From assembly GCA_008632985.1 (NCBI GenBank), contig QPGO01000052.1, positions 1 to 64,000 of the forward strand: a stretch of 64,000 bases of DNA. Direction: 5' to 3'. The notes below the pieces were generated by a model. That model made no database searches. It was given only the letters and a program-made list of their open reading frames with translations, and was not told the origin of the DNA. This DNA is from Psammoneis japonica. Lineage: Eukaryota. Both the position numbers and the translations under genes were made by a program. Shown one piece after another: positions 1 through 64,000 of this stretch (within the stretch, counting starts at the first letter, position 1; each line of letters opens with the position of its first letter).

Positions 1-1574
1 GGGGGGGGGGGGGGTGAGGACCCTCTCCGCAGTGGTGCAATACGGCAAGGAGTGACTACAGAGCAGTTGCAGCTTGCTCTCTGTGTTCAGTGTACGGCAT
101 TCTATTACTTGCTCTCAACATTTTGTTTATTCTCCTCCAATATCGTCATCGTCGTTGGCTTGGAGACATGCGGCTTCGACGAGGTTCGAGCTGTACGGCC
201 ATTCTTCAACATTGGGACATGGCTGTTCCTTTTCTGTTACCACTAAAGCCAACGGACTCTGGATGGTTTATCCCGACGCCAACATAATCGACAGCGTTAC
301 AGTGGGGAAGTGTTTTTTTGTTTCGCGGTTTGAACTTGCTCCTGTCACTTCATTTCAATCTGCTGTCTGGCTGCCATGCTGTGTGCCCACCACAAGCCGT
401 CGCGTAATTGAATTGCATTTGTGCACGATGCTGGTCCCGTCCAGTGCGATGCNNNNNNNNNNNNNNNNNNNNNNNNNNNNNNNNNNNNNNNNNNNNNNNN
501 NNNNNNNNNNNNNNNNNNNNNNNNNNNNNNNNNNNNNNNNNNNNCACATCCCGCGTAGACCCACTTCTCGCCACAGGGAGTGGCTTCATCAAGGTGGATG
601 ATCCATGTGTGTTTCATGGAATTCCACAAAGAAACTCTCTTTGCTTTCCCATCCTCACACTGCACAAGTGCCAGACCTCTCTCTCCCATCTCACAGAGAT
701 CCTTGATTTTCAATTTTCTCCACACTCAAGTGATTGCTTGCTGGAGTGGACTTACCTTCATGGACCAATGCCTTGGTGAAGCCCATCAGCGTGGCACAAA
801 AGCCAGGAGCATTCTTTAGCCGGGAGCACAAGGCTCGCCTGGCAGGAGCTCCAGCTGGTTGAGCCCCTCTAGCACCACAGAGCAGTCAACTTTGACAAAA
901 GCAGGCTTTTTGGCATTGTTGTTTGACAATTTGCTGGTGGAATGCATCTGGCCCATGATTGCAGATTCTGTGATGAACAAGGAGGCAGGGGACAAACAAA
1001 AAGGTGAGCGTGCACAAGCCCCGCCAACAACAATGATGCAAGCAGCAAGCAAGAATGCAGTGAAAAATGTGGGTTGCACAGATGTGAAAAGCAAGCCTTT
1101 GGAATGGATGCAAAATGTGGACAAAGTCAGTCTTCCAAGTTGTTGTGTCGACGAAGAAACGCCGACACAACAAATGTCATTGCACACAAGAAGCACTGCC
1201 AACAATCATGACATTGTGAGCAGCAGGACGAGAACAGAATGAAACATGCACAGGATGGATGCTGAAACATGTGCCTTTGGTGCACACATGTGGATCAAGT
1301 CAATCCGGCACCGCAGGTCTGCGTGGTGAAACGCTGCATCATGACACGAGCCACATGTCCAGAGTGCAATGAAACATGTGTGGGACAGATGTGAAAGCAG
1401 CCCAACACTCTTTTCGTTGTGCCAACAACACGCCAATGTGACAAAGAACATTGCGTGTTTGCCCACCTCTGTCGAAGACAATCAAACGCATTCGTCAAGA
1501 GCACACTGGCACAACAATGGCGGCAACGGCATTTGCTGGTCCTGTGCTGGCATCGCATCCTGGAGTTGGTTCCT

Positions 1575-2011
1575 CCTCTCTTGGGTGGAACTCTCTACAT
1601 CGAAGTCTGAAGCCGAAAGATTTTGGATTGCCGCGCTCGCTGCTGTCAGAAAATGGAGGCGTGACGATTGCTTGCACCAATCATTTGGCTGCATTTTTTT
1701 GCCTGTTGAGTGAGTTTTGCGCCGGGCGTCCAAATTAATTAAAACATGCAATGGTTGTTTTTTTGAAACAGGTGAAGAAAGGAAGCGTTGAAGTGACCAT
1801 TGGCTCCTCCTCTCTCAGGTGGAACTCTCTGCGGCACATCAAAGTCTGGAACCGAAAGATTTTGGATTGCCGCACTCGCTGCTGTCAGAAAATAGAGGCG
1901 TGACGATTGCTTGCACCAATCGTTTTGCTGCATTTTTTCACCTGTTAAGTGAGGTTTGTGCCGGGCGTCCAAATGAATTGTGACATGCAATGGTTGTTTT
2001 TTCGAAACAGG
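1575..2011 (+). repeat. Diverged direct duplication of ~200 bp (copies ~1575-1772 and ~1808-2011)
   Basis: Shared ggtggaactctct...ccgaaagattttggattgccgc...gacgattgcttgcaccaatc...ccgggcgtccaaat...acatgcaatggttgtttttt. Confidence 0.92.
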
Positions 2012-2167
2012 ATGCTGCTGCAGTTCACTTCTGCCCAACCCACGCGACCTGACTAACATGCGTTGGGGCCAGAGCAGTGCGTGGTGCTGGTTGTTTTGCT
2101 TCTGACCATTCTGGTGAGGTTTCACAAGTTGTTCATCTGTGCATGTTGATGTTGTCCAATTCGAGGT

Positions 2168-2403
2168 GCGGTGGCTCAAGTGAAAGTGCAAGTGTGTGAA
2201 ATTTGCGTGTTGATGCGGTTGTCTTTGCCAAACAGTCAGTTGCAACTTGCGCCCACTCCATTTTTTCTGTCCACACTCGTTCCGCGGTGGCTCAAGTGAA
2301 AGTCTGAGTGCATGAAATTTGCGTGTTGATGCTGTTGTCTTTGCCAAACAGCCAGTTGCAACTTGCACCCATTCCACTGTTTCTGTCCATGCTTGTTCCG
2401 TGG
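2168..2403 (+). repeat. Tandem duplication, unit ~116 bp, 2 copies
   Basis: gcggtggctcaagtgaaagt...gaaatttgcgtgttgatgc...gtctttgccaaacag...cagttgcaacttgc occurs at ~2168 and ~2284. Confidence 0.92.
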
Positions 2404-5400
2404 GATCCTTGCTTGCTCCTCATCCTGCTCCGTTGCCCCCGCTTCTTCCAGCTCCTCCTCGGTGAAAAATCTCCCACCAGTCTGTGGTGGTGCTGCCGCC
2501 CACGCTGCCTCTTTAGCTCCTCCATGGTTGAATCATCCCTGGGCACGACCGTTGCTTCCACACGACAACCGTCCACTCTCGTGTTGTCTGGCACAAGTGC
2601 AGACAAGACATCACAATTTCCTGAAGCAAGCTCGAACGCCGCTCTTGCTTCTTCCACCGTAATCTTCTCCCCGTCTTCTTTGTTCATTGCTGACTGAAAC
2701 AGTTCCACATCTGTCTGCACCCTTTTCTTGTCCTCTCCAGTTTTCTTTGGCTCGTCTGCCTTCTTTGTTTGTTGTTGCAAATCCATTTTTTTCTCTGTTG
2801 CTCCGTTTTGTGTGACGTTTGCATTCACGCATTCAACGTGTTCCAGTCCCAGGTGATGCACAAAACGACAATTGGATTTTGAACATGGTTTGTGCATCTT
2901 TTAGTGTGTGCAGCATTTTAACATAAAATGCTCAGATGGATTGACTTTTGTGGGCTTCTAGAGTGTGAACATTTAAACAGTTTTTTGTGGGGTGTTCAAA
3001 TCGTCATGGCATGTGCATCATAAACTTCCTCAGCAGACTCAATGCTGATTGCATGTCAGCACATTTATGCTGAGATTTCTTTGCAGGTAGAAAACCTGCC
3101 AAGCAGCATCGTAGAAAGATGCACCCAGGCAACATCCAAATGACGGCAACATTTTCGCCGAAAATCATCCGTTGTGTTGCGAATCTTTTAAGGATGGATC
3201 TACGTGCTGCGGTCTGTTTTTTGGGAGCTCGCACTTTTTATAAAAACAACCCGGATTCGTGGCACTAAATGCACGCGTTCGCCAAAAAAACATTTCAGCA
3301 ATGGGTTGAACTTTGTCCGCTTCAAAGACACTGTAGAATGCACAAACAATGGTTTTGACCACGCGTGACTTTTACCTTGTGGACCACAGATGTGTCAACA
3401 GCCAGTCAAATGCCACTTGTCGGCAATTCCCGGAAAGTTGTGGCTCATTTCCCACAAGAAGGCCAACTCCAGCAAAAATTGGCAGTTTTTCCGACCTGAC
3501 AACTGGGCAGAGGCCGACAAGTGGCATTTGAAGCACCAAATGTGCAGCTCTCACAGCCGTCTAACAGCCCCCAAGAGGGTTTGACGAATGCACAAGTGTT
3601 CGGGGGCGTTCCGAGGCAGGTCAAAACAACACGGTGAAGTGCGGGAAATTCGAGCCATTTTAAATTAGACCACTGCACGTAGATCCATCCTCAACACAAT
3701 GAAAAACATAGATGGCACAATGACAATGGCATTGCAACACTCACACGAGTCTTGTTGGTGTTGCAGAACATTTGCATTTGTGTGAATCTATGCTTTTGGT
3801 GGTGAAAGTTTGATCGTAAGTCAGGGACCACGCAAAAATTTTGTGCAAATGTCGTTTTTGTGCACAATTTGGTTCACGTGCGGCTGGAACACGTCATTCT
3901 CGGTTTGTTGGTTGAAATCCATTCGACGTTGTGTGACGCATGTGCAGATTTCTGCGCAATGTGCTGGTCCAATCGAAATTTTTGATTTTACGAAATTGTC
4001 GCACTTTTACGGTTGGTTTTGCCAAATGGTTGTACAGTGGTTGGGCACCCCAATCTTGTGTTTGCGCACTACATTGACACTTCTGCGCATTGTTGCTGAG
4101 AGAAATGCGTGGCGCTTCTCTCCTTCATGAGTCTCATCAAGGCTTCGTAGCCTTCTGGGACCTTGCATTTTCGCAGGTCCTTGTCAAACTGGACACCCTG
4201 GGGCTCACGTAGATTCCAACCGCGCTGCCTTTCTGGCACTGGCGTGCAGCAAAAAAACCAATGCCTGCGCCCCTGCATTGCAAAACGCAGAGCTCGCCCA
4301 CCTCCACCTCCTTGGGGCCTGTGAAGTGAGCGGACTTTTTGAGGCAAAAACAACGCAGGTTGAAGTGACACGGCGCCTCATCCAAAAATGCACACTTCTT
4401 TGCTTGCTCTCTTCACGAGGTAGACCAGTGCAAGCGACCACCCCGCTTCGAAAGCCTCAACGGCGGTCTTGAACATTTTGTTGCTCTTCGGTGTCGAGTC
4501 TGGGATGCCCCTCTCGCCGACTTCCATGCGATGCCTCCACACCCACTTGCAGTGTTCGCCGCGGGCATTGGCAATGGCTTCAGGGTCGCTCCTAATGCAC
4601 CCCAGTTCTCCCAGCACGGGGAGCCAGAGGTCGGGATGATTCGATGCATCCCTCATCTTGCACATGGCCTCCTGGAAATTTTCGGATTTTTTGTGCCGCC
4701 ACAACCAGTCCCACAAGTCGAGTGACGGATCGCTGGGGTCCGGAAATTGCTTTTCTTCCTCTTTCTCTTCCTCCGTTGCTTTTGCGGCCACTTTGCCATG
4801 GGCTTGGCTGCCTCCTCACTTTTGCCGCCCCAAAGAGCCAGGGCCTCCGGTTTCAGGATGGCGGCCTGTCCACCCAACACGTCGATCTTGCAACCAGCCA
4901 AAATGAGCTGCTCGGCAGTGTGACCCAGCTGCTCTGCTTCTTTCAAACCACAAATTTAAAAGGTTGGCTCCGGCGGCACAGCTTTCTCCCCATTTTCACT
5001 TTGGGACTGCGCCGGCTTCTCCGACATCCTTGCACGTTCGGACTCGACGGACACACCCTCCGCACTTCCCGTGGTGCTGAGTGCAGTCATGGCAACTGCC
5101 GCCGCAGTCATGCCTCCAGCGCCCATGAGTTCTCCCGTGACTTCTGGAGCTGCTTTGCCAGACGGAACGATGTTCTCCTCCGCCATTCTGACGCCGTGAT
5201 GATGGAGGTGTGCTGACTGCTGTGTGCTGTGTTCCAGGCGTTGGCGATCCACATCCTTTGCGTGCATGAACATGTGACACTTCGCACCGCACCGAATTCA
5301 ACGTGCCTGACGCACCCTGCCTGCCACTCCCGAGTCCCTCAATGGCCTGCCTCCACCACTTGCAATTGTCGCCGGGACGTGGCGCATCTGCACCTCCAAC

Positions 5401-5688
5401 GTCCGTCTGCACTGCGTGCTGCGGTGCTACAGCGCCCCGCATCAAAACTTCATTAATGTTTATTTTTTGCTTTCTTTTCCTTTTCTCTTCTTCTTCTGGC
5501 TGAGAGGAACTGCTGGATAGCCTGGGTATAGAAATCTTGAATCCATTTCGATTTTTTCACTTTTCCCCTTAATTTACCTTTTTCGATCCATTTTCATACC
5601 ATATAGTTTTACGTGATACCTTCTTCGTTTTCGTCTACTGAACTTACGGTATGAGTAGCATGCCGCCGCCGATGGCAGATAACTAAAC

Positions 5689-6682
5689 ATGCCGCTCGGG
5701 TTGCAATTGTTGCTTAGGTCAGCCTTATTGCTGCAGCATTTCGGAACCATCGGATTAGCGTTCGTTTTGCCATTTCGTGGGTCTCGTACTTTTCTCATGA
5801 TGTCGTCTGGAGGAGTCAACAGTGCGGCTGTGTTGGAAGTCGAACAAAAGTTTGCGCTTACAGATGGAGCCAACGTTACGGCCGTGGAAGAGAAGCTCGT
5901 GGAGTTAGGTATGGAATGTAAGGGCAACTCTCTGATGGTAGACTGGTACTTTGATCTGCCACCGCCAGACTACTTTCTTACTCCGAGGGATTACTGGCTC
6001 CGTTATCGAGAGGTCCAAGGAATTGGGGGTGCATGGGAGCTCAAGCGCGGTCGTCGCCACAAAGGAGGAGCGACTGTATATGAAGAATTGGAGGGAGTCG
6101 ATGCAATACGACTATGTTTTGATCTAATTCCAGCGAAAAATAATGATGAATTAAGGAATGCTGAGTGTGCGAATGAGGTATATGAAGGCTTTGATGTTCC
6201 GAGAATGCCGGATGAATTTGAGAAGATATGTGGACTTCTTGTGCCGTTCGCCCGCATCGAAACCCGTCGAACCAGCTGGTGTATGTCGCATGAGCAAGAG
6301 AATTCTTCCTCCTCTCTTGACGGATTAACAGTCGATTTAGATTCCACGCAGTTTGGATACATGGTAGGTACTTTTTCGATTTCTCCATTTTGTATGACAG
6401 CGTTTCTCATCTTTAGTCTTCTGTTGATTTCAGGTCGGCGAGGTCGAAGCGCTGGCAAGAGACGAGCAAGACATTGATAATGCCATGAGTCGAGTCGAAA
6501 ATCTTATTAAAATGCTGACACCACAGCGACGTTCGGGATCGGGCGCAGCTGTCGGAAAATTGGAGTATTATTTGATGACGAATCAGCGTGATCACTACGA
6601 TGCATGCGTCAAAGCAGGGAGCATTGTTCAGGAACGCGGAAGCAGCAGTGACTCCCGTGAAAAAGAGATTTCAACAGAGTAG
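5689..6682 (+). CDS. CYTH-domain protein (thiamine-triphosphatase-like), 2 exons, intron 6364-6433
   Basis: LEVEQKF (ExExK), DWYFD, WLRYRE, WELK, YEEL and VDLD motifs. Splicing ATG|GTAGGT...TTTCAG|GTC gives GYMVGEVE and joins ORF 6485-6682. Hydrophobic N-terminus ending GLA-F resembles a diatom plastid bipartite presequence. Confidence 0.85.
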
Positions 6683-6722
6683 TTTTGGTTTCTTCGATTT
6701 ATAGACAATGGTCTCCTTGAAG

Positions 6723-8162
6723 CTATAAGTCTGCAAAGAAGCTTTCATTATCACTTTTGAACTTTTTCGCCCTTTTGTCATTCTTCGTTGGCGGTTCTAC
6801 ATCGCTTTCAACCGATTGTTCTGAATCATCCATATCCTCCCAGTCATCAGAACTATCATTCTTATCAGTAGCTTCAACAGTCGCACGCTTGCCTGCCACA
6901 GGTCTGGACATTGGCACTGTATCTTCTTGCCGCTTCGTCTCCTCCTGCTCGTCGTCGTTCTCACTATCGTCGTGAAGCACACTAGCATCCCACAACCTAA
7001 CCATGTTGTCGTGGCTAGTGCTACCGATATAGTTCTTACACGCGTTGAATTTTAGTTTTTCAATGGGAAAGCCGTCATGATCACCCAGCACACCCAGTAG
7101 CTTGTCTGGGTGAATTTGGACGAGGCGTAATAATCCGTCGGAGCACCCTGTCAACACTGTGTCTTCGTCCACTTTGAGAATTGCGTCGATAGAAGCAGGG
7201 TGGCCTGGAAAACGATCTGAAACGTCCCCCAAGTACCCCATGACCACACGGCCAAGACACCCTCTTGCGTTCCACAGACGACCTTCTTGCCGTTCTTGAG
7301 CACTACAATCGACAGCAGCTCATCCTCTTGATCATCAGACCGCCGCACGGCCTCTTGTCGCTCTTGTGGCTTTGTCGGAAACAGCGCCTTGCGCAAATCA
7401 AACACTCCCAAAGTGCAATCCGCGGAACTTGTCAAGAGCGTGTTGCCATTGTTGTTCACGTCATGTGCAAAGCCCGAAATGTAATCCGTGTGATTCTTAT
7501 CCCAAGAGATTACACATCCCGTAGGTAGGTCGAGTTTGCTTTTGAACTTGGTCTCGCTACCCCCGCTGCAGAGACGTACGTCCCACAGCCTTACGCCACC
7601 TTCCTCATCACCTGTAACAAGCAAGGGCCCCGCACAAGATGCTGGATCTAATTGATGCATGGATTGAATCCCCCGCTGCTTCTTTCCACTGACACGCCAG
7701 AGGGGTTCTTGAGAACGGCTATGGAATGTGCATGAGCGTTCAATGTCTAATGCTACAATGTCTCCATCACTTCCTCCCGTATATATGTTATTAACGCCAA
7801 ACAGAACTGCCCGGCAAGATGCTACGTGGGGTTGACCTCCCTCCTGCTTCGGCGGCAACAATTGTGTATGAACAGGTGTCGACGAAATGATCGTATCATT
7901 TTCAGAATCTTCCCCATCGCCATCGCTTTTCCCGGAAAAGTCATGAACTACAAGAAGAAGAGCCAGAAAATGAGCAAGAGGAAGAGAACGCGAGCAGACC
8001 GATTGGTCGTCACACCAGGTAAACAATAACCCGCAACATACCTTCAAGGGTTCCGTCAACAAGGCTTGCAGCCACCAAATTTTCTCGAATGGGATGAAAT
8101 GCTAGATCCAAGGGCTGCGCCGAGCACTCAATCGGGTCGAGGTTCAACTGCTGCACTGCCAT
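6723..8162 (-). CDS. WDR55: WD40-repeat protein WDR55/JIP5-like; intron 7948-8041; apparent 1-nt deletion at ~7228
   Basis: ATG at 8162 gives MAVQQLNLDPIECSAQPLDLAFHP. Motifs TGDEEGGVRLWD, HTDYIS, SDDQEDELLS, KKVVCGTQEGVL, DRFPGHP.SID and an acidic tail ending FFADL. The two ORFs join if the G5 run were G6. Confidence 0.88.
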
Positions 8163-8164
8163 TT

Positions 8165-9330
8165 TTATAATGATTAGGGTGTATGGTGTCTATGGTGTTG
8201 GAGGGGATTGGTCTGGAGAAACAGGTGGTGGGAGAGGTCGCGCGGAGTGCGCTCGGAGATGGAGAAAAATAGGGTTGGCGCCGAGAGAGTGCGGACACTG
8301 GCAGCTAAAGAGTTGTCAAGGCAGTTGTCGATGTAGAGAAGAAAGTTGTCAAAGTGAAGAAGGGATGTGGGAACTCGGTAGACGAAGGAGGGGGGAGGTT
8401 CACCATAGGCTGTCGCGTCGTAGAAGCGCTCGCGAAGGAGGAGGGCAAGGTCTGGTGATGGTGTGAAAATGCGGGGGTCCACGGCGCAGGCGAGCGCAAG
8501 GAAAGGATGAAAGGACAGATTGGAGATAATGCCAAGTTGGTGGAGGAAACGGCGGACTCGAGGAGGGCAACGAAAGGATGGAAGCTTGGGGATTGAGTGG
8601 GGAGGAGCCGAAGGATCGAAGAGAAAATGGGCAAAACAGGGTGGCAGAGGAAGGGCAGCAAACGGAGGAAGATGGGGAGCAGGTGGAGGACTTGGGTGGA
8701 AGGTGATCGGTGGGAGAATGGTGTCATACCAAGTTGGGTCTGGCAAGTCCAAGTTGGAGTAAGACCGATGTAGGGGAGGATGAGAGACGAGATTTGGGAG
8801 GTCTTGTTGACACCAACTTTGGGAGTCAAAGGTTGTTGGAGTGTTGGAGCATGCGGCAGCATTGTCGTTCGTGGGACAAACCGAAGAAAGAGAAAGAAGG
8901 ACATCATTCAGGTGGTGGTCCAGTTATGATCGTTGGATTGAGGATCGATGTCAGAAGGGTTGAACTCACAGGAGTCATCAGAAGGGTTGCATTCGAAGGA
9001 GCAATCAGAAGGGTCATCAAATGAATCCGGGTCGAGGAACAACTCGTCCATTCCGAAGCAACAAACAGCAGAGAGAACTGGTCAAAGAGTGTGTTTTGGG
9101 AGAACTGCTGGCTTTTAATCCAGCAGAGCAACAAAGTCAGCAACCGGTGCAATTGCTGACAGCGTTGGCATGGTTGAGGCGGAGACGGGACGGAGAAATT
9201 CGGGAGGCGGGGGCATTGGAGGTGTCAGGAAGGGGTGGTGTGGGGCTGTGTCGACAACGGGGCGGAGAAATTTGGGAAGCGGGGCTGTTGGAGGTGACAG
9301 GAAGGGGTGATGTGGGGCCCCTTTGCCTTC
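8165..9330 (-). mobile_element. Pyrimidine-rich (minus strand) retroelement-like fragment abutting the WDR55 start codon
   Basis: Strong strand asymmetry, Pro-rich ORF 8174-8752, short internal repeats (cagaagggt x3 at ~8950-9015; cggagaaatt..gg..gcgggg x2 at ~9190/9263). TpA is lost with distance from the gene. No diagnostic domain seen. Confidence 0.4.
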
Positions 9331-12300
9331 ACTTTCTCACCTTTGTCTGTTGATGATGCCATCGTGCCATCGAGCAACGTACGGTGCGGAGTGACGCATT
9401 CAACAAACCTGGAACAAAGATTTTATGTGCAGCCACAATTGCTTTCCACGTGTTGCACAATTGCTGTTCTTTCAGCTCACAGCCAGTGCAACAGTCATTG
9501 GTGCTGCATTTCATTGGAGCAGGTGCGATGTTGTTGCATCCATCCAGGCATGCGGTGCATGAGAGGGATCCGCCAAAAGTCAGAGTGCAAGTGCGAAGCA
9601 AAACACAGAACACACAGGCTTGTTGGACGGCTTTGTTGATTCAACTGCAAGCAACCTGATGGCACCGCTGCACCGCTCTGCACACCAGGACCAGCAATGC
9701 TGCAGAGACAATGTGGTTCTGTCCCATCCCACTCTGATGCTGAAGACCCTGCATTTTTGAATCTTCTCATGCAGTTGGCCTGTCATTGACAGCTTGCTCT
9801 CGACTGACATGGCTTTGAAAATGGGTCACCCTGAAACAGCAACAACAAAGTCGACAGTGCATGGACTTGTGATGGACACCAGTTGGGAAAAAACCTGCCA
9901 CACAAATGTCGCGTTCATCTCTAACAAGAAAGTGTGAGCAGCTTGACAACTGTGGCCATCATCCAACTGAGCAGGTGTCAGGTGCCAGCAGCAGAGCGCG
10001 GGACTTCAGATTGACCCTGGCAATGACTGGTCGAGTGACAGAGAGAAGTTCAAACTGCAATCTTTCCAAAAATGAGCACCTGATGATTGGCCTCCTCCAC
10101 AGCTTCATCTGCGTTATCTTCTTCATCTTTGTCTCCTTGAGGAGCACTCCACCACGTCGTCAATCCAAGTCTGTCCTCACAGATGGAGCTGATGGTGTGC
10201 ATGCTTGCTGGCGTGGTCTGGAAAGCTCTCTGAAGAATCCCTTTGCTCATTTTCATCTCCACTGGTGAGAGACTTTCTGTCCACAGATGTGAACAAAGAT
10301 GACTGGGCTGTTGTCATTGTGGTGGCTTGTGTGCCCTTGGTGGTGTCAGTCACATGAGCAAGAAAATTGATGGACTTGACTTTGAACCACATCTGTGCAC
10401 CAACATCCATTTCAAATCAATTTTCTTCAGCCATTTCTCTGACATCTTCTTCATCATTGTCATGCTGAGGAGTCCACACCCATGGGCCTGATTCCTTTTC
10501 ACATTGAGACTGGGACGAAGCATCCAACAAGCTGGGATGAAGACATTGTCAAAGAACCCCACCAAACTGACACAGATGCCATCTTGTGTGACCTCCTCAA
10601 CAAAAGGCTGAAACACCACCAGTCCAACAATGACTTCATGATGTGCCCCTCTCCATCCCCAGCCACACAGACACCATCTCCAATTTCCAAGGCATCCCCA
10701 TGCCAACAAATCACCAAACCTGCGTCCACAATCACGCGGTTGGGGTGCTTTTTGTCCATCTTGCCATGAACTGAATTCAAAGTGGGCTGTGCCAGCAGTG
10801 ATGGAGGAATCCTTGCCATGTCAGGGACCATTGTTGACACAAACATTCTTGTGAAAAACAAAAATCCTTCTTGTGCTGTTGATCATCTGAAACTTTTCTA
10901 ACCTTGTAAATCACTGCTAAAAAAACCAATTTAAAGTGCTGTCACACCTTTGCCCAGCAACACCGGCGCCAGCTGACCCACACCTCTGGTGCACCCCACT
11001 GGGGGTGCAGCAGAAGTTGATGCAATTGGCCTGTGAATCGTCGGTGTCTCCTTGAGGAGATGCCCAACAGAAGCAACTGGTGGTGGTGCAAGTGCCGTGA
11101 AGCACCAGCTTTTGGCTTCTTTGAGACTTTCTTTAAGTCCATGTCAGACCATTGAGAGATCCAATTTTGCACGTGCATTGTTGTAAAATTTTGATCTTCC
11201 ATTGAGTCAAGCAGGACACCCAAATCTTTGGCCAGGCACTCTTGGCATTTGTTGTGTGCAGCTGTCAATTCAGCCTTGACCTTTTGTCTCTGAGACAACT
11301 TCCTCAAATCTTTGTTTTGTCCATGTGCATGATGGTTGTGCTCTTCCCACAGACTCTGCCATTGTTTCCACATGAACGATCCCATTTGCACTGTCCAACT
11401 TGGTGGCTGTTTGTTCTCCTCTTGGCACTGATGAAGAATGCCTGAATCACACAAATGTCCAGACTAGATCACATTCCAAAGAGTGGAGTGCCATCCACTG
11501 AACACTTGTTGCCATCCCACATCTGATTGATTGCACCACAGGGCTCTGAAGTGGTGGTCTAAATCCTCTGGGCACCTCATCTCACCATTGAACCATGCTT
11601 GAATTGAATCCAGCAAAAAATGCAAAGTGCAGGCATCGTGTCAATCTGATCACAACAGCGCCGCAAACACCTTGCAGGAACTTTCTGCACCAGGGTTTGT
11701 TGTGCCAACATTGCAATGTGTGATCCCTGTCTTCCGTTGGATGCTCACAGAGAAGACAACTGTGAGGGTGGACGGAATTGCATCTGTTGACGATCTTGTT
11801 GATGGGGAGGAGATCGTGAACCAGCTTTGCTGTTCCAACATGTTGCTTGGAATGCCGTTTAATCAGCATGGTGTGAGCACCCCAATCTGTCTGATCAATC
11901 ACTTCAGGGTGCCACTTGTTGCACTCAAGAATGCACTCCAGGAGCTGCAAAGCAGTGGCAGCACACCAAACGTGCCATTTGTAACTTGATGTCAACACAC
12001 CATTCTGCAGACTCAAACAAGAGTGGCAATGAGGAAAGGGCAAGACCATTGAGACATCCTGATTGCAGTGACCTTGATGAGCGCCGGCCAGCCGGTCAGC
12101 TTGTACATTCACTCTTGCATTGAGAGGCAGTGTGTGGACTGGGGCATGTCCATCTTGGTGTCCTTTAACCCACTTTGCTTGTAGATGGGATGGGGGGGTG
12201 CTGAAGTTAGAGGATTTTTCCATGGCAATGCGGGAGTGCAATGTCTCATTAAGAACGTCCCAGTCAGAAGCGAGGGTGTTGGCTCCATGGTGCCACACAA

Positions 12301-13900
12301 GAAAATCTCTGACATCATCAGACTGGTCCCCAGGAGATGGAGCTGGAAGGACAAAAGCAAAATCCGGAAACTGTTCCATGCGGCAGTGTTCCACAAAGCA
12401 GCAAATGAATCAGAAGATCAAGAGAATCCCACATGCTTCTGCTCAGTGTGACGATGGCCGTCTTCCGAAAACTGGCCCGGCACAATCAACCAACGGGGTT
12501 CATGCAAGTGCAGTCGTCCACCCGAAGGTGGCACCTTCATCAACGGAACTGTTGCTCCCTGCGGTCAATGTCAAGGAAGAGAAATGACAGATCAGTGCAT
12601 GTTGGGGGAACATGAAATTCAAGTTCTTCGAACAACGTTGCCTCCTGTTGAGGCAGAGATTGCAGCATTTCTCAGAATGAATCCAGAAGCCAAGAATGTG
12701 GTGGATCCAACAAAGAAGCACGTGGCAAGTCAAATGTCCATCTGCCATCTTCTGTCGTGGATGGCTCCACTCTTGGATGGTGGCACTGGCCAATTGCCAA
12801 GAGGTTCTTTCAATGTTTGTGATGCTGGATGACAGAGGAAAGCACACAGCTTCTTCCACGCGGCCCAAGCTCTTGATCCTGGTTTCTGCTGTTTGACATT
12901 GTTGAAAGTGCTTGAGCTGCTCTGAAGCGAGGGGTCATCTGTGCCCAAGCATCCTGCTTGTGGGCTGACTGGAGCTCAGATTGACAAACAAGCATTTGCT
13001 CAAAACCTGGCCAACAATCTGTTTTGCACAGCATGCCTGCAAAGTGAGGTCACATGGGGAGCTCTCATTCTAGTGCACTGGAGCAGAGTACAATCTTGCT
13101 GGTCTGAATGCAAGCACACTGGAGACCAACATGAGAAAGCTTTGGCAAAACTTTCAGATTTCACATGTCCTTGAAATGCCCTGGCCTGACCCATCCTCGG
13201 ATCTTGCTGAGGATGCATTGATGGTTGTCAGTTGTCAAGCAAAAATGCAAGAGTCAGAAGAGTCATGTTTGCTTGGAAAGATGCTCAGCTGAGTGCCCTG
13301 TGTCTTCCACCATCAGAGACATTTTGGGAAGGATGTCAACTTGTTAGAAGCTCTACATTGTGGAAAATCTTTCTTTGGTCAACAGCCTGCTGCACCAATT
13401 TCCAACTGTCATGCAAGCACACCCCACACTTGTTGCCGTTGGGGTGGCTTGTGTCGCGGCTGAGGAAGGAGACATTTTGAAACAGCCCCAAAGCAGGAGA
13501 GACCTGCATCACTGCAAGTCAGTTGCAGGTGGATGGAGGTGCAATCTTGATGTTAAATTTAGATCTTGTGGGGTGGGATTGGCACCTCCCTTGAAAGACA
13601 ACAGAACAAGAAGGGTCCTTTGGCATTGTGGAAGGTTGGGTGATTGGCTGTGGAGCATTTTGGTCAACCAACATTGGACAGAATGCAAGCTAGATCTGAT
13701 TTGTTGCATTGTTTCTAATCTAGTCAACTAGATATTTTCTGTTTGAAGCAATGTCACAGCTGCTGGTGAGCCAACCACCAGAGCGGTTTCTTTTCTCAGC
13801 ATTCCTGCAAACACCCTCATTGTTTCTAACAGAACACATCAATTGATGCTGGAACTTGGCTCATCATCACTGACCCAGACAATTGTGGCATTGCATTGTT
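9330..13900 (-). mobile_element. Degenerate non-LTR retrotransposon (LINE) with RNase H and CCHC knuckle, plus flanking decayed repeats
   Basis: ORF 11582-12394 has KWVKGHQD...NVQADRLA (RNase H) and CLLCEHPTEDRDHTLQC (zinc knuckle). Upstream AEACGIL resembles RAEAYG; 3' WKQWQSLWEEHN..AHG. Many stops and frameshifts. Confidence 0.8.
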
Positions 13901-14162
13901 TCTCTTGATTGAAGCTAGTCCAGTTCAGTTTGAAGCACACCGTGATTGCTTGTTAGCAAGCGCATCGCTACAGCAGTTCGGATCACCGCGAAGATCTCCT
14001 CTGGATTCAGACAACTACTATCCATTTTTCTATAAAACTGGAATTCTGACGTCATTGCCATTCATATATCATGTTGCAATGCAAGTATGGAACCCGCGTC
14101 GGCGCCCACCGTTCACTCGTGCTCGTGGTCGGCATCAGCTGCGCTAAAAATACGGGATGAGA

Positions 14163-15509
14163 TCACGAACGGGGCTTTTCTACACAAAAAATGCTCATCG
14201 CCATCCCCTTCACGTATCCTGCAGTTTTCTCCATGCCATCATCCAAAAGCTCGCCATTGTAAAGATCTGCTACATTGCATGTCATGGAAATCTTTAGACC
14301 AGCACGTTCAATTTCAGGTTCCAATCGTTCGACACCGTATCGGTGTTTCGCAGTTCCACTGACAGCTATAGCAATACCTCCGGGTTTGAGGGCATCGTGT
14401 ATAGTATTTGCAACTGCCACAGCATCCTGTGGCTGACAAATTACATCAGCAGCCAAAATCACATCGACTTGTTCCTGGACATTACCGTGCTTGTCCAACC
14501 ACCCATCCACATTGGTTCCAGTTTGTATGCAGAAATCCAATTCGGCAGCTTCCACTGTATTTTGTGCATTATTCAACAGAATGTTGCGTTTTAGATTGTC
14601 TATAACAGTCTGATTGAAGTCTGTCACGAGGACTGACTTGGCGCTAAAGTCAGCAGCTAGGAGACCTACGAGGCCGCATCCAGCTCCAAGCTCAAGCACC
14701 ACCTTCTGTTCAACCAAGGATGGATTCCTCGCTATGTATCGAGACAATACAACTGCAGAGGGCCACATGACTTACAGCAACCAAGAAAAATGTACATCGG
14801 TAAGCGCTGAAAACTACAGCTTATACAACAAGTCAGAGAAAGTAGTTTCACAGTTACACGTACCGAAACCAACGTCTTTTTGCTCAGACTGTCTCGTAGT
14901 TACTTGATGAATCAGCACTCTTGATACAGGCTCTGGAGAGTAGTTCTTACTCGAAATGGATGAAATTTCAAAGACAAGCGGAAGACGCATGCCTATCTCG
15001 TGTCTGGTGAAGGGTGAGTACTTGAGAGGAAAGGATCCACCCGCAGAGGCGACGATGTCGCAAGCGACGTCTTGAATAACCATCAAAATACTGTCTTCAT
15101 CGTCACTAACAGTAAGACCTTCCAATGGAGGACATCGAATAATTCTCTTCACGATCGCATGAGAGCCCTCTCGCCCAAGCTCTTCTGCCAGAGTTGGGTC
15201 TATTCTTGAGATCGTCGCATGTATCCGAAGAACACTCAAGAGGACTCTTGTTTCAACGTTTGGTATCTTTTCAATCCAATTTACCGTCAGTTCTGCTAAT
15301 TCATCTTTGAATACCAAAGCATCACGACTGATGCTTCCATCTTTGATTGCTATGAACCACTCCTCTGTCGCAGCTTGAAAAAGCGGCACAAACTCAGACG
15401 CGATTCCACACGACGACGGTGTTTTCTCAAACGATTGTATTCGTAAAAGGGCAATTTCACGAGCACTCGATGTTCTTTCCTCATAATACCTTAGGCTTTC
15501 CTCCGTCAT
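14163..15509 (-). CDS. SAM-dependent protein methyltransferase (Methyltransf_16/METTL21-like), 2 exons, intron 14771-14863
   Basis: Spliced DVGFVMWPSA, VLELGAGCGLVG, VTD and VILAADV motifs; GT..AG intron keeps frame; start MTEESLRYY. Confidence 0.9.
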
Positions 15510-15599
15510 TTCGCTGCAAAAGAGGAATCGAGAGAACAGCAAGCAAGTTTGAAGTTGAAGCGCAAAAACGCCATCGCCCATTGCGATTTTACGTATGAT

Positions 15600-18500
15600 G
15601 CATGGGCGTAACCTTAGCAGGCACCAGGCGCGGAAGCAATGCGGACACTGCCACAGACGGCCTGACAAGAAGACAGACAAACAACTTGTTGGATTGCAGG
15701 CGTGGGCCCAGGGCCCCAGCAAGTGCATGCGCATGTTGGCGGTTAAGCAAAGCGAAACAACACGAGATAATTGCACCTGCCATTTGATTCAGAGAGTCAT
15801 GCCAATGGATTATAATAAGTGCACATGCTGTCAAACAGTTTGATCTCTCTCTGTGCAGCTTGTGGCGTGCCCTCCTCTCTGTGGTGGCGCAGGAGCTGGG
15901 ACACACCCTTCTTGGGAGCCAGAGAGGCTGAGAAAAAATGGGAGAGGACTGCAACTGTGCTGCCAGCTGGATGAACTGTTTTGCTCCTTTGTCCCAAGTC
16001 AGCAGCTGATTAAAATGAAAGATTGCTCTCACAAAAGCAGCAAAGCTCCCAGCTGCATGAGCTTCTTTTTTTGTGGGGTCATGTCACACAGTGCTCTCCA
16101 CCACCACCACCCAACGCGCGCACTCCTCTCTCTCTCTCTCTCTCTCTCTTGGTGCCACCCACCTGTTTTGATGAGTCAGTTGCCAAAATGCTCATCCAAG
16201 AGATCATCTTTCTTCAGTGCAACTCAGTTGAGCAGAATGTTGTTGCTCTCTTTAGACCAGAAGACGGCACACCACCAGGCAGGCTGATGCTCGTGTTGTT
16301 CTGCACAGCCTCGGCTGTTGCTTTGTCTCAAGTTAGCTCTTTTCTTCTCATGCAGCTGGAGAACAGCTCTTCTGAGTTCTGTCTGTAAGCTCTTCTTCAA
16401 AAGAATTGGCAGATGGAGGTCAACATCTGAGCACCCACCAAATGTGCCCAGCCACACACAAAGAACCTCCTGGATTGCAAATCTTCCCGCAACGTGCCCT
16501 CTTCAAACTTGCACACCAAGAAGTCTGTGGGTGAAGCATTCTGTTGTGCTTGCTCCTGCTCTGCCTCCATGCACTCATGGCTCTGCTGTTTTTTGTGTTG
16601 GCCACATCATGCGTGCACAATGTGCAGCACATGACTCGCACGAGGAGGGACAGTGAGCCATGCCTGGTTGGGCCACCCAACACCTGGTCCACCCAGCACA
16701 CCTTTTGTGCCTGCAAGAGAAGCAACAATCAAGCACAGAGGAGCAGAGGCCTTGTGCTCTTCACAGCAGGCTGACAACAAAGACCAACAAAGCTCTTGAA
16801 GCCCTGCTGGTGCATCACATCAACAAAGCACCTGCTGAGAATGGCAGCTAAAAACTTCTCACACAACAGCAATGACTGCAAGCCTCTGAACACCTGTTGG
16901 GGCTCCAGCTCCTTCCAAACTGAGATGCTCTTCTTCTGCAGAGGAGGAGACATGGAGACTTGCAGTGCAGCCAAGAATGAACCAGAACTCATGGCAGTTG
17001 CTGGCCTTTTGTGTGAAAGATGATGGGGTCCCAGCTGCACATGCTTGAGGGTGAGTTGGTGACTGTTGATTGTCGCCCAGCAGGTCATGTTGTCATGAAA
17101 ACCAAAGCCAATGACAGTGTCCTGCTTTTGCTGTTCTGCCTGAACAGACCTGGGCCAGCTGGTTGGAGTGCAGCTGGCCATCCCGCAATTCAAGACCATG
17201 AGCAGATGGCAGCCAGACACCAGCCATGTGAGCCCATCTGGGCAGGGTCATGTGCACACATCACCTCAAAGCAATGTGCGCTTTCACAGTTTGTCAGGAG
17301 GCACACTGCATCTTGGGAGCTGCACCCAAAATGACAGCATGGATGCTCCCCACCAGGTTGAGTGATCATGGGAAAACCTCCAAAATGTTCAAGGCACACA
17401 GGGACCTTTTGGAGAGTGGCAATGGGGAAGAGCTGGTCTTGAAGTGTTTCTTTGTGAACACTCTTTTCTGCCAGCACCAGCAAATGATGCAGAGCAAATG
17501 CATTGGGGTGAGCAGCAGCACTGGACCAGTCATGAGTTGACCGGAACAAGTGCTTTTTGCTGCTCTGACTCTGTCAGCACAGAGCTGCCAGAGACAAAAA
17601 AGGTTGTGCTTTCTTGTCATCTGCTGTGTGTGCACGGCTTTTGCACAGTGCACCCCACAGGAGGGGGGATGGCTCCATCAAGCAACCAGCCCTTGGAGTC
17701 AAAGGAATGTCTGGCATGTGCAGAGGAAACCAAGCTTGCTGTTCTTCTGCTTCTGTCCTGCTGGCTGCATCCTCTGGGGAGGTGCCAACTTCTTTTTCTT
17801 TGTTGTCATCTGCACCATCTTCTCTCAGGCTCAGAAGCTGAGGCACAGAAACCACTGGTGCTGAAGCAGGCTTGGCAAGTGGCAGTGCAGGAGAGGTGAG
17901 GCAACTTGAGCCAAGGAGAGTGCATGCCCTTGCACTGTGTTGATCATCATCCTTGCATCTGACAAAAGGACTTCACATCTTCCTCATCTTGAATTTCATC
18001 TTGGAGGCCCTCATCATCAGAAGTGGCTGGTCTGCACTTTGTGGGGCAAAAGATGGTGCAGTTGGAGAGACAAGGTTGTGGAAAAGAGTGGGGGCTGTGA
18101 GCTTGCAGCATGCCCATCTGCTGGAGGACAAGCTGCCAGGAGGTGCACCAGTTGCAAGCCACACTCAGGTTTGGAGCCATGTGCACCAGTGTGCAGCACT
18201 GTGCACTGGCACTCATTTAAACAGCAAGACCAGTGTGAGCCAGACATGACAGAGAAAGGGCAAAAAAACACTGAAAGCAAGAGGAGTGAGACAAGAATGA
18301 CACAAGAAGTTGAAAACAAACAATGTGTGTGTTTGTCCATCCCAAGACAATTTGTTGCACAGTCATTGGTGGGCAAGAACTGCAAGAGGATCCTGTCTGC
18401 CCTCTGTTGACAAGAAATGTTGTCTTGCTCTGGGGCATGGAAGCCAGCTGTGTGCATTTTGCAGCAAAGTCAGAATGCAGAGGGACAGATTTCCATGCAC

Positions 18501-21500
18501 CACTGTGTGAGTGAAGAAGCTTCCAAAAGGTGGTGCAATCAGCTGGGTGGAGTCATGCCAGAAAGCCAGCTCTGGGCATTCAGCTGTGGGGTTGTGCAGA
18601 ACAGCAGCTCTTTCTGTTCTGCCACTGCACAAGAAAAGCAGTGCACACTGTCATGTGTTGCTCTTCATCATTTTTCATTGGGCCTCCTGTCCTTGCATGG
18701 TTTGACTCTGACAGTGACAGAACAGCAAGTGAGAAACACACACACACCAGCAGCACAGCAACCACAGCTGTTGCACCAACTCTGCAAGCCACACTCACAA
18801 GGGCTCATCCTCAGATTGTGTCAATGAGGAGGGGGGGCAGCTGGCAAGTTTTGCCAGTGGTGCAGAACACAGAAACCTCTTGCAACTGGAAAATTCTTGC
18901 AACTCTGTCATCAGTGTGCCGCTGCCTGCCACAAAAGACAGCAGATTCTTGAGGTGCTGCAAACTTCTCTTCATCTTCACAGGCCCCTGTCAGGTGAAGT
19001 GTGTTGACCCCTCCTTGCACTGTCTTTCTTGAGAGTTGGCCAAACCAAAAAGAAGAACAAGACAGAGTGCATCAAGGACAAGACAAGTGCCAAGGACAGG
19101 GCAATGACTGACAGCTGGTGTGCCAACCACCACAGCAGGTGGTGGGTGAAGCAAGAGCCAGCCAATGCCAAACTGAAATTTTAGATTAAAGAGATGCAAG
19201 TGGGGCTTGGCTGCCATGGCAAAGGCATGGAAAGACCATGAAAACCAAGACATGAAGTGGACAAGGGAGGAGTTCTGTGAAGTTGTCAGCCAAAAACACC
19301 TTTTTGCTGGTGTGTTGGTTGAAAAGAGGCAAGTGGAGGCAAAAGGGAATCAGGGTCAGGGTCAGGAAAAGAGCACAACAGCAGAGGAACAAGGTGCAGA
19401 CCTGTGGACAGAGGGCAGAGGAAAATTGGCAAGCAGCCACCACTGTGTGGGAGAAATTCCCAAACCAGTTGTTGCACAATGTTGCTGTTTTTGCTGTGTG
19501 ATCATGTCTGAACTGCTGGACTGCAAATGGGGGTCCACCATGCTGCTGTAAAATGTCTCTTGCTGTGACTCATCAACATGTCTCCCTCAAAAACAGAGCC
19601 CATGATGTGAGTGGAAAATCAGGAAACACCATGGAACACACCTGGGTTTGCCACAGAAAACCTTCCAGGTTGGCTGGGCAGTGGAAGCCCAGCAGCATTT
19701 CTTAAATTGGGAAATCCCATGGATTGTTTGGCTTCATTGCAGACTTTCCAAAAGTGCTGCAGAGTGGTGCTGCAGGCTGCAGCAATTTGTCATTCTCTCC
19801 TCTGATGTGAGAACAACAAAACAGGGCTGAGGAGTGGTGGGCATTGCTGGTTGACCCTGGTGTGGTGCCTGTCTGGTCAGTTGGAGTGCCACTTGCTAAA
19901 AAGTGAAAGAAGAGCCTTGCCATGCCACATTGTTGGCTGTCTCAATGTTTCAGCTGGTGTGCCGTGTCTGACGGAGGTCCAGATTTTTGTTTGAATTGAT
20001 CATGATGCAGCCAGCCCTGAAAAACTCCATTCATAAAAGAAAGAGCCGCATCATTTGAAAGTGTTCAAGCAGGGTGAGAAAATTGTGCACAAGCAAAGCA
20101 CTTGAGCTTTTCAGTGTTGTTGCAGCACTTGCTGCTCAAGTTGCTGCTCCAGAAACACCGCAAAATGGAGTGGTGGGCTGCTTGGTTCCTGCAGCATGTG
20201 CGCAAATGCTGTTGAGGATGCTTGCAGCTTTGCTTCAAGTGCAAGGAGACTCCAAACCAGAGGGAAAGGAAGGATGAGCTCTCTGGCAATCTCTTGGAAC
20301 AACCATGGAGGCAACACAATGCCCACACTCACTGCTCAAAACATGGCAAGGTTTGTCATCAACTGACAGCCAGTTTTAGATGGTGGGAGTGGCTGGCATT
20401 AAATCTGATTTGAAGTTTGAGTGGACATGCACACAAGCTGTGTGACCAAAATGCAGGCCTTGCAAAAGAGACAAAAGTCCAGCCACACACATGTGCTCTG
20501 CGCACTGTGGTGAAACAAGAGTTGCTGCTGTGAAGCGCATGAGTGCAAATGTGAAATTTCATTTTGTGGCTTGGCATTTGTCAAAATGCAGGGGCCTCTG
20601 CCCAACAAAATGACAGGAAAATGACAACCTGACTGTGGAACTGTGTTTCATCCATGACAGCACAACACATGACATGCCTGAATGACTTGAGTGTGTTTGT
20701 TTGAGAGCAGCCGCATGTCTTTTCATTGGGATCTTGACTGCTGTTTTTACAATTTTTTTGTTGGCCATGATTTGGTGCAAAAGATCAAGTTCAATTTGTG
20801 GTTGCAAATGAGAATTGACAAACAAGCACAACACAACATTGAGCGCAACGAGCCTTTTGCCATGATGAACTTCGCTTTGCATCAACTCCGCTGTTGTCAA
20901 CTGCAAGTGGCCAGATCAGACACATGAGTTGACAGTGCAGCACACAGCCACAGTTGCCTCTTGCTCTCTGCACCTGTCTCCTTGCATCTGGCACTTTTTT
21001 GTGAAGAAAATGGCTGCTCTGGCTGAGACGTTGCTTGGCAACCATGATCATTTGTCAACAGGCTTCTGTGCTCCACAGCATGCTGCCCAATGTGTTTGAC
21101 GTGTCTTTTTCCACAACCAGCGGTGCTTCATTGTTTTTCAGCAAATTTGCTGTGGCTGTGGCTGCACTTGCCAACAATGTTTTTGAAATGTGAGCGGAGC
21201 ACACATCGCACAGTGAGTGTTGAGTGCAGCACCCCAAAAACCAGGCAGCAATGGCTTGTTTGTTCTTGCATGTGCTCATTTGATTTTTTCTCAAGCCTTG
21301 TGCCAGCTGCACTGGTTTGCAAATCTTCACCCTTGCAATGTGGAACATGACAGAGAACACTTTTCCATGATTGTTCACAACAACGCTCCAACTCCTGCGG
21401 TGTCATCTCGCCAACAGCCTCTGAGACAGTGGCGCCAAAGAGACCACACATTGGCTCCATTTTGGATGTGACAAAATGACATTTGATCTGTGCATTGTGC

Positions 21501-22090
21501 CTGCAACAAGGTGCATTGAGGGTGGTGCAATGGAGCTGACAGACAGTGTCCTTTCATTGTTTCTCCTGGACTTTTAAAGATGACATGAGCGGCACTTGCT
21601 TTGAGCAACCCAGCTGCAAGCAAATGTGTGCAAGCAACCCAGCAGCTGTCAAACAGCCCACCCAGCTTTCAAAAGCACAACAAACAAATGCAATGGAACA
21701 ACTGTCCAGCACACATCCCAGCAACTCACGTGTGTTGTCCTCAGTCATCGACTCAAGGCAAGCTTCATTTTTGAATTTTTTTGCTGAGCAGCAGTGGCTC
21801 CTGAAGGAAAGATGTGGATCCACTTGGTCAGCTCGAGCCCTGCCATGCTGCACTTTCCTAAAACACCAGTGCATTTTCCCTTTTCTCATGCTCAATGTGT
21901 GTGCAGAGCCACTGCACGCATTGACTCCTGTGCTCCCCCCCCCCATCATGTTTCTGCTCCTTTTGTGAGAGCCAGCCGTGCACCAACAGAGTTTGATTGA
22001 TGCTTTTCCCTGCTGAAAGAAGTCTTTGCCCATGATCTGGAGGTGCACCACACTGTTGGGTAGTCCACTCTGCTCCAGCAGCTGGGGGCC
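15600..22090. mobile_element. Heavily decayed repeat block, depleted of both TpA and CpG
   Basis: Several kb with very few TA or CG and saturated in TG/CA. Six-frame ORFs nearly lack Tyr. No family could be assigned. Confidence 0.6.
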
Positions 22091-22129
22091 CCAGAGCTGC
22101 TGTAGCTAGAGTAGAGGCCCTGCCACTGC

Positions 22130-23600
22130 ACGACTCCTCCTCCTCCTCATGCCGGTGCAGCAATGCAACAATCAAAGCAACGCCACAGCGCAAGATCGCG
22201 CACACACCGTTGCTTCGCACGGTGTCAGCCTGCCATCTGGCGCTTCTGTTTCCCTTCCGCGCTGCTTTCAGCTCTCCCTGTCTTCCTGGTCCAACCCTCG
22301 CTCTTCCCTGCGACTCTGTGTGCTCTTTCGCCGTTGTGCTCCCGTTCTGGCTTCCGCCTCTGCCCTTTCCTCTTCTTCCTTGGCTGCCTTGGTTAAATCG
22401 GCCACTCTCCCCGGCCTGGCCCGTCGCCTCTACCATGAACATCAGCAACAAGCAGTGACCTCCATCCTTGCTAACTCATCTTACAACGTGCAATCTTCGC
22501 TCCCTTCATTGCTGTCTCCGCTTGCAAGCCTCCCTCTTCATTCCTTCTCCCGTCGCTTCCCAAGCTCCCGCCTTTCTTCGGACGCCTGCGCTGTTGCCGC
22601 CCTTTGTAAGCTTCGTCTCCCCATCCTTCCTCCGTCCCTTGTCAACACTCCCTGTCCCTGTGGCCATGCCATTCTGGATGCCTGTGGTGATCATGCCTTT
22701 TCTTGCCGCCGTGCTCACAAGTCCAAGCTTTCCAGTGGTCTCCGTGATGCTGTTTTCATCCCAGCCCAAACTTTGGGTCCTCTTGCAGAGTTCTGTCGAT
22801 CCCCCAATGACGTTCATCTCGAACCCACCAACCTGCTCCCCACCTGCCCGCTCCTCCGTCCCGCTGATGTCGGCATTTCAATCCCCCCTCCCGCCTCCCT
22901 TTCCGCTCCCTCCCGCCATCACTGCATTGCAGTGGACGTCACCGTCCCTCAAGCTTCCTCTCGCCCTCCTCCAGGTCTGCCTGCCCCCTCTTCTCCTATC
23001 TTAACTGAGGCACACCACTCGAGCGCGAGATTGAAGTTTCTTGGCCCCTCTACTTCCTCCACCGATGGATCCCTTGTTGTTTCTTCGCTTGACGACAATG
23101 GCATCTTCCTGCTCCCCTTCACTGTAGATCACCTTGGTGGTCTCGGCTGCTTTGCTCACCGCTTGCTCTTTGGTTCTACATCCTCCTCCGTCTGCTCTCA
23201 GCCCAAGCCACCCTGGTCCTCTTCCTCTGACTTTCGTCACTCCGATGCCTCCTACTCCGCCTTCCTCTACGCTTTATCGTCTCCGTCTGCAATCCTTCCC
23301 TCTGCTGACTCCGCATGGCGTCGCCTGTCCGCCGATCGCTTTGGAAGCACCTACCGTACAGCCACCCCATCCCAGTGGGCCACCCAAACTCTTGGCTGCA
23401 ACGTTGTTCTTCACCTTTCTACGCACATCCTCCGATTCACCTCCTCTCTCCCTGCCCCCTCCTCACCCATACCTTCCACAAAACGCCCTTCGTCTTGCGT
23501 CCTTCGACCCTTTTACTCTACCGTCTCTACAGCTACCTCCGTGCCTCCCTCTGCTGTTACCTTCCGCTCTACATGGGCTTCCTTAATCTTCTATTTTAAA
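22130..23600 (+). mobile_element. 5'-truncated non-LTR retrotransposon with restriction-like endonuclease (CRE/Ambal-like)
   Basis: ORF 22149-23633 contains CPCGHAILDACGDHAFSC (CCHC), RPAD, IAVDVTV and LLPFTVDHLGGLG, the C-terminal signature of RLE-type LINEs. No RT core is present. Confidence 0.82.
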
Positions 23601-23685
23601 ACAACCGCGTCACTGGCACTAGATACGAGATAGCGCCGATAAGAGTGGAAGAAATCTTTGTTTCCATGAGAAAGCGACAACTGAG

Positions 23686-24144
23686 ATGAGTTCTAGCGAC
23701 AGCGACCTTGTGCGAATCGAAAACGTATGGTCTTCACAGCACGTCTCCACTGGCGGTGCACACGCGTTCATGACGAGGTTCTTGTCGGCAGAAGGAGATG
23801 AGCTAGAAAGCAACGATCAGAAATACCTAGCCAAGGAGGAAGTAATGACTCGACTGAGGGCGATATGCCATTCATTGGTCGCAACGAAAGAAACTGAGAC
23901 AACTGCGAGCCTCGAAAGTCTGACAGCGTCTTCAACGAAAAGACAAGGAAAAGAAGACAAGATTCGAGAAGCGGTTGGAGTGGTCCCCTTCATCAATGAA
24001 GGTCCATCCGCACTGGATGACGAGACTGAGGGCAAAAGACATATGAATGAAGCCGCTGTCAGGGAGAACCAAATGTGTGAGAAGAAGCGAAAGCGCAAAG
24101 AGGATAAGGAGAGCAAGCGAGCAAAAAAGAATGGGAAGATTTAG
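23686..24144 (+). CDS. Hypothetical protein, 152 aa, basic C-terminus (possible NLS)
   Basis: ATG-started ORF with gene-like composition; KKRKRKEDKESKRAKK tail. Confidence 0.65.
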   Translation: MSSSDSDLVRIENVWSSQHVSTGGAHAFMTRFLSAEGDELESNDQKYLAKEEVMTRLRAICHSLVATKETETTASLESLTASSTKRQGKEDKIREAVGVVPFINEGPSALDDETEGKRHMNEAAVRENQMCEKKRKRKEDKESKRAKKNGKI

Positions 24145-24349
24145 TCTAAAAAGAAGAGCTCCGAACTAACCCACAACATAATCGATCTTGGCACAAATGA
24201 AATTGAAAATGGCTTGATTGATGAAAGAATGCGAACCTACAATGATGTGTGGATCAACATTTATTTGACTGCGACCATTGAATGTCATAGAAAAACATGA
24301 GATGTGAGCTACGGAACTTTTTGGCAATGCTGGGGTCTGCACGAACACT

Positions 24350-24680
24350 TACTCTAGCTCTAGATAGGGTTAATTTTGATCTTGAGATTGACTTGCAGGG
24401 GGTCGGGCGGGGCTCTAGAGGCCCTACTCTAGCTAGGCTACTCGCTCTTATTAGAGTGGTTTAAGGTCGGTGGTCGGTTTGCCAGATACCGGTACGTACC
24501 GTACTGTAGCTCTCTTTCAAACATTCCGGGTTCTCCTTTGTCCTTCATTTACAGTGTATTTATTTGGCTTGCGCATGCTCACGTCATCATGAGCTCTACT
24601 CTATCTAGCTACCGTACTATACCGTACTAGCTAGTAGAGCCCTACGTACGGTACTTCCATACGGTACAGTTAGTTTGTAG
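24350..24680. promoter_or_regulatory. TpA-rich upstream island (CTAG/GTAC/GCCCTAC motifs)
   Basis: ctctagaggccctactctagctagg, gtagagccctacgtacggtac; lies immediately 5' of the GRAM/VASt gene. Confidence 0.55.
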
Positions 24681-24702
24681 GCGGCGAGTTGGAGATGAAA
24701 GG

Positions 24703-27700
24703 ATGGATGCGATGCACAATGGACACTCAACACGAAGTCGCGACGACCGAACACAATAGACTAACTATTCTGGATTCTTCATGGGACAACGAAGGAAAAC
24801 TGAACATGACTGGGTCGATAGACATGGAAGGTGTCCCCGCCAGTAGTGGCTCAATGAACGAGACGGCACCGAACTCGTCCGTGGTGGAAGAAGAAATAGC
24901 TGCGGAAGCTTCTCCCATCACGCCGCCACGAGACCGCACTTCTTCACAGGAATGTGTGTTGGAGGACGCATCTCCGCAGTCGCTTGAATTTGATGGCGGG
25001 GAAAAATCTCTTCCGGCATCTGGGTCTGCAACCCCAGTTCCTGAAGACGACGTTGAAGCAGAGTCGGGGGACAGGGACGAAGACGAGCCTGAGACGTGTC
25101 CCAGATGGGCAACAGCGTTGCAGAGCCCGTCGGAAGGCGGACAGTTCTCACCATCGGTGGAATTGAAGAGCCCCGTAAGCATGCACGGAACCGGTTTGCT
25201 ACTGGCGGTAGACCGAGCGAAAAGACTTTCTAAGTGTGGTCGTCGTTGCTCGACTCTGTTTTATGACGTTGCTGCTCTATATGATACCTTCGCTCAAGCC
25301 GTACTCAAGACGAGCCAAGCACTACAATCTCCAATGGGAGGAACACCCGTGGCGGGTGTGTCAAATGCCTGTATCAATAGCTTGATCTCGTTTTCCAAAC
25401 AAATACAAGGACTTGCAATATGCTTGCGTGGCAGCGTGGCCCGTCCTCTTCATGGCTCGATGACGTCGCTGGGAGACGCCGCACCCAACGTATACAATCG
25501 GTACACCTCAACTCGAGCCAAATGCTTTGATGCAAGGAAGGTGGCTCTTAATGTGCGCACAAAGTACGTCAAAGCTGTTCGTGACGCGGAAAGCGCGATC
25601 AAGGACTTCAAGCAAGCGAAGCAAAGTCAAGACCCAACCAGAACCGTAGAAAGGGTGCAGTCTTCAGACAGTGCTGACATGTCAGTTTCCTCGACGACGG
25701 CCGACGCTGCTTCAGAGGAAAGTGAATCGAAGGGATGGGAAAAGTCAATCATGAAGTTGGGACAAAAACAAGGTGGTTTTGGTAACGTAACTGATGTCGT
25801 ATCGCGTCTTCTGAACCAAGTGCAGACACTCGAAGGTCAATACATGAACCTCGTGGACGAAGAAAACAAGGCTGTATCTCAAGCTCAGACGATGGAGGTG
25901 ATGGCACTCGAATCTCTTCAAGAATTGGAAGAGGTATGTCTTTCTAACTTCAACTCATGGTCGTGATTTATGATTTTGCTCAATTGGATCTGTTGTTGTC
26001 GTGCTACAAAAGGAACGGCTACAGTGCTTTGTAGAAACAATCAAGCGCACGCTCGAAGCGGAAATGGGTGCGCTGGAGAAAATGATGCTTTCTTCAGATC
26101 ATAACCAAGAGGGTAATGTGGACGCCATATCTGTAGAAGAAAAGAAAGGCAACGTTTTTACTTCTTTTCTCAAGACCGCCTCCTCGCAATTCGACGAAGG
26201 TATTGGAATCATGGACTCTGAGACCATGGGACTTCCCGAAGAGGCGGGTAAGTTGCGAGACGAAGTTAAGTCGCAACTGTCGCGCCACTCATCGAGATGT
26301 CAGTCGATCAAATCTCTCATTAGTTTCTTCGATGAGATAGCCACCGCGTGCGCCTCCCTTGCGGCAGGAATGACCTCGAGACTTGGACAGGAAGGGTATG
26401 GACCAAAAAAGTAAGTAAGCTCTATACATTGGATATACAGTTGAAAGACTATATCACTTATATTAAACACGTCAAACAGGAGGAGCAGTGCACCCAACGG
26501 ACTTTTGTCCGTGGCTATGGCGAAGAACGAAGGCAACAGTGTTCTTCGTTTCTGGAATAGTTTGATCGACACAATTGTTGAAAGTATCGCTGCCGCCCGA
26601 ACGCTCTCAGAAACCTTTAAAGCTGCTCGAATATCTGCGCTAGAGACTTTGACAGCCGCAGACCGTGAAATGAAAGCCGCTTCCGACGCGGACGAGCAGA
26701 GGTGGAAGTACCTGTGCGATGCTGCCCGGAATGAAACTAAAGCGCAGTCTCGGTATAAACAGACGTCGAGTCAATTTGAAAAGGCCAGAAGTCGAGCACG
26801 GTCTGTCGATGACGGCAAAGACATTGCCGAGTCAGCCTCTGCTCCACCCCGAAAGGATTCTGGAATGACACAAGGAATGACGAAGGCTCTTGGGAATGTC
26901 ATTTCGATTCTTCCAAACGGAGGGGAGCACGCAATGAAGATGATGACACCAAATGCGAGACGTAAGCTCGCACAGAAAAGTCTCGAAGAAGCAAATGAGA
27001 AAGAGGCGAAACACAAGTATAATTTGGAATCGGCAACGGCAATTAGAATCCAGGCGTTAAAGTCATACACCGATTCAGCAGAAGCGATGATCGACAAATT
27101 CAAGGACAGCGACGAACGAGGGTGGTCTGCGATTCGTGCGTCTCTAGAGGTGTCGGTGTCGAAGTTTGAAGTTTTTCGCCAAGAGCGCTACAAATGCCTT
27201 GAGGTGCCATCTCGGCTTGTCGGAGAGACTGCGAATACTGCAATAACAACAGATATGGTCACATGGACAGCTCGGGTACGAAAGCACGTTGCAAAGAAAG
27301 CGAAACAGCAAGGCGCGGATTTGAAACACGGGTTTAAACTCATGATTCAACTTGAAACATCCCCTGATGTGTACAAATTGTTGGCTTTAGTTCATAGTAA
27401 TGACGAAGAACTTGAGAAGAAACGCGTGTCGAACGAGATGGTGGATTCGAGTAGCGAAAAGCTGCCGAACGAATCTCGGAGTGAACCGTTGTCGCCAAGT
27501 ACACGAGAGTTGATGTCGCTGTCAGAAGCATTGAAGGACCGTGTTGGTGTGGACAAGAGCAGCCAGATTTCATTAAAGCCCCGATTTCTCGCTGGAGGCC
27601 CGACTCTCGCCTCTGAGACGAAGAAGGTTTCAGCAACAAATAAGGCAGAGACCGACGTGTTTTTGGCTCATTTCTGGAGAGAGAAAGAAGAGGTACCACC

Positions 27701-28994
27701 GACCGTAATCGAATCATTCACATGTGCATACTGGACGAAGGAGGGAGACGGCTACATTGCACCGTTGCTTCATGGTCGCATGTTTGTGACATCATCGACA
27801 ATGTATTTTGTTGGGTGGGGAGAAAAGAAGATTGTTCTGAACTGGAAAGATGTAGTCGATGTAAAGAAGGAGACAACCTTGGCTGGGACTATCGACAACG
27901 CTATCCGAGTAACCTACCGGGAAACAGGAATACCAGACGAATCGTCGTATTTCTTTGGTAGTTTTGCTTATCGCGACGACGCATTTGAGCTGGTAGATAG
28001 ACTGTGTACAATCGCCAAATCCTTGAAAGAGATGGTCCCCAGAACAGATGATCATAAGGAAAACTTACCTCCTGTGCCGCCTGATGATGCACTGAAAAAG
28101 ATGGAAGTTGTCCTATCAAAGAAGATGAAGAACGTGCTTCCTAGGAAGTTTTACGAAATCGTTTGGTCAGACGGGGCAAATGCGGACTCTGAAACATTAT
28201 ACAAGGCCTGGTTAGAGAACATGGGCTCTCGTTGTGTCAAAGTGACCAATTGGGAGTTCTCTGAGGATGGCTCCAATAGTATTGTGAATGCATTCGATGG
28301 CGAAGGCTATTCACAGAAAAGAATTGTCAATTTTGAATTTACAAGGACGACTCACTTGTACATCGGGCCTCCGGTAGCTCAGGTAAAGCAAACACACTAT
28401 TGCAGGGTGGACGATAATGACAAGGTTGTACTGGCAATGACCGTTGAAATGATTGGAATCCCGTACGCGGACTGCTTTGCTGTAGAAGCTCGCTGGGTTG
28501 GGAGACGAGACGGAGCGAGAGATCTTCACGTTCAGGTTGGAGTTTTTGTGGATTTCAAGAAATCAACCATGTTTGCGGCAAAGATTCGGAAAGGAACCAT
28601 AGAGGAATCAACTCCTGTCCACAGGAATCTCTTCGAGTTTGTACAAAAGAAGCTTGTATCAACCGGTGAGGGAAAAGAGCCGGAACCGGTGGATCTTGAT
28701 GTGATTGCCACAGAAAACGAAGCCCCTGCTCCAAAGAAACCAATCGAACTATTTTGGGAGAGCGTTACGAACAAGATTTCATTGCTCACGAAAAATCCAA
28801 TGGATGCATTATTTGATGCGTCCCTTCTCCTCCTCCTTCTCTTTGTAACTTCATTCGCTTATTCTGGATCACGAGAATCGAGAGAAATCGAGCACCTTGG
28901 AAAGCGAATTGACGATTTGCACGATGAGATGAGAGAAATGCAACGTACTTTAGACTCGATCCTGTCGATAATGAAAGAATCGGTAGAGAACTGA
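24703..28994 (+). CDS. Coiled-coil (F-BAR-like) + GRAM + VASt/StART-like + C-terminal TM protein (LAM/Aster/VAD1 family); introns 25934-26012 and 26411-26479; start codon uncertain (24695-24719)
   Basis: ESFTCAY...HGRMFVT...YFFGSFAYRDDAF (GRAM), IPYADCFAVEARW...VFVDFKKSTMF (VASt), LLLLLLFV TM segment. Both GT-AG introns keep frame across three ORFs. Confidence 0.88.
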
Positions 28995-29112
28995 TGGAGG
29001 ATGCATACCTCTACCATAATTTTAAAATTAACAGCTGAAAAGCGATAGAATGTTTGTTACCGCGTCTTAATTTCAAGGTACCACAACAGGGTCATACATA
29101 GTGTTTGTCACT

Positions 29113-30336
29113 TCAATCGATCTCATCCATGATTCCTTCTTTGTTTGTTTCAGACTCATCGCCGTCAGGTAGCGATGCAGTGATGTGCAAAAACGTTGCC
29201 ACGTTCTTGGACGCAAATTCACATACTTCGCACCCACGCTGCACCGTTATAGTGCCGCCGCGATCTTTAAGTCTGTATCGATTCATGTCAATTTCCTCGA
29301 CGACGATTATCATCTTTCTATCGTTCCGAAGAAGAGTGATAAGTTCACGGAGCGCGCTTCGGTTGTACGGGCCAAAAATGTGAACACTTGATTTCTTGTC
29401 TTGGCGAAGCAGTTTCTTCATTGTCTGAGACAACGCCACTAGATCAGAAAACAAATAGGCACAGTCACTAGCAACGACGGTGTCATAACTGGCTTCATAG
29501 CTACCAACAACGGCCGTCCTCCCTCCCTTTTCGGCGAAATCGTGCCAATTCAGTTTCCTCACATGCAAACGAGGTCCTACTACCCTCCCGTGCGATTGGC
29601 GAACTCGACCAATATTGTCTCTGCACTGATTAATGACTTCTGCCTTGTAGTCTGTCATTGTAAATGACTTCATTTCTGGTGGACGATGAATGTGACTCAT
29701 GATCCCGCCAAATCCAACCCCGCTCCCTAGTTCGATTACGTCACCAAAGAGCAATTCTGGATGCATAGAGAAGAACATGGCCATAACAATAGAGCTTTCC
29801 CATGTTGTAGAACCTGTACCCGCACTCCCTAGAACACCGTGATCAATTTCTTTGAGTTCAAACGACAGCATGGGATCACCCAGTCGCGCGAGGTCTTCTT
29901 TTTCACACCGGGGATGAATTGGTGTTACTGAAGGCACGTTTTTTCTCAAAACAAAGCGTTTTGAGGCTCGCTCCAGGTCGTAATGCTCCTCTACAGCGAA
30001 AGGATTCCTTATCGAGTGACGGATCGAAGAAGACACGTCGAGCTCATAGTATGTTCTCGTCACTCCGTCACGCGATATGCAAAACGTATCGCCTTCGAGA
30101 AGCAATGGTGGCGGGGACAAAAAAGAAACGGCAACATTTTGTTGCTCTACCAAGGGCGTTAGTATTTCGTTCGAGGTGCTTGGACGACATTGGAAAAAAT
30201 CTTCTTCGCTGTTTCTAACAGGACGGGATTGCGGGTATCGCGTCGGTGCTGATGTCGCGTGAGCATTGACTGTTTGCTGGCTAAACACCCCCGACAAGGT
30301 CTGAAGACTCCGAGATCTTGATGTAGACGATGCCAT
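29113..30336 (-). CDS. SAM-dependent protein methyltransferase (Methyltransf_16)
   Basis: GTGSTTWESS, VIELGSGVGFGG, MTDY, LNW and VVASDCAY motifs. Start uncertain (ATG at 30336, 30363 or 30456). Confidence 0.87.
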   Translation of the reverse strand: MASSTSRSRSLQTLSGVFSQQTVNAHATSAPTRYPQSRPVRNSEEDFFQCRPSTSNEILTPLVEQQNVAVSFLSPPPLLLEGDTFCISRDGVTRTYYELDVSSSIRHSIRNPFAVEEHYDLERASKRFVLRKNVPSVTPIHPRCEKEDLARLGDPMLSFELKEIDHGVLGSAGTGSTTWESSIVMAMFFSMHPELLFGDVIELGSGVGFGGIMSHIHRPPEMKSFTMTDYKAEVINQCRDNIGRVRQSHGRVVGPRLHVRKLNWHDFAEKGGRTAVVGSYEASYDTVVASDCAYLFSDLVALSQTMKKLLRQDKKSSVHIFGPYNRSALRELITLLRNDRKMIIVVEEIDMNRYRLKDRGGTITVQRGCEVCEFASKNVATFLHITASLPDGDESETNKEGIMDEID

Positions 30337-30608
30337 TGCCGCTCTGAACTTTGGTGTGGGCATCAGAACATGCTTTCGGACAGTAACACCTAACACCGAA
30401 TGAATCCAGATTTGAAAACAAGACCAGGAAGTGAGTCCGTAAGTGAGAAGTGACATCCAAGATCCAAAAGAGCCAAAAGCATATGGTCATTTTCATTCAT
30501 CAATCTCCAATCAAATAATACAGTACTGGATGTAATCATCATCATCACAGAAGATCCGTGTCAACAACATTGACGTCATCACGAACTCGTGCTACCGTGC
30601 TAACTGTA

Positions 30609-30854
30609 CCTCCTCGTACCCAAGTTTAGATGGAGACGGACTGACTCAAACCGACCTCGCTCGATGACTATGACCTCTCGCTGGATCCGCGACGGAAGTA
30701 GGGTACTTCCAACTCAAGATGACTCGGTCTAGTCTTCTGACTGTGACCGGTCAAACTTCGGTTTTCTTTTCTCTCACTTTTCCAGCTTTGTTGGAACAGG
30801 AACCCTGATCATCGTGACTGGATCACTCAAGCTCGGAAAAGCATTCTTCTTTTT
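30609..30854 (+). repeat. Terminal repeat A1 (runs into N gap)
   Basis: Matches ~39063-39308 with 6 substitutions by hand alignment. Confidence 0.95.
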
Positions 30855-31034
30855 NNNNNNNNNNNNNNNNNNNNNNNNNNNNNNNNNNNNNNNNNNNNNN
30901 NNNNNNNNNNNNNNNNNNNNNNNNNNNNNNNNNNNNNNNNNNNNNNNNNNNNNNNNNNNNNNNNNNNNNNNNNNNNNNNNNNNNNNNNNNNNNNNNNNNN
31001 NNNNNNNNNNNNNNNNNNNNNNNNNNNNNNNNNN

Positions 31035-33330
31035 AAATCCTCGAGGCACAAGCGATGACATTTTGGGGGGTTGTGGTCATCCCCAGTCGGACATTGACAG
31101 GGCGGAGTTGGGGGAAGTCATTTCCCACCCTCCAGGAACTCACGTTTTGGAAGGAGACGCATCCCACCCGGTTCAGAGGGAAACCCGCTCGTCTCGGGTT
31201 GGTTTCTTTGGGCGGGATTTGTCAGGTAACATCGGAGGCACGGTCGAGTCGGAGAGGGAAGGTGCGTCTTCTTCGTCCTCGCATGTGCCTCGTTGTCGAA
31301 TCACCTGGCTGGAGGCCATTGGGGCACCCCGGTGCTCAGGGATCAAGGGCGGAGGAGCCACCTTCTGTCTCAAGAAGGCAAGCGAGTGCAATGTGAGGCA
31401 CAAGGGCAGCAAGATGAGTGTTCCGGCGTCGGGTGTGGTGGCAATCCTCAAGTCCCCGGACATGGGTTTTTGTCAACCCATCCCAAGTGGCGGGAACATG
31501 TCTGGTGGAGTGTTGGTCAAGTGGGAAGCCGAGTCGGACACACTGGCCGGTTGGCGGCAGAAATTCTTGGCACTGGGCAATGGTGAACCCTTTTCCACTG
31601 AGGACAAGGTCGAACCCGCCCTGAGGGAGCATGAAAGGGCGGCCGAGTTCAAGACACCGGCGCGGAAGCAGTGGCCGGAACCGTCAACCCTTCAAGAGGA
31701 TGCCGTGCTGGAGGGGTTCATGCCGCACAAGAAACGAATGCTCTCCACCCCGGCGCAGTTCCTGGCGGCAAACAAAAGTCCGCCCGCACTGGCCCGTGTG
31801 GTCCAGTCGACCGAGGATGGGTTGAGGCAAGCCGGGGAAGCACCAGCCAACTTTGGGGACAAAGCTGGCAGGCGATTCCATGCTGCGGAGTCCATGATTG
31901 AGATTCTAAGCTGGAAGCTGGATCAGCTCGACGCATCCATCGGGGAACCGACCCAGGGGTTTGATGAGGCTCTTCTTGCCCCTGCTCTTTGGGGTGCGCT
32001 GGCGAACGTTGCATCCCGGGAAGCCGGAACCCAATCTCCGGACCCAGTCGAGCGTGTCACACAAGTGGAGACGGGGTGGCGAAACCAATCTAACAATCTG
32101 GTGAGAACTTTCAACGAGAAGTTCCAACACATGCAAGATCGGATGGGATCGACGGCCACCCGCGCGGATCTGGAAAACCTGAAGAATGACATGCTTCGGG
32201 TGTGTGCACAGCTCACTTCAAAGGTCAGGTCAATCGAGTCCCAGTTTGGTTCGGGGTTTGCACCTCACGGCGCTTCATTCGATCAAGGGTCCGTGGAAGC
32301 AAGGGTCACACGCCTGGACCGCGCTGTGAGTGAGTTACGTGCAAAGTCAGACAAGTCTGCCATTGAGTTCTCGGGGGTTGGCGCATCATCCTACGAGGAG
32401 TGTCAAGCCTGGATGACACAGCATTTCCCCTCGAGGGCATGCGGGTGCTTGGCTGATGTCGTCTTGCTCTTGGACCGAATTAAGGGGATCGAGCCCACCG
32501 CTCTGCATCACTTTTTATCTCAGTGGGCCAAGCGAATGAGCATGAACATCGCCACCGAGGAAGACGCGCGAACTCTGGCGGGTTTTCAGCATCGCATGCC
32601 TCGGATCTTCGACTCAGGATCTGCGAAGTCGTCTCAGACCTTGGGTTTGCACCCCTCTTGCTTGGATAAAATCGAAACCCATGAACACTGGTCTTCGGGG
32701 AATGTCGGAACAAAGCACTTCATCGAGGGGAAGATCGCCACAACGGAGAGCGACATTGTGGAAGACATCAACCAACGTGTCAGACCGGGAACATTTGAAA
32801 GTCAGGCAGTCCGGGACGCATTGTCGAAATCGGTGGCATTTCTTCGGGCGCTAATTCAGTTTATGGACTCCACTTGTGCATCACTCACCGACCTGAGCAA
32901 GTTCTCCAAGAAGCAAGCGTGGTCCTTGACGACTAAATTGACTCACCGCATTTTCGAGGACATCCACAAGGCGCGCTCCGGGGTTTTTACCTCCATTTCC
33001 GGGACGGACCCAGATGCAGTGTGCAGCAAGATTTTGTGGGCGGTGTTTCGGACCCACGACATCATGGCAGAGTACACCTCTCTAGGATTTACCGACCACC
33101 CTTCTATGGCGTCGGAATGCGTCAAGTTTCTGGCTACAAACTCAGGATTCGAGGTGGTAACTGATTTGCAATCTTCGGTGCTGACGCTAACGGAGAAAGC
33201 CAAGAACGCTAGCTCAGAGGCTAAGTCAGCCCAGGCCCGAGGCGACTCGGCGCACGTTGAGCTGGGCAAATTGCGAACGGAAATTAAGGACCTGACTCGT
33301 CGGCTTAAGGCTCTGGAGAGCAAGAAGTGA
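31035..33330 (+). CDS. ORF1 gag-like protein of the YR retrotransposon (5' end in N gap)
   Basis: Long ORF with coiled coils, positioned before RT; only 2 Tyr in ~765 readable aa. Confidence 0.75.
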
Positions 33331-33441
33331 AATTCATGGGGAACGGAGGATACGGGGGAGGGCCAGGTCTCGTTTGATAGGCCGAATAACCTAAGGCACA
33401 TCATACGGGGCAGAAAGGCCTTCTGTTTTCAAGGATCTTGC

Positions 33442-36400
33442 TTGATTCTCGCCTCCGGTCCCCCAATCTGGCTCTTGTCCTTGCAACCAAAGGAATGGCC
33501 TGCTGTTCATTGCTGCTGCGACGACTCCCACTGGGGTTCTCTATCAGTGGAACTGTTTCGGAACCAATTGAATGCCTCCTTGGCACGGGTCTCATGGGCA
33601 AGGGTTGAACAACTGACCAGGCGGGTTGATGTTGTATTCGTGTCGGGGCCACCTTCGTTCCTTGAGTCCGCAGCTCATACAATGCGGTCGGGATCTTTGA
33701 TCATGATCCCTGTGGGAGCGTTTTCGCGTCGCAGTCTTCTAGGTTTAAACCAGTTACAGCGGCGGGACATTACACATGCGGTGGTGGGCGGTGTCACTTC
33801 CTTTCGGACTGCACTCTTCTGGCGGGGGGTTCCTACTCCGGTCTTTGATGGAGGCCTGCGGCGGTCCATTGGGCACATCATCGACTATAAGCTACCCGGG
33901 TCGCCATCGCCACAACACCCGAGTGGGGAATTTTACAATGAGGGCGACCATCTCAACCCACAGTTTCTGACCCGTCCAGTCGTGCACCCATCGTATCGGT
34001 CGCCGACAGGTTGGGTCACCCGTGCACCATCTGTGGATGAGATGTTGGCGGCCTGGGATTTTCCCCTGCGTTTCCGCATGCCTCAGGTACATCAGGCTTT
34101 CGAGCGGGGATTTCCTCTTGTCCCGTTGAATCTCCTCACACTTTTTGTGGAGGCGTTTGTTGATCACACGCCCCGGAATTCGTTACAACCTGGGGGCGTG
34201 GTGTGTGACAACACGGAGGTCGGGGTCCCGGTCCGCCAGGCCGGAACGTGGCTACCGACTCTCGGACGCCATTTACCCCACACTTGGATCGACGTATCCC
34301 TCATAACGGCGAAAGCTGCAAAGGGGGATGCGGCAGCCCCTCCTTTCCGGTTGTGGGATAAGAGGATCACTTTGATTTTCCCGGGGTCTGGCAAGGCTTT
34401 GCCAGCCCTTCGGGACTTGGCGCACCGGTGGTGGCGGCGAAAGACCCTTCAGTCCTTTCTGGGCCATCTGCGCCGGGAGTGTGGTCCGACTTGGGTCGCC
34501 ATGCTGGCGACACAACGCCGACGTTTTGGGGACGCCACCGGGCGTCTTCAGGGGGGGGTTTGCCGCCACCCTCCACTCCCACCCTTGCTTCTAGACGCAC
34601 ACCTTGGGACTGAGGTGTTGGCGCAAGTGTTGGACAGCTCCTGGTGGAGTTGGGACCGAGGTTCGTCTCTTTTATTCTGGCGGTGGCCCACTCCGGAACA
34701 GCGGGTGGGGGCTCGAGATGGGATCCAGACATTTGTCAAGGGCCCTCTCCCTCGCAATCGCCGATGGCAGAGAATCCGGGGGTCCGAGCACAAGATTCTT
34801 AGGATGGTGGACAAGATCCAAAAGGTCCGAGACCAAGGTTGCATCCATCGTGGGAGGGTGGTTAGTCTAACTGATTATTTTTGGGTCCCAAAAACCGTCC
34901 GTGTGGAACCCCAGAATGGTCGCTTGGTGGAAATCGTTGAAGACGTGCGAATGGTTTATAACGGAACCTCCTCGGGGTTGAACGACGCCCTCTGGGCACC
35001 CTCGTTTTTCTTGCCCACTCCTGCGTCGGTTCTGGGGTGCATGACTCGTGCTGCCTTTTCAGTGGATCTCGACCTGGGCGACATGTTTTTAAACTTCTTC
35101 ATGGATCCCAACATTCGGCCACATGCGGGGATCGACTTGACGCCTCTCAAGCCACATCTCGGGTCCCAGGAGTCGATCTCGACGGGCACGCCCTGGTTCA
35201 AGCATTGGAACCGTTTGTTTGTGGGGATGCGGCCCAGCCCTTGCTTGGCGGTGAGGGCATTTCATTGGGCTGATGAGATTGCCAGAGGCGATCCAAACCG
35301 ACTCTCCAATGTCATGGGATGCGACAAGCTGCTCCTAAACTTGCCAGGGGATCCCAACTTCCAGACGGAGAAACCATTCGTGATGAAGTGGAATTCTCGT
35401 CGCAAGGAAATTGCTGGCGACATAAAAACATTCGTTGATGACTTGCGCGGATTGGGGGCTAATGAGGAATCCGCCTGGCAAGTTGCTCACCAAATGGCCT
35501 CGCGGTTGCAGTGTCTTGGACTGCAGAATGCTGCCCGGAAGGTGCGCCCCCCCTCGCAGGTTGAGACCGGAGCCTGGGCTGGTGCCATTTTCCAAGTTAT
35601 CGATGGGGATGTTGCTCAGTCAGTTTCCCAGGCCAAATGGGATAAAGCCAAGGGCATCATTGCAGAACTGCTTGGTTTTTACGCCGGGCGTCCGGGGGGC
35701 TTCCTCCCTGCATTTGACTTTAAGGATCTGGAGCGGAAGAGGGGATTTCTAGTCCACCTTGCGATGACTTGCCCCTTTTTGACACCATTCCTTAAAGGAA
35801 TCCATTTGACCCTCGACTCCTGGCGACCAAATCGAAAGAAGGATGGTTGGGCGATGACTGCGAAAGAATTCGCAAGCTGGATTCACCACCTCGCTGAGAA
35901 GCAGGGCCTTGACCCGTCAGAGGTTGCTGAGGGGCTAAGGGATCAACCGCCCCCTCCGCAGGTCACGGCTGTCCCTCGTTTGTTCATGGATTTAACTGCC
36001 ATGTCCCGCGTCACGGAGTCTCCGACCCCTTCCACGGTTGTCATCCGGTCCTCAAAGATTGTCACTGTCCTCTGTGGCTTTGGGGATGCATCTGGAAAAG
36101 GCCTTGGGACCTCCCTGGAAGCAGCGGACGGAACCATCATCTTTCGGATTGGTGTGTGGGGCGATGATGATCTGGGGAACTCCTCCAACTGGAAAGAGTC
36201 ATCCAACACGGTGGACGCCATCCAAGAACTTGGGGAGCAGGGGGAATTGACCGGCGCGTGTTTGTTCTTTTTTGTGGACAACTCAGTTGCTGAAATGGCT
36301 TGGCACAAGGGCACCTCGACCAGCCCTCCACTGCTTGAGCAGGTCATTTGCTTGAAATCTTTGGAGGCTGAGTGTGGGATTAGGCCATGTCTCATGCATG

Positions 36401-37114
36401 TCTCGGGGGTGCGGATGACAGCTCAGGGTGCTGACGGAGTGTCTGGGGGAGTCTTGACCGAGGGTGTCATGAACAGAGCCAAGATGCTTTCGTTTGTCCC
36501 TCTCCATCTCGGAGCCACAACTCGGTCGGCTGCTCTCTTTGCCTGGGTTCAATTTTGGGCTGGGACTCCAGCTCCGGAACTGCTGACCCCCTTGGATTGG
36601 TGTCAGAAGGGTCATGACATTGCGGGGGTGGAGCTGCCCAGCCTGCGAAGCCATCGAAATGCCCCATTTCAGATCGGGCACGTGGGTCTGGGCCCCACCT
36701 CCAGCCGCGGCGAGAGCGGCCCTAGAAGAGCTCCGGATTGCAAGAATCAAGCGCCAGACATCGTTCCATGCATTCATCTGCCCGCGTTTAATGACTCCGG
36801 AGTGGCAGAAACAGTTGCACAAGGCGGCGGACCCAGTGTTTGCTGTCCCGGCTGGATCAAGGCCGTTCTGGCCAGGTGACATGTTCGAGCCCTTGCCAAT
36901 TGGCCTTCTTTTTCCGTTCGTCTCCTGCAGCCCTTGGCAGCTTCGGGGAACCCCGAAAATGCATGCAATGGAGCGGTCCCTGCGTCGAGTGTGGCCGGAT
37001 GCTACGGTGGACGAAAGGAATGTTTTTGCGCAAATTTTGTGCACAGTGTGGGAATCTGGCCGGCATGTCGGAAGGCATGGTGTCCAGGGTGCCATGCTTC
37101 GAGAGAAAGCATGA
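33442..37114 (+). CDS. Reverse transcriptase / RNase H ORF; frameshift at G-run ~36625
   Basis: DVRMVYNGT, DLDLGDMFLNF, GMRPSP, KTFVDD, GFGDASG, NWKE and FVDNS motifs; continues as WVWAPPPAAA...EEL in ORF 36614-37114. Confidence 0.9.
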
Positions 37115-38500
37115 CTTTCCGTCTGGGGGGGACTCTGGAGGACGACCCTCAAAACGACAACGCGCAATCTCTCGGGGGGGGACCGCCCAAGGCTGGACGA
37201 CAATGCTTGGCATCGGAAGCCTCAAGACAAAAACAAGTTTGTACGGGCTCGCGTGGGAGATCATCTGATGGTTGCCTTTGAGTGCGACACCTGTGCATTT
37301 CACAAGCTCCACCAGAGGGAGGCCCTGCCTTCATCACCTCGAGACGAGGTCGCTCTAGCGTGCACTTGGAGAGTGATTTTGGGCGCGTTTTGGAGCAGGG
37401 AATCGACAACAGTCGAAGCAAACGCGTCGAGAGTTGGGAGGGGCCTGGCCTCATCTGAGCGCCTGGGCCCAACGGGGCCTTACCTCGAGCCAGGCCCTCT
37501 CCCACCCTGTGATCACTGTGGACATGAAGTCGCTGTGCAGATCGTCTTGGCTTCGACGGCGGCGGGAAAACACTCGGAATCGTACACTCAGTTCGACACG
37601 ATCCGAAAATTGCGCACTGCTTGCTCCAACCAGGTGCGCGCATCGGCGGAGGCTAATTCGCGAGCTTTGGCATTGGGGGATTTGGAAGGCAAACAGCATC
37701 TGCGCATGTGCGAAGACCCGTGTGCTTCACTGTGGTTCCAGCGATTCATGACCGGATGCAAAAGACGGGTGGGCCAAGACTGGAGGCCTGACAGAGCAAC
37801 ATCGGTCGACGTCATGCAACATCTGTTGCCTCGGGTCGAGGAGAGGGCCCTCCGAGCCCCAGGAGAGGCAGAGAGATTCATTTGCCTTGCACGCGGATTG
37901 CACTTTGCGGCCAGTTACGTCTTGTCTCTTCGAGGTCCCGAAGGCCTGCTTGTGGACTTGGGGGCTCTTGTCAGACACCTCCCAAGACACGCGGATTATG
38001 TGGTCGTCCCTCTTTTGGGCCGAGTCAAGGGAGAGCATGGGGAGCGGCAGCACCTCCTCCCCAGTGTCAATGTCACCAGCTCAGGTGTCAACCTTCGTTT
38101 TTGGGTCGAAACGGCAGTCTCATTACACTGGGATCATCGGCGCACGCATGGACCAGCGATGTCAAATGTGGCGGGAAAGGTCTTGTCTACGAAAGAGCTC
38201 AACATTTTCTTGCATGAAGTCTTGGGAGACATCCATGAGGACCACCCAAGCCCATTCGCAGCGGACATCACCACGTTCTCTGACACACAGGACAAGCATG
38301 ATGTGAGTTGTTCGTTCAGACGGGGTTCGGACTTGCGTGCCATTGCTCAGAAGGTGCCAGAAGATGACATTGAAGTTGTCAACCGTTGGAAGAAGAAGGA
38401 AAGATCAGGTGCGGCACGACCCACACACAAAATGCGCCAGCACCATGCCGACATTACCCTTCTTTTGCCATCATTCCTGCGTCACACTAAGGCCATGTGA
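36934..38500 (+). CDS. Tyrosine recombinase, probably inactivated; frameshift at G-run ~37175
   Basis: SLRGPE (Arg I), LLGRVKG (Lys), SFRRG (Arg II), NRW. MRQHHAD has His where the catalytic Tyr is expected. Confidence 0.85.
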
Positions 38501-38719
38501 CTCGGGACGGTCGCGAGCCCTTGGCAACGCCAGGTCTCCGGAGGACAGTCTTCCAGCTTCCTGCTCTCCGGATCGATGTTTTTGGTGGCCACTACCCAGG
38601 ATTCTCATCGGGGGGATTGGAGCTCGACCCGTCTTATTCGGCCTCGGGAGTCAACAAGACGAGGTCTAGGACTGCAACGCAGCACAACACCTTCGACGGC
38701 TCCAGTTTTCGTACGGGAG

Positions 38720-39732
38720 AACTTGGTCTGGCGTGTCTTCATTCGAGGTGCTCACTTTACCCCCCAGTCACTGCCCAACGTCGCGAAATGCCGAAGGGTG
38801 TGATGCCAGGGGTTGGCTCTCGGAAACGCCCGAGGCACCAGTGCTCCGTTGAATTTCCGGAAGAGCCCCTGCACTGGTCCAACCCTGCAGAGGGTTTGGG
38901 TTTCTCCCACCCCCCCTTGTGCGGAGCAGAGCTTACACCGAAAGCCCTGCTCTGTGAGTCTCCTGAGCATCTTAAGGTTTTGTCACTTCTCAGTGGTTCT
39001 TGACTAGGATCAATTGAGATCTAGTCCGAAGCGGTCGTTTTTTGCTGAGTCAACACTCGGATCCTCCTCGTGCCCAAGTTTAGATGGAGACGGACTGACT
39101 CAAACCAACCTCGCTCGATGACTGTGACCTCTCGCTGGATCCGCGACGGAAGCAGGGCACTTCCGACTCAAGATGACTCGGTCTAGTCTTCTGACTGTGA
39201 CCGGTCAAACTTCGGTTTTCTTTTCTCTCACTTTTCCAGCTTTGTTGGAACAGGAACCCTGATCATCGTGACTGGATCACTCAAGCTCGGAAAAGCATTC
39301 TTCTTTTTACCCACCCACCACACCCTGGGATCCAGTTTTCGGCGGATCAAAGACAGGAGAAAAAACAAATTCGAGCTCGTTCGTGGGAAAACTTGGTCTG
39401 GCGTGTCTTCGTTCGAGGTGCTCACTTTACCCCCTAGTCACTGCCCAACGTCGCGAAATGCCGAAGGGTGTGCTGCTGGGGGTTGGCTCTCGGAAACGCC
39501 CAAGGCACCAGTGCTCCGTTGAATTTCCGGAAGAGCCCCTGTGCTGGTACAGGACCCTGCGGAGGGTTTGGGTTTCTCCCACCCCCCTTGTACGGAGTAG
39601 AGCTTGTGCCGAAAGCCCTGCTCTATGAGTCTCCTAAGTATCTTAAGGTTTTGTTACTTCTTAGTGGTTCTTGACTAGGATCAATTGAGATCTAGTCCGA
39701 AGCGGTCGTTTGCTGAGTCAATACTCGGATCC
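38720..39732 (+). repeat. 3' repeat block B1-A2-B2
   Basis: aacttggtctggcgtgtcttc...ctcggatcc occurs twice and flanks a second copy of A. Confidence 0.95.
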
Positions 39733-39995
39733 ACACGTACTGTACACTGTAGGCCCATACATAGAGAGTAGAAGTAGGAACTACCAGCGCAGGCTCGGAG
39801 TATGAATACAGTGTGGTAGCCCTACCGTACGTCGAGCGCGCTACCGGTATGTAGGCCCTAGCCCTAATCAAGTTTCGTTTTGTTTAGCTCTCTCTACTCT
39901 CTACTCTAGAGCTAGAGTAGAGAGTAGACTAGCTACTAGCAGTACCTAGAGTTAGCTACCTGGTACGGTACAGTACGGCAGCGCTGTAGTTTAGT
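39733..39995. promoter_or_regulatory. TpA-rich island
   Basis: gtaggccctagccctaa, ctctactctctactctagagctagagtagagagtagactagctactag, ggtacggtacagtacgg. Confidence 0.5.
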
Positions 39996-40279
39996 TCCTT
40001 ACTTGAGCGAGAAAGATAAACAAGAAGATTTAGGTAAGGTAGTTAGTCGCACTGGCTTTTGGCTCGGCACCAGGTGCTGCTTGCAGCAATGATGCCATTG
40101 CGTAATGGTGGCAAACATTTTAGACTGGTTCACTCCGGAGATGGCGTCCGGAGTGGAAACGGAGAGTGGAAGTTTCAGAGCCGGCACCAGGATTTTGTGC
40201 TTAGTCCAAGGCCTCCCTGAAAACATTAACTAGATTGCTGGCGTCACTGGTTTCATTCATTTACAGCAAAAACGACATA

Positions 40280-43200
40280 TTAATGCGGAATCCCGCCAGG
40301 CGGCGGCCACTCCCACACACTCTTATTCGTTTTAGTGTCAAAGAAATACCAACGTTTCTGACTCTTTGACCACACACAAATCCAGCCCTGAGGCAAGTCC
40401 ACTTGGGGCTTTTTCTCTTGCATCTGCATGTCCGGAGGTGAAGTGAGGGATTCGGTTTTCTTGGGCTTCGGAGGAGGCGGAGGAAAGCTGGGCTTCTGAC
40501 GCTTGGCTGCGGATTGCTCTAGCAAAGGCGGTGCTTGTTTCGCTGTCGGGGGTGGCGGCGGTGGCGGTGGTCTTCCTGAAGGAGGAGGTGGCTTTCGATG
40601 CTGAGGAGGTGGCGGTGGAACCGGCCGCGCCGTCACCTTCTTATCGCATGGTCCAGATTGCCTCCTCTGCACTGCACCTTCGTGAGTCTCGGTAGCTGCC
40701 CTTTGCCGTTTCGATTCAGGATTGCGCTCGGGTGTGGACTCCCTCTCGCGTTTCCTTGATGAGCCCTCATCGGAGTGTACATGCGAGCTACGCTTTCTGG
40801 TGGGCGGCAGTGCGTCCGCAAAGATAGCTTCCCCTTCCCCCTCCGCCGACGAGAACGTGTCATGAGGAGGCGAACCGGGTGATCTACGAGGATCTGCCTC
40901 CTCTTTCTCATGCTGTAGTGGTGGCCTTTGATTTGAGAAGATATCGGGAACAAGTGAATCGCCCCTCTTATCTTTGTAGGGATTACCAAAATTGACCATT
41001 AGCCGTGATCGTACTCTAGTTTGTACTGAATCCGAGAATTCTCCAGTCTTCAAATCGAAAAATGAGAGAGGCATAGCATCATCATCAACAGACCAAATCG
41101 GGGAGCCATCCGGCGCCGTCGTCGCCGCTGAGCCAGATGAATCGTTAGAGCCGTAGCCCACCACCGGAGCCCTGGACCAAAGCAGTCGCTCTCTAAAGTC
41201 GCCCATGCGCGTGGTTCTTGTCTGGTTCAGAGTTGACACACCCACCCCAGCGACAGAAAGCAGAGATTCATCCTTTGCACAGTGATTCGCCTTACAATAA
41301 TGCGCGTTGCTCCATCGTTGTTGACGCCCTCCACATGAAGGCCTCTAGTCGCCAACCCCGATCCCCCGAATATCCATCGCCTTCTAGACTCGTAGTAAGG
41401 TATAAGACAAGAGGCTGGAAGGGCGCCGAGTCTGTAAAACCCATGAAGATGTAGTGAGCAATACATGAAAATATTGCCATTATCTGCAACAGTGAAGAAT
41501 TCGACTTACACATCGACCGTCGTGTTCATTTCCCTGCCTTCCACAACACAGGTCGTTGAAGCTACATTGCTCGTAGCATCGCGCGCAGAGCTTTCATTCT
41601 TCGGCCTGTTCTTTCCAACCCGTTGCCGCCCAGCATGCCAGGGTGCAGGCATGTTTCGAATAGCAGCAAGAAAACTACTGGTCGAAGCCCTGGGATCATA
41701 CCGACCGTAGCCGATCACCACATTTGCGGTGCTCTTGAGTTGGCCTCCTCCTACTAGGCGCAACTCCGCCTCCTGTCTTTCGAGCCTCTCGTTCATTTCC
41801 TTCGCTGCTTGTTCTCCTCCCCGAATTTTCTGCAACATACCTTGGAGAAGCACTGCGACGCAAGAGCTTCAATTCCGTCGGTACTCAACAACGAATGTAC
41901 ACTTGTTGGTAGGATGGAGCGGAGACAACGCCTCAGTGAGATCTGGTAGTAAGGCGGAACCCGAAAAAGGTAAGCTCTAAACTCAGACCTCCAATGTTCG
42001 TCAAGCTGTACAAGTCTCGGGCCCGTGTTGGTCCCGGTTTGCTTGTGAATAAGCCCGGCGGTCGCCCCACTCCTGTTTGCTGAAGCACTTGAACACTCTT
42101 TCTCACCTGACTTCTTGATGGCGCGATGTTCTGCTTCCGCGGCTTTCACCAACAGAGGAAGCAAAATATGAGGTTCCGGAGGGAGCAACGTAAGAGTTGA
42201 TAATCGTGTCGAACCCTGCTTTGAGGATTCAACATTTTGGAGCGTCGCTGAGTTACGCGGGATGTGCAGGATGCCAATTCCAAGGAAGCTTTCTTCACCT
42301 TCTGACAGAGACGACCTACCGGCTCCTCGAACACAGACTGGAAGATACTCTCGCTGAGCTTTGATTGGCACTCCTCCTTTTCCATCTTGAGCAAGCCACT
42401 CACAAATATACGTGTCGCGCAGGAGTGCCGTTGCTTGGTTTTGATGGCCCGAAGCGATTGTAGAAGGCGATGCATGCCGGTTGGAAACAAGAAGCTGATC
42501 TAGTCGATTTATCGCCTTTATTACAAGCAAAGGGTCGAACATGCTTGACCCTACAACTTGATAGTGATGTGTATACGCAAGAGACGGCTGCGCCAGACGT
42601 GGTGGCAAAGTGTCGAGTTTCTTGCTCGGGAAAAAAGATTCGGGAATGCAGAAGATTGGTGGGTGGAACGTCTTAGGTTGCGGTCCCAAGGTCGTCTGTA
42701 CTTGGTTATACGGTACATAAAGAAGCATTGCTCGGTGAACTGACGCATGTTCCGCCGAATCAATCGACCGGAAGCAACAGATTGGACCTCCATTAACGAA
42801 TGAGGCACATATACCCGGTGCCTGCCTCAAGGGGGCGGTAGTTTGAGACTGTGTCACAGGACGTTGGTCCAGTGGGTCCAGTATCGGGAGAACCGAAGGA
42901 CGCGGAGGAGCCATAAGCTTGATCAAGAGCTTCGTCGTTTGAGAAAGCGACGTGGCGGATTTGAGGAGAGTGTGGCGCCCCCCTGTGACCTCGCACAGCG
43001 CTTTCAGTGATGAATGCAGATACTGAGTCGACGATACACCTTCTTTTGCACCAACGCATAAACAGAATATTCTTTGGTCCCATCGAAATGGCTCTTTGTA
43101 AAACTCTCGAAGATGCGAAGTCCCAACCTGTAATTGAAGAGAGCCTCCTCCATCAGAGGGTGGCAGTCGCAGACACTCCCCGTCAGTGACCAAGACAAGG

Positions 43201-43883
43201 CATGCCGGCTGGAGAGCATGAACCGCAGCACTCCCACCTCCGGATGTGCGCATTGCCGGTGATGGCAGCCTTCCCATTCCAAAGTTCTCCGTCGACCGAT
43301 ACTGCAAACGGTATCGAGAAAGTAAGTGGAGTCCAGCAGAGAGGGCCTTGTTTAATCCAACGGCTCCACCTCCACCTTCCGGAAAAGGCACACGCTGAGG
43401 CTGAGCTCCTGCTGTAGCGTTACCCGGTGGTTGCCAAACAGCCGCTTGAAGTTGTTTTAGCTCACGGTCAAAGCCCCCCTGGTTACTGGCCTGCATTGTT
43501 GCAGAAGCTTGTTCTCCTGGGTGATCGCTTGTTGACGAGGGATCCATCGAGTCTCCATATCCCACCAATAAACGACCTCCAGCACCACAGGCAGCAGTAA
43601 CAGGATGCTCGGAATGCTGCCGACTGGTGGAAAGAAGGAGAAACTGGTCTTGGGAACAGAAACCAAGCCCCAGGTTATGAAGTGAGTTTTGCATTTGCGT
43701 CGTCTCCTGCTGCAACAGTAGGTTATGTTCCATAACCCGTTTATTGAGACCTTTCGCAAGGCTCTCGACTGCCATTTTCGCTAAGTCTAATCGAGACATA
43801 CCCTTGGAGACTGCCGACGAGGCCTCTTGGGACACGGGCTTGCTCATGGATGGCGACGTATCGACCACAAACACCACAATCAT
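40280..43883 (-). CDS. INTS6: Integrator subunit 6-like VWA protein with Pro-rich region and C-terminal WW domain; one intron (~41432-41509), two apparent 1-nt deletions (~41835, ~41312)
   Basis: VFVVDTSPSM, RLDLAKMAVE, ENFGMGR and EPFRWDQRIF motifs. ORFs 41793-43883, 41506-41853, 41227-41466 and 40280-41245 chain into one protein ending LPQGW...KRWYFFDTKTNKSVWEWP. Confidence 0.78.
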
Positions 43884-44179
43884 TTTGAGGGCACAACTGC
43901 TGGCAAAACGATGAAGTCCAAATCCGGTGGGTTTCAGGTTAACAGTGACCCCAGCTATTGTAGTCAGGTTTGAACCCTGTCGATCATATCGTCAATTTTC
44001 TGCGAACGGTGGTGCCCCGGGGCGGCCAGTTCATTGCATCAAGCTAACAAAGTGCTCAGTCAGTTATGTCGAATGTCGCCCATGGCGTGCCTGCCGGCGC
44101 GCGGCGCAATCTTGAAGAATCTGTCCTCGAGAGCTACCGGGTGCTGTACCGTTAGCGAGGAGGAGTGTCGTTGAAGGCA

Positions 44180-45876
44180 TTTCAAAGACTCATTGCCCTT
44201 TCGAAGACGCGGCGGCGGGTGCCACCGGTGTTGTTGAAACACAGGCTGCTTGAGCCTGTGGTTGACAGGGCTGACCTTCACTGCGGAAAAATGTTGGCTC
44301 TGCTTTTGGTCATTCTTGTGAAGAGCCAAGAGAAGCCCAGCGCCAGTGTGTTTCTTCACTCTGCAGCAGCAGGAGGCAAGCACAGAGAGGGACAAACAAG
44401 AGCGACAGCTGTGCCAAAGCGCGCAAGTGGCTCGAAACAAGAAGAAAGCCTCACCTCAGGGAGCCCCCCACCAGTTTTCCTGATGCCCTGCCAGCCAGCC
44501 AGCTGGCCAAGGGCAGCCAGGACAAAGAGCACCTCTCTCACACATGAGCGCTGCTGGCGGTGGGCCGGCCTCAAGTGGGGGGCGTGTGGCGCTGCCACTG
44601 CACGACCACCCCCTCTGTGCTGCCACAGCGGCTGGTGCGGTGCGCTGCCTGCCCTTCTGCCACCTGCCACTGGCCAAAACATGCAGCAATTTTTCAAGGC
44701 CAAAGCCAAGGATCTGCGTTAGAGAACATGAAACAAGGCCGCAATGTGGGGTTTTGCTGGCTTGCCCAAGTTTCAAGTTCAAGGTCAGCTTGGGCACAGA
44801 GCTCACAAGAAGAGCTGGCACTGGCACCAAGCGTGCAGCGCACCCACCACATGGGAGCACGGCACACTCCACCAGCAGCTCTTGACTTTCCCTGCACAGC
44901 CCTTGCGCAAACATGAGCCACCCAAAGAGCAAGATTGCATTGCCAAGCAAAAGATCACTCCGCCAGGCTCCACAGGTGCCTCCACACTTTTCAAAACTGT
45001 CAGAAGCTTTCCAACACATGCTGCGCTAGATTCCCAAACAGCGCGCCGGACAATCTCAAAACATGCATGAAACCCAGGGCACACATTTTTTCTGCACGCA
45101 AGAGCTTTCCCCAATGTGAACAGTTGCTGCAATGCTTCTGGTCATGGAACAGGGCAGAGTTGCTGCGCACACTGCCGCCCACCTCCAGTGCAGCGGCGGG
45201 TGCCCCAAGTTTTCATCATCTGGCTGCCCCAGTGAACCCAGCAAGACCCCAGTCCTGTGACGTGCTGGCTCCAGCTTCCAAAAGATGCTGCTGCAGATGT
45301 GGTGCTTGCCACTTTCAGAAATCTGCAAGGAAGTCCAAGGCCCAAAACTTTCAACCAACCTTGAGATGGCTGGCAGCAGCAGCACACGTGCGCACACACT
45401 CTGCTGCAGACAATTTTGATGTGCAGGAAAACCAAGCTCACTTTGACCGTGTTCACAGTTTGGGAACAATGTGCTGGCAACCCAAAAGCTTGCCAGTGAG
45501 ATGACACCTCTTGCACACAAAACTCACTCAACGCTGCCTTTTTTGTCTTGCTTGGACAACTTTCATGTGGAGACCACCAAGCTTTGGCATTTGCAGGGCC
45601 CTGCCACCTGGGCTGCCCTCTTGCACAGCCAAATTGCTGTGCACTGTGCACCATCATCTGACGTGGCATGGCTGGCTGCCCTTGGTGACAAGCCTTCGCT
45701 GCTCACACCCAGGAAAATGGTGCGGCCATCTGCAGCGAGGTCAACAGCTCAGAAGGCTTGTCAGCCACATGCCCTTGGACCCATGCGACCCTGTGCAAAA
45801 GAGCCGCTGGCTGCTGTGTGTTGCGCCTTTTGCGATGGCATGGTGTCCTCTGTGATGCAGCAATGATGGGGAGTTG

Positions 45877-45909
<33 letters not shown>

Positions 45910-46800
45910 NNNNNNNNNNNNNNNNNNNNNNNNNNNNNNNNNNNNNNNNNNNNNNNNNNNNNNNNNNNNNNNNNNNNNNNNNNNNNNNNNNNNNNNNNNN
46001 NNNNNNNNNNNNNNNNNNNNNNNNNNNNNNNNNNNNNNNNNNNNNNNNNNNNNNNNNNNNNNNNNNNNNNNNNNNNNNNNNNNNNNNNNNNNNNNNNNNN
46101 NNNNNNNNNNNNNNNNNNNNNNNNNNNNNNNNNNNNNNNNNNNNNNNNNNNNNNNNNNNNNNNNNNNNNNNNNNNNNNNNNNNNNNNNNNNNNNNNNNNN
46201 NNNNNNNNNNNNNNNNNNNNNNNNNNNNNNNNNNNNNNNNNNNNNNNNNNNNNNNNNNNNNNNNNNNNNNNNNNNNNNNNNNNNNNNNNNNNNNNNNNNN
46301 NNNNNNNNNNNNNNNNNNNNNNNNNNNNNNNNNNNNNNNNNNNNNNNNNNNNNNNNNNNNNNNNNNNNNNNNNNNNNNNNNNNGTGGTGTGTGTGTTCTT
46401 GCCCTCTCTGGAGCAGAAAATGGAGCACCCCCTTTTAAAAAGAGACCCACATCAAGTTTTGCTTGGTGGTCTTGGGCACAAACTTTGCATGGTTGGAGCT
46501 CCCATCAAAGGTCCTGTGAGCATCATTTTTTGTGAGAGGGCAAGGACCTTTTTTTGTTGGGAACACTTCAAGGGGACCAAACAAATGGAGCTTTGCAAAA
46601 CAACCTGCACTCTTGCACTCGCAGTGGTTGTTCTCTCAGTGCAAAAAGGAGTCTCAGAGGGGCTGCACCTGGCCTCTGAGGGAGCTGATGAGGGGCTCAC
46701 ATTTTGAGCTTGTTGCCTCACTTGCTTGCCAGCTGCACTGCAGCATGCCTTAGAGTGTGCCACTGTGATTGTAAAAGCAGTGCTAGGTTGTGAGCAGCTG
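44180..46800. mobile_element. Decayed TpA-depleted repeat block containing an N gap
   Basis: TA nearly absent; Cys/His-rich spurious ORFs; unclassified. Confidence 0.5.
45879..45909 (+). repeat. (TG)n microsatellite at gap edge
   Basis: About 15 TG units run into the N gap; gtgtgtgt resumes after it. Confidence 0.9.
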
Positions 46801-47493
46801 AGCTGCTTTCACATGCACAGAGGCAACACATTTTGTACGACGGAGCACGCGGCATGTGCGCGTGAAGATGGCGGCTTACTCCACACTTTCCACTCTAGAG
46901 CGGCTAGAGTCATTGACTTCAATGACAGCTGCAGTGGTGCGTCACTCTGCTTTTGAAAGGCATGCTGTAAGTCAAGAGATTCCAGCTTCAGCCAAACATT
47001 TCAAATGGCACGCTTCGACTACCTTTGCTTCTCATTAGTAAAAGTTCGAATCAAAACCTTCATCATCATGCATTTGGCTAGAAACTATCGCTAGATACTT
47101 GAGCTGTTGCACAAATGAGTGCCAGTGTGCTTAGCTCCCCATCTTCTGAAACCAAAAGTCATGACAAATCCAACTCGTTGTTTTGATCCTCGTCAATCGC
47201 CACCTTTTTCCACAGCGGTTCATTCCGTCCATGTAGTCCTCGCTTCATCCATTGAATGCTGAACAATTTGAGAAAATTGCCATCAATCTCAAAGTAATAT
47301 CATCGTCCAATAGACTACACGCGCCACCAATTCCGCTTCTTTCTGCGCGCTTGCTCAGTTGGTAGGTCTACCATGAGATGGATCCTGAATGACCCAAAAA
47401 ATCTTTGAAGAATAATTGTCTTGCTTCGGCTTCAGAAGACCGGCACTCGCATCGACGCTTTTCCATATCCAAGACATATGTTTCTCTTCTATC

Positions 47494-49007
47494 TCATTTG
47501 CTATTGCTGACAGCGCTTCGTCTCAATAAGTACTCCTTGAGTTCGACATTGTTCTCTGTCTCGTAGTCAAGAAATTGCCTTACTGCATCTCGAAGCCCAG
47601 GGTGACATATATAGTGCGAGGAATGAATCAATGCAGGATCAAAGCCTCTCGCCCACTTGTAATCTAACATGCATTTTGTCCATCAAAGCAGAAAGTAAAT
47701 ATGTGAAAGGGTAAGTACCCAGACGAATTCAAACGCGAATACTCTTCCTTACCTCCACCACCAGCACCAGGTTCCATACGCTTCAGCCCATTTTTGATAC
47801 AGTATTCAATTGCTGACCAATAGCAACACTCAAAATGCAAATTCTTGATCTCTCTCCCCGGAAGACAGCCCCAGTATCGACCGTAGAAAACTCCATCCTT
47901 GACAATGTTCAATGTTCCCGCAAAGACATCGTCTGCACGTAGCTTGTCTCCGGCAGATTTGTCCCGCGCACACAGAAAGCACAGGTTATGAATGAAGTCT
48001 CCCTTCACCAGGCACTGAAAGAAGTCGAGAGTCAGGTATTGTCGACCGTAAAACATCCGATTGACTGTAGACACATATATTTCAAACATGCGTTCCACCA
48101 ATCCATCGTGCTTTAGTATATCGCTTCCAGTCACGGCGTCGATTCGTACATTTTCGTCTTGTACAACCTTTTGTCGTTCTCGACGAATGTTGATTCGCCG
48201 TTTACTTTTGAAGCATTTCAGATAGTCCTCAAAGGACTTGTACGGCTTCCCGTCGTTGTTTGGATTGCTATTTGTCCAATGATATTGAAGCGACGTACGT
48301 CGCAAGTAGTCGTCCTTGTTCTTATTGAGTTTCGTCAGTACAGCCTTGAGATTACCTCCCAAAGAGCCTTTTTCCTCTTTCTCGTTCACTTCCTTAGCTT
48401 TAGGGAGTTCGCCTGAAAGGTGTGTTGCCTCATCGTGAGTCAGGAAGTTGAAATGAACACTGGAAATGTTATTTGATTCAACAAGTCGTCGCAAAAAGGA
48501 ACCAACCATGACAGTGAGATTAGCGATCTCCTCTTTTGAAAATGTCTCTCTGATTTCCGGATGGAACATTATCCGTGCTCCAGTGGCCGGTGTAAAGGGT
48601 ACGCCGACTAGTAGCTTTGGATAGTATTTGATGCCATTCTGATACGCGGCTTCGGCCCAAGCATCGTCGAAAATGAATTCTCCGTTGGAATGATTTTTGA
48701 CATAGAGAGGGATATATCCGCGTACCGCTCCATCGATCTTCAGTGACAAGTGCTGAGGGACCCAACCAGTCTGTGGCGACACGCATTTGGATTCTTCGAG
48801 ACAGCACAAAAACGCGTGTTCCAAGAACGGAGAGGAAGATCCATCAGGTGCAAGACAATTATTCCATTCCTTCGCAGGAATGTCGGAAATTGACGGGTTC
48901 AGTTCAAATTCCACTTTCCGTTTCTTAGTTGGCGGTGCGGTCGCCAACGCATCTGTGTATGTTGCAACCAAATACAGCAGCCATCCGCAAACAAGCAGCG
49001 GGCTCAT
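47494..49007 (-). CDS. FemAB-like GNAT protein (DUF482 type) with N-terminal signal peptide; intron 47664-47752
   Basis: HSNGEFIFDDAWAEA, YYPKLLVGVPFTPATG, YGRYWG, LHFECCYW; spliced MEPGAGGGDYKWARGF. Confidence 0.9.
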
Positions 49008-49433
49008 GGTGAAGAATGTGGAAATGGTCTGGAAAAGATCGATCGTTCGGGGGTGAATGACGTGGCAAAATTCCAAATGTTAGTTTTACGATTTCGACTA
49101 TGAATATAAACATAAAGTACTGCAATAAAAATGTTCGTCGCCTAGACTTTTTATGTATGTGTTTTAGTCGAATCATTCGCACGTCAGATGAATGAGGAGA
49201 AAAATGGCGCGCCGGATTTTTTCGTCGGCACGTCTTCCGTCTCACACGAAACAATGCACGAAGCACATTCGGCAACATGCAACATCATCTTTCACAACAC
49301 AAAACGAATGTACCGAGTTTATTGTGCTTTCTACAACAGCGCATTTCCTGTTCGAATAATCAAGGTTCCTCCCCGTATCGACACGATTGTCTCTACTTCA
49401 TTTCTCTCCCGTTCTCTACTCTCCCTCCTCAGC

Positions 49434-49979
49434 ATGTCGTCATCGATGCAAAATCAAGAAACCAATGTCCTGAAGGTGAAGCTCCTGTCGGACAACGCCA
49501 CCATGCCCAAAAAAGGATCGCCGCTGTCTGCCGGTTTCGATCTTTCCAGTGCTCAAGACATTATCGTCAAGGCCAACGGTGGAAGGGCTGTCGTCAAGAC
49601 GGGTCTCTCTGTTGCGTGTCCTCCAGGAACTTATGCTCGCATTGCTCCACGTAGCGGTCTCGCAGTCAAGAAGGGCATTGACTGTGGAGCCGGAGTCGTT
49701 GATGCCGACTACCGCGGCGAGGTCGGGGTCGTCCTCTTCAACTTTGGAACTGAAGACTTTGAAGTCAAAGTAGGTGATCGCATTGCGCAAATGATTCTGG
49801 AGGAGGTGTCCATGGTGCCTGCCGTTCAGGTCGACGATCTCGATGACACCCAACGTGGGGCTGGAGGATTCGGAAGCACCGGAGTGGCTACTGGCGACGA
49901 GACGCTCACCAAGAAACCAAGGACTGTGTCGCCCATGGAGGATCCTACTGTCCCCACAGTCAATCCTTCCGAAGGTTAG
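49434..49979 (+). CDS. DUT: dUTP diphosphatase
   Basis: All five motifs: [40 protein letters not shown]. Confidence 0.96.
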
Positions 49980-50047
49980 CGTCGTGTATCAACGGTACGA
50001 AAGCAATACTTGTACTTGAGAGTAAAACAGTTTAGTAGTCCAAACAA

Positions 50048-51682
50048 TTATCGTCTAGACATTTCCGTTGGAAGTGAAACTATACCCTTGCACGCCAAAT
50101 GAGGCATGGCGTTTCCAAATCCTGTACGCAAAACAAATTCCTTAGCATCACTGCCGCACAGAGTCCACAGCAGTTCGTTCGTCAGTCGTTTGGTGTGAGA
50201 TTCCGTCCATGTTTGAAGGCGTATCAATTTCCAACGCAATGTGCCCTTTTCTGCATCCAAGGGAGACATGTTTTTGGCACCAATAATGTCACTGGTTGAT
50301 CGACGTAACTCTTCTCGAGCCTTTTTCTGAAATGCTTCTTCGCGTTCAGGCGGAAAGACGTAGCTCTTGACCATTTTGAGTGCGTCAGGGTTGGCGATGG
50401 ATACGTTGTTCAGAACAATGAGGATGGGAGTGAGAGTTGCAGCTGCTTGGGTTCCACTTTTGCGGTTATCAACGACATCTGTAACCAATTCATCAAAAAG
50501 AGCAAGGAGTGGATTCATACATTGTTGCTGTACCAAGTACATACTGAGACCAGGTGGCGCGTCCATAAGCATCGAGACAAGCGAAATCTTGCACTCCGTA
50601 ACACGGCTGTTGCCCTGGTCAGATAGTTGGAGAACGCTGATCACGAGTTGATTCGCCAATCTTTCTTCATCAGAGCGCAGTAGGTTTGCCCCAGCACGGA
50701 GCGTAAACAAAATTTGGAGACAAATGGACAAAATATCGGCCCTTCGATCTCTGCTGTCGCCAGGAAACTTTGGGTCCGAATTCAGGCACCAATTCGAGAT
50801 GCTCACAAGAAGTAACTCTAAATCCAGTTTGCTACTCCTGTTTTCCAACCAGGGAGCATCACATTCTTCGTATAGCTTCAGATACGCGTTGATTTGATCA
50901 GATGCGCCCTGCACAGACGTTACCAAGTTGTGTACGTGTCGCACCAGTGTCAAAACAAAGTCTGGAGGCCTCGCTTGCAGCAAGAGCTCCGCCAACACTT
51001 TCAGAAAATTCAAGCCAGTCACCAGGTGTGTTAGTGACATTGCAATGAAAGAATCGCCCATTGGATTGTAAGTCGAGTAAAATAGCGCAAGAGACGCAAA
51101 CCTAGCCGAGTCGTTTTGTCGCGATTCAAGCAGCGCGAGATAAGAGTCGAGCATGCCATGTGAGGAAAGCCTATGGATGAATGATTTGTCCGGTCGAGAT
51201 TCGAGCCGAGGCAAAATGACCTGACTGTTGTAACGAAGAAGATTCTTTGATGCACGTAGGAGCTCCGCTATTGTTCGCAGCTCTTCCGTGTCTTTGATTG
51301 AATTAAAATTGGCTCGTACGAATGATGCGGCGTTGCTCGCTGCTTTGTCTGCGTCGTCGTCAGAATCAATGGTTCCAGAGAACACTACCGCACTGTCGTA
51401 GTTGAATATCATTCCTTCATGGCAGCAGAGCCTTAACATGGAAAACACAAGAAGATTTCCCAGGAGTATCGCCGTAAGTTCCAATTTGCCCGGTTCGGGT
51501 TCGGAAAGATTTATTGCCTCCGACGCGCTGTTGCAGAAGGAAGCCTCGACGTTGTCGTTCCACAGTCGGACTGCGGCTAAATTAAACTGTCTTTTATGAT
51601 CGTTTGGCTTGTTGATGCTCAACGCATGGTGCAGAGACTCAACAAATTCCATTGCATTTGAGTTCCAAGCAGGTCCAAGCAT
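50048..51682 (-). CDS. Ric-8/synembryn-like G-alpha chaperone/GEF (armadillo fold)
   Basis: C-terminal TLRWKLIRL...ELLWTLC...FVLRTGFGNA resembles the Ric-8 conserved block. 5' structure uncertain. Confidence 0.7.
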   Translation of the reverse strand: MLGPAWNSNAMEFVESLHHALSINKPNDHKRQFNLAAVRLWNDNVEASFCNSASEAINLSEPEPGKLELTAILLGNLLVFSMLRLCCHEGMIFNYDSAVVFSGTIDSDDDADKAASNAASFVRANFNSIKDTEELRTIAELLRASKNLLRYNSQVILPRLESRPDKSFIHRLSSHGMLDSYLALLESRQNDSARFASLALFYSTYNPMGDSFIAMSLTHLVTGLNFLKVLAELLLQARPPDFVLTLVRHVHNLVTSVQGASDQINAYLKLYEECDAPWLENRSSKLDLELLLVSISNWCLNSDPKFPGDSRDRRADILSICLQILFTLRAGANLLRSDEERLANQLVISVLQLSDQGNSRVTECKISLVSMLMDAPPGLSMYLVQQQCMNPLLALFDELVTDVVDNRKSGTQAAATLTPILIVLNNVSIANPDALKMVKSYVFPPEREEAFQKKAREELRRSTSDIIGAKNMSPLDAEKGTLRWKLIRLQTWTESHTKRLTNELLWTLCGSDAKEFVLRTGFGNAMPHLACKGIVSLPTEMSRR

Positions 51683-52442
51683 CGCAAATGTTTGTGTGAT
51701 AATTTTAGTTGGGAGTGGGAGAGTTGAGGGCGGGAGCGCAGCCAGCTACCGGTATCATGCCCAACCCCGGCCGTTTTTTAAAATTATTAAAGAATGCATT
51801 TCTAACCTACTTATGATGTCATACTAATACCAAGTTCCATTTCCAACCGACTACTTAGACCCTAATACCAAGCTCTCGACAAGTTGTGGGGTCGTAAGCA
51901 TAGCAGAGGATCACGTTAGTTAGTTATAGAGTTATCACTCTAGAATTCGTCCCTCGCACTTTCCCGTGTAATAAACGTGCTCAGCGAAAAGTTAGTTCCA
52001 TTTCAAATACCCGATACCTTGTTTCAAAAACCCAATACCATGAACATTACACACCTTTTCCATTCTCACAAGACATTGTTGGTTTAAAGTGCAGGAGACC
52101 GACAATACTCGTAAAGTATCTGGGTATTTCTGTCTCCCGACTGACGACTCGTGCTCGTGATTCGAAGTCACGAGTGAAGAAATGTGACCGATTTGTATCG
52201 GTAGATCTTGCCGAGATGGACCATACCATCAAAACAAACCTATTTCATAGCTACGATACACTTCATTAATACAATATTCTGCCTCTCTACAATCTTCAGT
52301 CCCGTTAAAATAGGTCTGTTTGAACATTTCCTGGTCACTCTACAGAGCTCTTGTACACAGCGCCGCTGCCTTTCGCATGGAAAATTTGAGTTTCTCAGCG
52401 GCAAGAGCAACTGTTCATTTCTTTGCCCTTCCAATGAGACAA

Positions 52443-54406
52443 CTAGAAGTCGTTGAGTACCAACAACGACTCATCAAGTTGAAGCGCAGCATTGTCAAGT
52501 CGCTCGAGTCCTCGACAAAACTTGTTGTAATTGACCTTGTCCAGCTCGTGATCATTTTCGTCCGTCGTGCCTGTCCTTGCTTCTTTTGCCCGTTCGATCC
52601 AATCTTTCCCGACCTCCATCTCGTGCTGTCGTCGAAGGCGGATACGAAAAAGCGCAGTAGTCACGTTGTTTGACACGGTACGGAGTATCCGTGTGCGGTC
52701 GACGGACCAAAGATATATAGCATTAGCTGGATTGTGCTGTTTAGACTGCTGGAGACTCATCAGTTGGATATAATTTGATCTGTACAATCGATGAAGTACC
52801 TGTAAGAAGAATAGCAACGTTCGTTAGTTCAAACAATTTCGTGACGTGGGTAGAGGTCTTACCACTTTAGATGTGGGCTTCGACGTACCTCTCGAACGTC
52901 TTTGGCTGGAACCATTGCAGCTTCCGCAATGGCATCCGACTCTTGTTGACCTGAAACTTGTAGATATGAACAGATTCTCGCCGCTATTTCTCCTTGGCTG
53001 TCCAGAACTATTTGATGCAGAAGACGCTCCTTTAAGTGGCTCACTAAGGAGTCCACGGCGATTTGAAATCTGCCACCTTGGGGGTGTCCTTCTGCCACTT
53101 CAACTTCAATCAACACCATTGGCCAAGTAAACTTAGATAGTTCCAAAAGTGCGTTGGACAGATTAAAAACAATCGAACTCATGTTTCGACTGGTGTCGCC
53201 ACTACCTGCCTCGAGAGCCTCTCTAACCGGGATGGGAAGATACGGAATGATATCTCCGGGACAAAACATTCCTTCCGCATTTCCTCCGTCGTCTTGAGGT
53301 CCTATCTTGCCATGCCGGCAATGCGCAACATATTGGAGCGCCGCAGTCACCATGGATCCGCACCTTGGGACTTTGTGGCCGTAACGTTCGGACACGAGGC
53401 GTCCTAGGCAGAAAGCCCGCAGAGCATGATGGTATCTAGCTATATTTACCCGCCAGATAGCGTCAAGTGGCAACTGCAGGCGATACGGTGTTCCCTGAAG
53501 CATCGATACGATCTTCTGTTGGATGGGATCTTTTTGTTCTTCTGCTTTGTCCACTCGTTTCAAGGTGTTCGTCGTCTTTCGTCGCTTTTCCGGTGGAAGT
53601 GAGATTTCTGGCGTTGTTGTCTCATCAACAAATTCCAGTTCCTCTGTCTCGTCTCCAGACATTATTGACGTAGTCCGCTCGATGAAACCGCCTGAAGCCA
53701 TGCGGACAAAGCTTTCAACAACTCCCTTGATTGTATCCTCCTTCTCGGTCTCGGTCATGACCGTATTGGCTTGCTGCATAATAGCATCAACTGCTCCAGA
53801 AACAGCCTTAAGGGTTTCCATGCGTCCGTTCACAAGTAACTCCTCGACAAGAGCGGCTCCCTTGTCGTCCACGGTTTTCCTCGTGTACTCGATGTATCGC
53901 GCGTACCTCGGCAAAAGTCTTGCACGACAAACGTCAAAGCTATAGTGATAGGTCGATGCATTGTATCTCTTCCGCTTGTTACCTACAGTGTCCTTGACCC
54001 TATCTACTACATGGATCTTCACTAGAGAGTGCTGCAAAAGAACGAGGAGAGAGGCACGGATTGACTCGGTCTCCACGACGTATCCGGCACTTTCTGGGCC
54101 ACGAGCTCGATGAACGCGAAAGTGAGCATGTCGCTGCTGAGAGTCATGCTTCTTCCTCTTAACCAAACGGCCCACTAAGCGCTCACGCTCTTCATTCCAC
54201 TCCCTGCAACATCTACTACGAACGCTTGAAACCAGTTGAGACAGCGATGAAGTTCCTCCTCGACTTTGCAAACAGTCGGCCACCGTTTGGACTATTGGGC
54301 CAAAATGATCTCGAATGCAGTTCGACGCTAGCGAGATAGAGGGGTCGTGTGCAAGCGGAGCCAACGGCGAAGTATGCACGAAACCTCCAAACGGGTTGCT
54401 GGCCAT
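52443..54406 (-). CDS. POLR3C: RNA polymerase III subunit RPC3 (C82/RPC62); intron 52800-52888
   Basis: IRDHFGPIVQTVADCL, SLLVLLQH, EELLVNGR, WRVN, AARI...AMVPAKDVRE|VLHRLY...IYLW; GT-AG intron keeps frame. Confidence 0.88.
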
Positions 54407-54539
54407 GGTGTCTCCTGCCTTTGTTGTGTCGTCCTTTTTGCTCGGCTTGAGGCTGGGCGCTGGGCGCCACCCGCCGCATGCAACCCGCAACCGAACCCGC
54501 GCAATCAACGCGCAACCCACTCACGGCTCGCCGTCGCAA

Positions 54540-54745
54540 AGTAGGAACCTCTCTACTCTAGTAATCATAGCTACTAGAGGGCCCTACTGTAGAGATAGAG
54601 GACGCGGACGCTGATAGAGGCAATGCAAATGTATCTCTATCTCTACTGTAGAGGGCCTAGAGAGTAGAGAGCTACTCCAGCTGAGATAGCCCTAGAGCTG
54701 GCAGGTGGGCCTAGCTGGGATGCGATGCCACCTGTAGCCAGCTAC
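54540..54745. promoter_or_regulatory. TpA-rich island upstream of RPC3
   Basis: ctagagggccctactgtagag, gtagagggcctagagagtagagagctac. Confidence 0.55.
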
Positions 54746-55285
54746 TTCTAATATCACAATGAAGAGCACTCTTCTACCGGAATGGATTCAACAAGTTTAA
54801 ACTGGAATCGATAATACGGTAGGAAAGGCATAAACTCTCGTTTTAAATATACTGTTAAAATACATTCCACGTGGCAAGGACCTCGGGCCCCTTGCTTCGC
54901 GCCCAAAGCGATGCATTGCTTGCCAACGCTCTACGGCACTGCTACTGTTGGGACTTTCATTGTGAGGCTCTTCAAGGACGATCCTTGCACCAGTAGAAAG
55001 GACTAGACCTGGAGAGAGTTACTTCTACTACTTATCGCTGATCTGTCGAAAGACACTTCAGTCAAAGAGTGACAGAATCTAATTCTCGTTGTCGACACAT
55101 CACCATGAGTTCACGCAATTCGAATACGGAAGTAGGGTGATCTCTCTTGCAGGATCACACAGTGGCAGATCAACTGGTGAATAGCTCACGCCATTTTCCA
55201 TCACATAAGGTTTACATAAAGACGACCAAGAAGTTGCAGCTGCATTCACTGTCGTAAGATCAAGACGTGGCTTGCAAGAACCGCA

Positions 55286-56059
55286 TCAATATTGCTCTTC
55301 CTCGTCCAATAATCCAGTGGTTTCGACGTCGGCCATTCGATTCGTCGTCTCCGCCATCTGCATAAGATTTGTGTTCTTAGGGACGTCCTTGGCAATTGCT
55401 CGAACGGACAAAGCGTTGGTCACAGACGTGCCGATGACCAACGGGAGCGGGTTGGCTAATAGCATCGATGCTCCCATACCAATGTAGGAGGGCAAAACGA
55501 GTGCACACCCTTTTTTGTCGTTTTCGCGAAGCGACAGCAATCTGATTGGCTCGAAGAGCTCGTGTACTTCTTGCTCTCTGTCAAGGTCGTTTTCTTCCGC
55601 ATGGCGAATGACGCATTGAATTAGCTTCTTGCATAGTATCTGAGCAACGTCATTGATCTCCTTCCCTTGCGAGGGCGGAGGCCATTTCTGTGCCGACAGC
55701 GCTAACAAGGCGCTAAGCTGTGCGTAAGAACAGATCACGTGTTCCTCTGCGCCAGTTTTCACGGTTTTCGTGCCGTCTTCCTGCCTTACAAGCAGGTAAT
55801 CGCTGAAATCCTCCTTTGATATTGCATCTTTCAGAGCTTCCGCAGGAAACACTTCCGGGGCACTCAACATGGCATACAGCAACGAGTGCTCCACTGGAGT
55901 GACAAAGCCTCTGGATGGATATCGAAAATCTCTGCTGTTTCTTTGAATGTTCTTTAAAGCAACGGCTTCGGAGCCAACAGCGTTGGGGTTCCTCTTCGAC
56001 ATGCTCTTTGTTCTATTTCTGCTCCACATTGTGTCGTTCCCGTTAGCAATCACCGGCAC
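55286..56059 (-). CDS. Hypothetical protein, ~250 aa, hydrophobic segment near C-terminus; start uncertain
   Basis: Long ORF with normal Tyr and TA content in a gene island; no domain recognised. Confidence 0.65.
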   Translation of the reverse strand: MPVIANGNDTMWSRNRTKSMSKRNPNAVGSEAVALKNIQRNSRDFRYPSRGFVTPVEHSLLYAMLSAPEVFPAEALKDAISKEDFSDYLLVRQEDGTKTVKTGAEEHVICSYAQLSALLALSAQKWPPPSQGKEINDVAQILCKKLIQCVIRHAEENDLDREQEVHELFEPIRLLSLRENDKKGCALVLPSYIGMGASMLLANPLPLVIGTSVTNALSVRAIAKDVPKNTNLMQMAETTNRMADVETTGLLDEEEQY

Positions 56060-56304
56060 TTTTTGTCTTGGTGTTTTGAAGCTCGTCTTCTTTCCCCTTT
56101 GTCATCGGCGAATAGTTTCATCATCGTATGAGGGGAAATGACTTGCTGACGCCCTGGCCGAAGATGAATGCATCATGTTGGATGCTTGCTTGCTGGGTTT
56201 GTTGGTTTGTCCGTCTCATTTTTGTGTACTCCCAGTGGCCGCGTACAGTACGTTCGATCGCTTGAGTGCATTCAGCGCTCACGCGCCCCGCCGCCCAAGC
56301 CAAG

Positions 56305-56540
56305 TATGGTACCGGTAATATAATACACTGTAGTGTAGCTCCTCTATCTACTAACTCTACTACTTAGTAGCTAGCTACTTAAGAGATTAGGTAATGTAGA
56401 GACTCTCTATTCATAGCTAGCTAGCTAGGCCCTACAGTCCCTTGACGCGCCCGTGGAGGTCCGGCAGAGAAAATGCAGCAATGTCCTAATCGCATTCTCT
56501 CTCTCTAGCTAGAGACCTATAGTACTTGTAATAGAGAGTC
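56305..56540. promoter_or_regulatory. TpA-rich island upstream of the 55286 ORF
   Basis: ctctactacttagtagctagctac, tagctagctagctaggccctacag. Confidence 0.55.
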
Positions 56541-56667
56541 CAAGACAACAGTAAATTATAAAACCGTAGATCATGTGAAAAATGACCTGAAACACATTAA
56601 AATTGTACCTTGGCGCTAGTGCGAAGAAAGAGTTGCAAATTTCTGCATCGTTGTACAAGGGTGGACG

Positions 56668-59298
56668 TCATTCGTGCCGGTAAAGCAACTTCAAATTGAT
56701 ATCTTCATTGTTCGACAACTTATCCGCGTAGACACCAAGAGCCCCCCATGGCTCCTCGTACCCCGTTGTGATGGAATAATGGGGCTGGCGGTTTGATAGT
56801 CTTGGGCGTACTTGCGCAGGAAGTCTAGTTGATGCAAGTGCTGTCTTGGACACGTCTGGCAGGTTTGTTGTAGCAACCATCATATTGCGATCGACGTCCG
56901 TAAATCGGAATGCCCCATGATCAGCGGTGTCAGCCTAGTTCCAAAATCCAGGAAAGATGTTCAATAATCAAACATACATGTGGTCAATCGAAAATCACAC
57001 TTCACTTACTGCTAAAATAAGAGCATCCCCGTGGTCTGGTGAAAACTTTTGTTTCAATAAAGTCGATTCGTCAAAGGGCGGCAGCCATCCTGGGTTATAC
57101 CTGGTAAGCATGTAACTGTGTCCGAGAACGTCGTTTACAGCCATGCCTAACGCACACGGACCACAGAGGAGTAAATCGAACCCTGATCTCGGCTTCCAGA
57201 CCTCCATGTCATCTTCCGTGGCTGAATGGCAGATGTCGCGTTCAATGTCGTATATATCCGCACGATTCAGAACGAATGTCAATACCCGCTCAACAACTCG
57301 AACCAAAAATATGTGACCTGGCATCGAACCCATAAACCCGTTCCACAAGCAAAAATTTTCGTCTGCATAGTCCGCGACTACGTCAAGAGGCGCAAAGAAT
57401 GACATGTCCGGTGTAATGAATGTATCAAGGTTTGCATCCAGTTTCACGTCAACGTCGGCGTAGACACCTCCATCTCTTAAGAGCACTAGATATCGGAAAA
57501 AGTCAGCCTGCATAAATGAGAAAAATGTACGTGCATCAGCATGTTCGAGGAGGGAATTTTGAGGGAAGAAGCGGTACAAACGAGCATGCATACCTTGTAT
57601 GCTCCTGGAACCAAAGCATCGAAAGCATCAACAAATCGCTTCGGGTAATGCTTCACAATGTAGTCCCGGGCGCTCTGATCGGTGTAGAACCTGTATTCCC
57701 ATCCAGAAGTCTTCCACGTGTTCTGCAACCGCGCAAGATCGGGGTATCGGTCGGACGTGATTTCATCCCACCACGTCTGATGGACAATTCTTGGTATTCT
57801 TCCATGTCGTCGGATTCCATCATCGATAGCTTTTTGTGCCGGCGGTCTTGAAACTGAAACCTCTACTGTCACTTCTTTCCTTTTACTGTTTATAGGTGAA
57901 ACGCAAAAGAATTCCTTCATGTTTCTTGGACAAGGCAGCTTACACGCCGAAAAAGATCCGTAATAAGGAGCTCGAAGACATCGCGTACAAAGCCAACTAG
58001 GAATAACGCCGAGGCGTTTCATGACTTCCTTCGTTGGGGTCTTGAGTTCTTTAACTGGCTCAGGTGTGTTCTTCGCTTCTTCAATAGTCACTGTCATCTT
58101 TGACTGCTGCTGTGGCAGAGCCTGACCGGCATTTGTGGTAGAGTCAGCAAGACTATTTTCAATCGTGACGTAAATGCTGTCCCCTTTATGTAGTAGAGTC
58201 GTAGATCCTTGACTTTCTAATTTGTTTCTGCTGTCCGTGTCAAGAATTGTGGAAAGCAATTCCGCGGGAGAGGTCGTGTTCTGTAGTCCCTTAATATCGT
58301 ACATCAAAGACTTCACATATGAATGGCGAGGAGAAACCGCAAACAGACAAAAGTCCAGATTGTCCTTGCCCGTTTTGGTTTGGTTTGAAGCTAGTTGCGA
58401 AGTGGACTGCGCGAATACCACCGCACCTCGAGCCATACATGGTTTGCTCTCTTCAAGCAAGATGTGGCTGAGTTGTTCATCTTCCGTATCAGAGACATGA
58501 GTAAGATCTCGGACATGGTCTGCGACAAAATAGCCTCCAAACTGATACAGGCTGCAAAGAGCCCAGATATAGATTCTATCTGAGTTTGAGGCGGATCTGT
58601 AGGCTTCCTCAAGACTTCTACAGAAGTGCAAAATCGTCCTCCGCATATCTTCCTTATCAAAGAGAATCACATTACCAGATGCCCCTCGGATTGGCTTGAT
58701 CCACTCTGTAGCTGGAGAATCACGTTCGGGATTCTGGATGGAAGTTTCAGCACAGGCCCCGAGTTGCGCGTGTTGTTGCGCCAGAGTGAGCACGATTCCT
58801 CCCACTCGCTAGCTTGGTATGTTAGATTATGCAGTGAATTTTCTCTTTGAGCAGCTTTGTGAGTGTCTGTACTAGTGCCCCGTTTGAGAGACTATGAGTC
58901 GGCATCTGAATCCCCAACGATTGCAATCGTGACTGTCGTTGTAGCAGCGTTTCGTCATAAACGCGAGAACGAACTTTCGAGTCCACATATAATCCAAACC
59001 GTCCACCTCGAAAGGAATAAGGGGATCCAAATATTGTCCGATGATAAGACCAGTATAAGCCAAGTACGAGAACGCAGAGGCAACAGAAAGCGCGCTGGCG
59101 TTGTTTTCGAGAAGAACAGAAGCGAGATAACCGAATAAGGAAAAAATGAGACAGACCACTGAATGACTTCCAATGTTGCTTCGATTCCTTCTCCGTTTGA
59201 ACCGTCAGGTCGAGCTTTTGGAACGGAAAAGACACACCGCCTCGAAAACGTGGAGACATATCACAGTTGTTGCTTGCAACCGCGCCTCGTTTTTTCAT
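56668..59298 (-). CDS. Glycosyltransferase family 32 (DxD) type II membrane protein; introns ~58809-58872 (probable), 57508-57593, 56935-57009
   Basis: IPRIVHQTW, WEYRFYTD, PGAYK|ADFFRYLVL..GGVYADVD; N-terminal TM; a degenerate first GT32-like segment (SLYQFGGYF). Confidence 0.88.
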
Positions 59299-59682
59299 CT
59301 CATCGTCCTGCTGTGCTTTTTTTGTTTTCCGTTTGTTGTTCCGTCGGCGCGGTCGCGTCGCTCTCGCTCGGCGGTGTACTGTACGGTGTATGTGTTCTGT
59401 GGTTAGACTCTAGTGTGACGTGTGACGGTGGAGCATATTACTTTTATACGGATTTAAAGATCGAAATATTTTAACGGTGCGAACTCTATCGTTTCAAAAA
59501 ATGCTGTTTACAGCGCAGTGCCAGCACATGATGCAACATCATGCCTTCAGCAACGCTGTCATTTTTCGCCCATGGAGACCAGGACATTTGAAAAACGGGT
59601 GACAGCACGCACGCGCACAAAAATTCAGAAATTCTGATTCAAAAATCAACCGTTTGTACGTGCTCACTGTGCTGCACTCTAC

Positions 59683-61180
59683 TGCAGGTCGGCTCACCTC
59701 GCAATGGCCCTCAGTTCGTTGCATCCGTCTCATCCCGATGGCCTGTGTTGTTGCTGCATGGCATGTCAGACCCCCATTTCATTTGCCATGGGCACAAGGC
59801 TGCCGATTGCCTGTGTGTGTTCCTCTCGAGAAGAATCGAATGTCGTTTGATGACTTGCGACTTGTGCACACTGTTCGACTCTCGCCGTTGCCACGGAAGC
59901 ATCGTCTCATCCGTTGGGTTTGGCGAGTCTATCTTTTGGATTATTCTAGGACACGTCATGGCGATTGAATCCAGTGCGGGGGCGGGACACAGTGATCCCA
60001 AGGACTTTTTGCCGCCACACGGCATTGCCAATGCCCTGGGTGGACAGCTCTTGTTCGGTTTGCCGTCGACACCTTTCTCTTTCTTTTGGGACTCCTCGTG
60101 GTGTGGGTGCTTGGCAAGATCCCAACGTCGGTTCCAACTGTGAATCGGAAACGAATGTGGTTTTGCACAAGCACACATTGACCCTGCCGGGACTGTTGTT
60201 GCATCGAGTCTTGAGAACACTTCCCGTCTGTGCGGTTGCACATGGATTCTGGATCATTGTCACCCCTCATCTGGAAGGTGGACCCTTTGGCACAAGTGGC
60301 TTGGTCTTTTAAAGCCGTGCATGGATTGTGGTTGGACCAACTTGCTCTTCACAAACAACTTTGTCCCGTCCGATTTGGCCAATGTGGAAACCTGTTTTTG
60401 CCATTCGTGGTGTCAAGCGATTGACGCTCAGCTCTTTCTGATTGCACCTCTTCTGGTGCACTGGCATCGCCAATGGCAAGTCGGTGGGCGTTGTGCCACT
60501 TTTGCATTGACGGCACTCTCGGTGGCGGTCACGTTTTATTTGTCATTTGTTCGAAGCTGGAGTGTCAACACCTTTGATGGAGCGGCCGTCGCAAGGTTTG
60601 ATGTCGAGGGTCATGCCAAACCGCATGTTTGGGCCCAATCCTGCTTGTCCGGCATTCTCTTGGCCACATGCCTTGGAAAAAAATCGTCTTTGTCGATGAT
60701 GGTTGGTGCCAACACCAAAACAAAATTGTGGCACCGAATCATCATGGGACTTGAGCTTTTGACATTGGCCAGTGTCACTGTTGGCACAGTCACGGGTGCC
60801 TGCAGTCAACAACCCTGGCGCTACGAAGAGTGGCCCATGCTGTCCAAGTGCAAAAGCACGTGGAGTCCAACAGCAACATTTTGGTGTGCAGCAGCTGGGT
60901 GAGCCGCTTGGTCTCTTGCGGCTGCAATCTTTGTTGGCTTGTGTTTGACGGGACACGGTGGCATGGTGGGAACCATTTTGTCTTGGAAGGTGTGGACACC
61001 GCTCTCCCAGCTCAGTTACAGTGCCCACCTTGTCCATCCCATTTGCCTCTTTGCACGGCAGTTGAGCGATGCAAAAAAGGCCAGTTTATCCGTGCTGTCC
61101 ATTGCCATGAACTAGGTGGCCATGGCGGTGGTGAGCTTTGTCGTTGTGTGCGAACTGTCTGACAATGTTGAGCTCTACGG
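59683..61180 (+). pseudogene. Acyltransferase-3 (NRF-6/O-acyltransferase-like) pseudogene with TpA-type mutations
   Basis: FWIILGH, AVDTF, HRVLR, WTNLLFTNNF, CFCHSWCQAIDAQLF (consensus CxxHxWYLAxDxQLF), KPH, WTPLSQLSYSAHLVHP; multiple frameshifts. Confidence 0.85.
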
Positions 61181-61899
61181 CACCTTGTCTTCACAGGGCA
61201 AAACAAATCAAATTCGGTGACCTTGCTGCCAGAGAGAATTCGGCTGCTTAACATGATAGTTTGACTTGGTGCTGCTAGAGGAGTGGTTTGAGTGGGTCTG
61301 AGACTTGTCTTTGCATGAGGTTTTTCTACGCCGATGCCGAGAGATGATCTGTCAGAGGACATGGATGCACCGCAGTGATTCGAATGGATGCACAAGAGAG
61401 CCGCAACCATCGTGCTGGTCAACCGACGGCATTTTAGTGACAGATTATAAACAGGTGACAAACACACATGCTGCAGATGCCGCGATCGGCACAGTCGAGA
61501 AGCGCTTTGTCTTGTCACCAAGAGGACAGGTTCGTTGTGCCTGCATGCTGTACCGAGTCGAAAATTGATAATTTGTGCAGTTCTTTTATCATGAACATTC
61601 TAATTCAGTGCCAAAACAACTCCTTGGAAAGTTGTCGCCGCATGGCAGGACTTCGTTTCCTGATGTTAGCCTTGGCGGGAGGAATGTTGAAGGCTCTCTC
61701 CAGTCATCCCAGCAGCACTTTGTGCACCCACATTTTCGCAGAATGAATGGAAATTCAAAACATGCAAAGCCATCCAATTGTCATCAGTGGCAGCGGAAAT
61801 GTCTGGCAATGAATGCGCTTTGTGTGTCTCGAAGCTGTCTGGGTGCGTCAAGCGTGGCATCAAGGTCAACTCGAGCGACGACGTGGAACGAGCATGATG

Positions 61900-62300
61900 T
61901 GACATGTGGCTTGCCTTGGGTTCCAGGCTAATTTTATGCACAAGCCTGCAATGTAAAGGTTCAATGTCAATGCCTGCTTCTTTACACTGGCAATGCAGGA
62001 GTCATTTCGATCTTGTTGTCTCTAACAATGTTGTCAACTGACTTTCTCGCAACTGCTTGATGTTGCGGATCTTTTGATGTGTGCCATCTTTTTCAATTTT
62101 TTGTGCACGCGGCGCGCTGTCACCCGTTTTTTTAATGTCCTGGTCTCCATTGTGGTGCCATGCGATGGTCTGATTGGCAAGGAGGCTCAAGCCGCCCTGC
62201 GTCAGCTAGTGGGAAAGATTTCTAACAAGTGGCAGAAAAGCCCTGTTTGGAAGTGTGTGGCTTCTTGTCAACACAAGTGAGATTCAGCATGAGGACTCAA
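61900..62300 (+). mobile_element. Decayed 3' fragment of CRE-like (RLE) non-LTR element
   Basis: IVVPCDGLIGKEAQAALRQLVGKISNKWQK then PCLEVCGF, resembling the RLE C-terminus. Confidence 0.65.
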
Positions 62301-63299
62301 CAAACACAGCACAGATGCAGGCCACACTCTTGTGATGCACAAGCATCCAGGACACCAGCCAAATGTGCTGCAGTCAAGCAGCCTCAAATGGTCATGTGTG
62401 GCACATCATGCCAGTGCCACAGCAGCAAAGTCAAGTGAGCAATGACACACCACAGAATTGAGCTTGTCCTGTGTTGCACCCAAGAATGATGGAACATTTT
62501 TGTGGTGCATGACTTTTTTTGAAGTGCGGCTTGTTTGAAAAATGACTGGTGGCAAATCCAGGGAAAAGCTCTAAAAGTCACACCCACATGCATTTCAGCA
62601 AAAGTCAACCTGGGCTCTAAACCTCCTCATTGTGTGTCCAAAGTTTTTCTGCCACAGAGGAGGGGCCAACAAATGGTTTTGCTCAAATGTTGCCATGATT
62701 TTTTGGGTGCAGCACAGGATGTGCTGCAAAGAACAAGAGAGGGGACAACCCCCCATCAAAAGCATGAGTTCAGGCATGCAGCAGATGGGCTGGTCTCTGC
62801 TGAAAAACCCAACAGGGAGGTTGTTGGCAGTGATGAGAGCTTCTCAAAAGCAGCAACAACAACAACCAGCCCGGTGGCAGCATTGCATGTCATCGTGGTC
62901 AACAAACCCTTTTGTTGGATTCCAGTTGACTCCATCTCACAATGAGCATCACACCAAGTCTTCTTCATCTGAGGCAGCAGCAGAGACTTTTTTGTGAGTT
63001 GAATGCCCACCTGTCTTCACGCCAGGAGTTTTTGACACTTGGATGAGTTCAAGTGTCAATTTCCCCCATCAGAAGCCCAGACACAGGCCTCCACACAATC
63101 CAGTGCAAAGTCCATCCATGTTCTTAGTGTGTGCCACACCACATGCATGGCAACATGCTCTCTCATGAGCAGATTGCTGCTTTGTGCTGGAGCTTTAGTG
63201 CACCTTGACACACAGACTTGCAGATCCTTGGTTGAGCAGCTGTGCCTCTGTTCTCTTTGAGATCTTCATGAACATGGAACATTTTGATGACAGCAGGAG

Positions 63300-64000
63300 C
63301 ATGCATCACATGTCAAATCAACAAAAAAAGACCAGATCCATGTTTTGAGTGCTGTCGCTCCTTTGCCACCAGCTGGGCTGGCGCCAGCTGACCCACACTT
63401 CCAGCACACCATTGATTGTGGCAGAAGCTCATGGGGATCAGCCAGAATGGACATCACCTCACAGTGACGCCCCACTGAAATAACCAGCAACAGAGCAAGT
63501 GTCACAAAGCATGGAGTTCTTCATTTTCTTGAGGCTTTCTCTCATGCATGGTTTTGCCACAGCAGTGCAGTTCATTGTCCATGAGGTGGAGTGGGACATG
63601 TGATCTTCCACCAAGTCCAGCAGCACATCTCTGTGAGGTGCTCCTGTTTTTTGTTGCACATTGCCGTGAGTTTGGCTTCCACTTGTTTGCACTGAGATGA
63701 TTTCCTGGTGTCTGCATCACATGACCATGCACCTCTTTGTCATGCTCTTCCCACAACTCCCGCCAGGATTTCCAAGTGCAGGCTCCGATCTGCACTGCCC
63801 AAATGGGAGGTGAGTGATTCTCCTTGTGACACTTTTCCAGCAGTCCTGTGCTGCAAAGATGCATTTCTTGAAAAGTGTTCCAAAGAGTGGAAAAATGATG
63901 GTTGAAAACTCGATGCCAACCCATGTCAGACTGGGCTCTCCACAAAGGACGCAACATTGGGGCAATGTTGTCATTGCATGTCATCTCTCACCTTGAGACC
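63300..64000 (-). mobile_element. Decayed 3' end of a LINE related to the 11-13 kb element
   Basis: AQSDMGW...PPIWAVQIGACTWKSWRELWEEHDKEVHG parallels PPSWTVQMGSFMWKQWQSLWEEHNHHAHG at ~11400. Confidence 0.7.

Follow-up and report, generated by a model that had tools for sequence, protein, structure and literature searches.

In the window, a stretch of 64,000 nucleotides of the genome of the diatom Psammoneis japonica, the recombinase of a retrotransposon of about 9.1 kb carries a histidine codon at the place of its nucleophilic tyrosine, and this Tyr444 codon was very probably lost to a TpA-directed process that swept the interior of the element. The copy belongs to the tyrosine recombinase superfamily by descent and fold but is not a functional recombinase, the replacement of Tyr by His444 being one of several lethal changes in it. 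The recombinase comprises the following features:

37115..38500, + strand, main tyrosine recombinase ORF, 461 codons, TGA stop (homologues, model, fold matches)
37021..37190, + strand, Cys-rich N-terminal extension of the recombinase, in another frame than the main ORF (frame switch in tblastn with P0027, P0037 and P0120)
37931..37933, + strand, Arg273, first catalytic Arg (Cre R173), intact (Arg in 119/120 homologues; motif and spacing)
38027..38029, + strand, Lys305, catalytic Lys (Cre K201), intact (Lys in 120/120 homologues)
38309..38311, + strand, TGT, Cys399, at a family-invariant Arg (Cre H289 of HxxR; Arg in 120/120 homologues)
38318..38320, + strand, Arg402, second catalytic Arg (Cre R292), intact (Arg in 119/120 homologues)
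38387..38389, + strand, Trp425 of NRW (Cre W315), intact (Trp in 119/120 homologues; alignment ends)
38444..38446, + strand, CAT, His444, position of the nucleophilic Tyr (119/119 homologues, metagenomic codons, structural mapping)
38483..38485, + strand, CAC, His457, second invariant Tyr, in the last helix (Tyr in 119/120 homologues)

Codon 444 of the stop-to-stop ORF is an in-frame CAT, preceded by CAC (His443) and located past the SFRRG (38312-38326) and NRW (38381-38389) motifs; the C-terminal peptide around His443 and His444 reads KMRQHHADITLLLPSFLRHTKAM and is followed by the stop. None of the remaining 17 codons encodes Tyr, as the original prediction had noticed and as can be read directly from the sequence. 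In the 121-sequence alignment used for the column counts of the recombinase, all 119 homologues covering column 444 have Tyr. Among 71 metagenomic relatives, the column is encoded by TAT (n = 35), TAC (n = 34), TGT (n = 1) or CAC (n = 1), i.e., by a Tyr codon in 69 of them. The alignment and active-site modelling suggested at the outset thus gave an all-Tyr column and a nucleophile placed at about residue 444, which supports the placement of His at the catalytic position and excludes that active family members carry His there. Another invariant Tyr, 13 residues downstream, is likewise a His (His457). Site 38444 does not appear among the 40 of 1572 differences listed for the copies in the Logan contigs of sequencing run X1, and no contig of run X2 could be placed on the element.

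The original prediction went on to propose that a TAT to CAT change had disabled integration, a claim that stands in part. The Tyr is indeed lost, but the loss of integration cannot be assigned to Y444H alone since the same copy also harbors R399C, five more Tyr to His changes and two frameshifts. TAT and TAC are used almost equally by the relatives, and we infer the TAT ancestor, and with it the direction of the change at 38444, from relatives that are only about 50% identical.

Sequence comparison gave no support for assigning the family, which counts 419 homologue matches, to the recombinases. The window recombinase has no Pfam family at E-values up to 1, and Pfam searches with 30 family members gave no recombinase-related match at E-values up to 10. 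Searches of PDB with the sequence and with a 30-sequence profile returned no recombinase match, and the alignment of the 121-sequence profile to Cre and lambda Int with hhalign gave no signal (probability 0.1). The AlphaFold model (pLDDT 87.1, pTM 0.74) was best matched in VIA-align by the integrase 3nkh_A (Z 16.0, rmsd 2.7, 168 aligned residues), and Cre (5crx_B) could be aligned over both the N-terminal core-binding domain and the catalytic domain (Z 14.5, 237 aligned residues, model 58-424 with Cre 54-314). Structural matches with Z of at least 8 were obtained for 99 of 430 chains, and the best 50 rows were all tyrosine recombinases, recombinase-like phage repressors or topoisomerase IB. 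Recombinases also filled all the top rows of Foldseek, although no E-value reached 1e-3 (best E 2.2e-3). The predicted fold therefore supports the ORF being a tyrosine recombinase, and it is only by structure that the family can be tied to known recombinases. The family thus appears as a Pfam-invisible group with a Cre-like predicted fold, in which an Arg replaces the His of HxxR.

Read from the ends of the alignment ranges rather than residue by residue, the nucleophiles of Cre, lambda Int, Tn1549 Int and Flp map to model residues ~443-445. The alignments end at model 425 with Cre 315 and at model 424 with Cre 314, Tn1549 Int reaches model 440 with its residue 375, which brings the position of its Y379F mutant (known from the PDB title) to 444, and lambda Int reaches model 442 with residue 340, which also brings Tyr342 to 444. 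The residue letters of Cre and lambda Int were verified, and the loop 432-446 of the model is of lower confidence (pLDDT 73-80). The spacings across the seven catalytic positions are 3/29/94/3/23/19 here versus 3/25/88/3/23/9 in Cre. Glu276 lies at +3 from Arg273, as in Cre, Lys305 is found within GRVKG versus GRTKT in Cre, and the spacing of Cys399 to R402 and W425 is identical to that of H289, R292 and W315. The window copy retains R273, K305, R402 and W425 but lacks the nucleophilic Tyr and the His, or its equivalent, at the start of HxxR. Cys399 presumably arose by a CpG-type change from CGT to TGT. In intact relatives, the active site would be Cre-like and made of Arg273, Glu276, Lys305, Arg399, Arg402, Trp425 and Tyr444 (window numbering), the last of which would attack the DNA phosphate.

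The other features of the element are:

30609..30854, + strand, A1, outer left terminal repeat (97.6% identical to A2)
30733..33330, + strand, ORF1, gag-like by position only, TGA stop (spans an N gap; same frame as the pol ORF)
33331..36879, + strand, pol ORF, stop to stop, reverse transcriptase and RNase H (structure matches, homologues)
36608..37114, + strand, C-terminal part of pol, in the next frame (frame switch in tblastn with P0121, P0122 and P0124)
38708..39064, + strand, B1, inner repeat 3' of the recombinase (91.6% identical to B2)
39063..39308, + strand, A2, inner copy of A1 (TpA observed/expected 0.14)
39380..39732, + strand, B2, outer right terminal repeat (TpA observed/expected 0.78)

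The element extends from 30609 to 39732, is present as a single copy within the window, and successively presents ORF1, pol, the recombinase and split direct repeats (A1 ... B1-A2-B2), A1 being interrupted by the N gap at 30855-31034. It is a tyrosine-recombinase retrotransposon, since the repeats that enclose the recombinase ORF are split and direct and a reverse-transcriptase ORF lies between them as well. A search for repeats in four metagenomic loci that reach at most 6 kb on either side of the recombinase match yielded a single pair (L065, 7409-7541 and 8977-9109), so that the split-repeat layout is not confirmed as a trait of the family in these four loci. ORF1 had no Pfam match and contains only 2 Tyr codons in 764, with a TpA observed/expected ratio of 0.21. 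The pol ORF (1182 codons, 56 homologues) was modelled with a pLDDT of 78.6, and Foldseek retrieved the reverse transcriptases of MMLV (E 1.1e-13), CaMV and Ty3 (E ~1e-13), whereas its sequence profile gave only a weak match to that of MMLV (E 0.26). No Pfam match whatever was found for the pol protein, reverse transcriptase, RNase H and methyltransferase included; absence of a methyltransferase can therefore not be claimed.

Two frameshifts interrupt the coding regions. The true reading of pol departs from the ORF frame near 36620-36630, where one base has been inserted into a run of G (near 36622-36627), and base 36624 is absent at a depth of 219.9 of 361.8 in run X1. Similarly, one inserted base within the G8 run at 37173-37181 puts the N-terminal extension of the recombinase out of frame, base 37174 being absent at a depth of 191.7 of 287.3 in the same run. 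As both are located in G runs, they could be assembly errors.

The loss of Tyr is systematic in both proteins. In the recombinase, all six columns in which at least 80% of the sequences have Tyr have become His, compared to changes in 25 of 170 other conserved columns (Fisher p = 1.9e-5), and a 30-sequence alignment gave similar counts (6/6 vs 23/174). The 11 Tyr-majority columns of the recombinase now hold Tyr (n = 1), His (n = 8), Cys (n = 1) and Glu (n = 1), and the 13 of pol hold Tyr (n = 2), Cys (n = 6), His (n = 2) and Phe (n = 3). Altogether, only 3 of 24 are still Tyr and 17 are His or Cys. When strongly conserved columns were pooled, Tyr was changed in 10/10 versus 73/436 for the other residues (p = 3e-8). 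Accordingly low Tyr contents were recorded for the recombinase (0.87%) and pol (0.51%), compared to medians of 2.79% and 2.31% in their homologues. The split between Cys and His differs between pol (6 vs 2) and the recombinase (1 vs 8; p = 0.015). Ordinary divergence is also present, as indicated by 16 of 29 conserved-column changes in the recombinase that are neither of TpA nor of CpG type. No premature stop was found in the ~2400 codons of the three ORFs, and the four ORF-bounding stops of the element are all TGA. At least one other lineage of the element family, represented in marine metagenomes by L073 and L034, exhibits the same Tyr to His or Cys pattern.

At the DNA level, the observed/expected ratio of TpA is 0.17 in the recombinase ORF, compared to 0.52-0.56 in the neighboring host genes (a methyltransferase and an INTS6-like gene) and 0.5-0.8 in the recombinase genes of 80 relatives. 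CpA and TpG are enriched where TpA is depleted. The mutated tract covers 31035-39308 with ratios of 0.14-0.36; beyond it, the 71-bp spacer between A2 and B2 has no TpA at all. The low-TpA tract ends sharply near 39310-39428, just before B2, and the ratio reaches 1.36 in the right flank. Host regions of the window are mildly low throughout (0.5-0.9). Five other blocks, totaling about 24 kb, exhibit a TpA close to 0 with CpG also near 0. They are dissimilar to each other in a self-BLAST of the window, and their repeat nature is unproven; ORFs of at least 220 amino acids in three of them had no Pfam match above threshold. The window thus presents graded stages, from the retrotransposon to the five blocks almost devoid of TpA.

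The repeats provide a record of the changes within a single insertion. Of the 25 substitutions that separate A1 from A2 and B1 from B2, 23 are transitions by which TA or CG is exchanged for CA or TG, or the reverse (12 TA vs CA or TG, 6 in CA versus TG pairs, 5 CG vs CA), and the other two are the only transversions in 572 columns. At 11 of the 12 sites where a single copy has TA, it is the inner copy that has lost it: A2 reads CA or TG at 3 core sites that are still TA in A1, and B1 does so at 8 sites that are still TA in B2. Decay of CpG to TpG or CpA is seen alongside the loss of TpA (R85W, R399C, S407L). Pairs of metagenomic relatives were too diverged or differed at too few sites for a polarized spectrum to be decisive (L034 and L008, 80% identical; L073 and L006, 74%; L044 and L047, the closest pair with 99.5% identity, in which 5 of 25 differences were of TpA type).

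These observations are best explained by a process turning TpA into CpA or TpG that would have acted after integration, throughout the interior of the element. The change would be A to G on one strand or the other, for which adenine deamination would be the simplest chemistry, and the decay of CpG to TpG or CpA would act in parallel. The codon of Tyr444, presumably TAT, would have become CAT by a T to C change at its TpA step, leaving an enzyme without nucleophile. Since every Tyr codon contains TpA, Tyr would be the residue most consistently affected, with His or Cys taking its place. The idea of a mutator that destroys Tyr without creating stops, already put forward in the original prediction, agrees with the genetic code, as no sense codon can become a stop by a change of TpA to CpA or TpG. 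Such changes only remove TAA and TAG or convert TAA to TGA, so that a dead element retains long open frames.

It is possible, though rather unlikely, that the TpA edits were made before integration by an adenosine deaminase acting on the RNA or cDNA intermediate, the copy being born dead. ADAR or APOBEC-type restriction edits such intermediates in animals, and the fold of the reverse transcriptase indicates that the element replicates through RNA. Single-strand bursts would produce patchy and strand-coordinated Tyr changes, as suggested by the uneven Cys/His split, and the outermost repeats, A1 and B2, were largely spared. On the contrary, the two members of each repeat pair of this single insertion differ at TpA sites, a weak argument since it depends on a presumed replication model of split-repeat elements. 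The unrelated blocks of the window that carry the same signature, down to a TpA of about 0, indicate a chromosomal process, and the changes described in Bigelowiella natans appear while the alga grows clonally, in single-copy DNA that is already integrated. We regard as improbable that an old dead copy underwent ordinary neutral decay, Tyr to His being part of general divergence with no process specific for TpA. The 16 recombinase changes of neither type and the somewhat low TpA of the whole window would fit such a decay. However, it would account neither for conserved Tyr columns changed in 6/6 and 10/10 cases versus 15-17% of the others, nor for the narrow spectrum of the repeat pairs with its two transversions. 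The TpA ratio of the recombinase ORF, well below that of the 80 relatives, and the three ORFs devoid of premature stops also speak against it.

Chances are very small that CAT is not what the cell uses, either through an assembly or sequencing error or through C-to-U RNA editing back to UAU. The assembly is gapped, with three N runs in the window, and both frameshifts fall in G runs, but random error would not produce T to C or A to G changes at 17 of 24 Tyr-majority columns as well as in the repeat pairs. Host ORFs moreover use TAT and TAC normally (15/732, 19/849 and 20/471 codons). Least probable of all, and barely worth retaining, is a protein that would still be functional, with a nucleophile located elsewhere or as a domesticated Tyr-independent DNA binder similar to the Crypton-derived DUF3504. 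Its ORF is open for 461 codons, and domesticated recombinase domains without catalytic Tyr exist (PMC3212892). However, the mutation spectrum alone predicts open frames without selection, no Tyr follows residue 444, the invariant Arg399 is missing, His stands at five further conserved Tyr positions, and a frameshift affects the N-terminal extension. Furthermore, the element that contains the ORF is bounded by repeats, and copies of it with at least 80% identity occur in 1239 contigs of run X1 (Logan contigs). A mutator directed at TpA in integrated DNA thus remains the preferred reading. Two other candidates were rejected. A variant genetic code in which CAY would encode Tyr is incompatible with host ORFs of the window, in which TAT and TAC amount to 2-4% of codons. 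Fungal RIP has the opposite polarity, TpA being depleted rather than raised, with CpA and TpG enriched and no premature stops.

Whether diatoms generally run a TpA-specific A to G and T to C hypermutation on mobile DNA, as a mirror image of fungal RIP, appears evenly balanced to us. If so, a process reported in 2026 in a chlorarachniophyte would be widespread in the SAR clade and would target retrotransposons. It may act patch by patch in a strand-coordinated manner and favor TpA steps preceded by a purine. Tyr codons as well as TAA and TAG stops would be erased, and inactivated elements would persist as deceptive long ORFs. Confirmation in diatoms would extend a new form of genome defense from one chlorarachniophyte to major marine primary producers. 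In the open-access literature and bioRxiv, we found no paper on diatoms that deals with TpA hypermutation, nor any that deals with tyrosine-recombinase retrotransposons. Both the 461-codon "recombinase" and the 1182-codon "pol" are dead copies that look alive, and annotation of genes or transposons that depends on open frames will go wrong for such copies, as the spectrum cannot make stops. As every Tyr codon contains TpA, a testable prediction is that Tyr-dependent enzymes lose their essential residue to a mutator directed at TpA. With conserved Tyr columns and repeat pairs in one insertion, the element offers a clean internal read-out of the mutator that could be used genome-wide.

Similarly to Cre of phage P1, XerH, lambda Int and Tn1549 Int, the recombinase presents a two-domain fold with matching Arg, Glu, Lys, Arg and Trp, but it has no detectable sequence similarity to Cre, and both the Tyr and the equivalent of Cre His289 are missing in this copy. 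As described (PMC4157794), Ngaro and VIPER have split direct repeats A1-B1-A2-B2 with the internal pair 3' of the recombinase, and a methyltransferase domain is present in DIRS and PAT and absent in Ngaro and VIPER. The element resembles Ngaro, VIPER and PAT by a recombinase ORF that comes after an ORF for reverse transcriptase and RNase H and by split direct repeats with an internal pair past the recombinase. It differs by the lack of Pfam recognition of its reverse transcriptase, RNase H and recombinase, by an HxxR motif that begins with Arg rather than His, by a Cys-rich segment that extends the recombinase at its N terminus and overlaps pol at its end, and by a spacer between Trp and Tyr that is 10 residues longer than in Cre. 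The Crypton-derived DUF3504 shares a recombinase fold without catalytic Tyr; it corresponds to conserved single-copy host genes (PMC3212892), unlike the multi-copy element with frameshifts seen here.

As does fungal RIP, the process inferred here introduces dinucleotide-specific point mutations that inactivate mobile or repeated DNA in place. However, RIP makes TpA from CpA and thereby stops, whereas TpA is destroyed here and stops are impossible, and the outer copies of the repeats of the element are less affected than the inner ones. The closest parallel is B. natans, in which 230 of 231 SNMs accumulated in hypermutable regions of mutation-accumulation lines were A to G or T to C, all on TpA and confined to integrated foreign DNA, and TpA-depleted CDS were enriched in reverse transcriptase and DDE domains (10.64898/2026.01.13.699255). 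Both cases exhibit changes at TpA only, giving TpG or CpA according to the strand, locally and with adjacent host genes spared, as well as depleted TpA with enriched CpA and TpG. The evidence is comparative here, in contrast to the mutation-accumulation experiment performed there, and CpG loss joins TpA loss in the window, CpG-type changes not being reported for B. natans. Finally, B. natans is a chlorarachniophyte, whereas by protein similarity the host here is a diatom, apparently a pennate one, and the target is a tyrosine-recombinase retrotransposon.

The open reading frame (ORF) at 37115-38500 extends from stop to stop over 461 codons, and its codon 444 is CAT (38444-38446), directly preceded by CAC. 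The original prediction, that a CAT standing after the motifs SFRRG (38312-38326) and NRW (38381-38389), with no later tyrosine codon, replaces the catalytic tyrosine of a recombinase, was confirmed in its observational part: the re-read sequence is exactly as described, and the ORF ends in the peptide ...SFRRGSDLRAIAQKVPEDDIEVVNRWKKKERSGAARPTHKMRQHHADITLLLPSFLRHTKAM with zero tyrosine codons downstream of His444. In the alignment with relatives, column 444 is tyrosine, not histidine, in 119/119 homologues and is the sole invariant tyrosine of the family in the stretch where structural alignments place the nucleophile.

Membership of this ORF among the tyrosine recombinases comes from predicted structure. 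Searches with the protein gave no match in Pfam at E up to 1 or among PDB sequences at E up to 10, a 30-sequence profile of the family found no recombinase, and hhalign of a 121-sequence profile against Cre or lambda Int gave a probability of 0.1. The family comprised 419 matches at E <=1e-3 among 8000 scored candidates, the top one being 52% identical, and the named matches belong to the diatom Fragilaria crotonensis. A confident AlphaFold2 model built on 121 sequences (pLDDT 87.1, pTM 0.74) returned Cre, XerH, lambda Int and other integrases as top Foldseek rows with probability 1.0, the best E being 2.2e-3 and none reaching 1e-3. VIA-align was run on Foldseek's own candidates (430 chains), 99 of which had Z >=8, and the best 50 were all tyrosine recombinases, recombinase-like phage repressors or topoisomerase IB. 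The MRSA integrase 3nkh_A scored Z 16.0 (rmsd 2.7, 168 residues aligned) and Cre 5crx_B Z 14.5 (237 residues), with model 58-424 lying against Cre 54-314, so that both domains match. On this model, the ORF encodes a tyrosine recombinase. The Pfam-invisible family (the window protein and the homologues P0001-P0120) also presents a 19-residue Trp-Tyr spacer and a conserved N-terminal Cys-His region (FECDxC / DHCG).

The position of the nucleophile was taken from the ends of the structural-alignment ranges. Alignments of Tn1549 Int reach model 440 against residue 375, and the PDB title names a Y379F mutant, which places the nucleophile at 444; similarly, lambda Int aligns up to model 442 against 340, and its Y342 leads to the same residue. 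The Flp alignment reaches model 460 against 360, and its nucleophile, Y343, maps to 443. Four Cre alignments stop earlier, at model 424 against Cre 314 or 425 against 315. Structural alignment puts the nucleophile at about residues 443-445. The residues R173, E176, K201, H289, R292, W315 and Y324 were verified by translating the annotated cre gene; when W425 is set on Cre W315, C399 falls on H289 and R402 on R292, with spacings of 3 and 23 in both proteins, and R273, E276 and K305 correspond to Cre R173, E176 and K201 by local motif (LSLRGPE against TLLRIAE, GRVKG against GRTKT). The predicted catalytic set of the family is Arg, Glu, Lys, Arg, Arg, Trp and Tyr, the HxxR histidine of most recombinases being replaced by arginine. 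The window copy retains R273, E276, K305, R402 and W425, and has Cys399 where 120/120 homologues have arginine, as well as His444.

The recombinase ORF lies within a repeat-bounded unit whose parts follow the order A1, ORFs, B1-A2-B2:

30609-30854, repeat A1, 97.6% identical to A2
33331-36879 (+), pol, reverse transcriptase ORF of 1182 codons
37115-38500, recombinase ORF
38708-39064, repeat B1, 91.6% identical to B2
39063-39308, repeat A2
39380-39732, repeat B2

Two ORFs are found 5' of the recombinase, one of 865 codons across an N gap (ORF1) and pol. The latter went without Pfam recognition, and its model (pLDDT 78.6) matches the reverse transcriptases of MMLV, CaMV, Ty3 and HIV (best E 1.1e-13), with at least 500 structural matches at E <=1e-3. 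Split direct repeats define PAT, Ngaro and VIPER elements, and an internal repeat pair 3' of the recombinase, as found here, is shared with Ngaro and VIPER (PMC4157794). The recombinase fold, the split repeats and the reverse-transcriptase fold together identify the element as a tyrosine-recombinase retrotransposon. In the public sequencing run X1, 1239 contigs match it at >=80% identity, so the family is multi-copy where this DNA is found. ORF1, pol and the N-terminal extension of the recombinase share one frame, with a single TGA between one and the next (33328-33330, 36877-36879), and a further TGA (37112-37114) bounds the C-terminal part of pol. The end of pol overlaps the recombinase start in another frame, an arrangement also present in the Fragilaria fusion protein P0027.

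The host genes flanking the element carry ordinary Pfam domains. The INTS6-like gene (41796-43991) most resembles those of the pennate diatoms Cylindrotheca, Nitzschia, Pseudo-nitzschia, Fistulifera and Fragilaria, its top match, an unlabelled sequence, being 69% identical. Over 40280-43991 on the minus strand, this gene adds a C-terminal WW domain (PF25462 + PF00397), an arrangement common to many diatom homologues.

Loss of tyrosine is systematic across the recombinase and pol sequences. All 6 recombinase tyrosine columns conserved at >=80% are histidine in the window (CAT or CAC), against 25/170 other conserved columns changed (p = 1.9e-5). The 11 tyrosine-majority columns of the recombinase hold 1 Tyr, 8 His, 1 Cys (TGC) and 1 Glu, and the 13 of pol hold 2 Tyr, 6 Cys, 2 His and 3 Phe, compared to 137/458 other majority columns changed in pol (p = 9e-5). 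Tyrosine content is 0.87% in the recombinase against a homologue median of 2.79% (minimum 1.91%), and 0.51% in pol against 2.31% (minimum 1.35%). Tyrosine codons number 2/764, 6/1182 and 4/461 in three element ORFs, and 15/732, 19/849 and 20/471 in three host ORFs. The two main replacements, His for Tyr (TAY to CAY) and Cys for Tyr (TAY to TGY), are what a transition at TpA yields. Over 33331-38500, lost tyrosines became 6 Cys (TGY) and 2 His (CAY) in pol versus 1 Cys and 8 His in the recombinase (Fisher p = 0.015), which suggests patches edited one strand at a time.

At the DNA level, the element is depleted in TpA.

TpA observed/expected in the element and its surroundings
Recombinase ORF: 0.17
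pol: 0.30
ORF1: 0.21
Repeat A2: 0.14
Repeat B1: 0.35
Repeat A1: 0.38
Repeat B2: 0.78
Flanking host genes: 0.52 and 0.56
Right flank (39733-40050, directly right of the element): 1.36

The substitution spectrum was read from the element's own A1/A2 and B1/B2 pairs, over 572 core columns. They differ by 25 substitutions (23 transitions and 2 transversions), and 23/23 transitions interconvert TA or CG with CA or TG. TA present in a single copy (n = 12) stands in the outer copy (A1 or B2) in 11 cases, the inner copy reading CA or TG. At three adjacent pairs, one copy has CA and the other TG, which is what descent of both from TA (or CG) would give, and five differences oppose CG to CA. The tyrosine columns and the TpA deficit give the polarity: TA is the dinucleotide being lost. 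The reading of the tyrosine loss as the work of a TpA mutator is supported. The edits may have arisen either in the chromosome or on a replication intermediate.

Residual TpA in 31035-39310 follows a pyrimidine in 73/95 cases (77%) versus 214/534 (40%) in host ORF regions, which could reflect a mutator favouring a purine before TpA, or merely ORF composition. It is also strand-asymmetric (TTAC 16 versus GTAA 2; CTAC 8 versus GTAG 0). The right flank abounds in GTAC, CTAG and TAGAG motifs, in marked contrast to the TpA-poor interior of the element.

By the genetic code, TpA to CpA or TpG changes turn TAA only into TGA or CAA and TAG only into TGG or CAG, and so never make a stop from a sense codon. 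This is why the three long element ORFs are still open, and the ORF-bounding stops are TGA in 4/4. With ancestral codons inferred, I229T (ACA), L380P (CCA), I325V (preceded by GGT) and N396D (preceded by a former TAT) also fit TpA loss, R85W (TGG), R399C (TGT) and S407L (TTG) are consistent with CpG loss, and 16/29 changed conserved recombinase columns are neither. Homologues of pol change frame near 36620-36630, and those of the Cys-rich N-terminal extension of the recombinase near 37172-37190, both sites lying within G runs. Among other copies in X1, the larger part of the depth lacks one base at both (219.9/361.8 at 36624; 191.7/287.3 at 37174), and the switches stem either from genuine 1-bp insertions or from assembly errors at homopolymers. 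Loss of Tyr444 is one among several inactivating hits, with R399C and the other lost tyrosines.

Other parts of the window are TpA-poor. Blocks 1001-5000, 9001-14000, 16001-22000, 44001-47000 and 60001-64000 have TpA ratios of 0.00-0.33, CpG of 0.02-0.86, and CpA and TpG of 1.3-2.1, and the cores of the blocks at 9-14 kb and 16-22 kb have TpA <=0.09 and CpG <=0.38; host-gene bins have TpA of 0.44-0.92 and CpG of 0.72-1.26. These blocks are complex sequence, not simple repeat, show no mutual similarity in the window, and carry long ORFs for which Pfam gives nothing above threshold. Such blocks may represent old mobile DNA saturated by the same process together with CpG decay. A perfect (TG)15 microsatellite (45879-45909) abuts a 474-base N gap (45910-46383) within a TpA-free block.

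Among 80 metagenomic loci encoding relatives, recombinase genes mostly have TpA ratios of 0.5-0.8, and pairwise substitution spectra are blurred by divergence. Codon 444 is TAT in 35, TAC in 34, TGT in one (L044) and CAC in one (L073) of the 71 loci covering the site. L073:68-1182 has the lowest TpA (0.28), its six conserved tyrosine columns being His, His, His, Ser, His and Cys, and L034:1287-2030 (TpA 0.36) has Cys, His, His and Cys at the four it covers; neither recombinase contains an in-frame stop. These environmental relatives bear the same TpA-loss signature as the element and, being 88% identical across 613 bases, may form one lineage.

No earlier report of such a process or such elements in diatoms was found in the open-access and bioRxiv literature. 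The closest precedent is Bigelowiella natans, the subject of a 2026 preprint. In its mutation-accumulation lines, an integrated giant virus and a virophage proved hypermutable, and these two regions hold 231/302 nuclear single-nucleotide mutations, of which 230/231 were A->G or T->C and 230/230 fell on TpA (10.64898/2026.01.13.699255). The preprint also describes genome-wide clusters of TpA-poor, CpA- and TpG-rich windows, an enrichment of reverse transcriptase and DDE domains among TpA-depleted coding sequences, and an ADAT2-like adenosine deaminase proposed as candidate (10.64898/2026.01.13.699255). This signature recurs in the window, here in a diatom retrotransposon, which provides a new instance of a very recently described mutational process, affecting another lineage and another class of mobile element.

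What the first reader, a model, noticed from the sequence alone, without database searches (positions are those of the whole stretch)
59683..61180. A cellular-gene copy (acyltransferase-3) carries the same TpA signature
Seen: reverting TG/CA to TA restores several family-consensus residues. CFCHSWC becomes CFYHSWY, FTNNF becomes FINNF (ACA/ATA), DAQLF becomes DVQLF (GCT, so not TA-derived; a counter-example), VHWHR becomes VYWYR, EGHAKPH becomes EGYAKPH, QSCL becomes QSYL and SAHLVHP becomes SAYLVHP. Inference: the process is not limited to reverse-transcribed elements, which argues against RNA editing followed by RT and for a DNA-level mechanism. It hits either duplicated sequence (RIP-like) or anything inside a silenced domain.
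Basis: partly seen in the sequence, partly recalled or inferred. Interest (0 to 1): 0.85.

Follow-up and report, generated by a model that had tools for sequence, protein, structure and literature searches.

The report
Dead diatom gene with TpA hypermutation
A broken spare copy of a diatom membrane acyltransferase gene has had most of its TA steps rewritten to TG or CA, which shows that a DNA-level mutation process so far reported in one other alga also scrambles duplicated host genes in a diatom.

Summary
Window 59,875-61,220 is a dead, partial copy of a diatom Acyl_transf_3 gene. It has three frameshifts, two in-frame stops, and lacks about 200 codons. TA occurs 10 times where base composition predicts 79 (o/e 0.13, against 0.37-0.61 in ten open frames of TA-normal parts). 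TG and CA are in excess. Of 16 conserved Tyr columns, 3 are kept, 6 are His, 6 are Cys and 1 is TAG. None of 64 homologues has more than one Cys/His at these columns.

Other copies in the same sequencing sample carry T or A where the window has CA or TG: 10 of the 15 such differences shown. TG-type and CA-type changes are balanced, so both DNA strands were hit. That excludes editing of a sense RNA followed by reverse transcription.

The copy lies in a unit bounded by an inverted repeat, 59,572-62,150. Its TA-poor block starts at the edge of the repeated DNA.

The signature matches the TpA-to-TpG/CpA hypermutation reported in Bigelowiella natans in a 2026 preprint. I found no report for diatoms in five searches. 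The enzyme, and whether position or homology triggers it, remain open. Verdict: real, a new member of a very recently described kind, and moderately to highly interesting.

The parts
59572..62150 (.). Unit of about 2.58 kb bounded by an inverted repeat. It carries the dead acyltransferase copy, and its ends are shared by several contigs of the same sample.
   Evidence: Inverted repeat found. An exact-match contig of run X1 (record 2) ends at 59,573, and 9 contigs lose likeness at 62,151/62,152. No target-site duplication was found.
59572..59610 (+). Left arm of the inverted repeat (39 nt, 92% complementary to the right arm). Weaker likeness runs over 59,542-59,649.
62112..62150 (-). Right arm of the inverted repeat.
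59510..61248 (.). TA-poor block: 12 TA where 96.5 are expected (o/e 0.12), TG 1.52, CA 1.71, CG 0.72. The last TA at normal spacing is at 59,509.
59875..59931 (+). N-terminal remnant of the gene (STLAVATEASSHPLGLASL, matching residues 31-49 of the 715-aa homologue P0003). The next homologous residue is about 255, so about 200 codons are missing.
   Evidence: A paralogous contig (X2 record 11) runs on unlike the window upstream of 59,930.
59928..60056 (+). Coding remnant, reading frame of 59,862 (SIFWIILGH...GGQLLF). Includes Tyr to His at 59,988.
   Evidence: Other copies read T at 59,988.
60056..60157 (+). Coding remnant shifted to the frame of 59,861 (RFAVDTFLFLLG...). First frameshift near 60,056.
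60154..60288 (+). Coding remnant shifted to the frame of 59,860 (NVVLHKHTLTLPGLLLHRVLR...GGPF). One-base deletions in the window at 60,160 and 60,285.
   Evidence: Other copies carry an extra T behind 60,160 (4 X1 contigs, 2 X2 contigs) and behind 60,285 (2 X1 contigs, 1 X2 contig).
60288..61220 (+). Main coding remnant, frame of 59,862. It holds most of the Tyr to Cys/His sites.
60900..60902 (+). In-frame TGA at a column that is Arg in 98% of homologues. It is compatible with CGA to TGA, that is, CpG decay.
61113..61115 (+). In-frame TAG at a Tyr column (63% of homologues, and Tyr in P0002).
61249..62150 (.). Right part of the unit, with intermediate TA loss (18 TA, o/e 0.29). No protein family was found.

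Best explanation
Window 59,875-61,220 is a pseudogene. It is a partial, frameshifted copy of a diatom Acyl_transf_3 (membrane acyltransferase) gene, one of several copies in the organism, and it lies in a 2.58-kb unit flanked by inverted repeats. After the copy arose, its DNA went through a local, strand-symmetric hypermutation that turns 5'-TpA-3' into TpG or CpA (A:T to G:C at TpA). A slower loss of CpG to TpG/CpA ran alongside. About three quarters or more of the TA steps are gone, which is why conserved Tyr (TAY) now reads Cys (TGY) or His (CAY). The shown steps are the pseudogene state, the TA-specific loss with TG/CA gain, the balance between strands, the presence of less mutated copies in the same sample, and the sharp left edge at the repeat boundary. 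The inferred steps are these. The chemistry is enzymatic deamination of adenine preceded by T (hypoxanthine is then read as G), acting on either strand. The enzyme is drawn to silenced, CpG-methylated repeated DNA. The extended preference is roughly A/G-T-A-T/C, with TTAA refractory.
For: Gene identity: 66 relatives at E <= 0.001 among 8,000 candidates scored. The best is P0002 (E 4e-112, 58% identity). Named hits are diatoms (Phaeodactylum, Mayamaea, Fistulifera) and carry PF01757. tblastn finds this one locus in the window. Pseudogene state: three frame changes and two in-frame stops. TA loss: 10 observed against 79 expected. The ten open frames of TA-normal parts have TA o/e 0.37-0.61, and an intact environmental homologue (L001) has 0.80. 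Tyr columns: 12 of 16 are now Cys/His, against at most 1 in any of 64 homologues. Inferred single steps among 76 departures from consensus: 11 TA>TG, 8 TA>CA, 4 CG>TG, 5 CG>CA, and 9 other transitions. Polarised with P0002: 40 changes fall on the window's lineage and 5 on P0002's. Same-sample contigs at 80-95% likeness: in 59,757-60,275, 10 of the 15 shown C>T/G>A differences are window CA/TG against TA in the other copy, and 6 of the 8 shown T>C/A>G differences are window TG/CA against CG in the other copy. For run X2 over all listed places, C>T is 56 and G>A is 47, against T>C 23 and A>G 25. Whole window: 46 of 125 500-bp windows have TA o/e below 0.2 and the distribution is bimodal. Spearman correlation of TA with TG/CA is -0.81 and of TA with CG is +0.73. 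Only TA (0.12x), CG (0.45x) and TG/CA (1.47x) shift, and AA/TT do not. In the low windows TG is 2,357 and CA is 2,282. Duplicated segments: 30,609-30,854 against 39,063-39,308 has 6 mismatches, 4 at TA and 2 at CpG. 38,708-39,064 against 39,380-39,732 has 19 events, of which 10 are TA|TG or TA|CA, 3 are TG|CA, 3 are CpG, 1 is another transition and 2 are transversions. Precedent: TpA-only A>G/T>C hypermutation arising in DNA in mutation-accumulation lines of B. natans.
Against: The ancestor is inferred from a family consensus and from one protein (P0002) whose DNA I could not read. 26 of the 76 departures need a transversion and 13 need two or more steps, so ordinary decay is also large. Only 40 of 505 difference rows were shown, and they were picked by support, not at random. 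The other contigs could in part be alleles or come from another organism in the sample. No intact parent gene was seen. Ten TA remain in the region. No target-site duplication was found, so the mobile nature of the unit is unproven. Nothing here identifies an enzyme. A>G on one strand cannot be told from T>C on the other, so the adenine-deamination step is inference. The 61,249-62,150 part of the same unit is only half as depleted.
Confidence: 0.8

Rival explanations
1. RNA editing followed by reverse transcription. The copy would be a retrocopy, or would ride in a retroelement, whose RNA was A-to-I edited at UpA by an ADAR- or ADAT-like enzyme before being copied back into DNA.
For: ADAR and ADAT enzymes favour U before the edited A (as discussed in the preprint). 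The window holds a retroelement-like unit with the same Tyr loss: 12 conserved Tyr columns give 1 kept, 6 Cys and 2 His. The element's protein family looks RT-like only by language-model features.
Against: Sense-RNA editing gives TA>TG on the coding strand only. Here Tyr to His equals Tyr to Cys (6 and 6), and TA>CA is 8 against TA>TG 11. TA loss starts about 300 bp upstream of the coding remnant, at the repeat edge. There is no poly(A) tail at the 3' end. The repeat pairs of the retroelement-like unit differ by CA-type as well as TG-type changes.
Confidence: 0.04
2. The same DNA-level, TpA-specific process, but the base attacked is the thymine of TpA rather than the adenine. The cause would be a thymine modification or its faulty repair, or polymerase misincorporation during repair synthesis.
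For: TpA is its own reverse complement, so T>C on one strand and A>G on the other give the same two products. Nothing separates them. The tie with CpG loss (Spearman +0.73) would fit repair patches started at deaminated 5-methylcytosine.
Against: A polymerase-eta-type WA signature (my recollection of that signature) should also deplete AA/TT, which are unchanged or slightly up (1.10x, 1.11x). Transversions are few in the young repeat pairs (0 of 6 and 2 of 19). No thymine-modifying system was examined.
Confidence: 0.2
3. Ordinary neutral decay of a pseudogene in a genome that generally avoids TA. There would be no special process.
For: TA is under-represented everywhere in the window (o/e 0.64 in normal 500-bp windows), and the copy has many unrelated substitutions.
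Against: TA o/e is 0.13 here against 0.37-0.61 in ten open frames and 0.61 in the adjacent flank. The distribution over windows is bimodal, not graded. In the 97.6%-identical repeat pair all 6 differences are at TA or CpG. The Tyr-specific loss has p = 1.2e-5.
Confidence: 0.02
4. Assembly or base-calling artefact at modified bases in heterochromatin.
For: Systematic miscalls at modified bases are known for some long-read chemistries (my general knowledge). Three runs of N lie in or next to TA-poor blocks.
Against: Contigs of run X1 match the window letter for letter over 59,951-60,382, 60,354-60,960 and 61,173-61,623 (records 4, 6 and 8, 0 other letters). The same run holds other copies with TA. 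That run may be the assembly's own source, so this is only partial independence. Frameshifts, stops and CpG decay show real degeneration.
Confidence: 0.03

Closest known systems
TpA-targeted hypermutation of integrated giant-virus and virophage DNA in Bigelowiella natans (Mettrop et al., bioRxiv 10.64898/2026.01.13.699255; abstract, passages and sections 11-12 read)
   Same: The change is the same: TpA to TpG or CpA, on both strands. It is confined to blocks and leaves TA-poor, CA+TG-rich clusters. Four consecutive 1-kb windows (60,001-64,000) here pass that paper's cluster thresholds (Rho TpA <= 0.43, Rho CpA+TpG >= 1.52) by my o/e values.
   Different: The lineage differs: a diatom (stramenopile) rather than a chlorarachniophyte. 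The targets here include dead copies of host genes, not only foreign DNA. Depletion is much deeper (TA o/e 0.0-0.13, against 0.45 for their NCLDV region). It goes with CpG loss, which is not mentioned in the parts of the paper I read. Here it is only a footprint, with no real-time mutations observed.
Repeat-induced point mutation (RIP) of Neurospora and other fungi
   Same: Block-wise, dinucleotide-specific transition hypermutation that ruins duplicated DNA, including host-gene duplicates, and goes with DNA methylation.
   Different: The direction is opposite. RIP is C to T, mainly at CpA, and creates TpA. This process destroys TpA and creates CpA/TpG. Dependence on duplication, and on a sexual phase, is not shown here. 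Other copies in the sample keep their TA.
A-to-I editing by ADAR or ADAT enzymes, and A>G-hypermutated retroelement copies
   Same: A read as G, with T/U preferred before the edited base.
   Different: Those enzymes act on RNA and mark one strand. Here both strands are marked equally, and DNA outside the coding remnant is included.
CpG decay of methylated repeats (5-methylcytosine deamination)
   Same: It also feeds TG/CA and is present in the same blocks (CG o/e 0.44 in TA-poor windows against 0.98 in normal ones).
   Different: It cannot remove TA. In this pseudogene it is the minor component (CG o/e 0.71 against TA o/e 0.13).
Gene-fragment-carrying elements with terminal inverted repeats (Pack-MULE type)
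   Same: A host-gene fragment lies between inverted repeats, and the terminal parts are shared by several contigs of the sample.
   Different: No target-site duplication was found and no transposase relative was identified. This is a resemblance only.

Membership tests
Acyl_transf_3 (PF01757) gene family, as a decayed member | Sequence homology over the acyltransferase domain | tested here: met
   66 relatives at E <= 0.001. The best has E 4e-112, and the relatives listed carry PF01757. 185 of 261 conserved columns are kept. The Pfam model itself scores only 8.8 bits (E 0.99, cut-off 31) on the mutated read-through.
Acyl_transf_3 (PF01757) gene family, as a decayed member | Intact open reading frame of family length (about 700 aa in diatoms) | tested here: not met
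   Three frameshifts, in-frame TGA and TAG, and residues of about 50-254 missing. It is a pseudogene, not a working member.
TpA hypermutation as described in B. natans | Transitions A>G/T>C concentrated at TpA, giving TpG and CpA in similar numbers | tested here: met
   Tyr to Cys 6 and Tyr to His 6. 19 of the 37 single-step transitions inferred are TA-type, and only 4 are A>G/T>C outside TpA. 10 of the 15 shown differences from other copies are TA-type. Repeat pairs give 4 of 6 and 13 of 19 events.
TpA hypermutation as described in B. natans | [quoted passage not shown] | tested here: met
   Windows 60,001-64,000 have TA o/e 0.06, 0.31, 0.09 and 0.05, and mean TG/CA 1.64, 1.56, 1.80 and 1.88.
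TpA hypermutation as described in B. natans | Mutations arise de novo in DNA during culture | not testable with these tools
   Only one sample was available, and only as contigs.
TpA hypermutation as described in B. natans | Targets are of foreign (viral or transposon) origin | tested here: not met
   The targets here include dead copies of host genes: acyltransferase and RPC25/RPC8. The acyltransferase copy may however ride in a repeat unit.
Fungal RIP | C to T at CpA, raising TpA | tested here: not met
   TpA is lost and CpA/TpG gained.
Fungal RIP | Triggered by sequence duplication, with all copies hit | tested here: inconclusive
   The copy is duplicated in the sample, but other copies keep TA. 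Interior and edge copies of identical repeats differ by 13 to 1 in TA loss.
RNA editing plus reverse transcription | Changes confined to one (sense) strand | tested here: not met
   TA>TG 11 and TA>CA 8; Cys 6 and His 6.
Transposon with terminal inverted repeats carrying a gene fragment | Terminal inverted repeats | tested here: met
   39 nt, 92% complementary, at 59,572-59,610 and 62,112-62,150.
Transposon with terminal inverted repeats carrying a gene fragment | Target-site duplication | tested here: not met
   No shared word of 7-10 nt, and no 9-11-mer with one mismatch, in the flanks. Heavy mutation could have erased it.

The most novel reading that the evidence does not exclude
Diatoms run a genome-defence system that is the mirror image of fungal RIP. 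A TpA-specific DNA adenine deaminase would be drawn to silenced or repeated chromatin and would erase TA steps from any DNA that lands there, whether retroelements or spare copies of host genes. It would work at 100 times the background rate or more and would prefer A/G-T-A-T/C, sparing TTAA. Because the same footprint occurs in a rhizarian alga, the system would be ancient within the SAR supergroup, and it would limit gene duplication in these lineages as RIP does in Neurospora.
Probability: 0.3. Interest if true: 0.85.

Novelty: new member of a known kind. Interest (0 to 1): 0.62.

Why it matters
Localised TpA hypermutation was reported only in 2026, in one chlorarachniophyte, and was read there as a defence against integrated viruses. 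This window shows the same footprint in a diatom, close to saturation. It also shows it in a dead copy of an ordinary host gene, and in a second one (RPC25). That widens both the taxonomic range and the range of targets.

The pseudogene acts as an internal ruler. Conserved Tyr codons give the direction (TA to TG/CA) and the strand balance. The milder CpG decay shows that TA loss is the faster process.

There are practical consequences. Such blocks lose TAA and TAG stop codons, so they grow long false open frames. They also escape profile searches: Pfam scores this copy at E 0.99 although 71% of its conserved residues are kept. Both effects matter for annotating diatom genomes.

Tried and rejected
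- No whole genome is held for this window, so the intact parent could not be sought directly.
I replaced it with stop-to-stop frames: 65 frames of at least 130 aa and 104 frames of 75-129 aa. No transposon family appeared in the TA-poor blocks, which is weak evidence given how hypermutation blunts profiles.
- The first tallies, made without frame correction, were replaced.
- No target-site duplication was found beside the inverted repeat.
- The one metagenome scan, with P0002 as query, gave a single locus at 53% identity (L001). That is too distant for nucleotide polarisation, so I used it only as a TA baseline.
- No RNA holder was listed among the sequencing runs, so nothing can be said on expression.
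- Run X3 laid nothing.
- The 1,182-aa frame at 33,331-36,876 has 5,228 relatives at E <= 0.001. Five of them show no Pfam family, and P0188 has no solved relative. Only a language-model lead points to RT or Dam-methylase-bearing clusters.
- Earlier findings of this scan: four look-ups gave nothing that bears on this case.
- Literature: five searches found no report of TpA hypermutation in diatoms. The library lacks most subscription journals, and I did not see the preprint's supplements.
- A polymerase-eta-like WA signature was considered and set aside because AA/TT are not depleted.
Full report
WHAT IS THERE

The window is nuclear DNA of a diatom. An intact FemAB-like gene (47,664-49,079, minus strand) has its best named relatives in Attheya and Cylindrotheca (60% identity) and Nitzschia (52%). 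The relatives of the flagged gene are also diatom proteins. No whole genome is held for the window.

Read through with X at stops, 59,592-61,220 finds 66 relatives at E <= 0.001 among 8,000 candidates scored. The best is P0002 (380 aa, E 4e-112, 58% identity). The next are diatom proteins of about 700 aa at 37-46% identity, carrying PF01757. The Pfam model itself barely sees the copy (E 0.99, 8.8 bits against a cut-off of 31).

tblastn and the three forward frames show the gene in five pieces:
- 59,875-59,931, matching residues 31-49 of the 715-aa homologue P0003.
- A jump to residue of about 255 at 59,928.
- Frame changes near 60,056, 60,157 and 60,288.

In the corrected frame there is a TGA at 60,900, at a column that is Arg in 98% of homologues, and a TAG at 61,113, at a Tyr column. 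It is a pseudogene.

THE OBSERVATION

Against 64 homologues, 261 columns are conserved in at least 60% of them, and 185 are kept in the window's copy. Tyr is the outlier: 16 columns give 3 kept, 6 His, 6 Cys and 1 TAG. No homologue has more than one Cys/His at these columns (mean 0.28). Tyr against all other residues gives Fisher p = 1.2e-5.

Of the 76 departures from consensus:
- 11 fit one TA>TG step and 8 fit one TA>CA step.
- 4 fit CG>TG and 5 fit CG>CA.
- 9 fit other transitions.
- 26 need a transversion and 13 need two or more steps.

Using P0002 to polarise, 292 columns align and 180 are identical. 40 changes fall on the window's lineage and 5 on P0002's; 67 cannot be polarised.

At the DNA level, 59,683-61,180 has 10 TA. 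Two thousand shuffles give a mean of 79.2 and a minimum of 58. TG o/e is 1.50, CA 1.73 and CG 0.71. The left flank has TA o/e 0.61, ten open frames in TA-normal parts have 0.37-0.61, and an intact environmental homologue (L001) has 0.80 over the homologous part.

OTHER COPIES IN THE SAME SAMPLE

One run (X1) holds 92% of the sampled words of the stretch. Laying X1-X3 at 80% likeness put 171 contigs of X1 and 9 of X2 on 58,000-62,200. Up to 5 variant contigs lie at one place.

An X2 contig of 1,921 nt covers 59,930-61,146 with 156 other letters and 24 gaps. It then runs on unlike the window upstream of 59,930, which suggests that the 200-codon deletion is special to this copy (an inference). 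Other copies carry an extra T behind 60,160 and behind 60,285, so two of the frameshifts are the window's own.

For X2, the places by kind of change are C>T 56, G>A 47, T>C 23, A>G 25, and transversions 78. Only 40 of 505 difference rows were printed. Among the 32 of those that lie in 59,757-60,275:
- 10 of the 15 C>T/G>A rows are window CA or TG against TA in the other copy.
- 6 of the 8 T>C/A>G rows are window TG or CA against CG in the other copy.
- 9 rows are transversions.

So less mutated copies exist beside this one. P0002's first 60 residues align to the window's out-of-frame reading (compared). P0002 was therefore probably called on another frameshifted copy, one that kept its Tyr codons (an inference). 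The contigs may include alleles, and depth cannot be read as copy number.

SETTING

A 39-nt inverted repeat (92% complementary) lies at 59,572-59,610 and 62,112-62,150. An exact-match X1 contig from the unique left flank ends at 59,573. Nine contigs lose likeness at 62,151/62,152. The last TA at normal spacing is at 59,509. The TA-poor block therefore begins, within about 60 bp, where the repeated DNA begins.

To the right, the unit abuts an older-looking block (62,151-64,000: TA o/e 0.06, CG o/e 0.14). No target-site duplication was found. I describe the unit as bounded by an inverted repeat and present in several copies, not as a proven transposon.

THE WINDOW AS A WHOLE

Of 125 500-bp windows, 46 have TA o/e below 0.2 and 57 have at least 0.4, and the distribution is bimodal. 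TA correlates with TG/CA (Spearman -0.81) and with CG (+0.73). Between the two classes only TA (0.12x), CG (0.45x) and CA/TG (1.48x, 1.47x) move. AA and TT do not (1.10x, 1.11x). In the low windows TG is 2,357 and CA is 2,282.

Ordinary genes sit in the TA-normal parts: WDR55, lysine methyltransferases, GRAM/VASt, FemAB-like, dUTPase, Ric8 and RPC82.

The TA-poor blocks hold three further items:
- A second dead host gene, RPC25/RPC8, at about 10,353-10,882 on the minus strand. Evidence is Pfam SHS2_Rpb7-N at E 0.0034, RNA_pol_Rbc25 at E 8e-4, and PDB entry 3ayh_B at E 1.2e-6. Two Tyr positions of the solved proteins read His.
- A unit at 30.6-39.7 kb whose repeats are arranged A1 ... B1-A2-B2.
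- Within that unit, a 1,182-aa frame with 5,228 relatives at E <= 0.001. No Pfam family was found in five of them. A language-model lead points to clusters that carry RVT_1 (46% of members), DNA_methylase and Dam. From memory, the A1 ... B1-A2-B2 layout is that of the split direct repeats of Ngaro/PAT-type tyrosine-recombinase retroelements. I did not test this. In that frame, 12 conserved Tyr columns give 1 kept, 6 Cys, 2 His and 3 Phe.

DIRECT VIEW OF THE PROCESS

The repeat pairs give a view that needs no inferred ancestor.
- A1/A2 (246 nt): 6 mismatches, of which 2 are TA|TG, 2 are TA|CA and 2 are CG|CA, and nothing else.
- B1/B2: 19 events, of which 10 are TA|TG or TA|CA, 3 are TG|CA doubles, 3 are CG|CA, 1 is another transition and 2 are transversions.

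In A2, 4 of 6 TA sites changed while none of the roughly 220 other non-CpG sites did. By my arithmetic, TpA therefore mutates at 100 times the background rate or more.

The interior copies (A2, B1) lost 13 TA that the edge copies (A1, B2) keep. The reverse happened once. By hand, the two-sided binomial p is about 0.002. Identical sequences thus fare differently by position. The numbers are small, and A1 borders a run of N.

EXTENDED CONTEXT

I compared residual TA per kb in TA-poor windows with TA-normal windows, by symmetrised context:
- TTAA 0.52
- CTAA 0.35
- GTAA 0.13
- CTAG 0.12
- ATAA 0.09
- GTAC 0.07
- CTAC 0.06
- ATAG 0.02
- ATAC 0.007
- ATAT 0 (0 against 75)

This suggests a preference for A or G two bases before the target adenine and for T or C after it. 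The counts are small, and the figures are taken near saturation.

HOW IT MOST LIKELY WORKS

Shown: a transition process specific to TpA, acting on both strands, confined to blocks, faster than CpG decay, and acting on DNA after duplication.

Inferred: enzymatic deamination of adenine preceded by T, drawn to silenced and methylated repeated DNA. The thymine-side alternative cannot be excluded from sequence alone.

Three explanations are disfavoured:
- Sense-RNA editing followed by reverse transcription, because of the strand balance.
- Plain neutral decay, because of the bimodality and the repeat pairs.
- An assembly artefact, because contigs match exactly and the same run holds TA-bearing copies.

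COMPARISON WITH WHAT IS KNOWN

The closest known case is the TpA hypermutation of integrated giant-virus and virophage DNA in Bigelowiella natans, seen in mutation-accumulation lines. There, all A>G/T>C changes fell on TpA, and an ADAT2-like candidate was proposed. I did not see that paper's supplements.

This case differs from it in lineage, in depth of depletion, in the link with CpG loss, and in hitting dead host-gene copies. It is the chemical mirror of fungal RIP. Five literature searches found nothing for diatoms.

VERDICT

The trigger is left open, with a lean towards position or chromatin. This is a new member of a very recently described kind. Interest 0.62.

Noticed in passing
window 10353-10882 (- strand): A second dead host-gene copy in a TA-poor block: RNA polymerase III subunit RPC25/RPC8, in two frames. 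The alignment starts at Met1 of the solved proteins. Two of their Tyr positions read His here (ICVY/ITIY against ICWH, and SSY against GH).
   Followed up: partly
window 30609-39732: A unit with repeats arranged A1 (30609-30854) ... B1 (38708-39064), A2 (39063-39308), B2 (39380-39732). It holds long open frames (865, 1182 and 461 aa). The 1182-aa frame has more than 5,000 relatives but no Pfam family, and a language-model lead points to RT/Dam-bearing clusters. The layout recalls split direct repeats of Ngaro/PAT-type retroelements (recalled, not tested).
   Followed up: partly
window 30609-30854 / 39063-39308 and 38708-39064 / 39380-39732: The interior repeat copies lost 13 TA that the identical edge copies keep; the reverse happened once. 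TA loss therefore depends on position inside the element, not on sequence alone.
   Followed up: partly
all TA-poor 500-bp windows (46 of 125): The residual TA has a strong context bias. TTAA is half retained and CTAA a third, while ATAT, ATAC and ATAG are almost entirely gone. This hints at an extended recognition of about A/G-T-A-T/C.
   Followed up: partly
window 1566-2011, 2168-2403, 9185-9318: Tandem duplications inside TA-poor blocks. Their copies differ by TG|CA double differences (2, 3 and 1), as expected if one ancestral TA went to TG in one copy and to CA in the other.
   Followed up: partly
window 1485-1814 (- strand): A weak Dynactin_p62 match (E 0.0012, below the cut-off) in a TA-poor block. 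It may be a third decayed host-gene copy.
   Followed up: no
window 453-544, 30855-31034, 45910-46383: All three runs of N (assembly gaps) lie in or at the edge of TA-poor blocks, which fits these blocks being repeated DNA that is hard to assemble.
   Followed up: no
TA-poor blocks generally, e.g. 16000-22000 and 33331-36876: Loss of TA removes TAA and TAG stop codons, so these blocks carry many long stop-free frames on both strands. The frames look like genes but give no family hits, which is a trap for gene callers.
   Followed up: no
window 62151-64000: The block to the right of the unit is much poorer in CpG (o/e 0.14) than the acyltransferase unit (0.74), at similar TA loss. This suggests an older or more heavily methylated repeat, and that TA loss saturates long before CpG loss.
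   Followed up: no
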